From the NCBI GenBank assembly GCA_042570105.1, contig JBHPHW010000003.1, positions 1-57,818 on the forward strand: a stretch of DNA of 57,818 nucleotides. Reading direction: 5' to 3'. The position numbers and the translations under genes are program-made. Below, one piece after another: positions 1-57,818 of the stretch. How positions within the stretch are numbered: the first letter of the stretch is position 1; each line of letters starts with the position of its first letter. This DNA comes from Candidatus Omnitrophota bacterium. GTDB taxonomy: Bacteria > Omnitrophota > Gorgyraeia > Gorgyraeales > Gorgyraeaceae. Under the pieces are notes generated by a model that saw only the letters and a program-made list of their open reading frames with translations, was not told the origin of the DNA and did no database searches.

Positions 1-364
1 CACCTGCGCTGGTAGCAACGCCTTTACCGCCTTTAAATTTCAAGAATAAAGTCCAGTTGTGCCCTGCGATCGCGGCCATGCCTGTAAATACTTTATACAA
101 TTCAGGCCTTGCAACGGGCGAGGCATACATAAAGAAGTTTGCAATATAAGTCGCGCAGATGAATCCCTTTAGTATATCTATCACCAGAACAATCAATCCC
201 GGGACTCTGCCAATAACCCTGAAGGTATTTGTGGCGCCTATATTCCCGCTGCCAAAGTGCCTTATGTCAATGCCCTTGAATAAGCGGCCGAAAAGGTAAG
301 CAGTAGGTATCGAACCGATTATATAAGAGGTGAGTATGCCTAGGGACAATATAAAATATGACAT
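1..364 (-). CDS. plsY: glycerol-3-phosphate acyltransferase PlsY (3' end outside window)
   Basis: Manual translation from ATG at 364: SYIIGSIPTAY...DIRHFGSGNIGATNTFR...DILKG...GHNWT..FKGGKGVAT, the conserved PlsY motifs. Confidence 0.93.
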   Translation of the reverse strand, partial: MSYFILSLGILTSYIIGSIPTAYLFGRLFKGIDIRHFGSGNIGATNTFRVIGRVPGLIVLVIDILKGFICATYIANFFMYASPVARPELYKVFTGMAAIAGHNWTLFLKFKGGKGVATSAG

Positions 365-370
365 TTGAGT

Positions 371-928
371 TCAGGCTTCCTGGGCCTCGCTTAATTGCTT
401 TGAGCCGCGCCAGATGTAGTCTATACAGGAAAGGACAGTAAATAAAACTGCCGGGTACATAAGAAATTTATTATATTTAAAGATCGTGAGGATCGCCATT
501 ATCGCTATCATTTGGAAAAAGGTGGTTATCTTTCCGAGCATGCTTGGTTTTATCGACGTACTACCTTTAAGGAAATATATCAACAGGAAGCCAAGGATAA
601 TAATAATATCGCGGCTTATTACGATCAAAACTGCCCACGCAGGGATGCGCAGGTCCAGAGGTATGCTCTTTATAACGGATAAGGATATAAATGCGCTTAT
701 GATCAACAGCTTGTCTGCTATCGGATCCAGGACAATGCCCAGATCAGTTACCTGACCGCGGCTTCTGGCAATACCTCCGTCAATTGCATCTGTAAAACTT
801 GCGATCGCGAATATAGCCAATGCTACAAATCTAAGATATGTCCTGGTATCACCATAATATAGAATGCTGGCTATAAAAAATGGGACCAGCAGTATGCGGA
901 ATATGGTGATCTTATTGGCGAGATTCAC
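371..928 (-). CDS. pgsA: CDP-diacylglycerol--glycerol-3-phosphate phosphatidyltransferase (CDP-alcohol phosphatidyltransferase family)
   Basis: NLANKITIFRI N-terminus and TDAIDGGIAR...G..LDPIADK motif; GTG start at 928 overlaps the acsC stop (GTGA). Confidence 0.85.
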   Translation of the reverse strand: MNLANKITIFRILLVPFFIASILYYGDTRTYLRFVALAIFAIASFTDAIDGGIARSRGQVTDLGIVLDPIADKLLIISAFISLSVIKSIPLDLRIPAWAVLIVISRDIIIILGFLLIYFLKGSTSIKPSMLGKITTFFQMIAIMAILTIFKYNKFLMYPAVLFTVLSCIDYIWRGSKQLSEAQEA

Positions 929-2265
929 TGTTTCCAGACCTCTTTCAGATACTTTGGTATGCCGGATGCCTCTTTGGGACCGACAAGCACCCCCCATCCT
1001 GATTCGTCTTCAAGCTTTCCGCTCAATACGGAGACGTATCCCGGGATTATTATCTTCTTGTGCGTTACCACATTCTCTGCATCAAATTTTTTCATTGTTT
1101 CAGAGATCACTTCAGGGGTAAACTTTTCAGCGGCCCACGCCGTAAGGACACTCATGCCCTCTGAGTCTGTAACCAATAGATACACTGCCATCTTACTTGC
1201 CTCTATCTCAGGCGAAACAGTATAAAATGTAAGGGAGAAATTAGTAGTCACCAAAAGGGGCGAGTTTTTATCTACCGGGCCGAATGAGTACAGTTTTGGT
1301 TCGACAGTAACCGGCTTCTGCGGATCTGTATAAATATTCTGCCTGAGGGTAATGATGGGGAGCAAGACCTCTTTCTCTATAGAATCGACCACGACTAAGC
1401 TCGCATATTTTGCAATAAACGTGCACGCATGCTGCACTGTTTGATATTTATCTTTTTCCTTTACAAATGCGATAATGGGGTAACCAAACGCCCTGTAATT
1501 TTTCTTCAGGCTCATTCTCCTGATCTGAGTAAAGTCGTTTAGCGCCTCGTTTAATGTCTCGGGAGAGGGATCCAATACCAACTCTTCTATGCCTGATGAA
1601 GCTGCCTCTTTAGAAAGCTTATCTAATTCCTCAAGATCCTTGGCCTTTAAGGCAAGAGGCGCTTTGTAAGTCTTTGCGATCCGGCACATCTCCTTCAGAT
1701 TATCGCTCTTCCCCGCATATATCAAAGGCCTTCTATCAGAACATTTTTTCAGGGCGGATTCTATTGTGTCTACGTTGTCACTAGAAAGTATCAACGCCTT
1801 TTTTGAATTTGCAACAACTTTTTCTACTGCATTTATGTATTTTTCAGTAGACAGGCTACTATTAACTATCGCTATCATATCGATTACAATATGCTGGCCT
1901 ATCCTTTCAAAATGCATCTCGTCGATCAGTTTAACCCTCTCCATCAATGCAGTTTCGGATAAGGTATCCTCCACGCTTATCGCGATCGCGGTTTGATGAT
2001 TAAAGGTTTTTTCATGTCTAAAAAGGACTGTCTCGCCCCCTGTCTCTATCTTTTCATCACCGGAACCGAACGCTATCGTTGCTATCGGCGGCCGCGCAGC
2101 CTGGTCCAGTGCTTTCTTCGCCTCTTCTGTTATATCAGGACATTGATCCAGCGATGCCTTCTTCATTGCAAGCTTCATCGCGAACGCAAGACATGTTGGC
2201 GAGCCGCACTTCTTACAATTGGTCTTTGGCAATAGTTTATAGATATCCAATCCCGATAAAGCCAT
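925..2265 (-). CDS. acsC: corrinoid iron-sulfur protein large subunit (CdhE/AcsC)
   Basis: LPKTNCKKCGSPTCLAFAM 4Fe-4S N-terminus, GGETVLFRHEK, TTNFSLT, GMSVLTAWAA. Confidence 0.95.
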   Translation of the reverse strand: MALSGLDIYKLLPKTNCKKCGSPTCLAFAMKLAMKKASLDQCPDITEEAKKALDQAARPPIATIAFGSGDEKIETGGETVLFRHEKTFNHQTAIAISVEDTLSETALMERVKLIDEMHFERIGQHIVIDMIAIVNSSLSTEKYINAVEKVVANSKKALILSSDNVDTIESALKKCSDRRPLIYAGKSDNLKEMCRIAKTYKAPLALKAKDLEELDKLSKEAASSGIEELVLDPSPETLNEALNDFTQIRRMSLKKNYRAFGYPIIAFVKEKDKYQTVQHACTFIAKYASLVVVDSIEKEVLLPIITLRQNIYTDPQKPVTVEPKLYSFGPVDKNSPLLVTTNFSLTFYTVSPEIEASKMAVYLLVTDSEGMSVLTAWAAEKFTPEVISETMKKFDAENVVTHKKIIIPGYVSVLSGKLEDESGWGVLVGPKEASGIPKYLKEVWKQ

Positions 2266-2276
2266 TTTCTCCTCCT

Positions 2277-4454
2277 CTACATTACCGCTTCCATTGCTAG
2301 GGCCGGGTGAGCGACCTTCTCTAAATAAGGCAGTAATTCCTCAGTAGTCGTAGCTACGGTCTCATCTGCTATTTTATTTATTAAATCCGGGTCACCTAAT
2401 TCTTCGGCTCTTTTCTTCAGCTTATCCAGAAGCGATTCTTTTAGCTCTTTAGGCATCCATACCACTCTTTTAAGCCCGCCTTCGGCAGAGATAAACCTCT
2501 TGCTGATAAGATAGAGCCTTCCTACTCCCATAAAGCCGGGTGTTTGCTGGCCTCCTCCGGTTGTGCCTGCTAAAGTTGAAAAAGTCATACCCGCAGGCGT
2601 CATGCCTGCATGTTCTCTATTTACTATCATAAATCCATTGGCCTCCGGCAATATCGCCACTATACATTCAAAACAACCGCAACTGGTCTCAGGGGAATCT
2701 ATTATAGAATACCCGCAAAACCTTTCCAGTGTCCGATTGGATTTTTGGAGTATTGCCTCATTTACACCCTTCCACTCCCCCTTTACAGGATCGATCAGCT
2801 CTCCTTTCTTGATGGGCTGATTAGGCCCCGAGGGGTTTAATTCATAAGACGCCTTGGCATCCAGCCAGTTGTACGCACCGCACAATCCAATCCTTTCGGG
2901 TTTTATTATGCACAAGTGGTTAGGCGCAAAGCTTTGACAGAGCGTGCATGTCCAGAATAGGTCCACACTATCATCTGTCATACCTGAGACGCGAACATCT
3001 CTTTCCTCATACGCAGCTTGAGCTTCCTTCATCACTCTTTTAACATCATCCCCTTTTGTATATATAGTGACCTGGACCTTATCTACTATTGTGCTGAATA
3101 CATCGTGAAATCTGGCATGCAATATTACTCCAAAATGTCTCAGCTTAAGCCCTTTTGCCTTTGCATCCTTTGAAATCCTGACCCAGCACATATCCCTCTG
3201 GCCCATATGGAATATACCCATAGCTTCGTTCAATAAACTATGTACCCGTCTTTCGAGAATCGGCTCAAAATCCTTCTGCATCTTCCTGCCGGCTACCTCT
3301 ACAAGGATCCCTAAAGGCGCTGCCTCACCTTCCTTCATCTCATCCACCTTGGGTCCTATGACTTCGATCTTTCCGTCTTCTATTGTTTCCGGTCCTACCA
3401 TCTTCACATACTCAAAAGCATCTGAATATTTACCGCCAAACTGCACATGCATCTGTTCACGCCTGACCCTTTCTCCTTCAAATGCAGGAGAATATGAAAC
3501 AGGTATAGGGATGTCTGCGATCTTTATCTTCACCCCTCTTACTTCAATGGCTTTAGGCACGATCTTTTTATGGTCCAGCTCTCTTACTACATGCTCATAT
3601 GTACATATGCCGCTCGGTAGTATCTCAGGTATCTTAGTATCTGCTATGATCGGAAAACCCATATTTATAGCGCCTGCGCCGGTTGCATATTTAATATCAT
3701 CCAGCTCTCCCAAGACCATTCCAAACGCAAATATCCTGTTCTGACAATATTTCAGGCATTTAAGTGCCTCTCCTTTTTTGTGGCCGCCAAAGGTAAGCGC
3801 CCCGCGAATAGCCCAGTTTAAAGGATATATCGCGCTCAGTGTATCCCTTCCGTAAGGGACTATATAGGTATCCCAACCCATCTCTACCTTCTCTTCCAAC
3901 AGCTGGTCGATTATGCTTCTTCCATTCACAGAGCTACCGACGAAGGTCATTATACTTCGTTTCTGTAGTTCGCGGACAATATAGACTGCGGTTTTATTGT
4001 CTTCAGTAGCGCCCAGGATCGCTGCAAATCCAGGCATCCTCCCATCGACAAGCTGAATGCCCAGGGTACGCAAGATAGTATCTGAAAAAAATCCATTGCA
4101 GTCCTTCTGTGGTTCCTGGCCATAGACATACCTCAAGGCCATTATAATCTCTTCACACAATAAGGTTGCCACGCCTGAATCAAGTGTATTCCCCAGATAC
4201 GGAAGCCATATCTTTTCTTTTGGCTCATCATGAAGAAGTGTTTTTGAAAATCCTAAGACCTCTTTTGCCCCATTTAAGTCTTTTACCTCTTTCCCAAGAA
4301 GGGCATATGCCATAGGCAAATAAAAAGCCGTCTCCGGAAACTTGATCTCGGAGGAAGCGCCTTTTTCTTTAATGGTCTTGTTAAGAAACTCTTCGGCCTG
4401 TTTATAGATCTCGTTTGCACCTCTTATAGCAGCTGATGCAATTATCTTTGAGAT
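2277..4454 (-). CDS. acsB: acetyl-CoA synthase (bacterial type, about 725 aa)
   Basis: A-cluster motifs CTLCQSFAP, GLCGAYNWLD, TSCGCFEC; frame stays open 45 codons upstream of the tracked start (4319) to ATC at 4454 (ISKIIASAAIRGA) behind AAGGAG. Confidence 0.93.
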   Translation of the reverse strand: MSKIIASAAIRGANEIYKQAEEFLNKTIKEKGASSEIKFPETAFYLPMAYALLGKEVKDLNGAKEVLGFSKTLLHDEPKEKIWLPYLGNTLDSGVATLLCEEIIMALRYVYGQEPQKDCNGFFSDTILRTLGIQLVDGRMPGFAAILGATEDNKTAVYIVRELQKRSIMTFVGSSVNGRSIIDQLLEEKVEMGWDTYIVPYGRDTLSAIYPLNWAIRGALTFGGHKKGEALKCLKYCQNRIFAFGMVLGELDDIKYATGAGAINMGFPIIADTKIPEILPSGICTYEHVVRELDHKKIVPKAIEVRGVKIKIADIPIPVSYSPAFEGERVRREQMHVQFGGKYSDAFEYVKMVGPETIEDGKIEVIGPKVDEMKEGEAAPLGILVEVAGRKMQKDFEPILERRVHSLLNEAMGIFHMGQRDMCWVRISKDAKAKGLKLRHFGVILHARFHDVFSTIVDKVQVTIYTKGDDVKRVMKEAQAAYEERDVRVSGMTDDSVDLFWTCTLCQSFAPNHLCIIKPERIGLCGAYNWLDAKASYELNPSGPNQPIKKGELIDPVKGEWKGVNEAILQKSNRTLERFCGYSIIDSPETSCGCFECIVAILPEANGFMIVNREHAGMTPAGMTFSTLAGTTGGGQQTPGFMGVGRLYLISKRFISAEGGLKRVVWMPKELKESLLDKLKKRAEELGDPDLINKIADETVATTTEELLPYLEKVAHPALAMEAVM

Positions 4455-4491
4455 TTTCCTCTCCTTATATAGTTAACTTTTTATGTATGCC

Positions 4492-5268
4492 TTATGATTT
4501 TCCTTTGATTGAGCATACCTGGTCTTTTAATCTTTTGCGTCTGCAATTACTGCAGAGTTCAAATATATCCTGAGGTATATCTATTTTTCCTTTGATATGA
4601 TCTAATTCCTTTAGGGTGCCGAAACGAGCGCCGCAGGCCTTACAACTAACTAGTTCAAGTTCTGTTTTGTCATTATGTATCCGACGGGCCTTTTCGGCAT
4701 CCTCCATCTTGATTGCCCCTGTAGGACACACAAAGGCGCAGGCCCCACAGCCAATGCATGCCTCAGAATGACCGGCAAACGGCGTATCAATCCTTCGTTC
4801 TTTACCCCGGTTGATGAAACTAATCGCGGAGGAACCTATTATATCCTCACAAGCCCTAACGCAGAGGCCGCAGAGAATACAATCCTCATTTTCATCTGCA
4901 GCCCTTAGTCTCTGAGCCTCGATGCCCACGTCTTTGGCCAACTCCTGTATCTCTTTTACGTTAGGGCAGCGCGCCAATAATAATTCTACAATAAACTTAC
5001 GGGCTGATTTTACCTTTTCTGAATCAGTCTTTATTATAAGGCCGTCCCATACCGGGTAAGTACACGCTGTGATCAGGCTTGAGCGCTTTGGCGTAATGAT
5101 CTCAACCTGGCATACGCGACAGGCCCCATAAGGCGTTAATGCCTCATGATAACAAAGAGTGGGTATATCTATCCCTGATCTTTTTGCCGCCTCAAGTATA
5201 GTCACGCCTTCTTTCACTTGTATCTCTCGGCCATCAATGGTTATTTTTACCATCTTACCTTTTTTCAT
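4492..5268 (-). CDS. NuoG/HydA N-terminal-like Fe-S subunit (2Fe-2S plus 2x4Fe-4S), no H-cluster or molybdopterin domain; HytD-like
   Basis: IPTLCYH...GACRVC...TAC, CILCGLCVRAC, CIGCGACAFVCP, C-terminal CxxC...CxxC; only 258 aa. Confidence 0.85.
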   Translation of the reverse strand: MKKGKMVKITIDGREIQVKEGVTILEAAKRSGIDIPTLCYHEALTPYGACRVCQVEIITPKRSSLITACTYPVWDGLIIKTDSEKVKSARKFIVELLLARCPNVKEIQELAKDVGIEAQRLRAADENEDCILCGLCVRACEDIIGSSAISFINRGKERRIDTPFAGHSEACIGCGACAFVCPTGAIKMEDAEKARRIHNDKTELELVSCKACGARFGTLKELDHIKGKIDIPQDIFELCSNCRRKRLKDQVCSIKGKS

Positions 5269-7121
5269 TCTATCCTTACAGCCTCAAATTTACAGACCTC
5301 TTTACAGATCCCGCATTTGATGCAAGTCTCCTGGTCTATCTTGTGCGGTTTTTTCTTGTCTCCGGAAATGGCATCCTGAGGGCATTCCTTTTTACAAACA
5401 CCACAGCCAGTGCATGCATCTTCATCAATAGAATAACGGATCAATGCATTACAAGAGCCAGCCGGACATTTTTTATCATCGATATGGGCCTCGTATTCAT
5501 TACGAAAATACCTTATGGTGGTCAAGACCGGATTGGGCGCGCTTTTCCCCAGTGCGCAAAGAGAAGTCTCTTTGATCTTTCCTCCCAATTCCTCAAGTAA
5601 CTCTACATCTCCGGCTTTCCCCTCTCCTTTACTGATCTGGGTAAGGATCTCCAGCATGTGCCTTACCCCCTCGCGACAGGGTGTACACTTACCACAGGAC
5701 TCATTTATAGTAAACGATAGAAAATACTTGGCCACATTGACCATGCAAGTACCCTCATCCATAACTATCATACCGCCGGAACCCATCATCGAGCCTGCCT
5801 CGGTGAGCTTTTCATAGTCCACAGGAAGGTCCAGGAGTTTTTCAGGAATACATCCGCCTGAAGGGCCGCCTGTCTGGACTGCCTTGAAGTTTTTTCCTTC
5901 TGGTATCCCTCCGCCTATATCATAGATCAACTCGCGCAGGGTTATGCCCATCGGCACTTCCACAAGGCCGGTGTTATTGATCTTGCCCACTAAAGAAAAT
6001 ATCATAGTACCCTTGCTTTTCTCGGTCCCTATCTTTCTATACCAATCCGCGCCCTTATCAATGATCAAAGGCACAGTCGCCCATGTCTTGACATTATTTA
6101 GAGTAGTGGGTTTATCCCAAAGGCCCTTTTCAGTCGCATGGGCATGTTTAAATCTGGGTTCGCCGATCCTACCCTCTATGGATGCCATCAATGCAGAGGA
6201 TTCACCACACACAAACGCGCCTCCGCCCCTCGTTATATTAATATCAAAAGAAAATCCGGATCCAAAGATGTCCTTGCCGAGAAATCCATGCTCTTGAACC
6301 TGCTTTAAGGCGATCTCTATGTGTTTTATGGCCAAAGGATATTCGTTCCTGACATAGATATGCCCTTCTTTTGCGCCGATTGCATAAGCGCCTATCAACA
6401 TCCCCTCTATAACAGCATGAGGATTCCCCTCGAGTATGCTTCTATCCTGAAAGGTGCCGGGATCTCCCTCATCGGCATTACAGATCACATATTTGATTTT
6501 CCCCTCAGCCTTGTGGCAGGATTCCCATTTTCTGCCAGTAAGGAACCCTCCTCCTCCTCGACCCCTTAAGCCTGATTTCTTGATTTCCTCAATCACCTCT
6601 AAAGAGGGCTTTCCAGTTACTATCTTGGCAAATGAACCATATCCGCCTATGGCAATATAATCTTCTATATTTGTGGGATCGATCTTACCGTTATTGCCAA
6701 AGATGAGTCTTAGCTGCTTTTTATAAAAAGGTATCTCGTCTTCATGGACTATCACTTCTCCGGTCAGAGGGTCTTTATACAATAAGCGATCGACTGTTTT
6801 TCCATCGATGAGGGTTGTCTGGATTATATCCGGGACATCTTTTTCTTGTACTTTCTGGTAAAAGATCTTGCTTGGATGTATCACTACTAAAGGGCCTCTT
6901 TCGCAGAACCCATGACAGCCTGTAGTGCGAACATCCACTGATTGTTCTATTTTTTTGGTTATAATTTCTTTTCTGAACGCCGCTTCCAAGCCAAGCGCGC
7001 CAGAGGCGCAACATCCTGTCCCCTTACAGATAGTAATACAAGGTCTGGAAGGATCTCTTTTGGATAAAATAGATTTTTTAAGCGCCGCTAATTCAGTTGG
7101 ATTCTTGACTTTTTTTGACAT
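5265..7121 (-). CDS. NuoF/HydB-like FMN, NAD(P)H-binding subunit
   Basis: N-terminal thioredoxin-like 2Fe-2S (CKGTGC..GCHGFCERGP), GLRGRGGGGF, CNADEGDPG, GGPSGGC, ESCGKCTPCREG, HIDDKKCPAGSC, two C-terminal 4Fe-4S motifs. Confidence 0.93.
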   Translation of the reverse strand: MSKKVKNPTELAALKKSILSKRDPSRPCITICKGTGCCASGALGLEAAFRKEIITKKIEQSVDVRTTGCHGFCERGPLVVIHPSKIFYQKVQEKDVPDIIQTTLIDGKTVDRLLYKDPLTGEVIVHEDEIPFYKKQLRLIFGNNGKIDPTNIEDYIAIGGYGSFAKIVTGKPSLEVIEEIKKSGLRGRGGGGFLTGRKWESCHKAEGKIKYVICNADEGDPGTFQDRSILEGNPHAVIEGMLIGAYAIGAKEGHIYVRNEYPLAIKHIEIALKQVQEHGFLGKDIFGSGFSFDINITRGGGAFVCGESSALMASIEGRIGEPRFKHAHATEKGLWDKPTTLNNVKTWATVPLIIDKGADWYRKIGTEKSKGTMIFSLVGKINNTGLVEVPMGITLRELIYDIGGGIPEGKNFKAVQTGGPSGGCIPEKLLDLPVDYEKLTEAGSMMGSGGMIVMDEGTCMVNVAKYFLSFTINESCGKCTPCREGVRHMLEILTQISKGEGKAGDVELLEELGGKIKETSLCALGKSAPNPVLTTIRYFRNEYEAHIDDKKCPAGSCNALIRYSIDEDACTGCGVCKKECPQDAISGDKKKPHKIDQETCIKCGICKEVCKFEAVRIE

Positions 7122-7560
7122 TTTTCTCTTTATCGATATATTTCTTTAAGATCGTCTTTACTTTTTTAGCGCTCATTTTGCCGTAATATTCACCATTGAT
7201 CACCATCAAAGGGCCCAATGCGCACGCCCCTAAACAATTTACGGTCTTAAGTGTAAACTGAAGGTCTCCTGAAGTCTCGTCAGGTTTGATCTTTAATGTC
7301 CTTTGGATCTCATCCAGGATCCTTTCAGTGCCGCGTACATGACAGGCAGTGCCCATACAAAGCGAGACCAAATATTTACCGCGTGGCTTTAAACTGAATG
7401 CATTATAGAAGGTAGCCAGACTGTAGGTCCGACTCAAAGGGATGCCTAATTTTTCTGTTATGCGAATAAGGTCTTTTTTTGGAAGATAGTTGTATTTATT
7501 TTGGATCTCCTGCAGCATGCCGATTACATCTCTATGTTTTGCTTTCTTAACCTTTGCCAT
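7093..7560 (-). CDS. NuoE/HydC-like 2Fe-2S subunit
   Basis: ATFYNAF, CMGTACHVRG, CLGACALGP. Confidence 0.92.
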   Translation of the reverse strand: MAKVKKAKHRDVIGMLQEIQNKYNYLPKKDLIRITEKLGIPLSRTYSLATFYNAFSLKPRGKYLVSLCMGTACHVRGTERILDEIQRTLKIKPDETSGDLQFTLKTVNCLGACALGPLMVINGEYYGKMSAKKVKTILKKYIDKEKNVKKSQESN

Positions 7561-8078
7561 CAGGCTGCCTCTTTACTTTTTTTAAACTGGACCAGGAAGT
7601 CTTTTTTCTTCTGTTTATTTATATCTTCTATGGATTCAAACTGCAGGGCCTTGCTCGGACAGGCTGCTACGCAGGCCGGAAGCTCATCTTTATTCAGCCT
7701 CTCAAAACAGAGATCGCATTTAGTAACAGCCGCGCCGCCGCGGCCCGCGCGGATCACCCCGAACGGACAAACCAATACGCACCATTTGCATCCGATGCAA
7801 AGTTCTTTTTTGATCAAGACAGGACTTTCAGCGTCTAGTCTTGCTGTAGCCTTGGTAGGACAGATCTTAATGCATGGAGCATCCTCGCAGTGCCGGCATT
7901 GTAAAGGGATCCCCAGATCATCCACTCCCTCGACCTTGAGCCTTACCTGTGGAAGCGGTTCTTCACAAATCGCCTTTACTAAGTCTTTTGATTTAGAATG
8001 TGCAATCGCACATTGGAGCTCGCAAGTCCTGCAAGTCAGACACTTTTTCGGATCGATTAAAATCATTCCCTTTTTCAT
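7560..8078 (-). CDS. cooF: CooF/HytE-like 4x[4Fe-4S] electron transfer protein
   Basis: CLTCRTCELQC, CRHCEDAPCIKICP, CIGCKWCVLVCP, KCDLC..PACVAACP; follows cooS. Confidence 0.85.
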   Translation of the reverse strand: MKKGMILIDPKKCLTCRTCELQCAIAHSKSKDLVKAICEEPLPQVRLKVEGVDDLGIPLQCRHCEDAPCIKICPTKATARLDAESPVLIKKELCIGCKWCVLVCPFGVIRAGRGGAAVTKCDLCFERLNKDELPACVAACPSKALQFESIEDINKQKKKDFLVQFKKSKEAA

Positions 8079-8082
8079 GAGT

Positions 8083-10005
8083 TTACTTGGATACTGCCTC
8101 GGCTATATCTTTATACATCATAGGTTTAAGTTTAAGGGCCTCGCGTTTTTTATTAATATGGTCTATCATAAGTTGAGCCCCTTTTATAGGATCACCCTCG
8201 AATGCCCATTTTCCGCCAAACATAGGCTCTACCTCGCTACAGATATAATTTGTCAGGTTTTTGCTTCCAAGGACCCTTAAAGGGGAACCTATAACCACAA
8301 AAATACCTGATGCGACAAAATACCAACCTATTGCAATCGCCTTTTCTGACATCCACTCAGGGGCTGCCCCTGCAACCGGTAATTCATCAATGCTATTTCC
8401 AATGCCGCCTTCTTTGACCATCTCACAGCACGCGGTCAGGATCCTTGTGTTATCAACGCAAGACCCTGTATGAAGGATAGGCGGTATACCAACTGTCTCG
8501 CAGATCTCTTTAAGCCCGTCACCGGCATATCTAAATGCTGCCTCGGGCGTCAAAAGTCCTGCCTTTCCGCATGCGCCTGCTGAACAGCCGGTCTGCACTA
8601 CAAGCACGTCATTTTTTATTAAATGCTTTACCATGTCAGCATGACAGAGGCTTGACTCATTCTTAGGATTATCGCAGCCAACAACACCTGCCACGCCCCT
8701 TAGCCTTCCACCGATTATTGCGTCATTGAGAGGCCTGTAAGAAGGCCTGAATGTCCCCCCAAGATTATAAAATACGTTTTCCATTGTAAAACCGGCGACG
8801 ATCGTCATCTTTTCTTTGGGGATATTTAGTTTGGTCTTGTCTCTGTTTTTATAATTTTCGATCGCTTCAGTTAAAATCTTCTTTGCGATCTGTAATGCCT
8901 CTTTTTCATGAAACTCTATATGCTCTATTCCTTTGAATTTTGCCTTAGGAGAGGTCGAGATAAGCTTTGTGTGATAGTTTTTGGCTACTTGCGGTAAAGA
9001 TGGCATGATGCATTGGATATCCACGACCATTGCCTCGATAGCGCCGGTGACTATTGCAAGTTCCTGCTGCAGGAAATTTCCCGCCATTGGCATGCCATGC
9101 CTCATCAGTATCTCCGCAGCAGTACAGCATATACCTGCAAGGTTTATACCTTTTGCGCCGTTTGATTTTACAAGCTCTACTATCTCCTTATCCTGACTGG
9201 CAGTAACTATCATATCCGAAAGCGTTGGTTCGTGACCATGCACCAGGACATTGACCTCATCTTCTTTTAGCACACCCAGATTTACTTCTGCGTGAATAGG
9301 TTGAGGCGAACCAAAAAGGATATCGCTCAGATCCGTCGCTATCATAGAACCGCCCCAGCCATCAACGAGCCCTGCCTTTATTGCGCATTCTAATATATGC
9401 CTGTATTCATTGTCGCATCCCATATGAGTCCGCGACATGGCTTGTACAATCTCTATGTCGATACCAACAGGATTTACGTTGAACTTCTTCCAGGTATCCT
9501 GTTGCTTTTTAGGGGCCCTTTTAACGAGGTTTAATCCGCCTTCCTGCTGGCCGAATTCTTTTAGTATTCTCTCTCCCAATTCTTCGGCTATTTTAAGGTC
9601 GCTCTTTCCTTCGATCTTTAATCCGAATTCAACAGCAAGTTTTTTTAGCTTGCCAGTGTCCTTTATGGAATAATCCTTTGCCTGGCCTCTTCCTAACTCA
9701 AGAAGAGTCTTTGCCAGGTCACGGCCATGATCTGAATGGCACGCAGAACCAGCCGCAGCCATCCTCGCAAGATTTCTTGCGGCAATAACATCACTGTCTG
9801 CGCCGCATGCCCCTTCCTGAGGGCCTTCGCCAAAGGGATCTATGCGGCACGGGCCAAGGTTACATATCTTACAACATACGCCTAGCGTCCCGAAACCACA
9901 ACGTGGTTCTTGGGCCGCAAAACGATCCCACACCGTGGTGATATTATTCTTTTTAGCAAGGTCTATTAATTTATCATTTACAGGATTACCTGTTGGCTTT
10001 GACAT
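8083..10005 (-). CDS. cooS: anaerobic Ni-dependent carbon monoxide dehydrogenase catalytic subunit
   Basis: CGFGTLGVCCKICNLGPC (D/B clusters); HGHEP, GICCT, DIQC, VGCDN, TGCSA, GSCVDN (C-cluster ligands); PEWMSEKA. Confidence 0.96.
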   Translation of the reverse strand: MSKPTGNPVNDKLIDLAKKNNITTVWDRFAAQEPRCGFGTLGVCCKICNLGPCRIDPFGEGPQEGACGADSDVIAARNLARMAAAGSACHSDHGRDLAKTLLELGRGQAKDYSIKDTGKLKKLAVEFGLKIEGKSDLKIAEELGERILKEFGQQEGGLNLVKRAPKKQQDTWKKFNVNPVGIDIEIVQAMSRTHMGCDNEYRHILECAIKAGLVDGWGGSMIATDLSDILFGSPQPIHAEVNLGVLKEDEVNVLVHGHEPTLSDMIVTASQDKEIVELVKSNGAKGINLAGICCTAAEILMRHGMPMAGNFLQQELAIVTGAIEAMVVDIQCIMPSLPQVAKNYHTKLISTSPKAKFKGIEHIEFHEKEALQIAKKILTEAIENYKNRDKTKLNIPKEKMTIVAGFTMENVFYNLGGTFRPSYRPLNDAIIGGRLRGVAGVVGCDNPKNESSLCHADMVKHLIKNDVLVVQTGCSAGACGKAGLLTPEAAFRYAGDGLKEICETVGIPPILHTGSCVDNTRILTACCEMVKEGGIGNSIDELPVAGAAPEWMSEKAIAIGWYFVASGIFVVIGSPLRVLGSKNLTNYICSEVEPMFGGKWAFEGDPIKGAQLMIDHINKKREALKLKPMMYKDIAEAVSK

Positions 10006-10726
10006 TGATTACCCCCTCTATATCTTTTATAAATTGCGAATCTTTCGGTAATTCCCCCCTGGCGCTCAAAAGTCTTTCATCTAGACTAATAAAGCCGCCT
10101 ATATTTGTTCCTTTTAGATTTTTCTGGATAAAATCCTTGTCTAGCTTTGAGCGGATCTTATTTCCTATTGCAAAAACTTTTTTTATCTTTAAGTTTTGCG
10201 CAAGACACATGATCTTGTGAGCCGTATCCAGGGAAGTGAGGTTTGGCTCTACCACTATAATAAATTCATCAACTGCCTGAGCAGTGCCCCTGCCTAAGTG
10301 CTCAACACCTGCCTCCATGTCGACTATGACTACCTCGTCCCTGTTAAGAAATACATGGCTCAAAAGCGCCTTTAAAAATGCGCTCTCCGGACACACACAG
10401 CCTGCCCCACCCTTTTTAACAGTGCCCATTTCGATCAGCCTTACGCCCTCGTGCATTACTGAAAACTTTTCAGGGATATCGTCTACTTTTGGGTTTAGCT
10501 TAAAAAAGGCGCCCACCTCGCCTGTCCGTTCCAAGATTATCTTTTTTAATCCGGATATTGCTAGTGGCCTCTCTGAAGGAGGAACACCAAGCGCTGTTGC
10601 AAGATTTGCATCAGGGTCAGCGTCTATAGCGATCACCTTTTTCCCCTGATTTTTAAAAATAAACGCTAGTCCTGCCGCAATGGAAGTCTTCCCTGTGCCA
10701 CCTTTTCCGGTAATTGCTATTTTCAT
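9986..10726 (-). CDS. cooC: CODH nickel-insertion ATPase CooC/AcsF
   Basis: GKGGTGKT Walker A, DADP, GCVCP Ni-binding motif, DMEAGVEHLGRGT. Confidence 0.93.
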   Translation of the reverse strand: MKIAITGKGGTGKTSIAAGLAFIFKNQGKKVIAIDADPDANLATALGVPPSERPLAISGLKKIILERTGEVGAFFKLNPKVDDIPEKFSVMHEGVRLIEMGTVKKGGAGCVCPESAFLKALLSHVFLNRDEVVIVDMEAGVEHLGRGTAQAVDEFIIVVEPNLTSLDTAHKIMCLAQNLKIKKVFAIGNKIRSKLDKDFIQKNLKGTNIGGFISLDERLLSARGELPKDSQFIKDIEGVINVKANR

Positions 10727-11589
10727 AATCCAGCTGCTTCTAATACAAGGGGGACCTTTTTATCCCAACCTATGGGCATTACATGGACGCCCTGACACAT
10801 TGGTTTTAGTTCTTTTATGAGCCTTGCTGCTATCTCTATTGACTTGGCGCTTCTATCCTCTGCCTTGCTCATCTCTTCGATCAGATCATCAGGCACAAAA
10901 ACGCCAGAAACATTCTTATTCATAAATTTCGCCATGCCAGCGGATTTTAAAAGCACAATGCCGGCAATAATAGTAGTATTCAAACCTTTTGCCGCATCTA
11001 AAAACTTCTTAAATAACTCTATGTCATAAATCGCCTGAGTTTGGAAAAACTGTGTCCCTGCAGCGATCTTCTTTTCCATCTTCATGATCTCTGGCTCTAT
11101 CGGATCCGCCCCTGGATTTACAACCGCACCCACACAAAATTCCGGCGCGCCTTTTAATTCCTTTCCAGCCATATCCTTCCCTGCCTGCAAGGTCCTGATC
11201 ATATCAAGCAATTGTACTGAATCCAGATCAAATACAGGCATTGCCTGTGGATGATCGCCAAGGGCAGGATGGTCGCCGGTCAAGGCGAGGACATTTTTTA
11301 TACCAAAGACTGCTGCTGATAATAAGTCTGACTGCAGGGCAAGCCTATTCCTATCCCTGCATGTAATCTGAAATACCGGCTCTATGCCACGCTCTATTAA
11401 AAGCTTACAGATAGCAAGAGAACCTATCCTCATAACTGAACTCTGTAGATCCGTAACGTTTATGGCATCTACTTTTCCTTTAATAAGTTCGGCATCCTTT
11501 AAAAGCTCTTCGATATCGGTCCCCTTTGGAGGGCCGATCTCTGAGGTAAGAATAAACTTTTTGGATTTTATCTTATCGCATAAACTCAT
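10723..11589 (-). CDS. metF: methylenetetrahydrofolate reductase
   Basis: EIGPPKG, AINVTD, TCRDRNRLALQSDLL, LTGD, FFQTQ. Confidence 0.92.
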   Translation of the reverse strand: MSLCDKIKSKKFILTSEIGPPKGTDIEELLKDAELIKGKVDAINVTDLQSSVMRIGSLAICKLLIERGIEPVFQITCRDRNRLALQSDLLSAAVFGIKNVLALTGDHPALGDHPQAMPVFDLDSVQLLDMIRTLQAGKDMAGKELKGAPEFCVGAVVNPGADPIEPEIMKMEKKIAAGTQFFQTQAIYDIELFKKFLDAAKGLNTTIIAGIVLLKSAGMAKFMNKNVSGVFVPDDLIEEMSKAEDRSAKSIEIAARLIKELKPMCQGVHVMPIGWDKKVPLVLEAAGL

Positions 11590-11638
11590 TTAAGTTCCCC
11601 CTAATTTCTCTCTTCAGGTCAAGCTGGAGCTGAAGAAA

Positions 11639-12505
11639 CTATACCTGCAACTTGTATACCTCTACCAGGTTCTTCATCAACATCGCTACTGTCAAAGGCC
11701 CTACGCCGCCTGGTACAGGAGTAATATAGGAAGCCCTTTCCTTTGCCTTATCAAATTCTACATCGCCTACGAGCTTTCCTTCGATGCGGTTAATCCCCAC
11801 ATCGATTACAATCGCGCCATCCTTTACCCATTCGCCTTTTATAAGGCCTGCCTTTCCAACAGCCACAATCAATATCTCCGCCTTTTTCACAAATTCCGGC
11901 AGGGTCCCACGTTCCCCTGTAGCTATATGGCATACAGTCACAGTTGCAAATTTATTCAAAAGCATCAGAGACAATGGTTTTCCAACGATCTCACTATGCC
12001 CGACTATTACAACTTCCTTTCCATACAGCTTGATCGACTCTATTGAATTTAAAAGCTCCATGCATGAAGCTGCTGTACACGGGAGGACATTTGTGTTTCC
12101 AAACACGATCTCTCCCATGTTTTGAGGATGCACTGCCTCGACATCCTTTGAGGGAGATATGAATCGCGATATCAGTTTTGCGTCTATTTGAGTCGGTAAT
12201 GGCATCTGGACTATAATGCCGTGGACTGTTTTATCATTGTTGAGTGCATTGATCGCTTTTATCAATCCCTCCTGCGAAGTCTTCTCGTCTAGTTTTTCGA
12301 GTGAATAATCTACGCCGAGATTTTCGGCATTTTTCTTCTGCGATCTTAAATAGACCTCTGATGCCGGATTTTCACCAACCTGGATACTGACTAGCTTTGG
12401 TGAGGTCTTATGCTTGGCCTTTAATCCTTCTATTTCGCCTTTTATCTTTTCCTTTATGTTTAAAGCAAGAAGCTTGCCATCTAATAATTTTGCACCCATC
12501 TTCAC
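11639..12505 (-). CDS. folD: methylene-THF dehydrogenase/methenyl-THF cyclohydrolase
   Basis: GIIVQMPLP, PCTA, GHSEIVGKP, DVGIN, TPVPGGVGPLTV. Confidence 0.95.
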   Translation of the reverse strand: MKMGAKLLDGKLLALNIKEKIKGEIEGLKAKHKTSPKLVSIQVGENPASEVYLRSQKKNAENLGVDYSLEKLDEKTSQEGLIKAINALNNDKTVHGIIVQMPLPTQIDAKLISRFISPSKDVEAVHPQNMGEIVFGNTNVLPCTAASCMELLNSIESIKLYGKEVVIVGHSEIVGKPLSLMLLNKFATVTVCHIATGERGTLPEFVKKAEILIVAVGKAGLIKGEWVKDGAIVIDVGINRIEGKLVGDVEFDKAKERASYITPVPGGVGPLTVAMLMKNLVEVYKLQV

Positions 12506-13101
12506 CCCATCTTTTCTTTTGTTTTAGTGATCGCGCCTTTATATAAAATTCCCTTTTCCGTTCCTAAGGCATCTAAGACTATCCTCTCTTTTTCCACAAA
12601 CTCTTTATCCTCTATCCCTTTAAGGTTTATCTCAGAATTGAATATGCCGGAATTAAACGCTGCTCCCAAGAGCTCAGCGCCGCAGCCTATATCTGTTATT
12701 AAATTGGGATTTCCCTTTCCGGAAATATCCAAAGCTATCTGTAGGCCTAGATTGGATAATCTGCACATTTTTAAAGAGACTAGATAGCCATCTCTCAATG
12801 CGTTATCAATATTTTTTTTATCTTTCGTCTTGAATGCGCTGGATATCGCGGAATATATCCTTGCATCTTCATCTACCAATGCAGTAAATTCTTCCCTGAT
12901 CTTTTTTAAAGCCACGAGGGATTTCCGGATATCCTCTTGAACCGCTTTATATTTTTGATTCCCGATCGTAAAATTGCAGACCATTTCCAGCAACGCTATG
13001 CCCAGCGCCCCGCAAACACCAGCTGCGCTCCCTCCGCCCGGAGTAGGCTTGCGCGCAGCAAGGTCATCAATATACTTATTTATGGATTTGTTTATATGCA
13101 T
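12502..13101 (-). CDS. fchA: formiminoTHF cyclodeaminase/methenyl-THF cyclohydrolase (FchA)
   Basis: PTPGGGSAA, MVCNFTIG, GNPNLITD; lies between fhs and folD. Confidence 0.85.
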   Translation of the reverse strand: MHINKSINKYIDDLAARKPTPGGGSAAGVCGALGIALLEMVCNFTIGNQKYKAVQEDIRKSLVALKKIREEFTALVDEDARIYSAISSAFKTKDKKNIDNALRDGYLVSLKMCRLSNLGLQIALDISGKGNPNLITDIGCGAELLGAAFNSGIFNSEINLKGIEDKEFVEKERIVLDALGTEKGILYKGAITKTKEKMG

Positions 13102-13112
13102 AGTAACCTCTC

Positions 13113-14822
13113 CTAAAACAACCCTACTACCTTCCCGTTTTTATCTATGTCCACCTTTGTGCCGGCTGGGACAGACGGCAACCCCGGCATCGTACGCATC
13201 TTTCCGCACAATGGATACAAAAACCCTGCGCCTGCTGAAAGCTTGATATCTCTTATTGGCAGGGTAAAGTCCCGAGGCCTGCCCTTCAGGCTAGGGTCAT
13301 GTGAAAGCGAGAGATGTGTCTTTGCCATATTTATAGGCAGTTTATCATATCCAAGCTTTGTATAATATTCTATTTTCTTCAAGGCCTCTTCTGAATACTC
13401 TACATCCTTTGCCCCGTAGATCTTTGTCGCAATAGTCTCGATCTTTTCCTTTATGGGAATATCCAGGGGGTAGAGAAATTTAAAATCAGATTTTTGTTCA
13501 CACATCTTTAAAACCGCTTTCGCCAGATCTATAGCACCGTCCCCACCATTTTCCCAATACTCACCCACGACAACATCCATCGCGCCTGCTTTCTTAGCTA
13601 TGCCTTTGATCGCCTCTATCTCCTTATTAGTGTCATATAGGTACTTATTTATACAAACAACCACATTCAACCCAAATAACCTTAAGTTCTCAATGTGTTT
13701 CACTAAATTCGAGGCGCCTTTTATAACAGCCTCGACATTTTCCTTCTTCACCATCTCCATATCAACGGACCTGCCGGGGATTGCTGTAAAGCCTCCTCCA
13801 TGCATCTTTAAGGCCTTTACCGTACACACGAGCACTATGCCATCGGGCGCCTTAAGGCCTTTAGATCTGCATTTTATATCTAAAAACTTCTCTGCCCCGC
13901 AATCCGCGCCAAAACCACTTTCTGTTACCACATAATCAGCCAATCTTAATGCTATCATATCCGCCAGGACAGAATTATTGCCGTGCGCGATATTGGCAAA
14001 CGGGCCTGCATGCATTATGCAAGGGGTATTTTCGGTAGTCTGGATCAGATTCGGTTTTATCGCGTCTTTTAATAAGACTGTCATAGCCCCTGCGCATTTT
14101 AAATCCTTGGCTGTGATAGCCTTCCCGTCATGACTTGAAGCAACAACCATTCTCTCGAGTCTTTCTTTCAAATCAGATAAGTCAGTCGCTAAAGCCAGTA
14201 TAGCCATTACCTCACTCGCTACGGTTATATCAAAACCAGTCTCTCTAGGGATACCGTTTTCCTTGCCGCCAAGGCCTATTTTAATATTTCGCAATGCCCT
14301 GTCACTTATGTCAACAACCCTGTGGATAACAATCGTATCTGGATTTATATTCAGACTATTCCCTTTTAATAAATGATTATCAATGAATGCCGCCAGAAGA
14401 TTATTTGCCGCGCCTACTGCATGGATATCTCCTGTAAAATGTAGATTTATATCTTCCATAGGCAAGACCTGGGAATAACCTCCTCCTGCTGCCCCTCCCT
14501 TTATCCCGAATACAGGCCCCATTGATGGCTGCCTTAAAGTAGTGATGATCGATTTACCGAGCTTTGCAAGCCCTAGACTTAAGCCTATAGTGGTTACGGT
14601 CTTTCCTTCCCCTAAAGGCGTAGGCGTAACAGCAGTAACATCAATATATTTTCCAAATGGTTTATTTTTTAGGCGGTCTAAAACAGAAAGGGATATCTTC
14701 GCCTTGTATTTCCCGTATAATTCCAACTCGTCTTCAGTTATTCCTATTTGGCGGGCGATTTCAATGATGGGCTTTAGTTTTGCGGCTTGGGCGATTTCAA
14801 GATCACTGGGAACCTTTTTCAA
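13113..14822 (-). CDS. fhs: formate--tetrahydrofolate ligase
   Basis: TPTPLGEGKTVT, GIKGGAAGGGYSQV, HAGPFANIAHG, MPGLP; TTG start after GGAGG. Confidence 0.97.
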   Translation of the reverse strand: MKKVPSDLEIAQAAKLKPIIEIARQIGITEDELELYGKYKAKISLSVLDRLKNKPFGKYIDVTAVTPTPLGEGKTVTTIGLSLGLAKLGKSIITTLRQPSMGPVFGIKGGAAGGGYSQVLPMEDINLHFTGDIHAVGAANNLLAAFIDNHLLKGNSLNINPDTIVIHRVVDISDRALRNIKIGLGGKENGIPRETGFDITVASEVMAILALATDLSDLKERLERMVVASSHDGKAITAKDLKCAGAMTVLLKDAIKPNLIQTTENTPCIMHAGPFANIAHGNNSVLADMIALRLADYVVTESGFGADCGAEKFLDIKCRSKGLKAPDGIVLVCTVKALKMHGGGFTAIPGRSVDMEMVKKENVEAVIKGASNLVKHIENLRLFGLNVVVCINKYLYDTNKEIEAIKGIAKKAGAMDVVVGEYWENGGDGAIDLAKAVLKMCEQKSDFKFLYPLDIPIKEKIETIATKIYGAKDVEYSEEALKKIEYYTKLGYDKLPINMAKTHLSLSHDPSLKGRPRDFTLPIRDIKLSAGAGFLYPLCGKMRTMPGLPSVPAGTKVDIDKNGKVVGLF

Positions 14823-14853
14823 TATCCACCTCCAAGGGTTGTTCGCGCACGGC

Positions 14854-15237
14854 CTAATATCTATATCGAGTGTCTAGATCAAACGCGTTCTTGATAAGTC
14901 GTATCTTTGGAGAACCGCTATCGGTCTCTTCAATGCCTACAATATCAAATCTACAATCTCTATCTTCCAGTCTATGTTTTTTTATATATAAAAGGGCTGC
15001 CTTTGATAATCTATCCTGTTTTTTTCTATCGATCGAATATTCCGGCAAACCAAATCTTTTGGTGTTTTGAGAGCGGACTTCTATAAATGCGATGAAATTT
15101 TTATTTTTACCTATTAGATCTATTTCCCCTGCCTTTGTCTTATAGTTCCTCTCGATTATCGTATAACCTTCTTTTCTCAAAAAAGACTGCGCCAGTCTTT
15201 CTCCTTTTTTGCCCGTATTTATCCTTGATAGATTCAC
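14854..15237 (-). CDS. yraN: YraN family endonuclease-like protein
   Basis: GKKGERLA..FL, RNY..GEIDLI, FIEV, RFDIV; GTG start overlaps rnhB stop. Confidence 0.88.
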   Translation of the reverse strand: MNLSRINTGKKGERLAQSFLRKEGYTIIERNYKTKAGEIDLIGKNKNFIAFIEVRSQNTKRFGLPEYSIDRKKQDRLSKAALLYIKKHRLEDRDCRFDIVGIEETDSGSPKIRLIKNAFDLDTRYRY

Positions 15238-15905
15238 TTCTTCCTTATCGGTGCAAAGCTTTTTCTGTGAATACTGCATGGACCGTATCTCTGGATAGCG
15301 TCTAAATGAGATCTAGTGCCATATCCTTTATGATGCGAAAATCCATACAAAGGAAATCTTTTGTCATATCCTTCCATCAGCCTGTCGCGTGTAACCTTGG
15401 CAACGATCGATGCCGCAGCTATTGAAAGACTTTTTGAGTCTCCTTTTATTATAGAGACTGTCCTGTAGGGCAGCCCTACCTTCATATTGCCGTCCACAAG
15501 CACGCAGATCTTTTCCTTTATTTCCCATTCTTTTTTATTGTTGCGACGGCAGTATTCTTTGATGAGGGCCCTAACGGCATTCCTCATAGCTTCGCATGTC
15601 GAGCAGTATATGTTTTTCCTATCTATAAAACTATGACTCCTCAGCCCTACCCCAAAGATAGATTTTTTTGAGATCTCACAGAACGTCTTCTCCCTTTCTT
15701 TAGGGCGCATTTTTTTAGAATCATCTATTCTTTCTCTAAAAGAAGGTACTGTAAATCTTTTTAAAGGTGATGGTTTCAGAATGAGGGCCGCTGCTACCAC
15801 GGGGCCTGCAAGCGGCCCACGCCCTGCTTCATCCAGTCCGACTATGATAGAAGCGCCGTCAAGAAATGCCTTCTTTTCCCAGATAAGCATCTTGTTTTTC
15901 CGCAT
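15234..15905 (-). CDS. rnhB: ribonuclease HII
   Basis: GLDEAGRGPLAGPVVAAA, DSKK, KGD, AASIVAKVTRD, HKGYGT. Confidence 0.95.
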   Translation of the reverse strand: MRKNKMLIWEKKAFLDGASIIVGLDEAGRGPLAGPVVAAALILKPSPLKRFTVPSFRERIDDSKKMRPKEREKTFCEISKKSIFGVGLRSHSFIDRKNIYCSTCEAMRNAVRALIKEYCRRNNKKEWEIKEKICVLVDGNMKVGLPYRTVSIIKGDSKSLSIAAASIVAKVTRDRLMEGYDKRFPLYGFSHHKGYGTRSHLDAIQRYGPCSIHRKSFAPIRKK

Positions 15906-15919
15906 GCATCCCTTTAGAG

Positions 15920-16267
15920 CTAGAACTCTCCGAGCTCCTCTACCTTTGTGTCTTTTCCGACCTTTCCCCTTAAATAATAAAGCTTGGCCTTTTTAACCTT
16001 GCCTCTTCTTAGAACAGTGATGGAATCTATCAAGGGGGACTGCAGCTGAAAAACCCTTTCTACCCCTTCACCATAGGATATACGTCTTACAGTGAAACTC
16101 TCTCGGGTGCCAGAACCCTTTTTTGCAATGACAATTCCTTCAAAGGCCTGAAGACGCGTCTTTTCTCCTTCTTTTATTTTGACAAGCACCTTCACTGTGT
16201 CTCCGACTCTAAAACTAGGCAGATCTTTTCTTGTAAAACCTGATTCAAATTCAGCGAGTCTATTCAT
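15920..16267 (-). CDS. rplS: 50S ribosomal protein L19
   Basis: [29 protein letters not shown]. Confidence 0.97.
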
Positions 16268-16282
16268 AACGCTCCTTTTCTC

Positions 16283-16969
16283 TTATTTTATTAAATCCGG
16301 CCTTTTCTTTTTTGTTATCTTTAAAGATTCGGACTTCCTCCAGTTTTCTATTTTCTCATGGTCTCCGGATAAAAGTATCTCAGGGACCTTCATTCCTTTA
16401 TAATCAGAAGGGCGGGTATACTGAGGGTATTCCAATAAATTCTTCGAAAAAGACTCATCGCTTGGAGAATCCTCATTACCCAAGACCCCCGGTAAAAGCC
16501 TTATAACACTGTCTATGATAACCATTCCGGGTAGCTCTCCTCCTGTTAAAACAAAATCCCCTATCGATATCTCTTCATCAATGAGATTCTCTCTTACCCT
16601 TTCATCGATGCCCTCATAATGCCCGCAGAGTAATATGATATGTCCGTAGTGCGCTAATTTTAATGCCGATCTTTGGTCAAAGGTCTTGCCCTTTGGGCTC
16701 AAAAGAATGACCTTTGTCTCTTTCTCTTTTGCTTTCTTCTTTTTGGTTATATGCTTTATAGCCTCAAAGAACGGTTCGGCGCTCATGACCATCCCAGGGC
16801 CTCCGCCAAAAGGTTTATCATCCACCTTTCTGTGCTTATCCTTTGAAAAAGACCTTAGGTCTATGATATTTATCCTGACTAGGCCTTTTTCCCGCGCCCT
16901 TTTTATTATGGATTCGTTCAAGACGGCATCAAACATCTTTGGAAATATCGTCAGGACGTCTATCCGCAT
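16283..16969 (-). CDS. trmD: tRNA (guanine-N1)-methyltransferase
   Basis: VDDKPFGGGPGM, CGHYEGIDER, SIGDFVLTGGE, EYPQYTRP. Confidence 0.97.
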   Translation of the reverse strand: MRIDVLTIFPKMFDAVLNESIIKRAREKGLVRINIIDLRSFSKDKHRKVDDKPFGGGPGMVMSAEPFFEAIKHITKKKKAKEKETKVILLSPKGKTFDQRSALKLAHYGHIILLCGHYEGIDERVRENLIDEEISIGDFVLTGGELPGMVIIDSVIRLLPGVLGNEDSPSDESFSKNLLEYPQYTRPSDYKGMKVPEILLSGDHEKIENWRKSESLKITKKKRPDLIK

Positions 16970-16973
16970 AACC

Positions 16974-17216
16974 CTAAATCACACCTTGCTTCTTAAGTAG
17001 AACTTTTACTACTTCGGACGGTGTCGCACCATTGGATATCCAGTATCTCGCCCTTTCTTTATCTACCACTACAAGAGGCGGTGTCTTCGAAGGATCGTAA
17101 TAACCGATCTCCTCTATCGTCTTTCCGTCCCGTGCGCGTTTTTTATCACATACAACTACCCTTTGATGCGGCTTCTTCTTTGTGCCAAACCTCTTTAATC
17201 TGATCCTTACAGCCAT
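16974..17216 (-). CDS. rpsP: 30S ribosomal protein S16
   Basis: MAVRIRLKRFG, RDGKTIEEIGYYDP, GATPSE. Confidence 0.97.
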   Translation of the reverse strand: MAVRIRLKRFGTKKKPHQRVVVCDKKRARDGKTIEEIGYYDPSKTPPLVVVDKERARYWISNGATPSEVVKVLLKKQGVI

Positions 17217-17228
17217 CTTAATACCTCC

Positions 17229-18494
17229 TTAAATCTCTTTTTGACGTTTTATCCTTGCCCCTATCCTCTCTAACTTTTCTTCAATGTTATGGTATCCGCG
17301 ATCCAGGTGATAGATCCTTGATATTTCGGTTTGTCCTTTCGCAACCAATCCTGCAAGTATTAACGCTGCGCTAGCGCGTAAATCTGAAGCCATTACCGGC
17401 GCACCGCTAAGACGCACCACCCCTTTTACTATTGCATTCGACCCTTCGCGCATAATCTGCGCGCCCATCCTCGCAAGTTCGCTTATATGCATAAATCTCT
17501 CAGGATATATTTTCTCTGTTATGACACTGATACCTTTGGTTATGCTCATAAGCGCCATCATCTGCGCCTGCATATCAGTGGGAAAGCCAGGATAAGCAAG
17601 GGTAGTCACATCCACGGGCTTTAAAGAACGCATCTTCCTTACACGCAGGCCATCCTTTACCTTTGTGACCTTGCACCCGACATTGTGCAATACATCTATA
17701 ATAGCCCCTAAATGCTCTATTTTGGCATGCTTTATCAATATGTCCCCTCCGGTAATCGCAGATGCTATCATAAATGTCCCGGCCTCTATCCTATCATATG
17801 TTACCGAATATTCTGCGCCGTGAAGTGACCTGACCCCTTCTATCTCTATGATAGGAGTGTTCTGTCCTTTTATTTTAGCGCCCATCTTTATAAGGAAATT
17901 TGCAAGGTCAGATATCTCCGGCTCACACGCAGCGCATTCGATCACAGTTTTACCTTTTGCAAGTGTTGCAGCCATCATAAGGTTTGCTGTTGCTAAAACA
18001 CTGGAGCCGAAATTTCCGCCCAGATACACCCGTTCACCTTTCAGCTGTTTTGTGCTTGCAACTATATATCCATGTTCGATCCTTATGTCTGCGCCTATCG
18101 AGCGCAGCCCTTTTATATGCAGATCGATGGGCCTTAGTCCGATAACACAGCCCCCCGGCATCGAGACCTCTGCATGTTTTAACTTGGCCAATATAGGTCC
18201 CAGTACGCATATAGACGCCCTCATTGTACTGACGAATTTATATGGGGCTATATAGTTTGAATAACCGCGAGGTTCCACTGTCACTACGCCATCTTCCATG
18301 TTGACCCTCACGCCTAATCCCCTCATTATCTTAAGCATCGTATATACATCGCTCAATGGAGGCACATTTTTTATTACAGATTTAGAGTCTGTTAGAAGCG
18401 TTGCGGCCAAAATAGGGAGTGCAGCATTTTTTGCGCCGCTTAATTCCACCTGCCCTTTTAACCTTACGCCGCCTTCTACAATAAATCTATCCAT
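17229..18494 (-). CDS. murA: UDP-N-acetylglucosamine 1-carboxyvinyltransferase
   Basis: GAKNAALP, MRAS, PGGCVIG (catalytic Cys), YPGFPTDMQ, DLRA. Confidence 0.97.
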   Translation of the reverse strand: MDRFIVEGGVRLKGQVELSGAKNAALPILAATLLTDSKSVIKNVPPLSDVYTMLKIMRGLGVRVNMEDGVVTVEPRGYSNYIAPYKFVSTMRASICVLGPILAKLKHAEVSMPGGCVIGLRPIDLHIKGLRSIGADIRIEHGYIVASTKQLKGERVYLGGNFGSSVLATANLMMAATLAKGKTVIECAACEPEISDLANFLIKMGAKIKGQNTPIIEIEGVRSLHGAEYSVTYDRIEAGTFMIASAITGGDILIKHAKIEHLGAIIDVLHNVGCKVTKVKDGLRVRKMRSLKPVDVTTLAYPGFPTDMQAQMMALMSITKGISVITEKIYPERFMHISELARMGAQIMREGSNAIVKGVVRLSGAPVMASDLRASAALILAGLVAKGQTEISRIYHLDRGYHNIEEKLERIGARIKRQKEI

Positions 18495-19345
18495 ACCACC
18501 CTTTCTAAACCTGAAAAATCTTTCCCTATTTTACGGACCTTGAATGATTTTTGCGAACTGAATAAATCTACCACATCCTGCGCCTGATGGAATCCTATCT
18601 CTAAAAATAAAGCCCCTCCTTTTTTTAAATAATGGGGGGATGCGCTTTTTATGCGCTTATAAAACTCTAACCCCTCTCCTCCGCCATCTAAAGCAATGCG
18701 GGGTTCACGCCTTACCTCTTTTTGTAAAGATCCGATTTCGGAACTTTTTATATACGGCGGATTGCACACTATTATATCAAATTTATGTCTTTTATTAAAT
18801 GGTAAAGCCTTAAAAAGATCCCCTTCGTAAAATGCCACATTTTCACTTGTCCCATGCATGATAGAGTTTCGCTCGGCTACTCTTAATGCAGGCCATGATA
18901 TATCCGTAGCGGTAATCCTTGCTTGCGGCATCGATCGCCCTAGGCTGACCGCAATATTGCCGCAGCCGGTACATAGATCCAGTATCTTCAAGCTACGATT
19001 TTCTGAACTCTCGAGATGCGTTGCTAAACTCAAGGCCTCATTAAGTAATATCTCTGTCTCAGGTCTCGGTATAAATACATCTTTAGTTACGTAAAAATCC
19101 CGCCCCATGAACTCTGCATGCCCGATTATATATTGCAGAGGCTCTCCTGATAAACGCCTATCTACAAGCGAATCGTATACGCCTTCGATCTCTCCGTCAA
19201 AATATAGCTCGTTCACGTAGAGCGCTTCTCTTCTGCATTTAAATATATAGGACAATAACAACTCTCTTTCGATTCTAGGGATACTGTCTTTATGCTTATT
19301 TATTAGATATGAGATATTTTTAGTTGCTGATAAAGTCTTTAACAT
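18476..19345 (-). CDS. prmC: release factor glutamine methyltransferase
   Basis: EPLQYIIG, IPRPETE, DLCTGCG, NPPY; follows prfA. Confidence 0.94.
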   Translation of the reverse strand: MLKTLSATKNISYLINKHKDSIPRIERELLLSYIFKCRREALYVNELYFDGEIEGVYDSLVDRRLSGEPLQYIIGHAEFMGRDFYVTKDVFIPRPETEILLNEALSLATHLESSENRSLKILDLCTGCGNIAVSLGRSMPQARITATDISWPALRVAERNSIMHGTSENVAFYEGDLFKALPFNKRHKFDIIVCNPPYIKSSEIGSLQKEVRREPRIALDGGGEGLEFYKRIKSASPHYLKKGGALFLEIGFHQAQDVVDLFSSQKSFKVRKIGKDFSGLERVVWIDLL

Positions 19346-19352
19346 TTTGGGA

Positions 19353-20417
19353 TCATTTAAGTTTGATCTTTCTTTCTGCCTGTATTAATGCCTCGATGAC
19401 TTCATCTATCTCGCCTTCCATGATTCTATCCAATTTATGAATAGTGAACCCGATCCTGTGATCCGTTACGCGCCTATCCGGAAAATTATATGTGCGTATT
19501 TTTTCACTGCGGTCCCCTGTCCCTACCTGGCGTTTCCTGTCACTTGCTGTCTTTTTCTCCTGCTCCCTCCTAAGGCCATCCAAGACCCTTGCCTTTAGGA
19601 CCTTCATCGCAGCGGCTTTATTTTTATGCTGAGACCTTTCATTCTGACATTGCACTACGATACCGGTAGGCATATGAGTTATCCTCACTGCAGAATCTGT
19701 AACATTTACATGCTGGCCTCCTGCCCCGCTGGAACGATAAGTATCTATCTTCAAATCCTGAGGGTTTATCTTTACATCTACATCCCCAGCTTCAGGAAGC
19801 ACTGCGACTGTAACGGCTGATGTGTGTATCCTGCCGGAGGCCTCTGTAGTAGGAACACGCTGTACCCTGTGTACGCCCTTTTCGTACTTCAATCTTTTAT
19901 ACACGCCTTTCCCTTTTACGGCAAATATTACCTCCTTAAAACCTCCTCCTTCTCCAATGTGAGAGTCCATCATATCTATTTTCCAGCCGCATCTTGCCGC
20001 ATACTTGGAATAGACCCTAAACAGATCCCCTGCAAATAAAGACGCCTCTCTTCCTCCTGTGCCTGCCCTTATTTCCATAATCACGTCTTTATGCGCGTCA
20101 ACGTCTTCTTCGAACATTACTTCTTCTAATTCTATTTCCATATCTCTTTTTTTCTTTTCCAGGATTAGTTTTTCCTTCTCTGCCATCTCAATAAGCTCTG
20201 AATGCGTCTCTCTCTCCAGAAGTTTTTTAGTATCATCTATTTCGGAGAGAAGTTTTTTATACGTCTTGTATTTTTTTACTACGCTTTCCATGGATGAGAG
20301 TTCCTTCGCGAGGCTCTGACATTTTGCTAGTTGAGACGCCACCTCATTATCCGCCATCTGGCGTTGGATCTCCTCGTATCGAGTCAATAGGGCTTCTAAT
20401 TTTTCAAACATAGGCAT
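19353..20417 (-). CDS. prfA: peptide chain release factor 1
   Basis: [16 protein letters not shown] (PxT motif of RF1), [14 protein letters not shown]. Confidence 0.97.
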
Positions 20418-20433
20418 TGAAGAGTAATATTCT

Positions 20434-20646
20434 TTACTTATCCTTATCCTTCTTCTTGTATTTTTTCAAAAACTTCTCTACTCTGCCTGCTGAGTCAACA
20501 AATTTTTGTTTGCCAGTAAAAAACGGATGGCATTTAGAACATATCTCTACGCGTATATTTTGCTTTGTAGAGCGGGTGTGGACAACCTCACCGCAAGCAC
20601 AAATAATTGTTGTCTCTTTATATTCAGGATGGATCTTTGGTTTCAT
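20434..20646 (-). CDS. rpmE: 50S ribosomal protein L31 (Zn-binding type)
   Basis: [28 protein letters not shown]. Confidence 0.97.
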
Positions 20647-20664
20647 TATTGCCTCCTTAGTGTC

Positions 20665-21930
20665 TTATTGGTTCATGCTTTCCAGAAATTCCTCATTTGA
20701 CTTCGTCTTGCCAAGTTTTTGTAAAAGTAGCTCCATCGCCTCTGCGCTATTTAACTCATTTAAGACCTTTCTTAATATCCATACCCTCTGAAGCTCTTTT
20801 TCGCTCAAGAGCAATTCTTCTTTTCTTGTATTTGACCTCTTTATATCAATGGCGGGATAGATCCTTCTCTGAAACAGGCTTCTATCAAGCTGCAATTCCA
20901 TATTGCCGGTCCCTTTAAATTCTTCAAATATGACCTCGTCCATTCGGCTCCCTGTATCAACGAGGGCTGTGGCTATAATAGTCAAGCTCCCGCCTTCTTC
21001 AATGTTTCTGGCTGCGCCAAAGAATCTTTTTGGCTTATGCAGGGCATTTGAATCCACGCCTCCCGAAAGTATCTTCCCGGAATGCGGCACAACAGCATTG
21101 TATGCCCTTGCTAGGCGCGTTATGCTATCTAAAAGTATTACGACATCTTTTTTATGCTCCACGAGCCTTTTTGCCTTTTCGAGCACCATCTCTGCAACCT
21201 GTACGTGTCTTTCGGCAGGCTCGTCAAACGTAGAGCTTATCACTTCACCCTTCACAGAACGTTCCATATCTGTGACCTCTTCAGGCCTCTCGTCTATCAG
21301 AAGCACCATTATAATCGTATCAGGAGAGTTCTCGGCTATACTATTTGCTACCTTCTGCATGATTACTGTCTTCCCGCTATAAGGGGGCGCAACGATCATG
21401 CCTCTCTGCCCTTTTCCTATTGGCGTAAGTAGATCCATTACGCGCACAGTAAGATCCTTCTTTTTTATCTCTAGATTGTATCTCTCATTAGGATAAAGGG
21501 GCGTCAGGTTATCAAATAAAATCTTATCCTTTGCTGATTCAGGCCCTTCAAAATCTACTGCCTCTACTTTTAATAAGGCAAAATATTTCTCCCCTTCCTT
21601 TGGCGGCCGGATCTGTCCGCTTACGATATCCCCTGTCCGCAGGGCAAATTTTTTGATCTGCGAAGGTGATATGTATATATCATCAGGGCATGGAAGATAA
21701 TTATAGTTTGGCGACCTTAAGAATCCAAATCCGTCAGGAAGCACCTCTAAAACCCCTTCGCCAAATATGAGACCAGCCCTTTCTGTTTGCGCCTGAAGGA
21801 CTTTAAATATCAGGTCCTGCTTTTTTAAAGCACTTGCACCGTTGACATTCATCTCCCGCGCAATCTTATTTAGCTCCGGTATCTTTAGAGATTTTAATTT
21901 TTCAATATCCAGTTTTTGATTTACAGGCAT
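20665..21930 (-). CDS. rho: transcription termination factor Rho
   Basis: [41 protein letters not shown]. Confidence 0.97.
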
Positions 21931-22516
21931 ATCCCACTCCTAATTGTTTCCAGATTTTTTCAATCTGGATCTTGGTTTGTTTTCTCGACCCATTATTATC
22001 TATAATAAAGTCCGCAAACGTCCTCTTTTTCTTTAGAGGCGCCTGCATCCTTATTCTCTGAAGTATCTCGCTCTGAGTTGAACCTTTTGCTCGGATAAGC
22101 CGCTTTATCGCTTTATCCAGATTTGTCCTTACAAGGACCAATCTATCCATCTTTCGATAAAAACCAGATTCTACCATTAACGCAGCATCAATAACAATAA
22201 GTTTTTTATCTTTCTTTGTCCGAACAATCCTTTCTATCTCCCTTATTGCCTCAGGATGGACCAGTTTATTGAGAAGCTCGAGCTTGGTCTTTTCTTTAAA
22301 AACTATCTGCGCAAGTTTCTTTCGATCTATTGTCTTATTCCCCTTGAGGATACCCTTCCCGAAATGCCTGACGATTTTCCCAAATACCTTCTTTGAAGGG
22401 GCCATTAGGCCATGACAAACCTTATCCGCATCAATGACATATGCGCCCAACCCCCTAAACATCTCCCTAGCAGTCGTTTTCCCGCTGCCAAAACTGCCTG
22501 TAATTCCTATAATCAT
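21902..22516 (-). CDS. coaE: dephospho-CoA kinase
   Basis: [35 protein letters not shown]; follows polA. Confidence 0.93.
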
Positions 22517-22582
22517 AATCGATGCCCTACCTGTTCAGACTATGCTGGGGGCCCTTGGCGCTAAAACAATTTGCAGACACAA

Positions 22583-25282
22583 TCACATCTTCTCCATCTC
22601 CAGCCAGTTCTTTCCGTATTTCACACTGACCTCTATTGGCACGTCCAGTTTTACTGCGGCCTCCATTTTCTCCTTCACCAACTCCTGCATCTGGTTAAGT
22701 TCTTTTTTAGGCACCTCAAAGACAAGTTCGTCATGTACCTGCATGATCATCATGGAAGCGAGATTTCTTTTCCTCATCTCTCTATGTATATCGATCATCG
22801 CAATCTTTATAAGGTCGGCTGCGGACCCCTGTATGGGGGCATTTATTGCTATCCTTTCAGCCTGCTGCCTTTCCCTCATGCTTCCTGAATTTATCTCATC
22901 TATATATCGACGTCTATTGAAAAGCGTCGTAACATACATTGCCTCTCTCGCCTCTTGCAACTTATCATCTATATATATCCTTACGCGAGGGTATCTTTCA
23001 AAATAAGAATCTATAAATTGTTGCGCGCTGGCCGGATCGATAGAAAGACTTCTGGATAAGCCAAATGCACTCATGCCATAAACTATCCCAAAATTTACAG
23101 CTTTTGCATTCGTCCTCATCTCAGGCGTTACGTCTTTCTCCTTGACCCCAAAAATCAAGGAAGCAGTATGCGCATGGATATCCATATCCTTTTCAAATGC
23201 CTGAACCAGCTCTTCGTCACCTGCCAGATGCGCCAGGATCCTCAGCTCGATCTGAGAATAATCCGCGGATATGATAAATCTATTATTCTCTCCAATAAAT
23301 GCCTTTCGTATTTGCCTACCCTGGCGAGTCTTAATGGGGATATTCTGGAGATTCGGCTTACTCGATGAAAGCCTGCCGGTGGCCGTAACCGTCTGATTAA
23401 ATGATGTGTGTAATCTACCTGTTTTTGGGTTCACAAGCTCAGGCAGCGCATCTATATATGTTGACTTCAATTTTGACAGCTCCCTGTATTGCAAAAGTTC
23501 TTTAGGCAATGGGTGCACTGGAGATAATCTTTCCAATACGCTCATGTCCGTAGAAAGCCCTGTCTTTGTCTTTTTTATTACAGGAAGGCCTAATCGCTCG
23601 AAAAGTATCTCGCTTAGTTGTTTTGGGGAATTTATGTTAAACTCAGTGCCAGCCATTTTGTAAATATTTATTACAGTGCCGGACAACTCCTTTTCCATGT
23701 CTTTGGATGTCTTCTTCAATAATCCTATATCTACCCTTACGCCATTTTTTTCCATCTCTGAAAGGACATCGATCAATGGAAGTTCTATTTCTCGAAAAAG
23801 TTTATCCAGTTCCTTTTCAAAAAGCTTGCCCTCAAGAAGCTTTTTAAGCCTCCAGGTCGCATCGCTGTCTTCACAAGAATATTCAGAGACTTCTTTCAGC
23901 GGGACTTTATCCATTGTTATTCTTTTTTTACCTTTACCCAAAAGATCTTCGGTCGGTATCATCTTATGCTCGAGGTACTCAAATGCCAGATCGTCTAGAT
24001 TATGGTTTAACTTTGACGGGTTCAACAGGTACGAGGCTACCATAGTGTCAAAATCTATTCCCTTTAACTCTATGCCGTATCTTGAAAGGATCAGCTTTTC
24101 ATACTTTATATTCTGCCCTATCTTTTTAATGCTATCGTCTTCAAAAATCCCTTTCAATGCCGTAAACGCGTCTCCTATTCTGATACCTTCGCGCTTGGGA
24201 GCTCCCTTATCCTCGATCAAGGCCACATAGTGCGCCTTACCTCTCTCCCAGCAAAAGGAGATCCCTACAGGGATCGCTTCTAATGGATTCGTACTCGTCG
24301 TCTCAAAATCCAGCACAAATTCCTTTTGTTTTTTAAATTCCCCAAGGAAGGCCTGAAACCCCTCTTCCTCAGAAATTGTTGAGTAGCTGGCTTCCTGTCG
24401 CATCAGAGAATCAAAAGAGGCTATCTCTTTAGCAAGGCGTTTGAATTCCAGGTCTTTAAAGAGCTGGAGCAACTTTTTTGAATCAGGCTGTCTGATGCGC
24501 ATACTGGCGATATCGACTTCTATAGGCACAGACGCATCCAATGTAACCAGTTCTTTTGATAAACGGGCAAGCTTCTCTTCTTTTAATAACATCTCCCGCT
24601 TCGAATCACTCTTTATTCTTTCAAGGTTTTTATATAGATTGTCGATATTTTGAAATTCTCTTATAAAATCGATGGCTGTCTTTTCTCCTATGCCGCGAAC
24701 TCCCGGTACATTATCAGTAGGGTCTCCTGCGAGTGCCATCAGATCTATAATACTCTCAGGCCCAAGTCCAAAAAATCTCCCCCTTATCGCTTCTTTATCA
24801 TACACTAGTCCTTCTTTTTGGACGTTTAGTACCTTTATATTTTCATCCACTAGCTGTAAGGCATCTTTATCACCAGTGACCACATACACCTCTATGCCGC
24901 TTTTTGCAGTTTTCTTTGCAATCGTAGCAAGGACATCATCTGCTTCAAACCCTTCTTTTTCAAAGATAGGGATATTGTATGCCTCAAGCGTCTCTTTTAT
25001 CAGCGGCAACTGCGAAACAAGATCATCCGGCATGGGTTTTCTTTTTATCTTATACTCTTTGAACTTTTTGTGCCGAAATGTAGGGCCTTTCAGATCAAAC
25101 GCGACCGCAAGATAATCAGGCCTTTGACTCTCTAGTAGCTTCTTGAGCATCAAAATAAACCCGTAAATTGCATTTGTTGGCTGCCCTCTTGAATTCTTAA
25201 GGTCTTTTATGGCATAGTAAGCCCTGTAACAATAAGAGTTTCCGTCTATCAGAAAAAGCCTTTTTTTTACGATGGGGTTCAT
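22583..25282 (-). CDS. polA: DNA polymerase I
   Basis: 5'-3' exonuclease (LIDG, EADD, GDKD), 3'-5' exonuclease (DFETTS), polymerase motifs ADYSQIELR, KAVNFGIVYG, QVHDEL. Confidence 0.98.
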   Translation of the reverse strand: MNPIVKKRLFLIDGNSYCYRAYYAIKDLKNSRGQPTNAIYGFILMLKKLLESQRPDYLAVAFDLKGPTFRHKKFKEYKIKRKPMPDDLVSQLPLIKETLEAYNIPIFEKEGFEADDVLATIAKKTAKSGIEVYVVTGDKDALQLVDENIKVLNVQKEGLVYDKEAIRGRFFGLGPESIIDLMALAGDPTDNVPGVRGIGEKTAIDFIREFQNIDNLYKNLERIKSDSKREMLLKEEKLARLSKELVTLDASVPIEVDIASMRIRQPDSKKLLQLFKDLEFKRLAKEIASFDSLMRQEASYSTISEEEGFQAFLGEFKKQKEFVLDFETTSTNPLEAIPVGISFCWERGKAHYVALIEDKGAPKREGIRIGDAFTALKGIFEDDSIKKIGQNIKYEKLILSRYGIELKGIDFDTMVASYLLNPSKLNHNLDDLAFEYLEHKMIPTEDLLGKGKKRITMDKVPLKEVSEYSCEDSDATWRLKKLLEGKLFEKELDKLFREIELPLIDVLSEMEKNGVRVDIGLLKKTSKDMEKELSGTVINIYKMAGTEFNINSPKQLSEILFERLGLPVIKKTKTGLSTDMSVLERLSPVHPLPKELLQYRELSKLKSTYIDALPELVNPKTGRLHTSFNQTVTATGRLSSSKPNLQNIPIKTRQGRQIRKAFIGENNRFIISADYSQIELRILAHLAGDEELVQAFEKDMDIHAHTASLIFGVKEKDVTPEMRTNAKAVNFGIVYGMSAFGLSRSLSIDPASAQQFIDSYFERYPRVRIYIDDKLQEAREAMYVTTLFNRRRYIDEINSGSMRERQQAERIAINAPIQGSAADLIKIAMIDIHREMRKRNLASMMIMQVHDELVFEVPKKELNQMQELVKEKMEAAVKLDVPIEVSVKYGKNWLEMEKM

Positions 25283-25338
25283 CTGCTTCTATGAATGGAA
25301 GGATTTATATCCGGCTAGGAAACAAGATATTAAAAAAA

Positions 25339-26061
25339 TTATTCCGGCAAAATATTAAGTATGGCCTCGAATTCTTTTTTCGCACCTGAAAAATCGTCCT
25401 TGCGGTAATGTATCATACCTTCGTTGTAATAATCTTCTATCCTCTCCTCCTTCATCTTATTTTTTATTTCTTCTTCCAAGTCCAATAATGATTTGTCTTC
25501 GGGATTCTTCCTCTTAGCAGTCCTTATTACATCCAAGGCCCTGGAATATTCGCCACGTCTATAGTAATTACGGGCCTTGTTATAATCCTTGCCGGTTTTA
25601 GTGTAAGACGGCCTTTTCCCCTTAGCCCCCCGCAACCTCTCTTCCGCCAACTTAAGAGAACGCTTCAGTCTTTCCCCAAATGTACTTTTAGAGGAAGACG
25701 TGTCTTTTATCCCCCTCTTTCCTCTGGTCGAGGAAATTTTCTTTTGTTTTCGAATACGCCTAGTGCCTGGCTCTTTTTTGCCGCCGATTCTAGTCCATTT
25801 GCCTTCTTTTTTAGACCCCCTAACCTGAGGTTTTTTGGTAGGGGGCGCTTTATCTTTAATCTTCTTGGTCCCGTAGCGTCCATCTACTTGTTCTTCAAGC
25901 TCATTAAGCTTGTGCTCTAGCTTTTTTACCCTAACGGATTCATCTACTTTTATTGGTCTTTTATCTATTTCTTTAGAATCTCTGGATTTACGGGGCGCCA
26001 GGTAGGGCCTTGACTTGGGTTTTATCCCTCTTAACTTTTTTCCTTTTTGTCGCTCAATTCG
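25339..26061 (-). other. 3' half of the frameshifted TPR gene (basic linker plus C-terminal TPR-like repeats)
   Basis: Manually read open frame of 241 codons from just after the T10 run (26062-26071) to the stop at 25339; includes tracked ORF 25339..25650. Confidence 0.75.
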
Positions 26062-27206
26062 TTTTTTTTTTGATCTTCCTCTTTTTTGAGTTTTCGTTCT
26101 TCCAGTTGTCTTTTGCGCTTGATTTCCTTTAGTTTCTTTTGTTCCAATCTCTTCTTTCGTTCCGCTTCCTTTTTGAGCCTTCGTTCTTCTGACTGCTGTT
26201 TACGCTCGATTTCCTTTATTTTCTTTTCCGCTTCTCTCTTGAGCCTTCGTTCTTTTAGCTCTTTTTTGCGCTTGATTTCTTTTAGTTTCTTTTGTTCCAA
26301 TCTCTTCTCTCGCTCCGCTTCCTTTTTGAGCCTTCGTTCTTCTGACTGCTGTTTACGCTCGATTTCCTTTATTTTCTTTTCCGCTTCTCTCTTGAGCCTT
26401 CGTTCTTTTAGCTCTTTTTTGCGCTTGATTTCCTTTAGTTTCTTTTGTTCCAAGCGTTTTTGCTTCTTTCCTGCTTTTATCTTTTCTTCCTCCAAACTCT
26501 TTTTCTCTTGCGCTTCTTTTTTTAACCTTTCTTTTTTTAGCTTCTCTTCTCTTTTTTGCTCTTCTCGTCTTTTCTGTGCCAGTATCTTTATCTCTTGCTC
26601 CTCCTCCTCAAGTCGTATCTTTTCATACCTCTCATCCCCTAACCACTCTTTCTTATTTTCTTCTTTTAAACGTGTTTTGCGTACGTCTTCTTCCCTTACC
26701 GCTACCGCTTTCTCTCCCAGTTTTCCTTTTACTTTACCTTCAATCAATCCTAATTTTTCAAGCCTTCCTTTGGCCTCTTCTGTCCACGGATCCCCGCTCC
26801 GCCCCAGTTTGTATCTTCTCATCCAATGAAAAGCAGCTTTTTTCAACTCGCCTTTTCGTTCATAAAGAAGGGCGACATTGGTATGTGCCTTTTCGTATCC
26901 GGGATCTAGTATAAGCGCTTTTTTGTATTCTGCTTCTGCCCTGTCGATCCAACCTTTTGCCTCAAAAAGGATCCCTAAGTCATTATGCGGAACTGCGTAA
27001 TTTTCATCCAAACTGCAAGCCTTTTGATACCATGAAATGGCAGAATCTATATCGCCTTGTTCCTGAGCCTTGAATCCTTTGTCGCGATAAGACTCTGCGT
27101 CATCAGACAGTCTAAACTTAGCATATATATGTGGAGTATCAATAAAAGAAATGGCTGCTAGAATGATAAATATTATTACAAACTTGAAGGAAAAATACCT
27201 CTGCAT
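26031..27206 (-). CDS. exported TPR-repeat protein with K/E-rich coiled-coil repeats (5' half of frameshifted gene)
   Basis: N-terminal hydrophobic signal, TPR motifs (HNDLGILFE..G..AEAEYKKAL), charged repeats. Confidence 0.82.
   Translation of the reverse strand: MQRYFSFKFVIIFIILAAISFIDTPHIYAKFRLSDDAESYRDKGFKAQEQGDIDSAISWYQKACSLDENYAVPHNDLGILFEAKGWIDRAEAEYKKALILDPGYEKAHTNVALLYERKGELKKAAFHWMRRYKLGRSGDPWTEEAKGRLEKLGLIEGKVKGKLGEKAVAVREEDVRKTRLKEENKKEWLGDERYEKIRLEEEEQEIKILAQKRREEQKREEKLKKERLKKEAQEKKSLEEEKIKAGKKQKRLEQKKLKEIKRKKELKERRLKREAEKKIKEIERKQQSEERRLKKEAEREKRLEQKKLKEIKRKKELKERRLKREAEKKIKEIERKQQSEERRLKKEAERKKRLEQKKLKEIKRKRQLEERKLKKEEDQKKNELSDKKEKS
26110..26455. repeat. 153-bp near-perfect tandem repeat (about 2.3 copies, 51-aa unit)
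   Basis: gcgcttgatt.. recurs at 26115, 26268 and 26421; the protein repeats RLEQKKLKEIKRKKELKERRLKREAEKKIKEIERKQQSEERRLKKEAE. Confidence 0.9.
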
Positions 27207-27230
27207 TAATAGACCCTTTTTGTTTTTATA

Positions 27231-27259
27231 AGTGTATCATATAGAGACTGTTGCGTCAA
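27231..27259 (-). promoter_or_regulatory. sigma70-type promoter of the TPR gene / polA block
   Basis: Minus strand TTGACG-17 nt-TACACT with TG extended -10. Confidence 0.6.
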
Positions 27260-27279
27260 GTTAAAATTACTAAAGGTGC

Positions 27280-28815
27280 CTACTCTAACTCTTTAGAAAA
27301 GTATCCTCCTGTCAAGGCATCTAAATCTGCAGTGAGTTCTTGTATCCGTAACTCTTTTTCTATTCTTTCAGTTATGTCCGCAGGGGGCGATAGATACGAT
27401 TCCAATTGTAGCCTTCGGCGCTCAAAGTATGTCCTTGTTATCTCATCCAGGATATCATCCCGGAGCTGCACCATTAGCCTTGACCTTGTATCTATACTAG
27501 TCTGATCATCATTCCAAACTAATTCCCCGAGGTTCCATGTCATCGTAACATCCCACGTGATGACATCATCGCCTCTCTGCAATACATCAGGATTTTGACC
27601 TGCATCCCAATGGTAAAGGTCAGTAGCATATCTATCCAAACCAACAGAAACACTTGGGAGCAGGGCCTTTTTGTTAGCAGCATCCCTCCATTCCTTTATC
27701 TTATCAGGGTGGACTTCTGCATACTCAATAGCCTCTCTTTGCACATCTCTAATGTTTGGCTCATGGTCAAATATCTCCATAACATCCTCTTTTTCATCCC
27801 TATCTTCTAAAAAGTCCTGGCCGGCGGCAAAAAAGAAACCTTTATCCAATTTAGATCTATACAAACCTCTGTCTGTCGCAACCCATATATTCCCTTCAAG
27901 ATCTCCGGATAAAGAGTGCGTGACTCTCGTATCCATGCCTTTATATAAGGCGCGCCACTTCCTGTCTCTCTCTAAAAAAACAAAAATTCCATCATCTGTC
28001 AGAGCGTATAATTCATCCTTAAATAAAAGACGATTCGTTCGTAAAGAAACAAGCCCATTTTGAATAAAGTTTTTCCATGTATTGCCTTTATCTTCGCTCA
28101 TCAATATTCCGGCATCACTTGCCAGAAATACACGCTTTTCCTTAACCAGCATACTATTAACCGGCCTAGACACGCTAAACGTCTCATCTAGCGCATCGCT
28201 ATCGTAGCCTGTTTCTTCTCTGGAAGTTATAAAGACTCTAGTCCAATTAGAATCTACGCCTTTATACACGCCTCTATCTGTCGCAAGAAAAATCTCGTCT
28301 CCTAAAAAACTAATCCATTTTACACTAATATTGCCCGCTTCGCCAGAATCCTTCCCCCACGTTAGTCCATTGTCGATGCTGATGAAAAATCCTCCTTTTG
28401 TCCCAAGATATATCTTGCCATCCTTTGAAAATGCTATGTGTGATGCATTACTTTCTTTTGTGCCTACGCCTTTAAAGATCCTCATCCACCTGGATTTACC
28501 ATCTAGGCTCTTAAATACGCCCTTTTCTGTACAGACAAAAACGCTCTCTCCTGAAACTTTAACAAAATTAATGGCGTTAGAATCTCCTTTTACAGAGAAC
28601 ACGTTTCTCCATGCATTACCATCATCTTCTGTCCGGTATAATCTCTTTGCGCTAGCCGCATAGACAATCCCTTTTTTATGCGCGTCGACTGCAACCTCTT
28701 TTATATACGCTTCTTTGATCCCGGCTACCGGCCTCCAAACATCATCAGAAAAACTGGGATCATTAAAACAAAAAACAGAAATAAAAAATGTCACAAGAAA
28801 AATAAAACTTTTCAT
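27280..28815 (-). CDS. exported protein: BNR/Ycf48-like beta-propeller plus C-terminal TolC/OEP-like helical-beta module
   Basis: Signal peptide; repeated S/TxDxGxxW and ATDRGxY blades; C-terminal EPNIRDVQREAIEYA..LLPSVSV..WNL..YFERRRLQ..LDALTGGYF. Confidence 0.7.
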   Translation of the reverse strand: MKSFIFLVTFFISVFCFNDPSFSDDVWRPVAGIKEAYIKEVAVDAHKKGIVYAASAKRLYRTEDDGNAWRNVFSVKGDSNAINFVKVSGESVFVCTEKGVFKSLDGKSRWMRIFKGVGTKESNASHIAFSKDGKIYLGTKGGFFISIDNGLTWGKDSGEAGNISVKWISFLGDEIFLATDRGVYKGVDSNWTRVFITSREETGYDSDALDETFSVSRPVNSMLVKEKRVFLASDAGILMSEDKGNTWKNFIQNGLVSLRTNRLLFKDELYALTDDGIFVFLERDRKWRALYKGMDTRVTHSLSGDLEGNIWVATDRGLYRSKLDKGFFFAAGQDFLEDRDEKEDVMEIFDHEPNIRDVQREAIEYAEVHPDKIKEWRDAANKKALLPSVSVGLDRYATDLYHWDAGQNPDVLQRGDDVITWDVTMTWNLGELVWNDDQTSIDTRSRLMVQLRDDILDEITRTYFERRRLQLESYLSPPADITERIEKELRIQELTADLDALTGGYFSKELE

Positions 28816-29058
28816 AAACTACCTCCTCAGTAGGCATTCGGGTTAGTTGCATGTTCAAGGCACGGCTTTGAACATGCGATCGAACATGGCGATTTGATAT
28901 ATAGATACACGAGGCTATGGATTTCTTTTAAAAATTTGAAGAAAAAATAAGAGCAAGAGTAGCAGTAGGGGTTCTTTAAAGGGTCTTTATAAATTCAAGC
29001 ATTTTTCACGAACATATGCATTCACAATAATTTAAATATATTTATAAAGTATTGTAAA

Positions 29059-29087
29059 AATATAACATAAAAGCATCTTCTTGTCAA
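29059..29087 (-). promoter_or_regulatory. sigma70-type promoter upstream of the beta-propeller gene
   Basis: Minus strand TTGACA-17 nt-TATATT with TG extended -10. Confidence 0.6.
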
Positions 29088-29106
29088 TGGAAATTTTATG
29101 CTCTGG

Positions 29107-29221
29107 GTAATCGGTGAGTTAATGGAGTATAGTAGCGCATAATGGAGCAATGTGAACGAATTGAAAATTTAGCCTTTTATGTACCATTATATTATTTAAC
29201 CCCTCTTGACTCACCAATTAC
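29107..29221. repeat. imperfect long inverted repeat just after the GT2 stop
   Basis: gtaatcggtgagttaa / ttgactcaccaattac outer arms plus an inner imperfect stem. Confidence 0.55.
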
Positions 29222-29225
29222 TGTT

Positions 29226-30056
29226 CTACGGTAGGCTTTTTTGATATTTTTGAGGCAGTTCGAGGTAGGATCTCCCTTCTTCTACTCTTCCATGTTTTAT
29301 ACAGCCGTTTCCATATACCCGGCATTTTTTCTGAAGTTCTCGAACTGCACATTTTTTCTGTTCCCGATCGAGCATGTTACTCTCTAAGACATTTAAGATC
29401 GAGTGTATCCTATATTTATCCATGCCTGTTTTATAAATATACGATAATTGATCCTCTCGACCACCGTCTTTTAAGGTCAAACCCTTATCTACGAGGAGAA
29501 ATGGATATTTTATGCTTGAGCGCAACCAAAAATCATAATCTTCACAACATACTAACTTCTCGTCAAATAGGCCCGTTCTATCAAAGAGTTCTCTTCGGAC
29601 AATCACTGTGGACATACTTACAACGCATAATGGTAAACATCTATCAAATATATATCCATGAAACTTTTTATGTTTTTTCTTCTGATTTAATAATGCCCCA
29701 TTTTTATACCATACCTCCTCGGTATGCGAAATAAGATAAGATGGATTTTGTTGCATCTCATTTATTTGTACATCAAGCTTTTCCCTATCCCACCAATCGT
29801 CTGAGTCAAGGAACGCTATAAATGAGTTTTTGGATTCTTTTATCCCCAGATTACGTGCAGCGCCAGGCCCTTTATTTTCCTGTTTTATATATTTGACCCT
29901 GCCTGAAAAATAGGTTACTACATCGGGTGTGTCATCCCAAGAACCATCATCGACAACAACTATTTCAAACCCTTTATATGTCTGGGATAAAACGGATTCG
30001 ATGGCCTTTTTTAGAAATGGGGCGCGGTTAAAGGTCGGGATTATAACGCTGATCAT
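29226..30056 (-). CDS. glycosyltransferase family 2
   Basis: ISVIIPTFNR, VVDDGS, ARNLG, FLDSDD, EDYDFWLR. Confidence 0.93.
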   Translation of the reverse strand: MISVIIPTFNRAPFLKKAIESVLSQTYKGFEIVVVDDGSWDDTPDVVTYFSGRVKYIKQENKGPGAARNLGIKESKNSFIAFLDSDDWWDREKLDVQINEMQQNPSYLISHTEEVWYKNGALLNQKKKHKKFHGYIFDRCLPLCVVSMSTVIVRRELFDRTGLFDEKLVCCEDYDFWLRSSIKYPFLLVDKGLTLKDGGREDQLSYIYKTGMDKYRIHSILNVLESNMLDREQKKCAVRELQKKCRVYGNGCIKHGRVEEGRSYLELPQKYQKSLP

Positions 30057-30165
30057 CCAGCTTTTTGTTTTTGGTCTTTGTGCGCAGTATATCTCTATGC
30101 GACTTCTTCTTCTCGCGCAACAATCTTGATATATCCTTCTGCCTGCGAGTAATCCTCTGTTTCAT
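30028..30165 (-). CDS. possible small basic hypothetical protein (45 aa)
   Basis: ATG right after the pseudopilin stop, fills the gap to GT2; K/R-rich; no homology recognised. Confidence 0.3.
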   Translation of the reverse strand: MKQRITRRQKDISRLLREKKKSHRDILRTKTKNKKLDDQRYNPDL

Positions 30166-30166
30166 A

Positions 30167-30643
30167 TTAATCAATGCTGATCTTACCGGTGCTTCCAAGA
30201 ATACTAACGGTCCTGGATTTATCACGTTGGTCAGTAATTGTTATAGAGCCGCTGGCCCCTTCTATTGCGCCGGTTGGATAAAATATAACTTTATCGTCTT
30301 CAAAATCTATTGCCTCAGACTCTTCCTCGCCCGGAACCCTAAATTTTATCGAAACAGGAAGCCTTCGTTTTCTATCGAAAATCCGCCCTTCGGAATCTTC
30401 TATCCAGTATTCACCTTTTTCTATATCGAACACAACTGTGTGTTTTTCTCTATATGTAATGGCATTGCTCCTTGCAACGCGCAATGTCCCTAAAATAGCC
30501 CTACTAGCGGTCTTTAGTCTGAGGCCTTTGCCAAATCCGGTAGTAAAAGGAATGGTTATCCCTAAGAGCATCGCGATAATGCCTAGCACTACAAGCATCT
30601 CAATAAGGGTAAAGGCCCGTCTCCTACCAATTGCAAATATCAT
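30167..30643 (-). CDS. minor pseudopilin (GspH/FimT-like)
   Basis: Type IV prepilin motif RRRA-FTLIEMLVVLGI; ARSNAI; start uncertain, ATG 30643 chosen. Confidence 0.82.
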   Translation of the reverse strand: MIFAIGRRRAFTLIEMLVVLGIIAMLLGITIPFTTGFGKGLRLKTASRAILGTLRVARSNAITYREKHTVVFDIEKGEYWIEDSEGRIFDRKRRLPVSIKFRVPGEEESEAIDFEDDKVIFYPTGAIEGASGSITITDQRDKSRTVSILGSTGKISID

Positions 30644-31058
30644 CTCTTCCTGTTCCATCACCTTTTCCATCAGGCCCTGGTGAATATAGATCATAGGCAT
30701 ACTCATTATGGACTCCGGGATTTACATAAATAATGGCATTGCCCCATGCATCTAGGTATTCTCCGTTTTTACTTAGCTCTTTTTCCCGGATCTTCATGTA
30801 AGGGCCATTCCAATCACCCTCACCCGGGTCTTCTTTAAGAAGGACTACAAGATTCTCATTGCCAGACTCAGGATAGATGCCCATATCTGACTCATACATG
30901 CTTATAGCAGTCTCAATAGTCACGATCTGGGCCCTTGTCTTTGTGATAGCGCCTCTTTTTCTTGCCTGCTGAGCGCCACCAACCACCATTCCAGCCAATA
31001 TGGTGATAATCGCTATGACAACCAAAAGCTCAATAAGAGTAAAACCATGTTTTTGCAT
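30624..31058 (-). CDS. gspG: major pseudopilin GspG-like
   Basis: G-FTLIELLVVIAI, WNGPY, DAWGN..Y..PG, YDLYSPGPDG..DDI. Confidence 0.85.
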   Translation of the reverse strand: MQKHGFTLIELLVVIAIITILAGMVVGGAQQARKRGAITKTRAQIVTIETAISMYESDMGIYPESGNENLVVLLKEDPGEGDWNGPYMKIREKELSKNGEYLDAWGNAIIYVNPGVHNEYAYDLYSPGPDGKGDGTGRDDICNW

Positions 31059-31116
31059 ATCCTCACCTCATTATAAGTTACTTCCGCGCCGAGGGCTTGG
31101 CCCCGGCGATCTAAAG

Positions 31117-32826
31117 CTATGCGTACTCCTTTGTCTCTTTCAGCACCTCTTCAACGGTAGTCAACCCTTCGATGATCTTAACCATCCCGTCTTCGCGCAA
31201 GGTCTTCATACCTGTATCTCGCGCCCTTTTCCTTATTGCCGAGGAGCTGGCTCGTTTAACCACCAGCTCTCTTACCCCCTCATCCATAACCAATAACTCG
31301 TATATGCCTGTTCGCCCCTTATAGCCTGACCCGCTGCACTCTGAACAGCCCTCGCCTTTATAGAACTTAGAGTCCTTTAATTTGTCTCTGGAGATCCCTA
31401 ATTCTGAAAGTTCTTTTCTTTGCACCTCGTAAGATTTTTTGCATTTCCCGCAGATCATCCTCACAAGCCTCTGTGCGATTACTGCCCTAATAGTAGAACT
31501 TATCAGGAATGGCTCCACCCCCATATCCACAAGCCTTGTAACAGCGCTCGGCGCATCATTAGTATGCAATGTACTAAAAACAAGGTGGCCTGTAAGGGCA
31601 GACTGGATCGCTATCTCTGCTGTCTCAGAGTCCCTTATCTCACCTACCATTAAGACATCAGGATCCTGCCTCAACATATGCCGTAATGTCTTTGCAAAGG
31701 TAAGGTCTATCTTTGGGTTTATTGCTACTTGAATAATACCTTCGATGTCGTACTCAACGGGGTCTTCGGCTGTTATGATCTTATATTCTATTTTGTTTAT
31801 CTCGCGTAAACACGAATAGAGCGTAGTAGTCTTGCCGCTGCCTGTGGGCCCAGTGGTCAATAGGATCCCATTCGGCCTTTGTACGACCTTTCTGAGTTTA
31901 GTTTTGAAGGAATCACTCATGCCAAGCTGATCCAAAGACAGGCTCACCACACTTTTATCAAGGACCCTCATGACAATACTCTCGCCATAAAGAGTCGGGA
32001 GCGTCGAGACTCGAAGATCAACGCCCTTGCCGCCAATATCCATCATGATCCTTCCGTCTTGGGGGAGCCTGTTTTCTGCAACATCCAAATTTGCCATGAC
32101 CTTTATTCTGGAACTAATCGCAAGGCTCAAGTCCTTTGGCGGATGCGCAGCGTCATAACATATGCCATCTATCCTATACCGTATATTATAATCATTTTCA
32201 AATGGCTCAAAGTGTATATCTGAGGCCTTCTCTCTTATTGCCCTTAGAAGCACCATATTTAATAGCTTCACAACAGGCGCCTGCGAAGCGATCTCCTTCA
32301 GCTTATCTACGCCCTCTTTCCCTAAAGCAATAGATTCACCAGACACCTTCTTTGCCTCATCTATCACATCACCAAGAGATTCCTCTTCTTCGCCGTAATA
32401 ACGTTCCTGCGCCTTCTTTATATCATCTCCTTTTGCTACGACCATTTTGATGTCAGATCCTGTCACAAAACGCAATTCATCGGCAAGTTTTATATTCAGA
32501 GGGTCGGAAACAGCTACGATTACAGTGTCTCTATCGATCCTCAACGGCACGACATTATAAAACTTTGCTGTACTTGCTGATATCTTATTGATGGCGTTCC
32601 GTTCTATGCTCACCTTCGAAAGATCCACTACTTCTATACTCAGCCAACTGGCAACAGTATTCAATAAGGCATCCTCTTTTATATATCCGTGATCGACGAG
32701 GATCTTGAAGATATTTTTTCCGGTCTTTTTTCCCTCTTCGAGAGCTTCATCGATGACATGCTGGGTCAACAGCTTCTCATCTACCAGTTTTTTCAACAAC
32801 AAATTGTACTTAGACTCTCTAGACAT
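31117..32826 (-). CDS. type II/IV secretion ATPase GspE/PilB
   Basis: ASDIHFEP, LPQDGR, TGPTGSGKTTTLY, RQDPD, STLHTND, CxxC..CxxC Zn motif. Confidence 0.94.
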   Translation of the reverse strand: MSRESKYNLLLKKLVDEKLLTQHVIDEALEEGKKTGKNIFKILVDHGYIKEDALLNTVASWLSIEVVDLSKVSIERNAINKISASTAKFYNVVPLRIDRDTVIVAVSDPLNIKLADELRFVTGSDIKMVVAKGDDIKKAQERYYGEEEESLGDVIDEAKKVSGESIALGKEGVDKLKEIASQAPVVKLLNMVLLRAIREKASDIHFEPFENDYNIRYRIDGICYDAAHPPKDLSLAISSRIKVMANLDVAENRLPQDGRIMMDIGGKGVDLRVSTLPTLYGESIVMRVLDKSVVSLSLDQLGMSDSFKTKLRKVVQRPNGILLTTGPTGSGKTTTLYSCLREINKIEYKIITAEDPVEYDIEGIIQVAINPKIDLTFAKTLRHMLRQDPDVLMVGEIRDSETAEIAIQSALTGHLVFSTLHTNDAPSAVTRLVDMGVEPFLISSTIRAVIAQRLVRMICGKCKKSYEVQRKELSELGISRDKLKDSKFYKGEGCSECSGSGYKGRTGIYELLVMDEGVRELVVKRASSSAIRKRARDTGMKTLREDGMVKIIEGLTTVEEVLKETKEYA

Positions 32827-34480
32827 CCTGGGTCACCCTTATTGCCTCCTGAATCGTCGTATATCCTCTTTTTACTTTTTCGAGGCCATCCTCTTTTAAT
32901 GTCCTCATACCTTTTTCTTTTGCCTTTTGATATATCTCAGAGCTCGAGACATTATTTAGGATCATTTCCCTTATCTCATCATCCATTGTAAAAAGCTCTA
33001 TTATGCCCATCCTTCCTTTAAATCCGGTGTTACTGCAATTGGAACACCCCTTGCCCCGATAAAGTTCAAGATTCCCTTCCTCATCATCTTTCAAGGAAAG
33101 TGCCTCTTTTTCTTCTTTGGACGGCTTATAACCAACTCTGCATGATGGGCATATTGTCCTAACCAACCTCTGGGCCAAAACACCTTGCACAGTAGAAGCA
33201 ACAAGATAAGGCTTAATACCCATATCAACCAATCTCGTAACAGCACTTGCCGCATCGTTTGTGTGTAAGGTACTGAAGATCAAATGGCCCGTAAGAGCGG
33301 ATTGTATTGCTATCTGCGCAGTCTCCATGTCTCTTATCTCGCCTACCATTATAATGTCTGGCGCCTGTCTAAGCATCGATCTGAGGCCGCCGGCAAATGT
33401 AAGGCCTATCTGCGGCCTCACCTGGACCTGGTTTATGCCATCTAACTGATATTCTACGGGATCCTCTATTGTAATGACCTTGCGCTCTTTCTGATTTACG
33501 TGACTAAGAGCCGCGTATAAGGTTGTGGTTTTCCCGCTTCCTGTGGGACCTGTTACCAATATCATACCATTGGGCAGATTTATCAATCTTTCAAATTCCT
33601 TTTTCTCATCTGGCAAAAACCCCAGGTCCTCGATCCCTACAAGAAAACTTGATTTGTCAAGGATCCTCATGACAACACTTTCTCCATGTATACCTGCCAG
33701 ACTTGACACCCTCAAGTCCAGCTCATTTTTATTAAGGCGTATCTTAATCCTACCGTCCTGAGGAAGGCGTTTTTCCGCTATATCCATCCCTGCCATGATC
33801 TTGATCCTGCTAATAACCGAGCCCTGTAATCTTTTGGGAGGGCCTGGTATATCATGCAGGATACCGTCTATTCTGTAACGTACTCGAAATTTATTCTCCA
33901 ATGGTTCGATGTGGATGTCGCTCGCCCTTCTTTTTACTGCGTCGTTTATTATAATATTTACTAGTTTTATCACAGGCGCATCTTCGCCGCCTTTCGTCTC
34001 TTTTATCTCTTCCGATGCTTTTTCTAAATCAAGACTTGAAGATCCTTTTGAGGCATACAACACATCCAATACACTATCCAAATCCTGACTTCGGACGAGT
34101 TCTACCTCTACAGGAAGGCCGATTATCTTTTCTAGATTCTCACCTGCAAGAAAATTCAATGGGTCATCAGTGCCTACAATGAGTTTACCGGAGGCATGCT
34201 TCAAAGGGATTATTCGGTGAGCTAATACAAGGTGTGCTGGTAAAACGTCCTGATCTTTCTTCTCGATGTCTTGAGGTTTTACAGCGAGGGGCAATATGCC
34301 TATTTGCGAAACGAGCGTTTTGCCTACGCTCTGATTTGATATGTATCCTAATCTGACAAGCACACTCGCAAGGCTCTCTTTGGTCTTGATCTGTTCTAGA
34401 AGGGCCTTATTTATTTTCTCATCATCTAAAAGGCCGATATTCTTTATGGTGGCTTTTACGATATCCTTTTTACTTACCAA
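32819..34480 (-). CDS. type II/IV secretion ATPase GspE/PilB (second paralog)
   Basis: ASDIHIEP, LPQDGR, TGPTGSGKTTTLY, STLHTND, CPSC..CSNC. Confidence 0.94.
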   Translation of the reverse strand: MVSKKDIVKATIKNIGLLDDEKINKALLEQIKTKESLASVLVRLGYISNQSVGKTLVSQIGILPLAVKPQDIEKKDQDVLPAHLVLAHRIIPLKHASGKLIVGTDDPLNFLAGENLEKIIGLPVEVELVRSQDLDSVLDVLYASKGSSSLDLEKASEEIKETKGGEDAPVIKLVNIIINDAVKRRASDIHIEPLENKFRVRYRIDGILHDIPGPPKRLQGSVISRIKIMAGMDIAEKRLPQDGRIKIRLNKNELDLRVSSLAGIHGESVVMRILDKSSFLVGIEDLGFLPDEKKEFERLINLPNGMILVTGPTGSGKTTTLYAALSHVNQKERKVITIEDPVEYQLDGINQVQVRPQIGLTFAGGLRSMLRQAPDIIMVGEIRDMETAQIAIQSALTGHLIFSTLHTNDAASAVTRLVDMGIKPYLVASTVQGVLAQRLVRTICPSCRVGYKPSKEEKEALSLKDDEEGNLELYRGKGCSNCSNTGFKGRMGIIELFTMDDEIREMILNNVSSSEIYQKAKEKGMRTLKEDGLEKVKRGYTTIQEAIRVTQDV

Positions 34481-34529
34481 TCTCTCTCCAATCAGGGACA
34501 GAGTTCCCTCGCCAATCCCAGACCTATCC

Positions 34530-35273
34530 CTACCTATTTATCAAACTCGCGAAATACCCTGCTCCAAAACCATTGTCAATGTTTACAACGCTGACTCCGG
34601 GAGAACAGCAATTCATCATAGTCAATAACGGCGCTATACCTTTAAAGCTGGAACCATAACCCACGCTCGTAGGAACCGCTATAACAGGTTTATCTGTAAT
34701 GCCGGAAACTACACTCGCTAGAGCCCCCTCCATGCCTGCTACTACAATAATGACATTTGCCCTTGAAATATCAGATAGCCTATCAAATAATCGATGTATG
34801 CCTGCTACTCCAACATCATAAATCGTCTTTACCTTGTTCCCCATGATCTCCAGAGTCAGTCTTGATTCTTCAGCAACAGGTATATCGCTGGTACCTGCGG
34901 TAAGGATCAAGACTATTTTTTTGTTTTTTAATCTAGCTTTTTTTGTATAGATGATCCTGGAGAGGGCATCGTATTTCAGCTTCGGGTGAGTTTTCTTCAG
35001 ATATGTGAATAATTTCTCGTTGGCCCGGGTAAAAAGAATACGTTCATCTCTCTTTAAAATATCATCGAGTATCTTTTTTATATGCAAAGGATTTTTACCC
35101 TCACAATAAACTACCTCCCCAAATCCTTTACGAAGCGATCTATGATGGTCTAATCGCGCAAAATTTAAATCTTTATAGGGAAGGTTTTTTAGTAACCCAT
35201 ATGCTTTTTTAGCCCCGATCCTTTTCGAGCCCACATCCTTCAATAACTTCTTTATTGATTCTTTGGAATCCAT
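34530..35273 (-). CDS. larB: nickel pincer cofactor biosynthesis protein LarB (AIR carboxylase-like)
   Basis: ARLDHHRSLRKG, AGTSDIPVAEE, DVGVAGIHRL, AGMEGAL, PTSVGYG, VNIDNGFGA. Confidence 0.92.
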   Translation of the reverse strand: MDSKESIKKLLKDVGSKRIGAKKAYGLLKNLPYKDLNFARLDHHRSLRKGFGEVVYCEGKNPLHIKKILDDILKRDERILFTRANEKLFTYLKKTHPKLKYDALSRIIYTKKARLKNKKIVLILTAGTSDIPVAEESRLTLEIMGNKVKTIYDVGVAGIHRLFDRLSDISRANVIIVVAGMEGALASVVSGITDKPVIAVPTSVGYGSSFKGIAPLLTMMNCCSPGVSVVNIDNGFGAGYFASLINR

Positions 35274-35274
35274 T

Positions 35275-35568
35275 TTATTTGAAGATGAAAAAAAGAATTA
35301 CAATAACCGCGATAAACGAAAAGATATAAAAATCATTAAAATAAAAAAAATCTTTCACCCTGTCAAGAAAGGTATTGGGATATCTTTGCCTGGATCTACT
35401 AGGGGTCTTGTGGCGGTAGAGATTTAAATCATCGACTTTAAATCTTGTGTAAACTCCTCCTATCTTGTATGAGGAGATCTTGCCTTTACCTACTATTCTT
35501 TGCAGCTCTTCCTCTTCTATCCGAAGGTAATCTGCTGCCTCTTTTGAAGTCAAAAATTTCTTCATCAT
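35275..35568 (-). CDS. excisionase/HTH_17 (MerR-like) DNA-binding protein with C-terminal TM anchor
   Basis: FLTSKEAADYLRI...GKISSYKIGG..RF; ends FYIFSFIAVIVILFFIFK. Confidence 0.8.
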   Translation of the reverse strand: MMKKFLTSKEAADYLRIEEEELQRIVGKGKISSYKIGGVYTRFKVDDLNLYRHKTPSRSRQRYPNTFLDRVKDFFYFNDFYIFSFIAVIVILFFIFK

Positions 35569-35616
35569 AAGCGAAATGCCTTGCGCAATCTAAAGGTTAG
35601 ATCTACCTTTTTGTGA

Positions 35617-36138
35617 TTATTTCGCTCCCCTCTCTTTTGCTATCCACTCATCAACCATCACCCTGTCAAAGCGCCATTCGCTTCCTTCTTTACGAGCTGG
35701 TATCTTCCCTGAGTTTGCCCAGTCCATTATATTTGAGACATCTACTTCTAAATATTTTGCCAATTCATTTACATTAAATATGCTTCCTCCCTTGCCGGGA
35801 TAGTTAAGCATCTGACACTTTCCCTGTATGACAGCGCCCGAATCTACGCCCAAAACAGGCGTTACGATGTCTCCTACGATGTGGGCGGATGAGGTGATCT
35901 TCAGTTGTCTCTGGGCAGTGATATTACCGGTAACCTTTCCGCTTACTGTTATTTCCTCACCAGTTATATCTGCGCGGACTGTTGCGTTTTCTCCTATGGT
36001 AAGACTACCTTTTGTGTCCAGTCTGCCTTCAAAACTTCCATTTATCCTCAGGTTTACAGGATCCTTAAATGCGAGAGTCCCCTGCATACTGGCATCAACA
36101 TCCAGAACCTTTGCTTCAGCCTTGTCCCTTCTAGCCAT
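35617..36138 (-). CDS. bactofilin (polymer-forming cytoskeletal domain) fused to a C-terminal HTH_17/excisionase-like domain
   Basis: Beta-helix repeats LRINGSFEGRL..LTIGENATVRADI..VSGKVTGNI..IVGDI..GAVIQGKC, then FNVNELAKYLEV...SGKIPARKEGSEWRFDR. Confidence 0.85.
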   Translation of the reverse strand: MARRDKAEAKVLDVDASMQGTLAFKDPVNLRINGSFEGRLDTKGSLTIGENATVRADITGEEITVSGKVTGNITAQRQLKITSSAHIVGDIVTPVLGVDSGAVIQGKCQMLNYPGKGGSIFNVNELAKYLEVDVSNIMDWANSGKIPARKEGSEWRFDRVMVDEWIAKERGAK

Positions 36139-36598
36139 TTTCTCCTCCTTTCTGTTTCTTTTCTCCTTCTCCTACATGAATATGAATCTTCCGCAATAGA
36201 TAAAGCGAAGCCAACACAATAACAGTTGTTACAAAACCTGCTATGTAGAAGCCGCAGCCAACAGCCAGCCCTATGCCCGAAACAGTCCATAGACTTGCAG
36301 CTGTTGTAAGGCCTGTAATAGATTTCTCGGAACGAATAATCGTTCCCGCCCCTAAAAAACCGATACCTGTTATTACACCTGCTGCTATCCTTGCAGGATC
36401 TACAGGGGTATCTTTTCCATAGAGAAGGAACACGTAAATAGAAGTGAGCATGATAAGCGTAGACCCCACACAAACAAGTATATGAGTCCTGAAACCGGCG
36501 ATTCGCCTATTATGCCTCTCCCTTTCAAAACCTATAAGCCCTCCTAATACCGCGCCTGTCAGTAATCTCAAAACTATCTGTAGATCAGTAAGCATCAC
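36131..36598 (-). CDS. MgtC/SapB family membrane protein (membrane domain only)
   Basis: LIGFERE, AGFRTHILV, DPARIAAGVITGIGFLGAG, GLTTAASLW. Confidence 0.93.
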   Translation of the reverse strand: MMLTDLQIVLRLLTGAVLGGLIGFERERHNRRIAGFRTHILVCVGSTLIMLTSIYVFLLYGKDTPVDPARIAAGVITGIGFLGAGTIIRSEKSITGLTTAASLWTVSGIGLAVGCGFYIAGFVTTVIVLASLYLLRKIHIHVGEGEKKQKGGENG

Positions 36599-37593
36599 TT
36601 TTCTCCCTTGTTATTCGCAGTTATCTCCAAACTAGACCTGACCCCTTTCTTATACAACTTATAAGCCAGGCCTGCGATCATAGCTGCGTTATCCGAACAC
36701 AATTCAAGTGGCGGAAAGTATAAACTAAAACCTCTAAACATCGATTCTCTTGTGATCATTTCCCTGAATCTGGAATTTGCGCTTACCCCTCCTCCGACAA
36801 CAAGCGTCCTTACATTATGCTTTTCCATGGCCTTTAAACAACTTTCTACGATAAGTTTCAGCACCGCCTCCTGGAAACTCGCAGCAATATCTCCTCGTTC
36901 GCCACTCGTGATCCGTGATCTCTGGGCTTTTACATGATACAAAACAGCTGTCTTAATACCACTAAAACTAAAATTGAGGGATCCATTGACATTTCTGCAG
37001 GTAAACTTAACGGCCCGGGGATCGCCTTTCTTTGCAAGCCTATCTATTATAGGCCCTCCCGGATAGCCCATACCTAAGATCTTTGCTACCTTATCATAGG
37101 CCTCGCCAACTGCATCATCCAGCGTATCCCCCAATATCACAAATGTGTCAGGATCTTCTACAAGAGAGAGTCGCGTATGGCCTCCTGATATAACAAGTCC
37201 TATAAAAGGGTAGCGAGGCGCGCCTTTCAGCATCAAGCTAGAATAGATATGCGCCTTAAGATGATCCACAGCTATCAGAGGAATATCCAGGGCATATGCC
37301 ATTGCCTTTGCGCAAGCTATGCCCGGAAGCAATGCGCCCACTAGACCCGGCCCTTGAGTCACAGCTATAGCATCTAAATCTATCATAGAAACTTTAGCGT
37401 TATATAAGGCGCTTTCTATGACTTTGTCTATATTTTCTACGTGATGCCTTGTCGCAATCTCAGGAATTACCCCGCCAAATCTCTTATGATATCTCAGACT
37501 TGAAGAAATCGCATTGGATAATATCTCTTTTCCGTTTTTTACGACACTTGCGGCTGTCTCGTCGCATGAAGTTTCGATGCCTAATATTAACAT
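36595..37593 (-). CDS. tsaD: tRNA threonylcarbamoyladenosine biosynthesis protein TsaD
   Basis: GIETSCDET, GPGLVGAL, HLKAH, SGGHT, DDAVGEAYDK, SFSGIKT, DNAAMIA. Confidence 0.97.
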   Translation of the reverse strand: MLILGIETSCDETAASVVKNGKEILSNAISSSLRYHKRFGGVIPEIATRHHVENIDKVIESALYNAKVSMIDLDAIAVTQGPGLVGALLPGIACAKAMAYALDIPLIAVDHLKAHIYSSLMLKGAPRYPFIGLVISGGHTRLSLVEDPDTFVILGDTLDDAVGEAYDKVAKILGMGYPGGPIIDRLAKKGDPRAVKFTCRNVNGSLNFSFSGIKTAVLYHVKAQRSRITSGERGDIAASFQEAVLKLIVESCLKAMEKHNVRTLVVGGGVSANSRFREMITRESMFRGFSLYFPPLELCSDNAAMIAGLAYKLYKKGVRSSLEITANNKGEK

Positions 37594-37625
37594 TGGTAAG
37601 TGCGCGAGTACACCACTACACCCCT

Positions 37626-38894
37626 TTATTTTTTTTCGTTGTATATGATTATCCCCTTTAATACATCTGCGGCGCTCAAGATCTGATTATCGTATTCTTC
37701 TTTCTTTTTCTTTTCCATTACTTCTTCTTCGCTCTCTTCTTTTTTGTCCAACAGCTGATCTAATATATCCTCCTCTTTATCCTCTTCCTCTTTAGAAAGT
37801 TCTTCATATTCCACTACTATGTCGGGAACAATGCCTTCTCCGTGAATAGAGCGTTCGTTTGGGGTAAAATATTTACTGGTCGTGAGCCGCACTGCTGAGC
37901 CATCTTGTAAAGGCACCACTGTCTGTACAGATCCTTTTCCAAAGCTCTTTGTGCCCAAGAGAAGCCCCCTTTTATAGTCCTGGATCGCACCTGCGACAAT
38001 CTCAGAAGCAGAGGCGCTCCCTCCATTTATCAAAACAACCATCGGATAATCCAGGTGTTTATTTTTATTATCCGACTTAAATACAAAGTTCTCCTCTAGA
38101 GAGCGCCCTTTTATTGAAACAACAGGTTTTCCTTTTTCCAAAAACCTTCCTGAGACTTCCACTGCTGCATCGAGGAGTCCGCCCGGATTGTTTCTAAGGT
38201 CCAGGATAAGGCCCTTCATCCCTTTCTCCTCTAGATCCATGAGGGCTTTTTGCAGATCCCTGTTAGTCTTCTCTTGAAATTCCGCAAGCCTGATGTAACC
38301 AATACCAGATTCGACTAGTTCTACCTTTTTGATGCTGTCTATCTTTATTATTGACCTCGTAATTGTAAAATCCAGGAGTTTCCTCTCGCTTTCTCTTAGA
38401 ACTGTCATACTGACCTTTGTCCCCGGCTTTCCTCTCAATCTTTTTACTACCTCCAGGAGTGTAAAGTCTTTTGTGATCTCGCCCTCTATTTTAACTATCT
38501 TATCTCCGGCCTTAAGTCCTACTAGATATGCCGGCGTGTCATCTATGGGGGATATTATAGTGGGGAGGCTGTCTTTTATAGTGATCTCTATCCCTATGCC
38601 TCCGAATTCGCCTTCGGTCTCTATCTTCATCTCATTGTATGTTTCAGGGTCCATAAACTGGCTATATGGGTCCAGAGACGAAAGCATACCTTTAAGGGCG
38701 CCGTATATAAGATCCTTTGATTGCGCCTGCTCCACGTAATCCGAACGTATGATACTGACCGCGTCAGAAAACAACTCAAGTTCTTTGTATAGATCATCCG
38801 GAGGTTGAGACTTCTCAGCAAAGCCAATATTGGACATCAAAAAGCCTGCCAGAAAACCAACCGTAACCATTAATAAAGTAGTCTTTTTATTCAT
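37626..38894 (-). CDS. carboxyl-terminal processing protease (S41, PDZ)
   Basis: LDPYS, GIGIEI PDZ, DLRNNPGGLL, SASASEIVAG, SFGKGSVQ. Confidence 0.94.
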   Translation of the reverse strand: MNKKTTLLMVTVGFLAGFLMSNIGFAEKSQPPDDLYKELELFSDAVSIIRSDYVEQAQSKDLIYGALKGMLSSLDPYSQFMDPETYNEMKIETEGEFGGIGIEITIKDSLPTIISPIDDTPAYLVGLKAGDKIVKIEGEITKDFTLLEVVKRLRGKPGTKVSMTVLRESERKLLDFTITRSIIKIDSIKKVELVESGIGYIRLAEFQEKTNRDLQKALMDLEEKGMKGLILDLRNNPGGLLDAAVEVSGRFLEKGKPVVSIKGRSLEENFVFKSDNKNKHLDYPMVVLINGGSASASEIVAGAIQDYKRGLLLGTKSFGKGSVQTVVPLQDGSAVRLTTSKYFTPNERSIHGEGIVPDIVVEYEELSKEEEDKEEDILDQLLDKKEESEEEVMEKKKKEEYDNQILSAADVLKGIIIYNEKK

Positions 38895-40321
38895 GCTCCT
38901 CCTTTTAGCTTTTCCTTCAGGATTACATTTACCTTTTTGGGATTTGCCTTACCTTTTGTCTTTTGCATTACCTTTCCGACCAGAAATATAATCGCATTTT
39001 CCTTGCCGCCTTTAAAATCATTGACTGACTTTTGATTTTCAGTTATAACCTCTTCTACTGCCTTTTCTATTGCCCCTTCATCAGAGATCTGTTCAAGGCC
39101 TTTTTCCTTTACTAAAAGCCCTGGGGGCTTCTTTGTCTCTATTATCTCTATTAAAAGGGTCTTTGCGATCTTCCCGCTAATCAGGCCTTGATCTATCATA
39201 CCAAGCATACCCGCAAGATGCTCTATTTTCAAGTCCAGTTCATTGATCGTAAGGTTTTTCTCCTTCATATATGCGGCTATATCCCCCATGAGCCAGTTTG
39301 CCACTATCTTTGGCTTTTTATATAGAGAGGCGCTCTCCTCAAAATAATCAGCGGTCTTTTTATCACTGACCAGGACCTTTGCATCGTAGTCAGTTAGTCC
39401 GTAATCTTTTATAAACCTCTTCTTTCTTGGCTCTGGGAGTTCTGGTATCCCCTTTTCAATATCATTCAAAAAACTATCTTCAAAATCAAACGGCACAAGG
39501 TCCGGTTCTAGAAAATATCTATAATCATGCGCCTCCTCTTTGGACCTCATGGATTCTGTAATGGCGGCCTTTGAATTAAAAAGTCTTGTTTCCTGTATTA
39601 TCTTTTTACCGTCTCTAAGCAAGTCTATTTGCCTGCCCCGCTCATATTGTAAGGCGGCCTTCACGGCCTTAAATGAATTCATATTCTTTATCTCTGCTTT
39701 AACGCCAAGTTCCTTGGAACCTTGCTTTCGCATAGAGATGTTGGCGTCACACCTCAGGCTCCCTTCTTCCATATTGCAATCAGAGACATCTATATACTCC
39801 AGGATCGATTTGAGGGCTGTAAGGTACTCATATGCCTCGTCTGGAGAATTCATGTCAGGCTCGCTTACGATCTCCAATAAAGGTATGCCGGAGCGATTAA
39901 AATCTATGAGGCTCGAGCGTTCTTGATGCAAGAGCTTGCCTGTATCCTCCTCCAGGTGGACCTTTCTTATCTTGACGCACCTTTCTTTGCCATTTATTAA
40001 TATTGGGAGGTTTCCATGCTGCGCCAGGGGTTGGTTAAATTGGGAGATCTGATAATCCTTCGGAAGATCCGGATAAAAATAATTCTTTCTATCAAACCTG
40101 ATCTTTTTTGCGACTTGCGCGTTAAGTGAGATACTAACTTTTATAGCAAGTCTTAAGGCATCTTTATTTAATACCGGAAGCGAGCCCGGTAATCCGAGAC
40201 AGACAGGACAGGTCTGTGTATTGGGCTGAGCCCCGAAATTTGTAGAGCATCCACAAAAAGCCTTGGTTTTTGTATTAAGCTCTACATGGACTTCTAGTCC
40301 GATGACAGTTTCGTAAGACAT
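38891..40321 (-). CDS. gatB: Asp/Glu-tRNA amidotransferase subunit B
   Basis: IGLEVHVEL, DRKNYFYPDLPK, HLEEDTGK, EGSLRCDAN, DYRYF. Confidence 0.97.
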   Translation of the reverse strand: MSYETVIGLEVHVELNTKTKAFCGCSTNFGAQPNTQTCPVCLGLPGSLPVLNKDALRLAIKVSISLNAQVAKKIRFDRKNYFYPDLPKDYQISQFNQPLAQHGNLPILINGKERCVKIRKVHLEEDTGKLLHQERSSLIDFNRSGIPLLEIVSEPDMNSPDEAYEYLTALKSILEYIDVSDCNMEEGSLRCDANISMRKQGSKELGVKAEIKNMNSFKAVKAALQYERGRQIDLLRDGKKIIQETRLFNSKAAITESMRSKEEAHDYRYFLEPDLVPFDFEDSFLNDIEKGIPELPEPRKKRFIKDYGLTDYDAKVLVSDKKTADYFEESASLYKKPKIVANWLMGDIAAYMKEKNLTINELDLKIEHLAGMLGMIDQGLISGKIAKTLLIEIIETKKPPGLLVKEKGLEQISDEGAIEKAVEEVITENQKSVNDFKGGKENAIIFLVGKVMQKTKGKANPKKVNVILKEKLKGGA

Positions 40322-40370
40322 GGTATTTATTATCTACCCTTCGATGGGCCTTGCGAGCCTCAACAAGCGC

Positions 40371-41822
40371 CTAAGTTAGTTTCGGACGTTTTTTATGCCA
40401 TTCTGTATTCTGCTCGTAATTGTATGCTACCCTTAAAATAGTCTCCTCATTAAATGCTCTGCCAAGTATCTGAAGTCCTATAGGTAGACCTTCTTTTGTA
40501 AATCCGCAAGGGACAGATACCCCAGGGATACCCGCCAGATTAGCAGATATTGTAAAAATATCAGAAAGATACATGGTGAGGGGATCCTTTATCTTTTCTC
40601 CTATTTTAAATGCGGCAGTCGGAGAAGTAGGGGTAATAATGCAATCGTATTTCTTGAAGGCTTCGTCAAAATCCTTTTTCATCAAGGTCCTGACCTTTAA
40701 TGCGCGCAAATAATAAGCATCGTAATAGCCGCTGGATAAGGCAAATGTCCCAAGTATGATCCTTCTTTTAGCCTCGTCTCCAAAACCAGCCTTTCTTGTC
40801 TTTTTATACATATCTATAATAGACTTTGCCTCGCGGGACCTTAAGCCATACTGCACGCCATCAAACCTTGCTAGATTTGAACTGGCCTCAGCCGTTGCAA
40901 CTAAATAATAAACACTCACTGCGTATTCTGTGTGCGGCAAGCTCATCTCTTCGCATACTGCACCTAATCCCTCTATCCTTTCTATTACGCGCTGGATAGA
41001 GGCCTTCACTTCATCATCCATCCCCTTAATAAAATATTCTTTTGGAATACCTACCTTCAGACCTTTTATATCCCGCTTTATAAGAGACGGATAATCAGGA
41101 ACCTTCACTTCTACGGAGGTCGAATCCATATTATCTTTACCGGATATAACCTTCAATAAAAGGGCTGCATCCTCAACATCCTTCGTAAGAGTCCCTATCT
41201 GGTCCAGGGAGGATGCAAATGCTATAAGGCCATACCTGGAAACCCTGCCATATGTCGGTTTTAACCCAACCACTCCACAGAGTGAGGCAGGCTGCCTGAC
41301 TGAGCCTCCTGTATCTGAACCAAGAGCAAATATCCCTTCATCTGCTGCAACGCATGCTGCAGATCCGCCGCTAGACCCCCCGGGGATCCTGTCTAGGTCC
41401 CATGGATTTCTGGTTGTCCCGTAATAGGAACTTTCGGTAGAAGAACCAAACGCAAACTCATCCATATTGGTCTTCCCCATCAATACCGCGCCCTCTTGTA
41501 GCAATTTATCGATAACTGTAGCATTATAAGGCGGCCTAAATCCTTCGAGTATTTTAGAAGAGCACGTAGTAAGTTCATCCCTTACGCATATATTATCCTT
41601 TATAAAAATAGGCAATCCCCAAAGTGTTTTTGATCTATCTTTTTCTTTAAGGGCGCTGCACCTTTTAAGGGCCTCTTCGCTATCAAAATGCGCCAAGGCA
41701 TTCAGCTTTGTCTCTATTTTAGATATACTTTCGATGTTGCTTTTACATATATCTATAGGGGATATCTCTCCCTTATTAAGTCGCTCAAGAAGTTCATGTG
41801 CAGGTAGACTAGTAAGTTCCAT
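40371..41822 (-). CDS. gatA: Asp/Glu-tRNA amidotransferase subunit A
   Basis: KTNMDEFAFGSS, GGSSGGSAA, GSDTGGSVRQPA, SNLARFDG. Confidence 0.97.
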   Translation of the reverse strand: MELTSLPAHELLERLNKGEISPIDICKSNIESISKIETKLNALAHFDSEEALKRCSALKEKDRSKTLWGLPIFIKDNICVRDELTTCSSKILEGFRPPYNATVIDKLLQEGAVLMGKTNMDEFAFGSSTESSYYGTTRNPWDLDRIPGGSSGGSAACVAADEGIFALGSDTGGSVRQPASLCGVVGLKPTYGRVSRYGLIAFASSLDQIGTLTKDVEDAALLLKVISGKDNMDSTSVEVKVPDYPSLIKRDIKGLKVGIPKEYFIKGMDDEVKASIQRVIERIEGLGAVCEEMSLPHTEYAVSVYYLVATAEASSNLARFDGVQYGLRSREAKSIIDMYKKTRKAGFGDEAKRRIILGTFALSSGYYDAYYLRALKVRTLMKKDFDEAFKKYDCIITPTSPTAAFKIGEKIKDPLTMYLSDIFTISANLAGIPGVSVPCGFTKEGLPIGLQILGRAFNEETILRVAYNYEQNTEWHKKRPKLT

Positions 41823-42112
41823 TATGTCTCTATGATCTTTCGGACTTTAAATAGAGCGCCTTCTCTCTCAGGCGCATTCCTTATAACAGCTGAATCCGGA
41901 AGAGATTTCTTTACGCTGTCTTCTCTGTAAACATTTTTCATTTCCAGAACATGACTGGTAGGCCCGAGATGTTCGACATCCAGATCCTTTAACTTATGGA
42001 CGTATTCCAAGACACGGTCCAGTTGCTTAGTAAAGCTCTCCAGTTCTTTATCATCCAGCTCTAACCGAGCAAGATCCGCCACATATTTAACAGTCTTTTT
42101 TGTTATTGCCAT
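41822..42112 (-). CDS. gatC: Asp/Glu-tRNA amidotransferase subunit C
   Basis: VADLARL, PTSH, RED, NAP; precedes gatA. Confidence 0.93.
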   Translation of the reverse strand: MAITKKTVKYVADLARLELDDKELESFTKQLDRVLEYVHKLKDLDVEHLGPTSHVLEMKNVYREDSVKKSLPDSAVIRNAPEREGALFKVRKIIET

Positions 42113-42129
42113 CGTTTAACCGTACTTGA

Positions 42130-42951
42130 CTACATCGCGTTTACTAAGTCCACAAATTCCTTCAAAGACACAGTCTCGGGCCTCCGGGTTTCTGATATAC
42201 CTGAGTCCCCCAGTAACTTTTTTACTTCCTCTTTGGATTTAAAGATCTTACTTGAATACAAAGAATTCAACATAGTCTTTCTTCGTTTTCCAAAGCATGT
42301 CTTTATTATTCTAAATAGTTTTTCTTCATCCGTCAAGTAAAGACCTTGACGGCGCACATCTAACCTTAAAAAAGATGAGTCCACCTGTGGGACAGGATGG
42401 AAGGCTCTTTTTTTAACCGTAAATAAAATACTGGGCTCTAGATAAAATTGCACAAAACAGGAAATAGAGCCGTAGGTCTTATTGCCCGGTGATGCAGTAA
42501 GTCTTTCTGCAAATTCTTTTTGAACGGTCACAAATAGGGATGTGAAAAAACGCCTGTTCTCTAAAAGATGTATCAGGATAGGGCTCGATATATAATACGG
42601 GAGGTTCCCGACAATTTTTAAACGGGTCCCTTCTTCATTGCCAAACTTGTATTTAAGTATGTCGCCGCGTATTAATTCTAAATTGTTAAAGGAGTTATTA
42701 TGCAAAAGATACTCGTAGAGTCTCTTGTCTTTTTCTATGGCTATCACCCTTTTTGCCCGCCTGCATAATCCTTCGGTGAGCGCGCCCAGCCCCGGGCCTA
42801 TCTCCAATACCGTATCTTCTCCGCACACATCGCTTGAGTCGATTATCTTTTTTTTCGCATTCTGGTCTATAAGAAAACTCTGACCGAGTCGTTTGCTGGG
42901 CCGGATGTTGTATTCTTTGAGAATAGATCTTACTGTGCTTAAAGTCAGCAT
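42130..42951 (-). CDS. rsmA: 16S rRNA dimethyladenosine transferase KsgA
   Basis: KRLGQSFLID, EIGPGLGALT, NLPYYIS, QKE.AER; ATG at 42951 preferred. Confidence 0.94.
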   Translation of the reverse strand: MLTLSTVRSILKEYNIRPSKRLGQSFLIDQNAKKKIIDSSDVCGEDTVLEIGPGLGALTEGLCRRAKRVIAIEKDKRLYEYLLHNNSFNNLELIRGDILKYKFGNEEGTRLKIVGNLPYYISSPILIHLLENRRFFTSLFVTVQKEFAERLTASPGNKTYGSISCFVQFYLEPSILFTVKKRAFHPVPQVDSSFLRLDVRRQGLYLTDEEKLFRIIKTCFGKRRKTMLNSLYSSKIFKSKEEVKKLLGDSGISETRRPETVSLKEFVDLVNAM

Positions 42952-42971
42952 ATCTTTAATACGCTCATGCC

Positions 42972-43808
42972 TTACCCGCGCCTGCACATCTTTACAGCAA
43001 GTTTTATCGCCTCCTTCATAGACCTACTCTCGGCGATGCCTTTTCCAGCTATACTATACGCGGTGCCGTGATCGGGTGAGGTACGGACAAAAGGAAGCCC
43101 CAATGTTACGTTTACGCCATCCTCAAACGCCAGCATCTTAAATGGCCCCAATCCCTGGTCATGATACATCGCGATAACTGCATCAAATCTCCCTTTAAGC
43201 GCCATGTGAAAGACGCTATCTGCAGGTATCGGCCCCTCGATACGGGGAATCACCGACCTTACCTTTTTAATGGCTGGGGCAATAATCTCCTTTTCTTCGA
43301 TACCGGCTAAACCATCTTCTCCACAATGTGGATTTAGTCCAGCTACCCCTATCCTTGGCTTGGGTATCTTAAAGTAATATCTTAACGCCCCCTCAGTCAA
43401 TTTAATTGCGTTACTTATCTTCGCCTCCGTAAGAATACCTGATACCTTTTTTAAGGCTACATGTCGGGTAACGATAGTGACCCTTAAAATGGGACAACAA
43501 AACATCATTGCAAACTTTTTAGTATGCGTGGCCTCGGCAAAGAATTCGGTATGGCCTTTAAATGGTATGCCGGATCTATTTACCAAAGACTTATTTACCG
43601 GAGCGGTAACAACGCCATCGGCCTTCTTTTTTTTCAAAATACAGGCCGCCTTTTTTATAGCGTCGAGGCCTGTTTTATCAGTAGGCTTTATAATGTAAAA
43701 ATCAGCGAGGGTTTTAATGCGAGGGTCTTTTAATGCCTTTTGCGTGACCTCAGGGCCTATCCCTTTTGGATCCCCTGTAGTAATCAGGATGCTTGGTTTC
43801 TTCTTCAT
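42972..43808 (-). CDS. pdxA: 4-hydroxythreonine-4-phosphate dehydrogenase PdxA family (compact)
   Basis: GDPKGIGPE, GHTEF, GLNPH, MYHDQGL, RTSPDHGTA; surA-pdxA-rsmA synteny. Confidence 0.9.
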   Translation of the reverse strand: MKKKPSILITTGDPKGIGPEVTQKALKDPRIKTLADFYIIKPTDKTGLDAIKKAACILKKKKADGVVTAPVNKSLVNRSGIPFKGHTEFFAEATHTKKFAMMFCCPILRVTIVTRHVALKKVSGILTEAKISNAIKLTEGALRYYFKIPKPRIGVAGLNPHCGEDGLAGIEEKEIIAPAIKKVRSVIPRIEGPIPADSVFHMALKGRFDAVIAMYHDQGLGPFKMLAFEDGVNVTLGLPFVRTSPDHGTAYSIAGKGIAESRSMKEAIKLAVKMCRRG

Positions 43809-43809
43809 A

Positions 43810-44760
43810 TTATTTTATAGAAATATAGGCCTTGGACCTTAATTCAGCAAGCCATCCCTCCAATTTTTCTTTAAATTTCTCCTGAAAAAGCATCTTTTTA
43901 ATGCCATTTTTCACTTCTGCAAGGCTCATATAGCCGGAATTTTTGACATCCTCTACTTTAAAAATGTGGTAGCCGACTTTACTTTTTACGGGCCCTGAAA
44001 ATTCTCCCGGCTTTAGTCTAAATATGGCTTCGTCGATTTCCTGCAGCATCTCGCCTCGCCCGATATATCCCATATCCCCGCTTTGTCCTCTATTAGGCCC
44101 TTGGGAATGTTCTTTTGCGAGTTCGCCAAAATCATAACCGCTTTTGAGTCTATCGTAAATATCATTTACCTCCACCTTTGCCAACTCAAAATCTACCTCA
44201 TCTTCAGCCTTTACAAGAATATGTCTTACCTTATATTGTTCTTTGCGGATCAACTCTGGTCTATGTTCTTCATAATACTCGCTTATCTCCGATGGCAAGA
44301 CGCTCACCTTCGATCTTATCATAAAATCTACTATCTTTTTCATCATTATCTGATCCCTGTATCTATTTTTTAGATCTGCCAGGGTGATGCCTTGAGCTTC
44401 GAGCGTCCCGTAAAAATCGCCTTCTGAAGGAAAACCGCTTTTAACATATTCCAATTTCTCGTTTATCTCTCCTTCTGTAACATCTATATTTAATTCTTTT
44501 GCGCGGCTCAGTATAAGTTTGTCTTCTACGATCTGTTTCGGGATATCCCTTTTTACTTCCTCCATTTTTTCCAATAACTTATCTCCCTTATATGTATGCA
44601 CGTACTGCGCATACAAAACCGCCAATAGCTGATCTATATCCTGCTGTGTTATGACCTCATCGTTCACAACAGCAACGACCTTATTGATCACCTGCGCCTC
44701 TATAGAGGCCGGATACAGGACTGTAAGCAAAAGATATATAATTACTGTAAAGCTCTTCAT
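43810..44760 (-). CDS. SurA/PrsA-like parvulin peptidyl-prolyl isomerase
   Basis: Signal peptide, VVAVVNDEVIT, RHILV, FGELAKEHS, GDMG, GYHIFK. Confidence 0.9.
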   Translation of the reverse strand: MKSFTVIIYLLLTVLYPASIEAQVINKVVAVVNDEVITQQDIDQLLAVLYAQYVHTYKGDKLLEKMEEVKRDIPKQIVEDKLILSRAKELNIDVTEGEINEKLEYVKSGFPSEGDFYGTLEAQGITLADLKNRYRDQIMMKKIVDFMIRSKVSVLPSEISEYYEEHRPELIRKEQYKVRHILVKAEDEVDFELAKVEVNDIYDRLKSGYDFGELAKEHSQGPNRGQSGDMGYIGRGEMLQEIDEAIFRLKPGEFSGPVKSKVGYHIFKVEDVKNSGYMSLAEVKNGIKKMLFQEKFKEKLEGWLAELRSKAYISIK

Positions 44761-44767
44761 GATATTT

Positions 44768-46657
44768 TTATTTCTTAAGGGAGGCCACTACCTCTCGCAA
44801 CATCCTGCAATACAGGTCAAACCCTACCTCGGATATATATCCATGTTGTTGTTGGCCTAGAATATTGCCTGCGCCTCTTATCTCCAGATCTTCCATTGCG
44901 ATTTTAAATCCGGAACCCAACTCCCTATAGCGTTCTATCGCCGTCAATCTCCTTTCTGACTTAGTACTTATAACGCGCCCCTTTGGTATTAAAAAATAAG
45001 CATGGGCCTTGTTCTTAAATCTCCCCACCCTCCCTTTTAACTGATATAGATCTGCGAGCCCAAACATATCTGCGCGATTTACTATCAGGGTGTTTGCGTT
45101 CGGTATATCTATCCCAGACTCTATTATAATCGTGCATACGAGGACGTCAATATTTCCTTTTATAAATTCTCTCATTACCTCCTCAAGTTCTTTTGAATGC
45201 ATCCTGCCATGCGCAAGGCCTATCTTCACCTCGGGTATTGATTTTGAAAGCTGTGACGCTATTTTTTCAATACCATCGACCCTATTGTGTACAAAAAAGA
45301 TCTGACCTTTTCTCTTTTTTTCCCTAAGGATAGCGTTCCTTAGAAGCTCTTTATCGTATTCTGCCACTAATACATCGATAGGCAGCCTATCCTGGGGAGG
45401 CGTCTCGATAATAGACATATCTTTAACGCCCATAAGGGACATATATAAAGTTCGCGGTATTGGCGTGGCGGTAAGTGTCAGAACATCCACCAATAATCGC
45501 ATCTTCTTCAACCTTTCCTTATCCCTTACGCCGAATCTCTGTTCCTCATCTATTATAACAAGACCGAGATCTTTAAATTTTATATCCTTCCTTAAAATCG
45601 CATGGGTCCCTATAACTATATCGACACTTCCATTTTTGATGTCTTCAACGATCTCCAAGATCTGGCCTTTGGTCCTGAATCGACTGATCATCTCTATCCT
45701 CACAGGAAAATCCCGCATCCTCTCTTTGAATGTAATAGAGTGCTGCTCTGCAAGGAGCGTTGTCGGGACAAGCATAGCGACCTGTTTGTTATCAAGGACT
45801 GCTTTAAAGGCAGCTCTTAGGGCGATTTCGGTCTTGCCATAGCCCACATCACCGCACAAAAGTCTATCCATCGGCTTTTTTGATTCCATATCTTTCTTTA
45901 CCTCTAGAGAAGAACGTGTCTGGTCAGGGGTCTCTTTAAAATGAAATTGTTTCTCAAACTGCCCCTGCCAATCAGTATCTTCTGAAAACATAAAACCATC
46001 CAGATGGGCCCGCACTGCATTTATCTCCAAAAGTTCAAAGGCCAAAGAGTAAACGCCTTTTTTAACCCTCTCCTTTATACGCTGCCAAGACTTACTTCCC
46101 AGACGGTACAATTTAGGCGGCTTTTTCTCAAAGCCTACGTACCTCTGTATCAGATGCATCTCCTCTATGGGCACTAACAACCTATCGCCATTTCCGTATT
46201 CTATGACAATATGGTCTTTATCTGCGCCTTTGAAGCTTATCTTTTCAAGGCCTCTAAAAATACCTATGCCATGGTCTACGTGAACCACATAGTCATCAAG
46301 CTCGATGTCAACAAATGACTCGAGAGGTACCCTCTCGCCTAATCCAGGCCTCCCCAGCCCTTTTCTCTTTGGATGGAGGCCTAACTTTGGCAGGATTATT
46401 GTCATTGCGTGCTCTTCCATGGGCTCATTAGAGGCTACGCTGAAACTTTTTATAGATTCCACTTTATTTCCTAAAAGCTCGATCCGGACAGGGCCTTCAA
46501 AAGTAGACGGGAATATATCTATTATACCTCCGCGCATACTAAAGTCTCCTGCTTCAGAGATCCTCTGACATCTCTGGTATCCATATTCGGTCAGGTCTCT
46601 CGCAAGAGAATTGTAATTTATATCCTTGTTTTTATAGATCTTTATTGATTCAAACAT
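44768..46657 (-). CDS. mfd: transcription-repair coupling factor, shortened (629 aa)
   Basis: UvrB-like D2 (GDFSMRGGIIDIFP), RID (YVVHVDHGIG), CGDVGYGKTE, DEEQRFG, TATPIPRT, DLEIRGAGN; ends before the TRCF C-terminal domain. Confidence 0.9.
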   Translation of the reverse strand: MFESIKIYKNKDINYNSLARDLTEYGYQRCQRISEAGDFSMRGGIIDIFPSTFEGPVRIELLGNKVESIKSFSVASNEPMEEHAMTIILPKLGLHPKRKGLGRPGLGERVPLESFVDIELDDYVVHVDHGIGIFRGLEKISFKGADKDHIVIEYGNGDRLLVPIEEMHLIQRYVGFEKKPPKLYRLGSKSWQRIKERVKKGVYSLAFELLEINAVRAHLDGFMFSEDTDWQGQFEKQFHFKETPDQTRSSLEVKKDMESKKPMDRLLCGDVGYGKTEIALRAAFKAVLDNKQVAMLVPTTLLAEQHSITFKERMRDFPVRIEMISRFRTKGQILEIVEDIKNGSVDIVIGTHAILRKDIKFKDLGLVIIDEEQRFGVRDKERLKKMRLLVDVLTLTATPIPRTLYMSLMGVKDMSIIETPPQDRLPIDVLVAEYDKELLRNAILREKKRKGQIFFVHNRVDGIEKIASQLSKSIPEVKIGLAHGRMHSKELEEVMREFIKGNIDVLVCTIIIESGIDIPNANTLIVNRADMFGLADLYQLKGRVGRFKNKAHAYFLIPKGRVISTKSERRLTAIERYRELGSGFKIAMEDLEIRGAGNILGQQQHGYISEVGFDLYCRMLREVVASLKK

Positions 46658-46754
46658 AGGGATCGCTGTAATACGTCGAAATTTGCACTCGGTAAACTAA
46701 AAGGGTATGCCTACTGGTGGTACGGTAAACCTCAAACAGGGCGCATCCTGCAGT

Positions 46755-48416
46755 TTACATCTCTTCCGGAGCGCTTACGCCCAGTAAGGTCAATCCGCTA
46801 ACAAGAACTGTCTTGAGCGCCTTTACCAAAACAATCCTCGCTTTAGTAATAGCGCCATCATCGGTGACTATCCTATAAGAATTGTAGTAAGAATGGAAGT
46901 GATTGGCCAAGCCTTGAAGATAACTCAATAATATATACGGCTCTAGATTGCAGGCGGAGGATTCTATTATCCTCGGGTAGTGTGATAATCTCTTTATTAT
47001 ATCTATCTCTTCCGGCTTATTTAACAGCTTCGCGTCATTTAAAGTTATATTTAGGTTACCTGCAAATTTCATAACGCTTGCAATCCTCGCATAAGCATAC
47101 TGGATATAATAAACAGGATTATCCATGGTCTTGGCCTTTGCCAATTCTAAATCAAAATCCAAATGGCTGTCAGTGCGTCTCATTATAAAAAAGAATCTAA
47201 CGGCATCCTTCCCGACCTCGTCAATCACCTGTCTTAACGTTATAAACTCCCCCTCTCTCGTAGACATCTTAAGAGGCTTATTGTCTCTATGGAGCGTGAC
47301 AAGTTGCGATATAAGTATTGAAAGGGCATCCTTGCTAAACCCGAGGGCTTGGCATGCAGCCTTCAGGCGATTAACATAGCCATGGTGATCCGGCCCCCAT
47401 ATATTTATTATCCAATCATAACCTTTTTCAAACTTCTCTTTGTGATACGCTATATCGGGCGAAAGATACGTAAAACTTCCGTCATTTTTTACGGCTACCC
47501 TGTCCTTATCATCCCCGAATTGTGTAGACCGAAACCATGTGGCCCCATCCTTTTCATACAAAAAGTTTTTTTCTTTCAAGATGTCAAGGGCCTTCTCTAT
47601 TTTTCCTGACTGCGAAAGTTCTTTCTGAGAATACCACACATCAAACTTTACATTAAAATCATCCAGATCCTTCTTTATCCTGCGCATAATCCATGTGCAG
47701 GCATACTCAGTAAAAAAATCGCTGGATAAGGTATTTTTCTTTTTCCCCTTTAAATTATCCTGCATCTCTTTTGCGATTTCCTTTATATATTCGCCTTTAT
47801 AACCATTCTCTGGAAAATCTGAGGTCTCACCCATTGTTTCCTTAAACCTGGCCTTTACGGATTCCCCCAAAGTATCCATCTGGACACCTTCATCATTTAT
47901 ATAGTACTCGCGCGTGACCTTATATCCGCAAAATTCCAAGATCATCGCAAGGCTATCTCCGATTGCGGCCTGCCTGCCATGCGCAATGGTCAAGGGCCCG
48001 GTTGGATTAGCGCTTACAAACTCTATCTGCACCTTTTTTCCTTTTCCCATAGACAAACTACCGAACATGTCTCCTTCATCTAAGATCTCTCCAAGTGCAG
48101 TTATTGCAAATCTATCGGAAATGTAAAAATTTATAAATCCCGGCTTTTCGATTTTAATATCACCTATTGCATCCTTAAGAGTAGACCGGTCGGATACCTT
48201 TTTTATCTCTAGAGTGACTTCTTTTGCGATATCCATAGGCGGGCGTTTCAAACTCTTTGTCATACGCATAGCAATATTTGTTGAAAAATCTCCAAATTTT
48301 TTCTCCTTTGGGATCTCAAGATATATATTCGAGAGACCTTCCGCGCTATAATCCGGGAATATATTTTTTATAGCCTCTTTTATCAGATTAATTATATGTC
48401 GCTCTATCTTTGGCAT
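46755..48416 (-). CDS. argS: arginine--tRNA ligase
   Basis: GDFSTNIAM, EFVSANPTGPLTIAHGR, GPDHHGY, KMSTR, YIQYA, APEEM. Confidence 0.97.
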   Translation of the reverse strand: MPKIERHIINLIKEAIKNIFPDYSAEGLSNIYLEIPKEKKFGDFSTNIAMRMTKSLKRPPMDIAKEVTLEIKKVSDRSTLKDAIGDIKIEKPGFINFYISDRFAITALGEILDEGDMFGSLSMGKGKKVQIEFVSANPTGPLTIAHGRQAAIGDSLAMILEFCGYKVTREYYINDEGVQMDTLGESVKARFKETMGETSDFPENGYKGEYIKEIAKEMQDNLKGKKKNTLSSDFFTEYACTWIMRRIKKDLDDFNVKFDVWYSQKELSQSGKIEKALDILKEKNFLYEKDGATWFRSTQFGDDKDRVAVKNDGSFTYLSPDIAYHKEKFEKGYDWIINIWGPDHHGYVNRLKAACQALGFSKDALSILISQLVTLHRDNKPLKMSTREGEFITLRQVIDEVGKDAVRFFFIMRRTDSHLDFDLELAKAKTMDNPVYYIQYAYARIASVMKFAGNLNITLNDAKLLNKPEEIDIIKRLSHYPRIIESSACNLEPYILLSYLQGLANHFHSYYNSYRIVTDDGAITKARIVLVKALKTVLVSGLTLLGVSAPEEM

Positions 48417-48432
48417 AGTTCATTTAAAAAAT

Positions 48433-48486
48433 GTAGGGGCGCAAGCCTAGAGCCAAAATCTCTTTACTCTATTCCTATGCGCCCCT
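48433..48486. repeat. REP-like hairpin
   Basis: gtaggggcgca ... tgcgcccct inverted arms beginning with GTAG. Confidence 0.4.
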
Positions 48487-48509
48487 CTCTCGCCTTTTAT
48501 ATAAAATAC

Positions 48510-49640
48510 TTATACAGGTTTCTTTTGTCTTCTTTTCTTTTTAGCGAGCACCTTTAAAAAGACCTTGACTATCTTTGGGTCAAATTGAGAACCGCTAGCC
48601 TTTAAAAGTTCTTGTCTCGCCTTTTTAGACGACAAGGCCTTCCTGTAGGGACGGTCTGATACCATTGATTCATATGCGTCAGTAACCGAGAGTATCCTTG
48701 CCCCTAAAGGTATCCCTTCTTTTCTTAATCTACCCGGATACCCCTTCCCATCATATCTTTCATGATGCCGCAAGATTATTGGCGCAAGGTCACTCAAAAA
48801 TCCTATCTGCTCTACGATCCCGGAACCCAGAACAGGATGCATGACCATTATATTCCATTCCTCTTTATCCAGCCTTGATGGCTTTCTAAGTATCCCGACA
48901 TCTATCCCTATCTTTCCTATGTCATGCAAAAGGCTTGCGTATTTTATGGTCTCTCTGTCGCGATCAGAGATATTAAGTTCTTCTGCGACATTGACGCAGT
49001 GATGCATTACGCGCTCTGAATGGCCATAAGTATAACTGTCTTTGGCATCTATGATATTGGAAAGTGTCCTGATAGTATTTAAATAACCTGTCTCAGCCTG
49101 TTCATATAGCCTCGCGTTTTCAATAGCGATAGCTGCCTGACTTGCAAACATTGACAGTAAATCAACATCCTCATCTGTATATTCAGAGACCCTTTTATTA
49201 TAAATACTGAGGGCACCGATAATCCTGTCTTTCTGCACCAGAGGCAACGCTATTAAGGAGCGCAGGCCTTTTTGTTTTGCAAGATGAGGGTACTTATAAT
49301 GCCTTTCTTTTTGCAGGTCATTGATGATATAAACTCTTCCATCCTTGACTACGCGGCCAGCAATACTCTCTCCGATCTTAAGGCTTTTCTTTATTTTATA
49401 TACCCTGTGATTTTGGCCATAGGCGCACTTTAATATCAATTCTTGCTTTACCTCATCCAAGAGCCTCAAAGAGCAGCTGGAGGCGCCCATGATCTTTGTT
49501 GCTTTTCTGGTAATAAGTTTTAGGACTTCGTCTAAATGGAGGGTAGAACTTATGGATTTTCCGACGTCATACAGTGCGGAGAGCTCTTTTATCTTCTTTT
49601 TGAGGGTTTTCTCGAAAGTTTTCTTCTCTTTCTTTGCCAT
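48510..49640 (-). CDS. GAF plus HD-GYP cyclic dinucleotide phosphodiesterase
   Basis: GAF (SIAGRV, PL..IGAL, AIAIENARLY), GHSERV, HDIGK, HHERYDGKGYP; ATG 49640 preferred. Confidence 0.92.
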   Translation of the reverse strand: MAKKEKKTFEKTLKKKIKELSALYDVGKSISSTLHLDEVLKLITRKATKIMGASSCSLRLLDEVKQELILKCAYGQNHRVYKIKKSLKIGESIAGRVVKDGRVYIINDLQKERHYKYPHLAKQKGLRSLIALPLVQKDRIIGALSIYNKRVSEYTDEDVDLLSMFASQAAIAIENARLYEQAETGYLNTIRTLSNIIDAKDSYTYGHSERVMHHCVNVAEELNISDRDRETIKYASLLHDIGKIGIDVGILRKPSRLDKEEWNIMVMHPVLGSGIVEQIGFLSDLAPIILRHHERYDGKGYPGRLRKEGIPLGARILSVTDAYESMVSDRPYRKALSSKKARQELLKASGSQFDPKIVKVFLKVLAKKKRRQKKPV

Positions 49641-49975
49641 AGTCTGACTCTTGGCGCTTCGCCCCATAGGCCTTCCAAATTATAAAACCTTCTTAGCTCC
49701 TCATCAAATATATGCGCCACAACGCCATAGGCATCAAGGAGTATCCATCTTCCATCCTGATACCCTGCTATATTTGAAAGGGGTTCTCTTTTTTTCAAGA
49801 GACCATTTTCAACATTATCTATGACTGCCTGCGCCCGTCTTGTAGAGCCGGCTGTGGCAATAATAAAAAAGTCAGCAACATTAGACAACTTTCTCATGTC
49901 CAATACCACAATGTCTTCTGCCTTTTTTGCTTTTGCAAGCTCTGCTACAAGAAGCGCTTTTTGCCTTGAATTCAC
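49589..49975 (-). CDS. rsfS: ribosome silencing factor
   Basis: KKAEDIVVLD, DFFIIAT, WILLD, HIF...RRFYNLEGLW. Confidence 0.94.
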   Translation of the reverse strand: MNSRQKALLVAELAKAKKAEDIVVLDMRKLSNVADFFIIATAGSTRRAQAVIDNVENGLLKKREPLSNIAGYQDGRWILLDAYGVVAHIFDEELRRFYNLEGLWGEAPRVRLWQRKRRKLSRKPSKRR

Positions 49976-49993
49976 TTATTATAAATTAAACCG

Positions 49994-50140
49994 TTATGAT
50001 TTCCCAAGGATACAGAACATATTCGTTCCGCATGAAGGGCATTTGCCTTTATTTGCCTTTCTTCCATTCTTCATCGTTACTTCTTTTGCATCCTTCATCT
50101 CTTTCTTTGACTTACACTTTACACAATAACCTTGCGCCAT
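49994..50140 (-). CDS. small basic Zn-ribbon-like protein (48 aa, DUF5679-like), below ORF-track cutoff
   Basis: Manual translation MAQGYCVKCKSKKEMKDAKEVTMKNGRKANKGKCPSCGTNMFCILGKS; GGAGG SD. Confidence 0.85.
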   Translation of the reverse strand: MAQGYCVKCKSKKEMKDAKEVTMKNGRKANKGKCPSCGTNMFCILGKS

Positions 50141-50173
50141 TAGGCACCTCCCTTTGTTTTAGAAATTCCCCTA

Positions 50174-50202
50174 ACTTTAACACAATATTTCAAAATTGTC
50201 AA
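50174..50202 (-). promoter_or_regulatory. sigma70-type promoter for the small Zn protein / rsfS
   Basis: Minus strand TTGACA-17 nt-TAAAGT with TG extended -10. Confidence 0.6.
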
Positions 50203-50261
50203 ATATTTTTGTGCAAAAACAACAAATAGCGCCACCGACTGGTGCGTGGCACCAAACTTTT

Positions 50262-50831
50262 TTAAGCATACAGATCGTGCTTCTTTATATAATCCCTTAC
50301 TGCCTTAGGAGTCAATTTGGTTATTGATTTACCTTTTTTTATTCTATTCCTTATCAGAGAGGCGGATATATCTTTTGCGTTTACCTTAAGGGAAATAAAA
50401 GAGGACGGGGCATCTTTTATTGTGAAGCGCGGCCTTTTAACGACTACAAATCTAGAGAGCTTGAGTATCTCTTTCAGGTTTTTCCATTTACCAAGGCCCT
50501 TTAAAGAATCCGAACCTGTTATAAAAAATATCTCTGCAGGATCTCCATAAAGTTTACGTATCTCCCGCAATGTCTCTACTGAATAAGACCTGCCCCCTCT
50601 TTTTATCTCAATGTCTGAGACTTCAAACTTCTTATTATTTTTAATAGCACACTTGACCATATTAAACCTGTGCCCTGCAGGTGTAGTTTTGATGTTCTTT
50701 TTGTGCGGGGGAAGGTAAGTAAGAATAAAAATTATTTTCTTAAGGGAGAGTCTTTTTAAAACCTTTTTTGCCAGATACAAATGACCCTCATGTATCGGGT
50801 CAAATGTTCCTCCTAATATCCCTATTCGCAT
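50262..50831 (-). CDS. nadD: nicotinate-nucleotide adenylyltransferase
   Basis: GGTFDPIHEGH, PPHK, SYSVETL, GSDS, ISAS.IR. Confidence 0.95.
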   Translation of the reverse strand: MRIGILGGTFDPIHEGHLYLAKKVLKRLSLKKIIFILTYLPPHKKNIKTTPAGHRFNMVKCAIKNNKKFEVSDIEIKRGGRSYSVETLREIRKLYGDPAEIFFITGSDSLKGLGKWKNLKEILKLSRFVVVKRPRFTIKDAPSSFISLKVNAKDISASLIRNRIKKGKSITKLTPKAVRDYIKKHDLYA

Positions 50832-50857
50832 AGTAGTTAAGTGCTGTCCTATATTTT

Positions 50858-51043
50858 ATATATTCGTTGTAGCAGGTGGAGGCCTTCGGCACATTAGAAA
50901 TATTTTGCCAAATGTGTGCAAGGATTTACAGCGAGTTTCGGTCGTGCTCTAGGCGATAGCAGTAAAGAGAAACGAGCTGTAAACCGTAGCACACGGCAAA
51001 TTGTTTCAGTGCCGAAGGCCTCCGCCTGCTACAACGAATGTAT
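50858..51043. repeat. 186-nt hairpin element (MITE/REPIN-like or structured RNA)
   Basis: 35-bp arms 50858-50892 / 51009-51043 with 2 mismatches, plus nested stems tttgcc/ggcaaa, gtgtgc/gcacac, tttacagc/gctgtaaa, gtttc/gaaac. Confidence 0.85.
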
Positions 51044-52396
51044 CGCTCGATTATGCACAGCCTCAGAGACCTCCTGGATCGCCTCTGACAATGTAGGGTG
51101 TGCGTGTATCACCTTTGCGAGATTCTCGGATGTTATATTAAACTGGATGCATGGGGAGATCTCGGCTATCAATTCTGTCGCGCTATGCCCTATTATCTGG
51201 GCCCCTAAAATCCTATCGCTGGCATTATCAACGACCAGCTTTATAAAACCTTCTGTCTCGCCTAAAACATGGGCCTTGCTGACTGCGGAAAAAAGAAACT
51301 TCCTGGAACGCGCATCTAAACCGCGAGCCCTTGCTGTTTTTTCGCTCATCCCGACAGTAGCTATCTCAGGGTATGTAAAAATACAACTTGGGATAATATC
51401 GTAATCCAGCTCTTTTTCTTCTCCGCACATCGCCTCTACAGAATTTATCCCTTCTCTTGAGGCCACGTGAGCCAATAAAATACCGCCCTTTACATCTCCT
51501 GCTGCATATATATTATTGATATTTGTCCTAAAATATTTATCTACTTTTATCCAGCCTTTATCACACTCTATACCTATATTTTCGATCCCCAATCCTTGAG
51601 AATTAGGCGCCCTACCAACGCATACAAGAAGTTTTTCTCCGGCAATAGAGCTCCCGTTAGAAAGAATTGCATTAATGCTGTCCTTGTCCTTCTCTACCTT
51701 TTCCAACCTTACGTTTGTAAATATATTCATGCCCCTCTTTTTAAAGATCTGTTCTATCTTTCTGGATATCTCCGCATCCTCATTCGGCAATAACTGGGGC
51801 ATCATCTCTATAATGGTTATATCTGAACCAAACATCCGGAATATCGAGGCAAACTCACAACCTACAACACCACCGCCCACGATAATAATACTTTTTGGTA
51901 TTTTTTTTAATTCCAGCATGTCGGAACTCGATAGTATCCTATCTCCATCAAATGGAGAGCATGGGATCTGGAAAGGAAGGGAACCGGTAGCAATGAGAAT
52001 ATTTTTGGCCTCGACCTCCATATTCTCAGTTGCGATAATAGTGGGTGTCTTCACCTCCCCCTTCTCCCTGATTATCTCAATCTTTTTTGCCTTCAGAAGC
52101 ATTTCTATACCAGAGGCGAGTTTCTTTACGATCGCTTTTTTTCGTTCGCCCACTTTTGAAAAATCTATGTTGTAATCTTTTACGTCTATGCCGAATTCAT
52201 TTGCATGCTCTATATTGTGCATGACCATGCTGGAAGCTAGTAACGCCTTTGTCGGTATACATCCCCAATTAAGACAGGTCCCTCCTATTTTCTCTTTCTC
52301 AAATACACATACCTTCATGCCTAATTGACTAGCCCTGATGCCGGCAACATAACCACATGGCCCAGAACCTATTATGGCAAGATCATATTTATTCAT
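51029..52396 (-). CDS. lpdA: dihydrolipoyl dehydrogenase
   Basis: GGTCLNWGCIPTK, GGGVVGCE, AGDV, HAHPTLSE. Confidence 0.95.
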   Translation of the reverse strand: MNKYDLAIIGSGPCGYVAGIRASQLGMKVCVFEKEKIGGTCLNWGCIPTKALLASSMVMHNIEHANEFGIDVKDYNIDFSKVGERKKAIVKKLASGIEMLLKAKKIEIIREKGEVKTPTIIATENMEVEAKNILIATGSLPFQIPCSPFDGDRILSSSDMLELKKIPKSIIIVGGGVVGCEFASIFRMFGSDITIIEMMPQLLPNEDAEISRKIEQIFKKRGMNIFTNVRLEKVEKDKDSINAILSNGSSIAGEKLLVCVGRAPNSQGLGIENIGIECDKGWIKVDKYFRTNINNIYAAGDVKGGILLAHVASREGINSVEAMCGEEKELDYDIIPSCIFTYPEIATVGMSEKTARARGLDARSRKFLFSAVSKAHVLGETEGFIKLVVDNASDRILGAQIIGHSATELIAEISPCIQFNITSENLAKVIHAHPTLSEAIQEVSEAVHNRAIHSL

Positions 52397-53277
52397 AATT
52401 TTTTTATGGAATCGCAGATCTCTTGGGCAGATTTCTTAAAAGCCGTCTTTTCTTTATCGGTGAGCGTTATCTCTATGATCTTATTGACTCCGGAGGAATC
52501 CAATACAACCGGCACTCCTATATAAATATCGCTTTCTCCGTACTGACCCTGAAGATAAGCGCTTACGCACATTGTCTTTTTCTCGTTTTTCAAAATACAT
52601 TTAAGCATGTAAAAGACTGCTGCGGATGGGGCAAAAAAGGCGCTGGAAGTCTTTAAATGAGAAACTATCTCTGCGCCGCGGCGCCTTGTAGTATCTATTG
52701 ATTTCTCAAGAATGTCCTCTCTCAGTTCTCCCGAGCGGTTGACGGTCAGCATTGTATCGCCGTGACTACCCATCATAAAAATCTTATCACCCTCCATAAA
52801 AGATGGTTCCAGGGATGCTATGTTTATGAATCTTGCCAAATCCAACACACCTGCCATACCAATAACCTTCCTGCAATCAAATCCTGTCTCTTTCATTACA
52901 AGATAAGTCATGACATCAAGGGGATTAGTGACTACGATTATTATAGAAGTCGGGCAGGTTTTCTTTATGTGTCCTGATATGTCCTTGAGGATGTCTCTAT
53001 TTTTCTTAAGAAGGTCCTCGCGGGACATCCCGGGTCTTCGCGCCAGCCCTGCAGTAATAACTACAATGCCGGCTCCCTGGATATCCTTTAAATTCTCAGT
53101 GCCTGTTATTTTAGCGCTTGAGGCAACGATGGCCCTTGCATCAGAAATATCCAAAGCCTTTCCTTTTGCTAAGCCTGGGACTAAATCCATTAACACTACA
53201 TCGCTAAGATCAGCATCTATCACTCTCGATGCCAACATTGCCCCGACATTGCCTGCGCCTATGATCGCGATCTTCAT
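52393..53277 (-). CDS. mdh: malate dehydrogenase (LDH-like family)
   Basis: GAGNVG, GKALD, TAGLARRPGMSREDLL, VTNPLD, GMAGVLD, HGD. Confidence 0.9.
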   Translation of the reverse strand: MKIAIIGAGNVGAMLASRVIDADLSDVVLMDLVPGLAKGKALDISDARAIVASSAKITGTENLKDIQGAGIVVITAGLARRPGMSREDLLKKNRDILKDISGHIKKTCPTSIIIVVTNPLDVMTYLVMKETGFDCRKVIGMAGVLDLARFINIASLEPSFMEGDKIFMMGSHGDTMLTVNRSGELREDILEKSIDTTRRRGAEIVSHLKTSSAFFAPSAAVFYMLKCILKNEKKTMCVSAYLQGQYGESDIYIGVPVVLDSSGVNKIIEITLTDKEKTAFKKSAQEICDSIKKL

Positions 53278-53279
53278 AA

Positions 53280-54362
53280 CTATTTCTTTAACCTCGCTAT
53301 TACTGCGTCTGCCATTTGAGAAGTCCCAACAGATGTAGGATCATTCCGGTCTTTCTTCAAATCATATGTGACGGATTTGCCTTCTTTTATCACATCTCCA
53401 ACTGCATCCTCTAATCTATCTGCAGCTTTGACCTCGCCCAAATGTCTCAACATCAATACGCCTGAAAGTATCATTGCTGTAGGGTTGACCTTGTTTAATC
53501 CTGTATATTTTGGAGCACTGCCATGGACTGCTTCGAATAACGCTATACCGTCCCCTATATTCCCCCCCGGCGCTACTCCCAATCCACCGACAAGTCCCGC
53601 GCATAAATCAGATAAGATGTCTCCGTATAAATTAGGAAGTACTAAGATGTCGAATTGTTCCGGCCTCTGGACAAGCTGCATACACATATTGTCGACGATC
53701 CTATCTTCGAACTCGATCTTCTTATAATCCGCTGCCACTTCCTGTGCAACCTTAAGAAACAGGCCGTCTGTTTCTTTCATGATATTGGCTTTATGAACAG
53801 CCGTTACCTTTTTTCTTTTATTTTTCACTGCGTAGTCAAAGGCGAATTTCACTATCCTTCTCGAAGCTCTAATAGATATGGGCTTTATGCCTATTGCGGA
53901 ATCAGCCTTTATCGAAGAGGCCTTTAACCTTTCTATGCATTCCATTATATCCTTTGTCTTCTTATCCCCTTCTGGAAATTCTATGCCTGCGTACAGATCT
54001 TCTGTGTTTTCCCTTACAACAACCAGATCTATCCCCTTGTATCTTGTCTTTACACCTTCGTATAACTTGCATGGCCTCAAACACGCATATAAATCCAATA
54101 ACATCCTTAACTGGACATTAACCGATCGGAATCCCTTGCCAACAGGTGTTACGATAGGTCCTTTTATGGCAACCTTATTTTTCTTTACAGAGTCCAATAC
54201 TTCCTTGGGCAGCGGGACGCCTCCCTTATCGATAGCATCCTGGCCTGCCACCTGCTCCTCCCACTCAATATCAACACCTGTAGCGTCGATACATCGCGCT
54301 GCTTGAAGGCTGACTTCCTTGCCTATCCCATCACCTGGTATTAAGGTTACTTTATACGACAA
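53280..54362 (-). CDS. isocitrate/isopropylmalate dehydrogenase family, probably isocitrate dehydrogenase
   Basis: PGDGIG, KGPIVTPVGKGFRSVNV, RENTEDLY, HKANIMK, NLYGDILSD, EAVHGSAP. Confidence 0.88.
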   Translation of the reverse strand: MSYKVTLIPGDGIGKEVSLQAARCIDATGVDIEWEEQVAGQDAIDKGGVPLPKEVLDSVKKNKVAIKGPIVTPVGKGFRSVNVQLRMLLDLYACLRPCKLYEGVKTRYKGIDLVVVRENTEDLYAGIEFPEGDKKTKDIMECIERLKASSIKADSAIGIKPISIRASRRIVKFAFDYAVKNKRKKVTAVHKANIMKETDGLFLKVAQEVAADYKKIEFEDRIVDNMCMQLVQRPEQFDILVLPNLYGDILSDLCAGLVGGLGVAPGGNIGDGIALFEAVHGSAPKYTGLNKVNPTAMILSGVLMLRHLGEVKAADRLEDAVGDVIKEGKSVTYDLKKDRNDPTSVGTSQMADAVIARLKK

Positions 54363-54852
54363 TGTTAAGCCCCCTGTACTTTTTATAAAGGTTGATTATG
54401 CCGCCTTCTTCTATCATCGCCTTCTGAAATTTATTAAAAGGCTTTATGTCCAATGAATATCTTTTTGCCGGATTAGTTACGAGAGATCTCTTTAAATCCA
54501 ACTCTATCTCCTCTCCATTTCGTATTTTACTGGTATCACACTCAATAAGGGGGAGCCCCAGATTAAACGCATTCCTATAAAATATCCTTGCAAAACTCTT
54601 CGCCAGTATTGCATGGCATCCTGCATATTTAATCGCAAGAGGCGCCTGCTCGCGAGATGAGCCGCATCCAAAATTTTTCCCCGCTACTAAAAAAAAAGAC
54701 CTCCCTCCAAGCTTATTATAAAAATCTACGTCAACGTCCTCAAACAAATGCTTTGCAAGCTCATTTGGATCTGTAATGGAAAATTTAAATCTACCCGAGA
54801 TAATAAGGTCTGTATTTACGTCATTTCCAAATTTACATACGATCCCTTTCAT
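54352..54852 (-). CDS. aconitase-family small (swivel) subunit, LeuD/HacB/DmdB-like
   Basis: VNTDLII, GKNFGCGSSREQA, SFARIFYRNAFNLG. Confidence 0.9.
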   Translation of the reverse strand: MKGIVCKFGNDVNTDLIISGRFKFSITDPNELAKHLFEDVDVDFYNKLGGRSFFLVAGKNFGCGSSREQAPLAIKYAGCHAILAKSFARIFYRNAFNLGLPLIECDTSKIRNGEEIELDLKRSLVTNPAKRYSLDIKPFNKFQKAMIEEGGIINLYKKYRGLNIVV

Positions 54853-54878
54853 CCCTGACTCCTCACAACCAAAAAACT

Positions 54879-55928
54879 TTAAAGACGGCTTACCTCATCC
54901 GGATTAGTGACATATGTCTTGAATGTCTTCTCGCTTATAACGCGATTTTGAAAGAGTGTTTTTAAAGACTTATCCATAGTGTGCATGCCATACTGAGCCC
55001 CTGTCTGGATATGCGTCAAAAGCTGTTCTGTTTCATGCTCACGGATAAGATTTCTTATTGCAGACGTAGCAACCATTACCTCTGTAGCCAAAATCCTGCC
55101 GCCGCCGGTTTCTCTCGGTAAAAGCTGCTGTGAAATAACCCCTTCAAATGCACCTGCAAGCTGGATCTTGACCTGCTCTTGTTGATGCGGAGGAAACACA
55201 TCTACGATCCTATCTATTGTCTGTGCAGCATTAGGCGTATGTAGAGTTGCCAGGACCAAGTGTCCTGTCTCTGCCGCTGTCAGAGCGGTGGATATTGTCT
55301 CCAGATCCCTTAACTCACCAACAACTATCACATTGGGATCTTGCCTTAATGCATGAGTTAAGGCTTGAGCAAAAGATCTTGTGTCTGAATGAACCTCTCT
55401 TTGCTTGATAATGCTGCGTTTATTGACATGCACAAATTCTATCGGATCTTCTATTACAATGATTATTGCCTGCCTCTCACTATTTATAAGGTTCACCATA
55501 CCTGCAAGAGTAGTGGTCTTACCAACACCTGTCGGGCCTGTAACAAGAACCAGCCCCTGCTGTTTTCGGCAAAGGTCTCTAACTATAGTAGGTAATCCAA
55601 GATCTTCTAGTCTTCTTATTCGCAGCGAAACCATCCTAAATGCCGCCTCAACACTGCCCCTCTGCATATGAGCGTTTACCCTGAATCTATTTAATCCCGG
55701 CACTTCAAGAGAAAAATCAAGTTCCAGGTCCTTCTCAAAAATCGCCTTTTGCTTGTCATTTAATATGCTGTATACTAAACGCTTGCAATCGTCTTTCATT
55801 AACTTTGGGAAATCTGCCAAAGGTACGAGACGGCCATCTATTCTAATGATCGGAGCAGAAAACGTAGTAATATGCAGATCGGACGCATTTTTCTCGCTGG
55901 CAATTTGCAATATTTTCTTAAGGTCCAT
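54879..55928 (-). CDS. pilT: type IV pilus retraction ATPase PilT
   Basis: ASDLHI, RFRVN, TGPTGVGKTTTLA, EDPIE, ALRQDP, AETGHLVLATLHT, AIRNLIRE; ATG 55928 with GGGAGG. Confidence 0.94.
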   Translation of the reverse strand: MDLKKILQIASEKNASDLHITTFSAPIIRIDGRLVPLADFPKLMKDDCKRLVYSILNDKQKAIFEKDLELDFSLEVPGLNRFRVNAHMQRGSVEAAFRMVSLRIRRLEDLGLPTIVRDLCRKQQGLVLVTGPTGVGKTTTLAGMVNLINSERQAIIIVIEDPIEFVHVNKRSIIKQREVHSDTRSFAQALTHALRQDPNVIVVGELRDLETISTALTAAETGHLVLATLHTPNAAQTIDRIVDVFPPHQQEQVKIQLAGAFEGVISQQLLPRETGGGRILATEVMVATSAIRNLIREHETEQLLTHIQTGAQYGMHTMDKSLKTLFQNRVISEKTFKTYVTNPDEVSRL

Positions 55929-55948
55929 AATAATAACCTCCCACAACC

Positions 55949-57229
55949 TTATTTAAGGTACTTTCTAGGATCTGTAATCCTTCCAGCTATGCTGGATGCG
56001 GCTACCGTGGCAGGAGAAGCAAGGTATATAAATGCCTCTGGATTGCCCATCCTGCCTTTAAAATTTCTATTTGCGCTTGATATTACAATCTCGCCTTTTG
56101 ACGGAACACCGTTGTGCGTACCCACGCATGGTCCACAGCCGGGCGAAAGAACACATGCGCCAGACTTGATGAGATCCCTTATAATGCCCCTTTCTATGGC
56201 CTCACTAAAGACAGCTTTAGAAACCGGGGCAACTATCAATTTTACATGCTTATTTACCTGTCTATTTTTTAGGATAGAAGAGGCTATCTTTAAATCCTCT
56301 AACCTGCCATTTGTGCAAGTTCCTATAAATGCCTCGTCTATTTTTACATTTTTCAGTCTATTAACGGGTGAGACATTATCTACGGTATGGGGTTTTGCGA
56401 CCTGCGGCATAAGTGTACTGACATCATACTCTAGTATTTCCGAATACGTAGCATCCTTGTCACTTCTTAGTTTCAATGCATTCTTGCTCTTCACGACGGA
56501 CGAGCGACGAGCGATAAGCCGCATATATTCGAAGGTTACTTCATCTGGCTCTATTATGCCGGCCTTTGCGCCCATCTCAATGGCCATATTTGCAATGGTA
56601 AACCTTGCATCCATACTGAGGCGCTTTACATAATCACCTGAAAATTCAACTGCCTTGTATGTGCAATAATCCGCGCCTAAATCCCCTATAATGTAAAGAA
56701 TGATATCTTTTGAATAAACGCCTTTTTTAGGCCTCCCCTTCAAGATAATCTTTATAGTCTCCGGGATTTTAAACCAATTTTTTCCTGAGGCCAATGTAAT
56801 TGCCAGATCCGTTGAGCCCATACCTGTAGAAAAAATACCTAAGGCACCATACGTGCATGTATGTGAATCAGCTCCGACGACTAAATCTCCCGGGGCGATG
56901 AATCCAGATTCTGGTATAACCTGATGACACACGCCGTTCCCGATATCAAATATCTTTACATCATTCTCCTCCGCAAAATTGCGCATCTTCTTATGGATCT
57001 CGGAAACCCCAATATTGGGGCTTGGAGAAGAATGATCGATGACCATACAGAATCTATTTTTATTAAAAACCTTTCTGGTCCCTAATCTTTTGAATGCATC
57101 AATAATAAGGCTAGTGGTACCGTCCTGCCCGAAACAAAAGTCTACATTAGAGACTACCACATCACCTCTTTTTACATCCTTACCGCAGTGCAAGCTAAAA
57201 ATCTTCTCTGTAATCGTCTTTCCTGCCAT
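55949..57229 (-). CDS. aconitase-family large subunit, LeuC/HacA/DmdA-like
   Basis: KTITEKI, GVCHQ, GADSHTCT, GTCTNGR, PGCGPC, NRNFKGRMG; start 57229, alternative GTG 57274. Confidence 0.9.
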   Translation of the reverse strand: MAGKTITEKIFSLHCGKDVKRGDVVVSNVDFCFGQDGTTSLIIDAFKRLGTRKVFNKNRFCMVIDHSSPSPNIGVSEIHKKMRNFAEENDVKIFDIGNGVCHQVIPESGFIAPGDLVVGADSHTCTYGALGIFSTGMGSTDLAITLASGKNWFKIPETIKIILKGRPKKGVYSKDIILYIIGDLGADYCTYKAVEFSGDYVKRLSMDARFTIANMAIEMGAKAGIIEPDEVTFEYMRLIARRSSVVKSKNALKLRSDKDATYSEILEYDVSTLMPQVAKPHTVDNVSPVNRLKNVKIDEAFIGTCTNGRLEDLKIASSILKNRQVNKHVKLIVAPVSKAVFSEAIERGIIRDLIKSGACVLSPGCGPCVGTHNGVPSKGEIVISSANRNFKGRMGNPEAFIYLASPATVAASSIAGRITDPRKYLK

Positions 57230-57270
57230 GATCTTTATTGAGACTGTAGTAGTCTCGCGAGCCTCGAGGA

Positions 57271-57818
57271 TCACCTCTCTTCAAGCCAGCGCTCTATCCT
57301 ATCCATCCCTTTCTGAATATCCTGCATGCCTGTAGCAAAGCTGATGCGGATATGTTCATCTGACCCAAATGCCTTACCTGGGACAACTGCTACTTTAGCT
57401 TCTTTTAAGAGCGATTCTGTGAATTCCATACTAGATAGGCCCTTCTTCTCTATTCTACAAAAAACATAAAATGCCCCTTCTGGTTTGATGCATGAAAGCC
57501 CTTTTATCTTTCTGATCCTCTCAACGATATAGTCCCTCCGCTTTTCAAATTCTCTTACCATGCTTTGTACGGCATCTAGATTTCCCTTTATGGCCTCCAG
57601 GGCCGCCTTCTGACTTATGGAGGTAGGATTTGATGTTGAATGGCTCTGTAGATTTTTTATGGCTTGAATAATCCCCTCATCAGGAGATGCCATATATCCG
57701 ATCCGCCATCCTGTCATAGCAAAGCTTTTTGAAACGCCGTTTACTGTTATAGTATTTTTAAAAATTTTATCGTCAATGGATGCAATGGAGGAGTGTCTTC
57801 TCTTCCCAAATATAATAT
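57271..57818 (-). CDS. class I/II PLP-dependent aminotransferase (aspartate aminotransferase-like; 5' end outside window)
   Basis: NGVSKSFAMTGWRIGY, PEGAFY, VPGKAFG, RISFA. Confidence 0.9.
   Translation of the reverse strand, partial: IIFGKRRHSSIASIDDKIFKNTITVNGVSKSFAMTGWRIGYMASPDEGIIQAIKNLQSHSTSNPTSISQKAALEAIKGNLDAVQSMVREFEKRRDYIVERIRKIKGLSCIKPEGAFYVFCRIEKKGLSSMEFTESLLKEAKVAVVPGKAFGSDEHIRISFATGMQDIQKGMDRIERWLEER

What the first reader, a model, noticed from the sequence alone, without database searches (positions are those of the whole stretch)
4492..10005. CODH wired to a HytCBD/HydABC-like diaphorase module that has no hydrogenase or FDH catalytic subunit
Seen: cooS-cooF-nuoE-nuoF-nuoG-like genes are tightly packed or overlapping and lie between cooC and acsB. 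The third subunit is only 258 aa, with no H-cluster, no molybdopterin domain and no HxxxCxxC cluster. The F subunit keeps the N-terminal 2Fe-2S, GGPSG, the H..CP..C motif and two terminal 4Fe-4S clusters typical of HydB-type bifurcating enzymes. Known: HydABC/HytA-E complexes bifurcate electrons between NAD(P)H and ferredoxin. Inference: CODH (via CooF) may be the catalytic partner, giving a pyridine-nucleotide/ferredoxin-coupled CODH/ACS complex; alternatively the module supplies MetF.
Basis: partly seen in the sequence, partly recalled or inferred. Interest (0 to 1): 0.7.

Follow-up and report, generated by a model that had tools for sequence, protein, structure and literature searches.

The report
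Bifurcating-type NADH module inside CODH/ACS operon
An uncultured Omnitrophota bacterium carries, between its CO dehydrogenase and acetyl-CoA synthase genes, an iron-sulfur wire plus a three-subunit flavin module of the electron-bifurcating Bfu type, a kind of enzyme predicted in print but never purified, which would let CO2 fixation run on NADH plus ferredoxin.

Summary
On the minus strand lies one packed operon: fhs-fchA-folD-metF-cooC-cooS-cooF-bfuC-bfuB-bfuA-acsB-acsC. The 258-aa third subunit is a Type 2 BfuA: it has the 2Fe-2S and two 4Fe-4S sites, lacks the His-ligated cluster, and carries a C-terminal four-Cys motif.

Its best solved match is WorA of the bifurcating aldehyde oxidoreductase WorABCSL (PDB 9mqx). 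CooF matches WorS, the wire that WorA docks.

The genome (76% complete) has one CODH. Its only formate dehydrogenase has its own E/F pair. No hydrogenase was found.

The cooF-bfuCBA set behaves as a cassette:
- It sits between cooS and acsB in four related genomes.
- It stands alone in a fifth genome, where cooS abuts acsB.
- In five of six same-family relatives the same slot holds an FAD/NAD(P) oxidoreductase (FNOR) instead.

Nine of 80 metagenome loci also link such modules to CODH/ACS, on separate BfuB branches. A complex prediction supports BfuA-CooF docking.

This scan has noted the same layout on other DNA at least eight times. New here are the ACS-embedded Omnitrophota form and the FNOR/Bfu swap.

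The parts
13113..14822 (-). fhs, formate-tetrahydrofolate ligase; first gene of the operon as seen
   Evidence: PF01268, E 7e-261
12502..13101 (-). fchA, cyclodeaminase/cyclohydrolase-type protein
   Evidence: PF04961, E 2e-48
11639..12505 (-). folD, methylene-THF dehydrogenase/cyclohydrolase
   Evidence: PF02882 and PF00763
10723..11589 (-). metF, methylene-THF reductase, with no adjacent metV
   Evidence: PF02219, E 1e-39. The only PF12225 (MetV) gene lies on contig C2.
9986..10726 (-). cooC-type nickel-insertion ATPase
   Evidence: CbiA/ParA-type P-loop families. The gene name comes from its position and recalled knowledge.
8083..10005 (-). cooS/acsA, Ni-CODH catalytic subunit; the only Prismane-family gene found in the genome
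   Evidence: TIGR01702, 650 bits, cut-off 478. One PF03063 match in the genome. Matches the solved CODH/ACS beta subunit 9fzy_B at E 1e-186.
7560..8078 (-). cooF, four-[4Fe-4S] wire, WorS/HycB-like, with a C-terminal helix motif QKKKDFLVQFKK
   Evidence: Fer4_11. 16 Cys invariant in 5 of 5 orthologues. Residues 5-167 align to 4-151 of the 152-aa chain 9mqx_E, E 3e-23.
7093..7560 (-). bfuC (NuoE/HydC-like), one [2Fe-2S] at C68, C73, C109, C113
   Evidence: PF01257, E 3e-47; Cys positions
5265..7121 (-). bfuB (NuoF/HydB-like): FMN/NAD(H) site, N-terminal [2Fe-2S], N3-type [4Fe-4S], H546/C552/C557 site, two C-terminal [4Fe-4S]
   Evidence: Pfam. Best solved matches are bifurcating B subunits, 7t2r_B at E 1e-239 and 9mqx_B at 5e-238, against Nqo1 at 6e-117. 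Motif positions.
4492..5268 (-). bfuA, Type 2 (short): A1 [2Fe-2S], two [4Fe-4S], no His cluster, no catalytic domain, four-Cys zinc-finger-like motif and a basic tail
   Evidence: Pfam and NCBIfam. Residues 7-246 align to 5-237 of the 247-aa chain 9mqx_A, E 1e-49. Alignment A1. Cys positions.
2277..4454 (-). acsB, acetyl-CoA synthase; probable start at ATC 4454 rather than the listed TTG 4319
   Evidence: NF040764, 984 bits, cut-off 800. N-terminus compared with relatives.
925..2265 (-). acsC, large subunit of the corrinoid iron-sulfur protein
   Evidence: PF03599 and PF04060; NF003195, 595 bits

Best explanation
The four genes cooF-bfuC-bfuB-bfuA encode a CooF iron-sulfur wire and a Type 2 BfuABC flavin/iron-sulfur module. 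This module connects the cell's only Ni-CODH, the CODH of its CODH/ACS, to both NAD(H) and ferredoxin.

Proposed path (inferred by analogy with the solved WorABCSL complex):
1. CODH C-, B- and D-clusters.
2. Four [4Fe-4S] clusters of CooF.
3. BfuA clusters A4, A2 and A1.
4. FMN and the neighbouring clusters of BfuB and BfuC.
5. From there a hydride goes to or from NAD at the FMN. Low-potential electrons go to or from ferredoxin at the two C-terminal clusters of BfuB.

By analogy with HydABC the reaction would be: 2 CO + 2 H2O + NAD+ + 2 Fd(ox) = 2 CO2 + NADH + 2 Fd(red) + 3 H+. In an acetogenic cell it would run in reverse, so half of the electrons for the carbonyl branch would come from NADH.

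Shown here:
- the gene content and the cofactor-binding motifs;
- the conserved and repeatedly evolved gene linkage;
- the likeness to WorA and WorS.

Inferred:
- that the proteins form one complex;
- that the complex bifurcates;
- the direction in which it runs.
For: 1. Motifs. All cofactor motifs of a BfuBC core and a Type 2 BfuA are present.

2. Solved matches. BfuA-short aligns with the 247-aa chain 9mqx_A over residues 7-246, including both CxxC pairs. CooF aligns with chain 9mqx_E over 5-167, including the C-terminal QKKKxF..F helix. In that structure WorA's zinc finger and C-terminal helix recruit WorS and bring clusters S4 and A4 to 10.7 A (PMC12318220, passages read).

3. Complex prediction, BfuA + CooF.
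- Score 0.84 in each of 3 runs; best of 3 controls 0.00.
- The mark was reached by 116 of 157 solved complexes and 2 of 215 mismatched pairs.
- Runs share at least 86% of contacts; partner pLDDT is at least 82.
- The interface joins BfuA 174-180 (loop of C171/C174/C177) and 216-252 (four-Cys motif and tail) to CooF 92-110 (loop of C94/97/100/104).

4. No other partner found. The genome has one Prismane gene. It has one molybdopterin enzyme, with its own E/F pair. The third Complex1_51K match is RnfC. No hydrogenase was found.

5. Synteny. cooS-cooF-bfuCBA-acsB-acsC recurs in L053, L054 and L055/G181 at 58-73% BfuA identity. It recurs in metagenome loci L139, L140 and L142, and in L184, whose contig ends within bfuA.

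6. Cassette. Genome G401 has cooF-bfuCBA alone (L056), and its cooS lies directly next to acsB (L138).

7. Slot swap. Of 6 same-family operons fetched, 5 carry a 429-aa Pyr_redox_2 + Rubredoxin_C flavoprotein between cooF and acsB, and 1 carries nothing. No such gene occurs in 14 cassette-related loci (13 carrying bfu genes, plus the cassette-less WL operon L138), nor as an orthologue in this genome.

8. Repeated linkage. 9 of 80 metagenome loci link a short-BfuA module to cooS and/or acsB, in four gene orders. Their BfuB proteins fall on separate branches. An AU test rejects one clade (delta lnL 297, p 1.7e-78; the group was named after the tree was seen).
Against: - No biochemical or expression data exist. 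No sequencing run was listed for this DNA.
- CO/CO2 (E0' about -520 mV, Table 1 of PMC9304861) lies below ferredoxin. CO oxidation therefore needs no bifurcation. The reverse reaction with NADH plus ferredoxin is uphill at standard CO pressure.
- The BfuA tail after the four-Cys motif (RRKRLKDQVCSIKGKS) is basic. WorA's adaptor helix is described as largely hydrophobic.
- The complex prediction may reflect memory of the solved WorA-WorS interface.
- It is unknown whether a CODH dimer flanked by two AcsB subunits can also hold CooF.
- One contig (L163) has metF-cooF-bfuCBA with no cooS in its 8 kb.
- The layout is rare. Of 127 AcsB-positive genomes among 401 sampled Omnitrophota, only G000 and G181 showed it among the 12 short-BfuA loci whose context I read.
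- acsD and acsE were not found in this 76%-complete genome.
Confidence: 0.6

Rival explanations
1. The CooF-BfuABC module serves methylene-THF reductase (MetF, with MetV encoded elsewhere). It would couple NADH oxidation to methylene-THF reduction and ferredoxin reduction. Its place beside cooS would only reflect membership of the same Wood-Ljungdahl operon.
For: - metF lies two genes upstream of cooS in the window.
- metV-metF lie directly upstream of cooS in L055/G181.
- Metagenome contig L163 reads metF-cooF-bfuC-bfuB-bfuA with no cooS in view.
- Contig L170 carries a BfuB, a BfuA-HdrA fusion, MvhD and metV-metF together.
- The electron donor of MetF in this genome is not evident: MetV is alone on contig C2.
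Against: - In G401 the cassette stands apart from metF, which stays in the WL operon.
- In L054 folD and cooC separate metF from cooS.
- In same-family kin the slot after cooF holds FNOR, a flavoprotein known from cooS-cooF-FNOR clusters (PMC6344411, section 14), not a MetF partner.
- CooF is a WorS/HycB-type wire, a type that usually sits next to CODH.
- L141, L147, L194 and L207 put bfuB-bfuA directly before cooS or acsB, with no metF hit in the stretches held.
Confidence: 0.13
2. The module is wired to CODH through CooF but does not bifurcate. It would act as a plain CO:NAD+ (or NADH:CO2) oxidoreductase, a functional equivalent of CooS-CooF-FNOR. The ferredoxin-type domains of BfuB would serve only as internal relays.
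For: - CO oxidation by NAD+ is strongly downhill and needs no coupling (potentials in Table 1 of PMC9304861).
- The same slot in 5 of 6 kin holds a simple FAD/NAD(P) oxidoreductase. This suggests the job to be done is a pyridine-nucleotide link.
Against: - BfuB keeps every feature that separates bifurcating B subunits from NADH-only relatives. These are the N-terminal 2Fe-2S, the H/C/C site and the two C-terminal 4Fe-4S.
- It scores twice as high against solved bifurcating B subunits as against Nqo1 or FdsB.
- The paper holds that non-bifurcating homologues bind and oxidise NADH but do not interact with ferredoxin (PMC9304861, passage).
Confidence: 0.15
3. The trio is the diaphorase of a hydrogenase or formate dehydrogenase encoded elsewhere (HoxEFU-, HytCBD- or HydBC-like). 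It would lie in the acs operon only for co-regulation.
For: - The genome is only 75.9% complete, so a hydrogenase could be missing.
- In G181 a [NiFe] hydrogenase small subunit, large subunit and protease lie upstream of metV-metF-cooS.
- BfuB's best solved match is the B subunit of a NiFe-hydrogenase Bfu complex.
Against: - The only FdhA has its own E/F pair, and those proteins are distant paralogues.
- BfuA lacks the His-ligated A3 cluster through which the NiFe-type enzymes feed electrons (PMC9304861 and PMC12318220; sequence).
- The HoxU model scores 130 bits against a cut-off of 333.
- cooF always travels with the trio in the window's clade.
Confidence: 0.05

Closest known systems
WorABCSL (Wor-Bfu), the electron-bifurcating tungsten aldehyde oxidoreductase of Acetomicrobium mobile, PDB 9mqx (Feng et al. 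2025, PMC12318220; abstract and passages read)
   Same: - A BfuBC core plus a short Type 2 BfuA that lacks cluster A3 and any catalytic domain.
- BfuA ends in a four-Cys motif (a zinc finger in WorA).
- A 4x[4Fe-4S] small subunit (WorS here, CooF in the window) with a C-terminal helix motif.
- Window BfuA, BfuB and CooF match chains A, B and E at E 1e-49, 5e-238 and 3e-23.
   Different: - The catalytic subunit is a Ni-CODH, not a tungstopterin WorL.
- The BfuA tail is basic rather than hydrophobic.
- The stoichiometry, and whether CooF forms a nanowire, are unknown.
- The genes sit inside an acetyl-CoA synthase operon.
Codh-Bfu / CodhABCSF, predicted from genomes only (Schut et al. 2022, PMC9304861; Feng et al. 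2025, PMC12318220; passages read, supplements not seen)
   Same: BfuABC plus CooS and CooF in one gene cluster, with a Type 2 BfuA. CO is proposed as the third substrate besides NAD and ferredoxin.
   Different: - The papers report 4 sequences, in Firmicutes only. The Codh genes lie between bfuB and bfuA, and the role is read as CO oxidation or detoxification.
- Here the host is Omnitrophota and the order is cooS-cooF-bfuC-bfuB-bfuA.
- The CODH is the only one in the genome, and the cluster lies between cooC and acsB of a full Wood-Ljungdahl operon.
- I could not check whether the Firmicutes clusters also adjoin acs genes.
CooS-CooF-FNOR clusters (Ni-CODH with a FAD-dependent NAD(P) oxidoreductase; discussed in Inoue et al. 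2019, PMC6344411, section 14 read)
   Same: CODH and CooF are followed by a pyridine-nucleotide-linked flavoprotein. Same-family Omnitrophota carry exactly this between cooS-cooF and acsB.
   Different: The window has a three-subunit FMN/iron-sulfur Bfu module instead of the single FAD protein. Its CooF is only 37-43% identical to the FNOR-linked CooFs. A ferredoxin site is added.
HydABC / NiFe-HydABCSL / NfnABC bifurcating enzymes (solved B subunits 7t2r, 7q4v, 8a6t, 7p5h, 9n5u)
   Same: BfuB and BfuC have the same domain order and cluster ligands. Matches run from E 1e-239 to 1e-199.
   Different: In those enzymes BfuA either carries the catalytic domain or has the A3 cluster that takes electrons from the hydrogenase subunits. 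Here BfuA has neither.

Membership tests
Bfu (BfuABC / HydABC) family | BfuB with a NuoF-type FMN/NAD(H) domain and an N3-type [4Fe-4S] | tested here: met
   PF01512 at E 9e-44 and PF10589 at E 7e-33. GRGGGGF at 187; C476/479/482/522.
Bfu (BfuABC / HydABC) family | BfuB with an N-terminal [2Fe-2S] domain and two C-terminal [4Fe-4S] clusters, which NADH-only relatives lack | tested here: met
   PF01257 piece at 24-102 and a Fer4 pair at 564-614. C32/37/69/73, C570/573/576/580 and C600/603/606/610. These lie in conserved, ungapped stretches of the alignment to 7t2r_B.
Bfu (BfuABC / HydABC) family | B2 site between the core and the C-terminal domain ([2Fe-2S] or zinc in solved enzymes) | tested here: met
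   AHIDDKKCPAGSC aligns with AHIKDKRCPAKIC of 7t2r_B; H546, C552, C557. Which metal binds cannot be told from sequence.
Bfu (BfuABC / HydABC) family | BfuC with one thioredoxin-like [2Fe-2S] | tested here: met
   PF01257 at E 3e-47; C68, C73, C109, C113
Bfu (BfuABC / HydABC) family | BfuA N-terminal domain with A1 and A2. Type 2 lacks A3 and A5 and keeps A4. | tested here: met
   2Fe-2S at C39/50/53/69 and two CxxCxxCxxxC motifs. No PF10588 match, and only C101 is left at the His-cluster site. The Type 2 definition is from PMC9304861.
Bfu (BfuABC / HydABC) family | Coupled reduction of NAD+ and ferredoxin by a third substrate | not testable with these tools
   Needs the purified enzyme.
Codh-Bfu / CodhABCSF (predicted class) | cooS and cooF encoded in one cluster with bfuABC | tested here: met
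   The same order occurs in L053, L054, L055, L139, L140, L142 and L184.
Codh-Bfu / CodhABCSF (predicted class) | CooF is a WorS homologue that docks on the BfuA C-terminus | tested here: inconclusive
   Homology is met. The four Cys of the WorA zinc finger are conserved. The complex prediction passed at 0.84 against a best control of 0.00, but it may lean on the solved WorA-WorS complex. The tail sequence differs from WorA's.
Bacterial CODH/ACS | CODH gene next to a full-length acsB and the corrinoid protein genes | tested here: met
   acsB: NF040764, 984 bits against a cut-off of 800. acsC: NF003195, 595 bits. It is the sole CODH in the genome. The CODH matches the solved CODH/ACS beta subunit 9fzy_B at E 1e-186.
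Bacterial CODH/ACS | Small corrinoid subunit AcsD and methyltransferase AcsE present | tested here: inconclusive
   PF03599 found only acsC in this 75.9%-complete genome. I did not search for acsE. Relatives L055, L142 and L194 have acsD and acsE downstream.
CooS-CooF-FNOR | FAD/NAD(P) pyridine-nucleotide-disulphide-type oxidoreductase next to cooF | tested here: not met
   None in the window's operon. The genome has only 24-32% identical partial hits to the kin's FNOR.
HoxEFU diaphorase of the bidirectional [NiFe] hydrogenase | HoxU/HoxE equivalogs together with HoxYH hydrogenase subunits | tested here: not met
   HoxU model: 130 bits against a cut-off of 333. HoxE model: 132 against 224. No PF00374 match in the genome (75.9% complete).

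The most novel reading that the evidence does not exclude
In these bacteria the CODH of CODH/ACS would not be a plain ferredoxin enzyme. It would reduce CO2 to the enzyme-bound CO with electrons confurcated from NADH and reduced ferredoxin: 2 CO2 + NADH + 2 Fd(red) -> 2 CO.

This becomes feasible because the ACS tunnel keeps free CO some four orders of magnitude below CO2. The step from about -520 mV to the -390 mV mean of NADH and Fd equals about 4.4 decades at 29.6 mV per decade (my calculation from the potentials in PMC9304861, Table 1).

The genome also has an FDH with its own Bfu core and an Rnf complex. Together these would shift half of the low-potential electron demand of both CO2-reducing steps to NADH. 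More reduced ferredoxin would then be left for Rnf-driven ion pumping.

The FNOR-or-Bfu choice in the same operon slot would mean that a pyridine-nucleotide-linked CODH/ACS is the rule in this Omnitrophota family, not the exception.
Probability: 0.35. Interest if true: 0.8.

Novelty: new variant of a known kind. Interest (0 to 1): 0.55.

Why it matters
The energy yield of the Wood-Ljungdahl pathway depends on how many reduced ferredoxins each CO2-reducing step costs. Textbook schemes give CODH/ACS ferredoxin alone (recalled knowledge).

A CODH/ACS with a built-in NADH-plus-ferredoxin module would change that budget for a whole group of small-genome anaerobes. It would also give the untested Codh-Bfu class a physiological role beyond CO detoxification.

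The natural series found here offers ready-made comparators for biochemistry:
- operon with FNOR in the slot;
- operon with bfuCBA in the slot;
- operon with an empty slot;
- cassette standing alone.

Tried and rejected
- Sequencing runs: none was listed for window 4200-10100, so there is no evidence on expression.
I could not see which genomes carry Codh-Bfu or whether acs genes adjoin them. This bears directly on the novelty claim.
- Literature searches:
  - "Codh-Bfu" found only PMC9304861.
  - "CodhABCSF" found only PMC12318220.
  - acsA+cooF+nuoF+acsB found one unrelated paper.
  - The Omnitrophota survey PMC10066038 has one "bifurcat" hit, on a hydrogenase, and no CODH-Bfu mention (find).
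  - Inoue 2019 lists COG1034/1894/1905 in the Wood-Ljungdahl context group of Ni-CODHs without interpretation.
- Promoter/terminator scan of 300-15600: it found 41 promoter-like sites against 29.7 expected, and 27 terminator-like sites against 13.4 expected. None lies in the bfuA-acsB gap. I drew no conclusion from it.
- HoxEFU reading: rejected (cut-offs).
- "The module belongs to the FDH": rejected, because FdhA has its own pair.
- "The four-Cys tail is specific to CODH-linked BfuA": rejected. It also occurs in a Por-linked (L152), a Wor-linked (L203) and a Glt-linked (L048) short BfuA.
- First call to complex prediction: the machine was busy. I resent the same request later.

Full report
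**What is there**

The first 15 kb of the window hold one minus-strand operon: fhs, fchA, folD, metF, cooC, cooS, cooF, a NuoE-like gene, a NuoF-like gene, a 258-aa NuoG-N/HoxU-like gene, acsB and acsC.

The genes from cooC to the 258-aa gene overlap or are a few bases apart. The apparent 172-nt gap before acsB shrinks to 37 nt if acsB starts at an ATC at 4454. That ATC stands exactly where relatives have the Met of MSKIIASAAIRGA, and it follows a strong ribosome-binding site.

The small subunit has only a 2Fe-2S and two 4Fe-4S motifs. It has no H-cluster, no molybdopterin domain and no His-ligated cluster domain. The F subunit has the N-terminal 2Fe-2S, GGPSG, the H-x5-C-x4-C site and two terminal 4Fe-4S motifs.

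The small subunit ends in CxxC-x26-CxxC (C209, C212, C239, C242). This motif is invariant in 5 of 5 orthologues.

**Whose module is it?**

The genome is a 1.26-Mb, 73-contig assembly rated 75.9% complete. Earlier notes of this scan call it Omnitrophota. The two closest loci in the public genome collection carry that name in their record titles.

A census of the genome gave the following:
- It has one Prismane-family gene, the window's cooS.
- It has one molybdopterin enzyme, a 911-aa FdhA on contig C7. This FdhA keeps the His-cluster domain and has its own 150-aa NuoE-like and 616-aa NuoF-like genes directly upstream.
- The third NuoF-domain match is RnfC of an rnfCDGEAB cluster.
- No [FeFe] or [NiFe] hydrogenase matched. 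In a 76%-complete genome this is not absence.
- MetV lies alone on contig C2.

So no orphan catalytic subunit elsewhere calls for this trio.

**What it resembles**

BfuB matches the B subunits of solved bifurcating enzymes far better than NADH-only relatives:

| Solved chain | Molecule as named in the entry | E-value |
|---|---|---|
| 7t2r_B | NiFe hydrogenase subunit B | 1e-239 |
| 9mqx_B | NADH-binding (51 kD) subunit | 5e-238 |
| 7q4v_B | Iron hydrogenase HydB | 8e-234 |
| 8a6t_B | Electron bifurcating hydrogenase subunit HydB | 2e-225 |
| 9n5u_B | NfnB | 7e-206 |
| 7p5h_B | Fe-hydrogenase, subunit beta | 1e-199 |
| 6vw7_B | NAD-dependent formate dehydrogenase beta subunit | 9e-119 |
| 2fug_1 | Nqo1 | 6e-117 |

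The small subunit's best solved match is the 247-aa chain A of 9mqx (E 1e-49). The alignment covers residues 7-246 and both CxxC pairs. CooF aligns end to end with the 152-aa chain E of the same entry, including the C-terminal QKKKxF..F segment.

The code 9MQX occurs once in Feng et al. 2025 (PMC12318220; abstract and passages read). I did not see that passage. The chain names and lengths fit the paper's WorABCSL. The paper describes the cryo-EM structure of the bifurcating tungsten aldehyde oxidoreductase WorABCSL as follows:
- WorA lacks cluster A3 and the usual C-terminal domain.
- WorA ends in a zinc finger and a helix that recruits WorS.
- Clusters S4 and A4 lie 10.7 A apart.
- WorS units join through their own C-terminal helices.

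Schut et al. 2022 (PMC9304861; passages read) define Type 2 Bfu enzymes as those whose BfuA lacks A3 and A5 and takes electrons from extra subunits through A4. The window's trio fits that definition motif for motif.

**Already proposed in print**

Schut et al. list "Codh-Bfu" as an uncharacterised Type 2 enzyme. They report 4 sequences, in Firmicutes only, with the Codh genes lying between bfuB and bfuA. They read it as a way to use or detoxify very low CO.

Feng et al. predict a "CodhABCSF" built like WorABCSL, with CooF as the WorS homologue. They state that it has never been purified.

Inoue et al. 2019 (PMC6344411, section 14 read) list NuoE/F/G-type COGs among the neighbours of Wood-Ljungdahl-type Ni-CODHs, without comment.

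The Omnitrophota survey PMC10066038 does not mention such a module (term search within the paper). Searches for "Codh-Bfu" and "CodhABCSF" found only the two papers above.

This scan has itself noted Bfu modules between cooS/cooF and acsB on other DNA at least eight times. Those notes agree with my reading but are not independent evidence.

**Comparative evidence gathered here**

(a) Orthologous operons. A scan of one genome per species with the small subunit kept 80 loci.
- Four carry close orthologues at 56-73% identity. The remaining 76 are more distant: two are short-BfuA trios without CODH (L057, L058), and most of the rest match FdhA N-termini.
- L053, L054 and L055 repeat cooS-cooF-bfuC-bfuB-bfuA-acsB-acsC.
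- In G181 the operon continues with RACo, a second CooC-like gene, acsD and acsE.

(b) A cassette. The fourth locus, L056, holds cooF-bfuC-bfuB-bfuA alone. The same genome (G401) has fhs-fchA-folD-metF-cooC-cooS-acsB with nothing between cooS and acsB. CooF therefore belongs with the Bfu genes, and the set of four moves as a unit.

(c) A swapped slot. Of 401 sampled Omnitrophota genomes, 127 have AcsB, including all 11 other members of the window's family.
- I fetched 6 of those 11 operons. All read fhs-fchA-folD-metF-(cooC)-cooS-cooF-X-acsB-acsC.
- In 5 of the 6, X is a 429-aa flavoprotein. The five copies are 69-100% identical to one another.
- Pfam, run on two of them, gives Pyr_redox_2 plus Rubredoxin_C. 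This is the FNOR type known from cooS-cooF-FNOR clusters.
- In the sixth (G308), X is absent.
- The FNOR-linked CooFs are only 37-43% identical to the window's CooF; G308's is 63%.
- No FNOR orthologue occurs in the window's genome, nor in 14 cassette-related loci: 13 that carry bfu genes plus the cassette-less WL operon L138.
- So the position after cooF is filled either by a simple NAD(P)-linked flavoprotein or by the NAD-plus-ferredoxin Bfu module.

(d) Repeated linkage. A metagenome scan with the five-sequence alignment kept 80 loci. I sorted them by tblastn with a limited query set:

| Class | Loci |
|---|---|
| Linked to cooS and/or acsB | 9 |
| cooF only | 2 |
| HdrA-like proteins or MvhD (often a BfuA-HdrA fusion) | 36 |
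| FdhA nearby | 2 |
| Nothing recognised (many contigs are short) | 31 |

- The 9 CODH/ACS-linked loci come in four orders. L139, L140 and L142 read cooS-cooF-CBA-acsB, as does L184 up to the end of its contig within bfuA. L188 reads cooF-CBA-acsB. L141 and L147 read bfuB-bfuA-cooS-acsB. L194 and L207 read bfuB-bfuA-acsB.
- The two cooF-only loci are L163 and L203. L163 reads metF-cooF-CBA. L203 proved to be a Wor-Bfu, with an AFOR gene after the CooF-like gene.
- L152, one of the 31 loci with nothing recognised, is Por-linked. L154 has the same ORF layout but was not Pfam-checked.

(e) Trees.
- A careful 32-row BfuB tree puts the five cooF-linked proteins of the window's group in one clade (support 99/97). 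Its sisters are other short-BfuA modules of Omnitrophota. The genome's own FDH-linked paralogue stands far away on a long branch.
- A quick 38-row tree used 22 of the 80 metagenome loci plus 16 earlier rows. I chose those 22 for a complete BfuB and a readable context. It spreads the CODH/ACS-linked BfuBs over at least three places.
- An AU test rejects holding them together (delta lnL 297, p 1.7e-78). I named the group after seeing the tree, and the model was the simpler LG+G4.
- Independent joining of Bfu modules to CODH/ACS operons is hard to explain without a shared function.

(f) Docking. A complex prediction of BfuA with CooF used five-row alignments.
- It scored 0.84 in all three runs; the best of three controls scored 0.00.
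- The mark was reached by 116 of 157 solved complexes and by 2 of 215 mismatched pairs.
- The runs share at least 86% of contacts, and the partner's pLDDT is at least 82.
- The interface pairs the BfuA loop of C171/C174/C177 and the four-Cys tail region with the CooF loop of C94-C104. This is the arrangement described for WorA A4 and WorS S4.
- Because that complex is solved, the pass may show likeness rather than binding.

**How it most likely works**

CO2/CO turnover at the C-cluster would be linked to the BfuB FMN site through CODH's B- and D-clusters, the four CooF clusters and BfuA A4-A2-A1. There electrons are split between NAD and ferredoxin, or merged from NADH and reduced ferredoxin. 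The stoichiometry is inferred from HydABC.

CO/CO2 lies at about -520 mV, below ferredoxin at about -500 mV and NAD at about -280 mV under physiological conditions (Table 1 of PMC9304861). CO oxidation therefore does not need bifurcation. Schut et al. argue that it helps at very low CO.

Inside CODH/ACS the same logic runs in reverse (my inference). If the ACS tunnel keeps CO about 4.4 orders of magnitude below CO2, the couple rises to about -390 mV, the mean of NADH and ferredoxin. Half of the electrons for the carbonyl group could then come from NADH.

The genome also has an FDH with its own Bfu core and an Rnf complex. Together these would spare reduced ferredoxin for ion pumping.

**What remains open**

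- No enzyme has been purified and no transcript seen.
- The BfuA tail is basic, not hydrophobic as in WorA.
- It is unknown whether CooF and AcsB can occupy one CODH dimer.
- Contig L163 (metF-cooF-bfuCBA) keeps the MetF alternative alive.
- The layout is rare. Of the 12 short-BfuA loci whose context I read among 401 genomes, only G181 shares it with the window.
- acsD was not found and acsE was not sought in this incomplete genome.
- I could not see the supplementary tables of Schut et al., and I could not fetch the Firmicutes clusters. I therefore cannot say whether the published Codh-Bfu examples also sit in acs operons. If they do, this is only a new member of that class.

**Verdict**

The new points are:
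- the Omnitrophota, ACS-embedded form built around the sole CODH;
- the four-gene cassette;
- the FNOR/Bfu exchange in one operon slot;
- the repeated, phylogenetically separate linkage to CODH/ACS.

Noticed in passing
window 4319-4472 (minus strand): acsB seems to start at an ATC codon (4454) where four relatives have ATG (MSKIIASAAIRGA against ISKIIASAAIRGAN). An AAGGAGAGG site precedes it. This is either a rare start codon or a base error in the assembly.
   Followed up: partly
L054:10895-14449; L139:5670-10940: AcsB of relatives carries inteins. The L054 frame is 1184 aa, with Intein_splicing and LAGLIDADG domains. In L139 the acsB match is split into three pieces by two gaps of about 1.5 kb. 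Several Omnitrophota AcsB frames of 1187-1263 aa appear (G067, G143, G225, G301).
   Followed up: partly
L046, L048, L049, L051, L052 (and L050 by ORF size only): In other Omnitrophota a bfuC-bfuB-short bfuA trio is followed by a protein of about 530 aa with a Glu_synthase (PF01645) domain. In four of these loci (L046, L051, L052, and L048 by gene size only) glnA or a GltD-like gene lies nearby; L047, a seventh trio without the Glu_synthase gene, has glnA and an ammonium transporter. This may be a Bfu-coupled glutamate synthase. I did not look for it in the literature.
   Followed up: partly
L044:9098-12358 and 36 of 80 metagenome loci: The short BfuA is often fused to, or followed by, an HdrA-like flavoprotein with MvhD. 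Contig L170 adds metV-metF downstream, which suggests a Bfu-Hdr-linked methylene-THF reductase.
   Followed up: no
G000 contig C7, L002:5454-15318: nuoE-nuoF-fdhA (an FDH with a full Bfu-type B subunit) sits amid the molybdenum cofactor genes moeA, mobA, moaA, moaC and mog.
   Followed up: partly
L055:810-3724 (G181): A [NiFe] hydrogenase small subunit, large subunit and HycI protease lie directly upstream of metV-metF-cooS in the nearest out-of-family operon. No such genes were found in the window's genome.
   Followed up: no
G000 contig C2, L010:9265-9924: The only MetV-type gene (PF12225, 219 aa) is not next to metF. It lies between a thioredoxin-fold peroxiredoxin gene and a NifU-like gene.
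   Followed up: no
L222 (G308): This same-family genome has cooS-cooF-acsB with an empty slot, yet its CooF is 63% identical to the window's Bfu-type CooF. Its only short-BfuA trio lies beside the glutamate-synthase-like gene (L048).
   Followed up: no
L042 and L043 (G361, G318): Here bfuC carries an N-terminal extension of about 170 residues and lies next to rnf genes. bfuA is separated from bfuB by about 3 kb holding CBS, PHP and HATPase_c genes.
   Followed up: no

Follow-up and report, generated by a model that had tools for sequence, protein, structure and literature searches.

Genomes of the Omnitrophota carry a conserved gene pair in which a bactofilin fused to a winged helix is followed by a small membrane protein bearing a winged helix of the same family. 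We identified it in a window of 57,818 nucleotides (contig JBHPHW010000003.1 of an Omnitrophota MAG), where the two genes, referred to here as A and B, are encoded on the minus strand (Table 1). This architecture is not a chance arrangement, since all of the best 120 homologs listed among the 2279 proteins that matched A at E<=0.001 possess both domains, and since in 58/58 genomes inspected the next gene after A, read along its strand, is a B homolog. The module was seen here only in Omnitrophota, of which it is a near-universal signature. Our preferred reading, tentative and held with a probability of roughly 0.4, is that B anchors a polymer of A to the membrane and has in addition a role of its own, possibly involving a loose contact with DNA.

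Bactofilins are widespread scaffolds for which few clients and few modes of anchoring are known. Three features of the present system are unusual: a winged-helix adaptor on the polymer subunit, a tail-anchored neighbor with the same domain, and a missing targeting peptide. If B is the anchor, the pair would constitute a new and genetically simple attachment of a bactofilin to the membrane, as well as a further example of protein contacts made by a fold that normally binds DNA. No published description of the module was found in the abstracts and article text searched.

Table 1 Genes A and B and the segments of their products, in window coordinates
Feature	Position	Strand	Basis
Gene A: bactofilin-HTH_17 fusion, 173 aa	35617..36138	-	ORF; Pfam; AF2 mean pLDDT 87.5
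A residues 11-110: bactofilin right-handed beta-helix	35809..36108	-	PF04519 1.7e-24; pLDDT 92-98
A residues 111-120: flexible linker	35779..35808	-	pLDDT <50 at residues 113-117
A residues 121-169: acidic winged helix (HTH_17)	35632..35778	-	Pfam; AF2
Spacer from A stop to B start, 48 nt	35569..35616	-	ORF coordinates
Gene B: tail-anchored HTH_17 membrane protein, 97 aa	35275..35568	-	ORF; Pfam; AF2 mean pLDDT 80.6
B residues 5-51: Xis/BldC-type winged helix, basic wing	35416..35556	-	Pfam; PDB profile matches
B residues 52-66: variable, mostly basic linker	35371..35415	-	pLDDT 56-65
B residues 67-77: conserved aromatic juxtamembrane helix	35338..35370	-	Consensus; AF2
B residues 79-96: C-terminal transmembrane helix	35281..35334	-	Hydropathy; AF2 pLDDT 93-95

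Domains and predicted folds of the two proteins

Gene A had been predicted to fuse a complete bactofilin to a C-terminal HTH_17 domain, and Pfam agrees on both: residues 11-109 match Bactofilin (PF04519) with 86.3 bits (cut-off 27.9), a match placed at 35812-36108 in the genome scan, and residues 121-169 match HTH_17 (PF12728) with 48.2 bits (cut-off 27). A also scores above the cut-off of TIGR01764 (34.6 vs 28.8 bits). The linker between the two domains measures 5-18 residues in homologs, and the AlphaFold2 (AF2) model gives the C-terminal domain the winged-helix topology alpha1-alpha2-beta1-beta2-alpha3 (helices 123-130, 134-143, and 159-171; strands 149-151 and 154-158). The Foldseek E-values obtained with this two-domain model were all >0.001, and TM-scores and sequence profiles were used instead. 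The beta-helix matches those of BacA (2n3d; TM-target 0.83, rmsd 2.2) and TtBac (6rib; TM-target 0.78), and the winged helix matches BldC (6ama; TM-target 0.73), RdfS (0.66), and RacA (0.62), the last being also the top non-bactofilin match of the A profile in the PDB (E 0.099).

Features associated with polymerization are kept in A. Its position 104 aligns with F105 of TtBac, a hydrophobic residue at the end-to-end polymerization interface, and is occupied by Leu (23), Ile (15), Phe (12), or Val (2) in the 52 homologs. Together with the modeled BacA-like beta-helix, this suggests, by homology, that A should polymerize through its beta-helix.

The description of B as an HTH_17 domain followed by an aromatic patch and one C-terminal transmembrane helix proved equally accurate. 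Residues 5-51 match HTH_17 with 34.3 bits (cut-off 27), B matches TIGR01764 with 31.6 bits (cut-off 28.8), and PDB matches of its profile are Pukovnik Xis (4j2n; 8e-6) and BldC (2e-4). The model has the same topology as the winged helix of A (helices 8-15, 19-27, and 45-54; strands 34-36 and 40-44). Between this domain and the membrane, the stretch aligned to residues 52-70 varies from 13 to 54 residues in homologs, and the juxtamembrane helix follows the consensus R-x-x-D-F-x-Y-F-N. The best 19-residue Kyte-Doolittle window falls within the last 30 residues in 52/52 homologs (mean 2.37), the C-terminal end of B is modeled as two helices with pLDDT 93-95, and only 0-7 residues lie past the membrane helix in homologs.

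Proposed membrane attachment of the bactofilin

A study on Caulobacter crescentus describes a consensus for membrane targeting by bactofilins, M-F-S-K-K-K-K, in which F2 and K4/K7 are important (PMC12448750). Phe is found at position 2 in only 1/52 A homologs, and most N-terminal tails read M-A-K/R-K/R followed by acidic residues. A lacks the N-terminal targeting peptide, which is typical of the bactofilin family and not universal in it. About 5/52 homologs begin with M-A-F-K-K-K and may still bind the membrane directly.

In the mechanism that we favor, A would polymerize through its beta-helix, and every subunit would display its C-terminal winged helix on a flexible linker. B would be a tail-anchored inner-membrane protein whose basic-wing winged helix faces the cytoplasm, and would act as the membrane receptor that holds the bactofilin polymer, through the acidic HTH of A and the cytoplasmic part of B. 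Such anchoring could stand in for the targeting peptide missing from A. B would also act without A, perhaps by using its wing to touch DNA, or some other partner, loosely. A complex prediction with full-length A and residues 1-72 of B, both supplied as alignments and run without controls, gave ipSAE values of 0.06 and 0.07, below the mark of 0.32; this speaks neither for binding nor against it.

A functional parallel is the BacA/BacB-PbpC system of C. crescentus, in which a membrane-associated bactofilin polymer is bound by the cytoplasmic part of a single-pass client, and overproduction of this bitopic client can stand in for the targeting peptide of BacA (PMC12448750). A membrane protein client can replace the bactofilin's own anchor, as proposed here for B. 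The two systems differ in that BacA, which carries no HTH, is equipped with an N-terminal targeting peptide, and in that PbpC is a periplasmic cell-wall synthase; B hardly extends beyond the membrane, and what it exposes to the cytoplasm is a winged helix. RodZ, which partners MreB, is a membrane-anchored protein whose cytoplasmic HTH binds a cytoskeletal filament and not DNA. Unlike B, RodZ combines an XRE-type HTH with the periplasmic RodZ_C domain, and B, with its HTH_17 domain, ends 0-7 residues past the membrane helix. We also considered B as a substitute for RodZ and rejected this, as canonical RodZ_C was detected elsewhere in 4/5 Omnitrophota genomes checked.

DNA-reading residues of the winged helices

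The original prediction saw in the pair a candidate tether of the chromosome: both winged helices would assemble head-to-tail on DNA and so connect the nucleoid with the bactofilin polymer and, via B, with the membrane, which could serve its anchoring or segregation. We regard this as unlikely, although several observations fit it. Both proteins score above the HTH_17 threshold, their HTH domains align with each other at 97% probability, and their nearest solved relatives (BldC, Xis, RdfS, and RacA) are all DNA-binding proteins. BldC forms head-to-tail multimers on direct repeats, and proteins with two or three tandem HTH_17 units occur among the distant matches. The basic wing is kept in B: Arg42, at the position of BldC Arg48, is invariant (52/52 homologs), Gly is found at the Gly44 position in 49/52, and the wing charge ranges from +2 to +6. 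The hydrophobic 'head' is kept in A, with Trp at the position of BldC Trp31 in 49/52 homologs and an invariant Leu at that of Phe21.

The residues with which BldC and RacA read DNA are, on the other hand, missing from A. Arg30 is reported to be essential in BldC (R30A abolishes DNA binding), and RacA to read DNA with the equivalent Arg. At this position, A has Glu (35) or Asp (12) in 47/52 homologs and Lys in three; B is variable there (Arg 13, Lys 11, Glu 9, and Asp 8 among 52 homologs), and the third HTH_17 protein of the window's genome has Arg. The recognition helix of A carries a net charge of -4 to 0 compared with +2 in BldC, 32/52 homologs have an acidic residue where BldC has Arg50, and the HTH domain as a whole ranges from -6 to 0 in 52/52. 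The position of Arg48 is basic in 34/52 A homologs, and the wing charge of A runs from -2 to +4. Recognition-helix positions are among the least conserved in both A and B, which would be odd if the DNA target were conserved. This charge and residue case against DNA binding by A is indirect: RacA is described as binding DNA even though the aligned stretch of its own winged helix is not basic.

Genomic evidence bears on the tether as well. ParB was detected in 4/5 genomes checked, so that a canonical segregation system is already there, and no par genes were seen adjoining the pair in the loci inspected. Of the original prediction, the domain assignments, the membrane anchor, the absence of a mobile-element context, and the synteny of the pair stand. 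The co-assembly of both HTH domains on DNA became doubtful because A is without the DNA-reading residues of BldC and RacA and a basic wing is kept by B only.

Other known systems resemble the pair on this side. BldC, Xis, and RdfS share fold and family with A and B and multimerize head-to-tail, and B retains their wing residues. They differ from both in being free, small DNA-binding proteins with neither polymer fusion nor membrane helix, and A is without the base-reading residues of BldC-type proteins. In Bacillus subtilis, RacA is a MerR-like winged helix tied to a membrane-bound scaffold, the coiled-coil protein DivIVA; its similarity to A is weak, and RacA has a base-reading Arg at the position that is acidic in 47/52 A homologs. 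The BacNOP-PadC-ParABS system of Myxococcus xanthus is reported to connect a bactofilin scaffold with the organization of the chromosome (PMC5703909). There, the connection is made by the adaptor PadC and ParA/ParB, with no HTH-bactofilin fusion involved.

A second possibility, which we consider quite unlikely, is that B, or the HTH of A, is a transcription factor whose access to DNA depends on whether the membrane or the bactofilin polymer sequesters it. The precedent is BacR (YhbD) of B. subtilis, an HTH protein encoded in the same operon as the bactofilins BacE and BacF; BacE/BacF are reported to bind BacR close to its HTH and to retain it at the membrane, and binding to DNA and to bactofilin to be mutually exclusive, so that bound BacR loses DNA binding (PMC13649987). 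The DNA-binding-type wing of B and its persistence without A would fit a regulator with its own target. BacR belongs, however, to another HTH family (DUF4004), which neither A nor B matched (Pfam, E<=0.1), and it is soluble and unfused, whereas in the present pair the bactofilin itself carries one HTH and the second is anchored in the membrane. B is without an apparent release mechanism, as it is permanently anchored, has no sensor domain, and ends shortly after its membrane helix. Its recognition helix also differs between lineages, and no regulated gene is conserved beside the pair across classes.

Distribution and genomic context

The adjacency count is conditional on the presence of A, since 57 of the 58 genomes were picked for having A; the set pools 30/30 and 40/40 loci into distinct genomes and includes the window's own. 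Synteny had been named beforehand as a point on which the original prediction could fail, and the pair was conserved throughout, with gaps of -28 to +196 nt between A and B in relatives. In the window, the first 8 nt of A are shared with the end of mgtC, and the stop of B abuts the start of a larB-like gene. No sequencing run, RNA included, was listed for positions 34900-36700. Pfam confirms the predicted core-gene setting, with tsaD, mgtC, a LarB-like AIRC protein, and a PilB/T2SSE ATPase as neighbors. Loci of the window's class read tsaD-(mgtC)-A-B; in other classes the order is A-B-(greA)-acpS-ydjC-surE, and the genes upstream vary. A link to the adjacent pilus machinery had also been suggested; it is not conserved, as the pilB neighbor is nearly confined to the window's family, being found in 4/40 wider loci only (3/4 loci of that family and one other locus of the same class, L069).

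A profile search of a 201-genome sample detected full-length A in 173/201 genomes and full-length B in 184/201. All 173 genomes with A have B as well, a further 11 have B without A, and 17 have neither of the two; no genome had A without B. In the loci without A, B remains in place (tsaD-mgtC-B-larB in G033; tsaD-B in G087 and G047). The number of independent events behind this asymmetry is small: two losses of A alone were verified, and G131, G124, and G175, where B stands at a contig start, are further candidates. In 5/5 genomes checked that have B without A, no bactofilin was detected; A was the only one found in 5/5 A-carrying genomes checked. As B persists where A is lost, it is not merely a partner of A, and as a well-conserved B is kept in bactofilin-free lineages, anchoring A is not its only job and perhaps not its job.

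A and B could also be physically independent, adjacent through an old housekeeping operon, with the HTH of A binding another partner. The pair does sit within housekeeping operons, B is kept in lineages without A, and a divergent bactofilin-HTH fusion (31%-identical group) from an Omnitrophica WOR_2 MAG, outside the 201-genome sample, has no adjoining B-like gene. This reading nevertheless has a low probability in our view, as the A-B junction is the only one kept in all 58 genomes while all other neighbors vary by class, as A occurred without B in 0/201 genomes, and as the domain type that the two proteins share is otherwise rare (only 3 HTH_17 matches in a scan of the window's genome).

Matches in the Atlas and with the B profile were to Omnitrophota, save one MAG labeled Patescibacteria; most matches are without an organism name, so that the pair may also occur in other phyla. 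The most divergent full-length fusions were named only 'PVC group bacterium' or CcmA. A search with the B profile among proteins of 234-2000 residues revealed no fused A-B form, which is weak evidence.

The Omnitrophota are uncultured and have small genomes (~0.7-3.7 Mb in those sampled), and none of the Omnitrophota genomes in the sample yielded an FtsZ. Together with the near-universal presence of the module, this makes the pair a candidate for studies of cell organization and division. A broader scheme, to which we assign a still slimmer chance, is that the module is central to cell organization in this FtsZ-less setting: the winged helix of B would bring the nucleoid (or the FtsA/MreB machinery) to the membrane, and the HTH-decorated polymer of A would cluster B into a defined zone; the resulting DNA-membrane-cytoskeleton scaffold would mark or drive FtsZ-independent division or chromosome partitioning.

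That A and B are excisionase genes left by a mobile element is highly improbable: both match excisionase families (TIGR01764, PHROG excisionase families, and, below threshold, MADS1), but these matches span the HTH domain only, MADS1 (NF047737) scored 43.4 and 22.1 bits where the cut-off is 80, the pair is inherited phylum-wide with a fixed tsaD-adjoining locus in the window's class, and, as originally noted, the flanks scanned showed no integrase, either in the window or in 19/20 loci of other classes. A function as an excisionase proper (recombination directionality factor) was rejected because no partner integrase was found in these flanks. A defense or phage origin was likewise rejected, the PADLOC and PHROGs matches being at the HTH level only, to mad1, excisionase, and small-terminase families.

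The N-terminus of the WOR_2 fusion carries hydrophobic and basic residues and resembles the targeting consensus. This fusion shows that a bactofilin-HTH protein can exist without an adjacent B, a point against B as the anchor; the combination of a missing B and a targeting-like N-terminus is, in this one lineage, a supporting hint for it.

The gene pair and the fold of its first member

Both open reading frames of the original prediction were present on the minus strand of the window, and so were the domains assigned to them. Gene A encodes a fusion of a bactofilin to an HTH_17 domain, and gene B, downstream of it, a small HTH_17 protein with a C-terminal membrane helix. Pfam matched Bactofilin to residues 11-109 of A (86.3 bits, cut-off 27.9) and HTH_17 to residues 121-169 of A (48.2 bits, cut-off 27) and 5-51 of B (34.3 bits). 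Both proteins passed the NCBIfam 'excise' domain model, and both fell far under the cut-off of the MADS1 equivalog in the NCBIfam scan. The window's genome (a 1.26-Mb assembly, 76% complete) gave three HTH_17 matches, since besides A and B a 61-aa protein from a different contig was matched; A was its sole bactofilin match.

Genes of the A-B locus in the window
Feature	Coordinates	Strand	Description
A	35617-36138	minus	173 aa; Pfam Bactofilin and HTH_17
B	35275-35568	minus	97 aa; Pfam HTH_17
tsaD			Core neighbour gene, flanks A-B
mgtC			Flanks A; 8-nt overlap with the start of A
LarB-like AIRC gene			Flanks B; its start abuts the stop of B
PilB-type ATPase gene			Flanks A-B

The AlphaFold2 model of A (mean pLDDT 87.5) contains a beta-helix at residues 11-110 (block-mean pLDDT 92-98), a floppy linker (pLDDT <50 at residues 113-117), and a winged helix at residues 120-171; its pTM of 0.62 was as expected for two freely linked domains. 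Foldseek placed the beta-helix close to BacA (2n3d, TM-target 0.83) and the Thermus bactofilin (6rib, 0.78), and the C-terminal domain close to BldC (0.73), a small-terminase domain (0.71), Pukovnik Xis (0.70), RdfS (0.66), and RacA (0.62). The Foldseek E-values were all >0.001 because the query has two domains; sequence profiles confirmed the bactofilin relationship (7e-11 and 3e-9). By sequence and predicted fold, A is a genuine member of both the bactofilin and the HTH_17 families.

We aligned A homologs (46-74% identity to the window protein) from 52 of the 58 genomes in which the locus was compared, leaving out the near-duplicate loci L021, L026, L028, L032, L034, and L042. The residue aligned with F105 of the Thermus bactofilin is Leu, Ile, Phe, or Val in all 52. 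An F105R mutant is named in a PDB title, and this substitution presumably blocks polymerisation. At the N-terminus, the homologs mostly start M-A-K/R-K/R and continue with acidic residues; about five begin M-A-F, and Phe stands at position 2 in only 1/52. According to the accessible text of PMC12448750, the consensus peptide for bactofilin membrane targeting is M-F-S-K-K-K-K, in which F2 and K4/K7 are critical residues. Measured against that consensus, A lacks a canonical targeting peptide, which sets it apart from typical bactofilins.

Conservation, spread, and loss

Conservation of the pair, on which the original prediction depended, was borne out: A is followed immediately downstream by a B homolog in the same orientation in 58/58 distinct genomes, including the window's own. 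This was the case for 30/30 loci of a first set and 40/40 wider loci across families, with 12 genomes common to both; the count is conditional on A, since the 57 comparison genomes were all picked for having it. The gap between the genes ranges from -28 to +196 nt. A search of longer proteins with the B profile, which is weak evidence, turned up no A-B fusion. Members of the window's class have gatB, ctpA, tsaD, (mgtC), A, B in that order, often with larB next. Upstream of A, the remaining classes differ (DnaK, FliM, mnmA, a transglutaminase-like gene, and once tsaD), and the downstream genes are usually (greA), acpS, ydjC, and surE. The A-B pair is a conserved unit whose surroundings vary.

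A pilB gene follows A-B in 4/40 wider loci: three of the four loci sampled from the window's own family, and one locus from another family of the same class. In the window, two long minus-strand ORFs overlapping by 8 nt lie just downstream of the larB-like gene (31117-32826 and 32819-34480; 569 and 553 aa), the latter encoding a PilB/T2SSE ATPase with an MshEN domain. In the window's own family, both recur together in 3/4 wider loci; locus L069, from another family, has pilB and a homolog of ORF 31117-32826 without the larB-like gene.

A protein search returned 2279 homologs of A at E<=0.001. All 120 of the matches listed (159-175 aa, 66-100% identity to A) have both Pfam domains; where a taxon is named, it is Candidatus Omnitrophota or Omnitrophica, and labels include 'polymer-forming cytoskeletal protein' and 'excisionase family DNA binding protein'. 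Screening 1.84 billion cluster representatives yielded ~25 full-length clusters, the most divergent at 31% identity. The combination of Bactofilin and HTH_17 was confirmed for four of the divergent ones; the only names on the divergent clusters are 'PVC group bacterium' and a CcmA label, and the 31%-identical group maps to an Omnitrophica WOR_2 MAG. The B-profile matches and the Atlas neighbours belong to Omnitrophota, except for one MAG labelled Patescibacteria. The fusion was seen in Omnitrophota only, most matches being nameless, so that other phyla are possible.

Three distant matches (P0202, P0229, and P0189) are composed solely of HTH_17 domains, two or three in tandem, so that a single chain forms an array of this winged helix. 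Protein P0169 (311 aa, on a 1085-nt contig) has a glycosyltransferase-1 segment, then a partial bactofilin, then HTH_17; it may represent a genuine fusion or reflect faulty gene calling on the short contig. The divergent WOR_2 fusion (L077:3001-3564, 187 aa) has no B-like gene beside it at its locus; the next gene encodes a 262-aa multi-pass membrane protein. The fusion itself begins with hydrophobic and basic residues, similar to the published membrane-targeting consensus.

Public annotation calls A just a 'polymer-forming cytoskeletal protein'. Full-text literature searches found no report of bactofilin and excisionase together and nothing relevant on bactofilin in Omnitrophota, and no bactofilin-HTH fusion is described in the listed titles and abstracts on bactofilin and helix-turn-helix. 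The listed papers on the Omnitrophota cytoskeleton concern magnetosome actins and other topics. The available part of PMC12448750, on bactofilin membrane binding, mentions N-terminal transmembrane variants and holds no mention of an HTH fusion.

Among 201 sampled Omnitrophota genomes, A was matched at E<=0.001 in 194 and at full length in 173 (E<=1.4e-30, our own count from the table), and B was matched at full length in 184 (E<=1.7e-20). Cross-tabulated by hand, 173 have both, 11 only B, 17 neither, and 0 only A. The B-only genomes comprise three of genus g8 (G015, G033, and G163; 96-99% complete), five of family f9 (G047, G063, G087, G093, and G109; 95-100% complete), and the candidates G131, G124, and G175, in the last of which B is at a contig start. 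The Bactofilin model matched 0/5 B-only genomes. Their gene order is tsaD-mgtC-B-larB in G033 and tsaD-B in G087 and G047; in these three, there is a clean deletion of A from the position it normally occupies. Genome G035 of f9 keeps tsaD-A-B, and therefore A alone was lost independently at least twice. Since 6/17 of the genomes with neither gene are >=90% complete, the whole module can be lost too. The pattern suggests that A needs B and not vice versa, a loss asymmetry that reflects few events. In G033, the MgtC-like gene upstream of B (L079:2331-3002) encodes 223 aa rather than 155 aa, with an extra C-terminal segment.

The two winged helices and the likely role of the pair

An alignment of 52 B homologs (22-66% identity) showed a winged helix, a predominantly basic linker that differs in length (charge +2.8 on average, from -5 to +7), a highly conserved aromatic motif (R-x-x-D-F-x-Y-F-N-D-F-Y-I), and a hydrophobic end with 0-7 residues beyond it. 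In the AlphaFold2 model (mean pLDDT 80.6), a winged helix (residues 5-54) and a low-confidence linker precede a helix at 67-77, a break at residue 78, and a helix at 79-96 (pLDDT 93-95). This arrangement points to a tail anchor preceded by an interfacial helix, in line with the membrane helix anticipated for B. Profile searches with B matched Pukovnik Xis (8e-6) and BldC (2e-4), as well as RdfS, Tn916 Xis, and RacA. The wing is basic throughout (+2 to +6, versus +4 in BldC): Arg42, at the BldC Arg48 position, is invariant (52/52), Lys or Arg occupies the Arg41 position in 49/52 and the Arg50 position in 52/52, and Gly the Gly44 position in 49/52. The recognition helix is variable (charge -3 to +3), with Arg in 13, Lys in 11, Glu in 9, and Asp in 8 at the Arg30 position.

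The data support, for A, a polymer-type beta-helix with a tethered acidic winged helix and, for B, a tail anchor and a basic winged helix from the same family; the two genes are strictly adjacent, and the phyletic distribution of A is nested within that of B. We infer, with a probability of roughly 40%, that B recruits the A polymer and holds it at the membrane, and has a separate role of its own. The contact would plausibly be acidic-to-basic between the winged helices, perhaps via the surface through which BldC multimerises head to tail. In A, the BldC Trp31 position remains Trp (49/52) and the Phe21 position is invariantly Leu; B retains Gly at the Gly44 position. In Caulobacter, the membrane client PbpC can replace the BacA targeting peptide (accessible text of PMC12448750), so such anchoring is feasible. 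Because some lineages that lack A retain B, B must also function by itself, possibly through loose DNA or nucleoid contact or another partner, which its conserved wing and variable recognition helix would fit.

The full tether of the original prediction, in which the HTH domains of A and B link DNA to the bactofilin filament and the membrane, is unlikely. The basic wing of B is compatible with it; the winged helix of A, judged by its residues, appears unlike a DNA reader. In all 52 homologs this domain has a net charge of -6 to 0 and a pI of 4.3-6.5. Residues were mapped by HMMER alignments to RacA and BldC and an A-to-B profile-profile alignment (97% probability). BldC Arg30 makes base contacts, R30A abolishes binding, and RacA uses the equivalent Arg (available text of PMC5859096). 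At this position A has Glu in 35, Asp in 12, and Lys in 3 of 52 homologs, and so differs from DNA-binding HTH_17 proteins at the base-reading residue; the Arg22 position is Glu in 49/52 and the Arg50 position acidic in 32/52. The recognition helix carries -4 to 0, versus +2 in BldC. The genome's third HTH_17 protein, taken as a control, carries Thr, Arg, and Lys at the BldC Thr27, Arg30, and Lys33 positions. The case against DNA reading by A is indirect; the aligned stretch of the RacA domain is likewise not basic.

A regulatory switch like that of BacR (as in the accessible part of PMC13649987) appears somewhat less probable still. We give the same low standing to the absence of any physical link between A and B: B does occur without A, and A was never found without B. 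A mobile-element relic, to which the Xis-like matches would point, is scarcely credible.

Cell division context

The Tubulin/FtsZ Pfam model matched 0/5 and then 0/121 Omnitrophota genomes (116 of high quality), and 13/14 control genomes; the NCBIfam ftsZ model matched 0/5, including two closed genomes. MreB was present in 5/5 genomes checked, and ParB and RodZ_C in 4/5 each. In the accessible text of a 2025 paper, Omnitrophota are grouped with phyla conserving dcw genes (PMC12283558), so the absence of FtsZ may disagree with the literature, which is not settled. If the absence is true, a sole bactofilin and its membrane partner would be natural candidates for division or nucleoid placement, although we regard such a role for A-B as improbable. 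In closed genome G143, the dcw cluster (L075, G143:C1:952000-968000) runs murG, murC, murB, an IS200-like gene, ddl, ftsQ, and ftsA; no ftsZ follows ftsA, and the cluster stops at an opposite-strand HAMP-GAF-HD gene. The IS200-like gene, between murB and ddl (L075:10794-11453), encodes a Y1 transposase.
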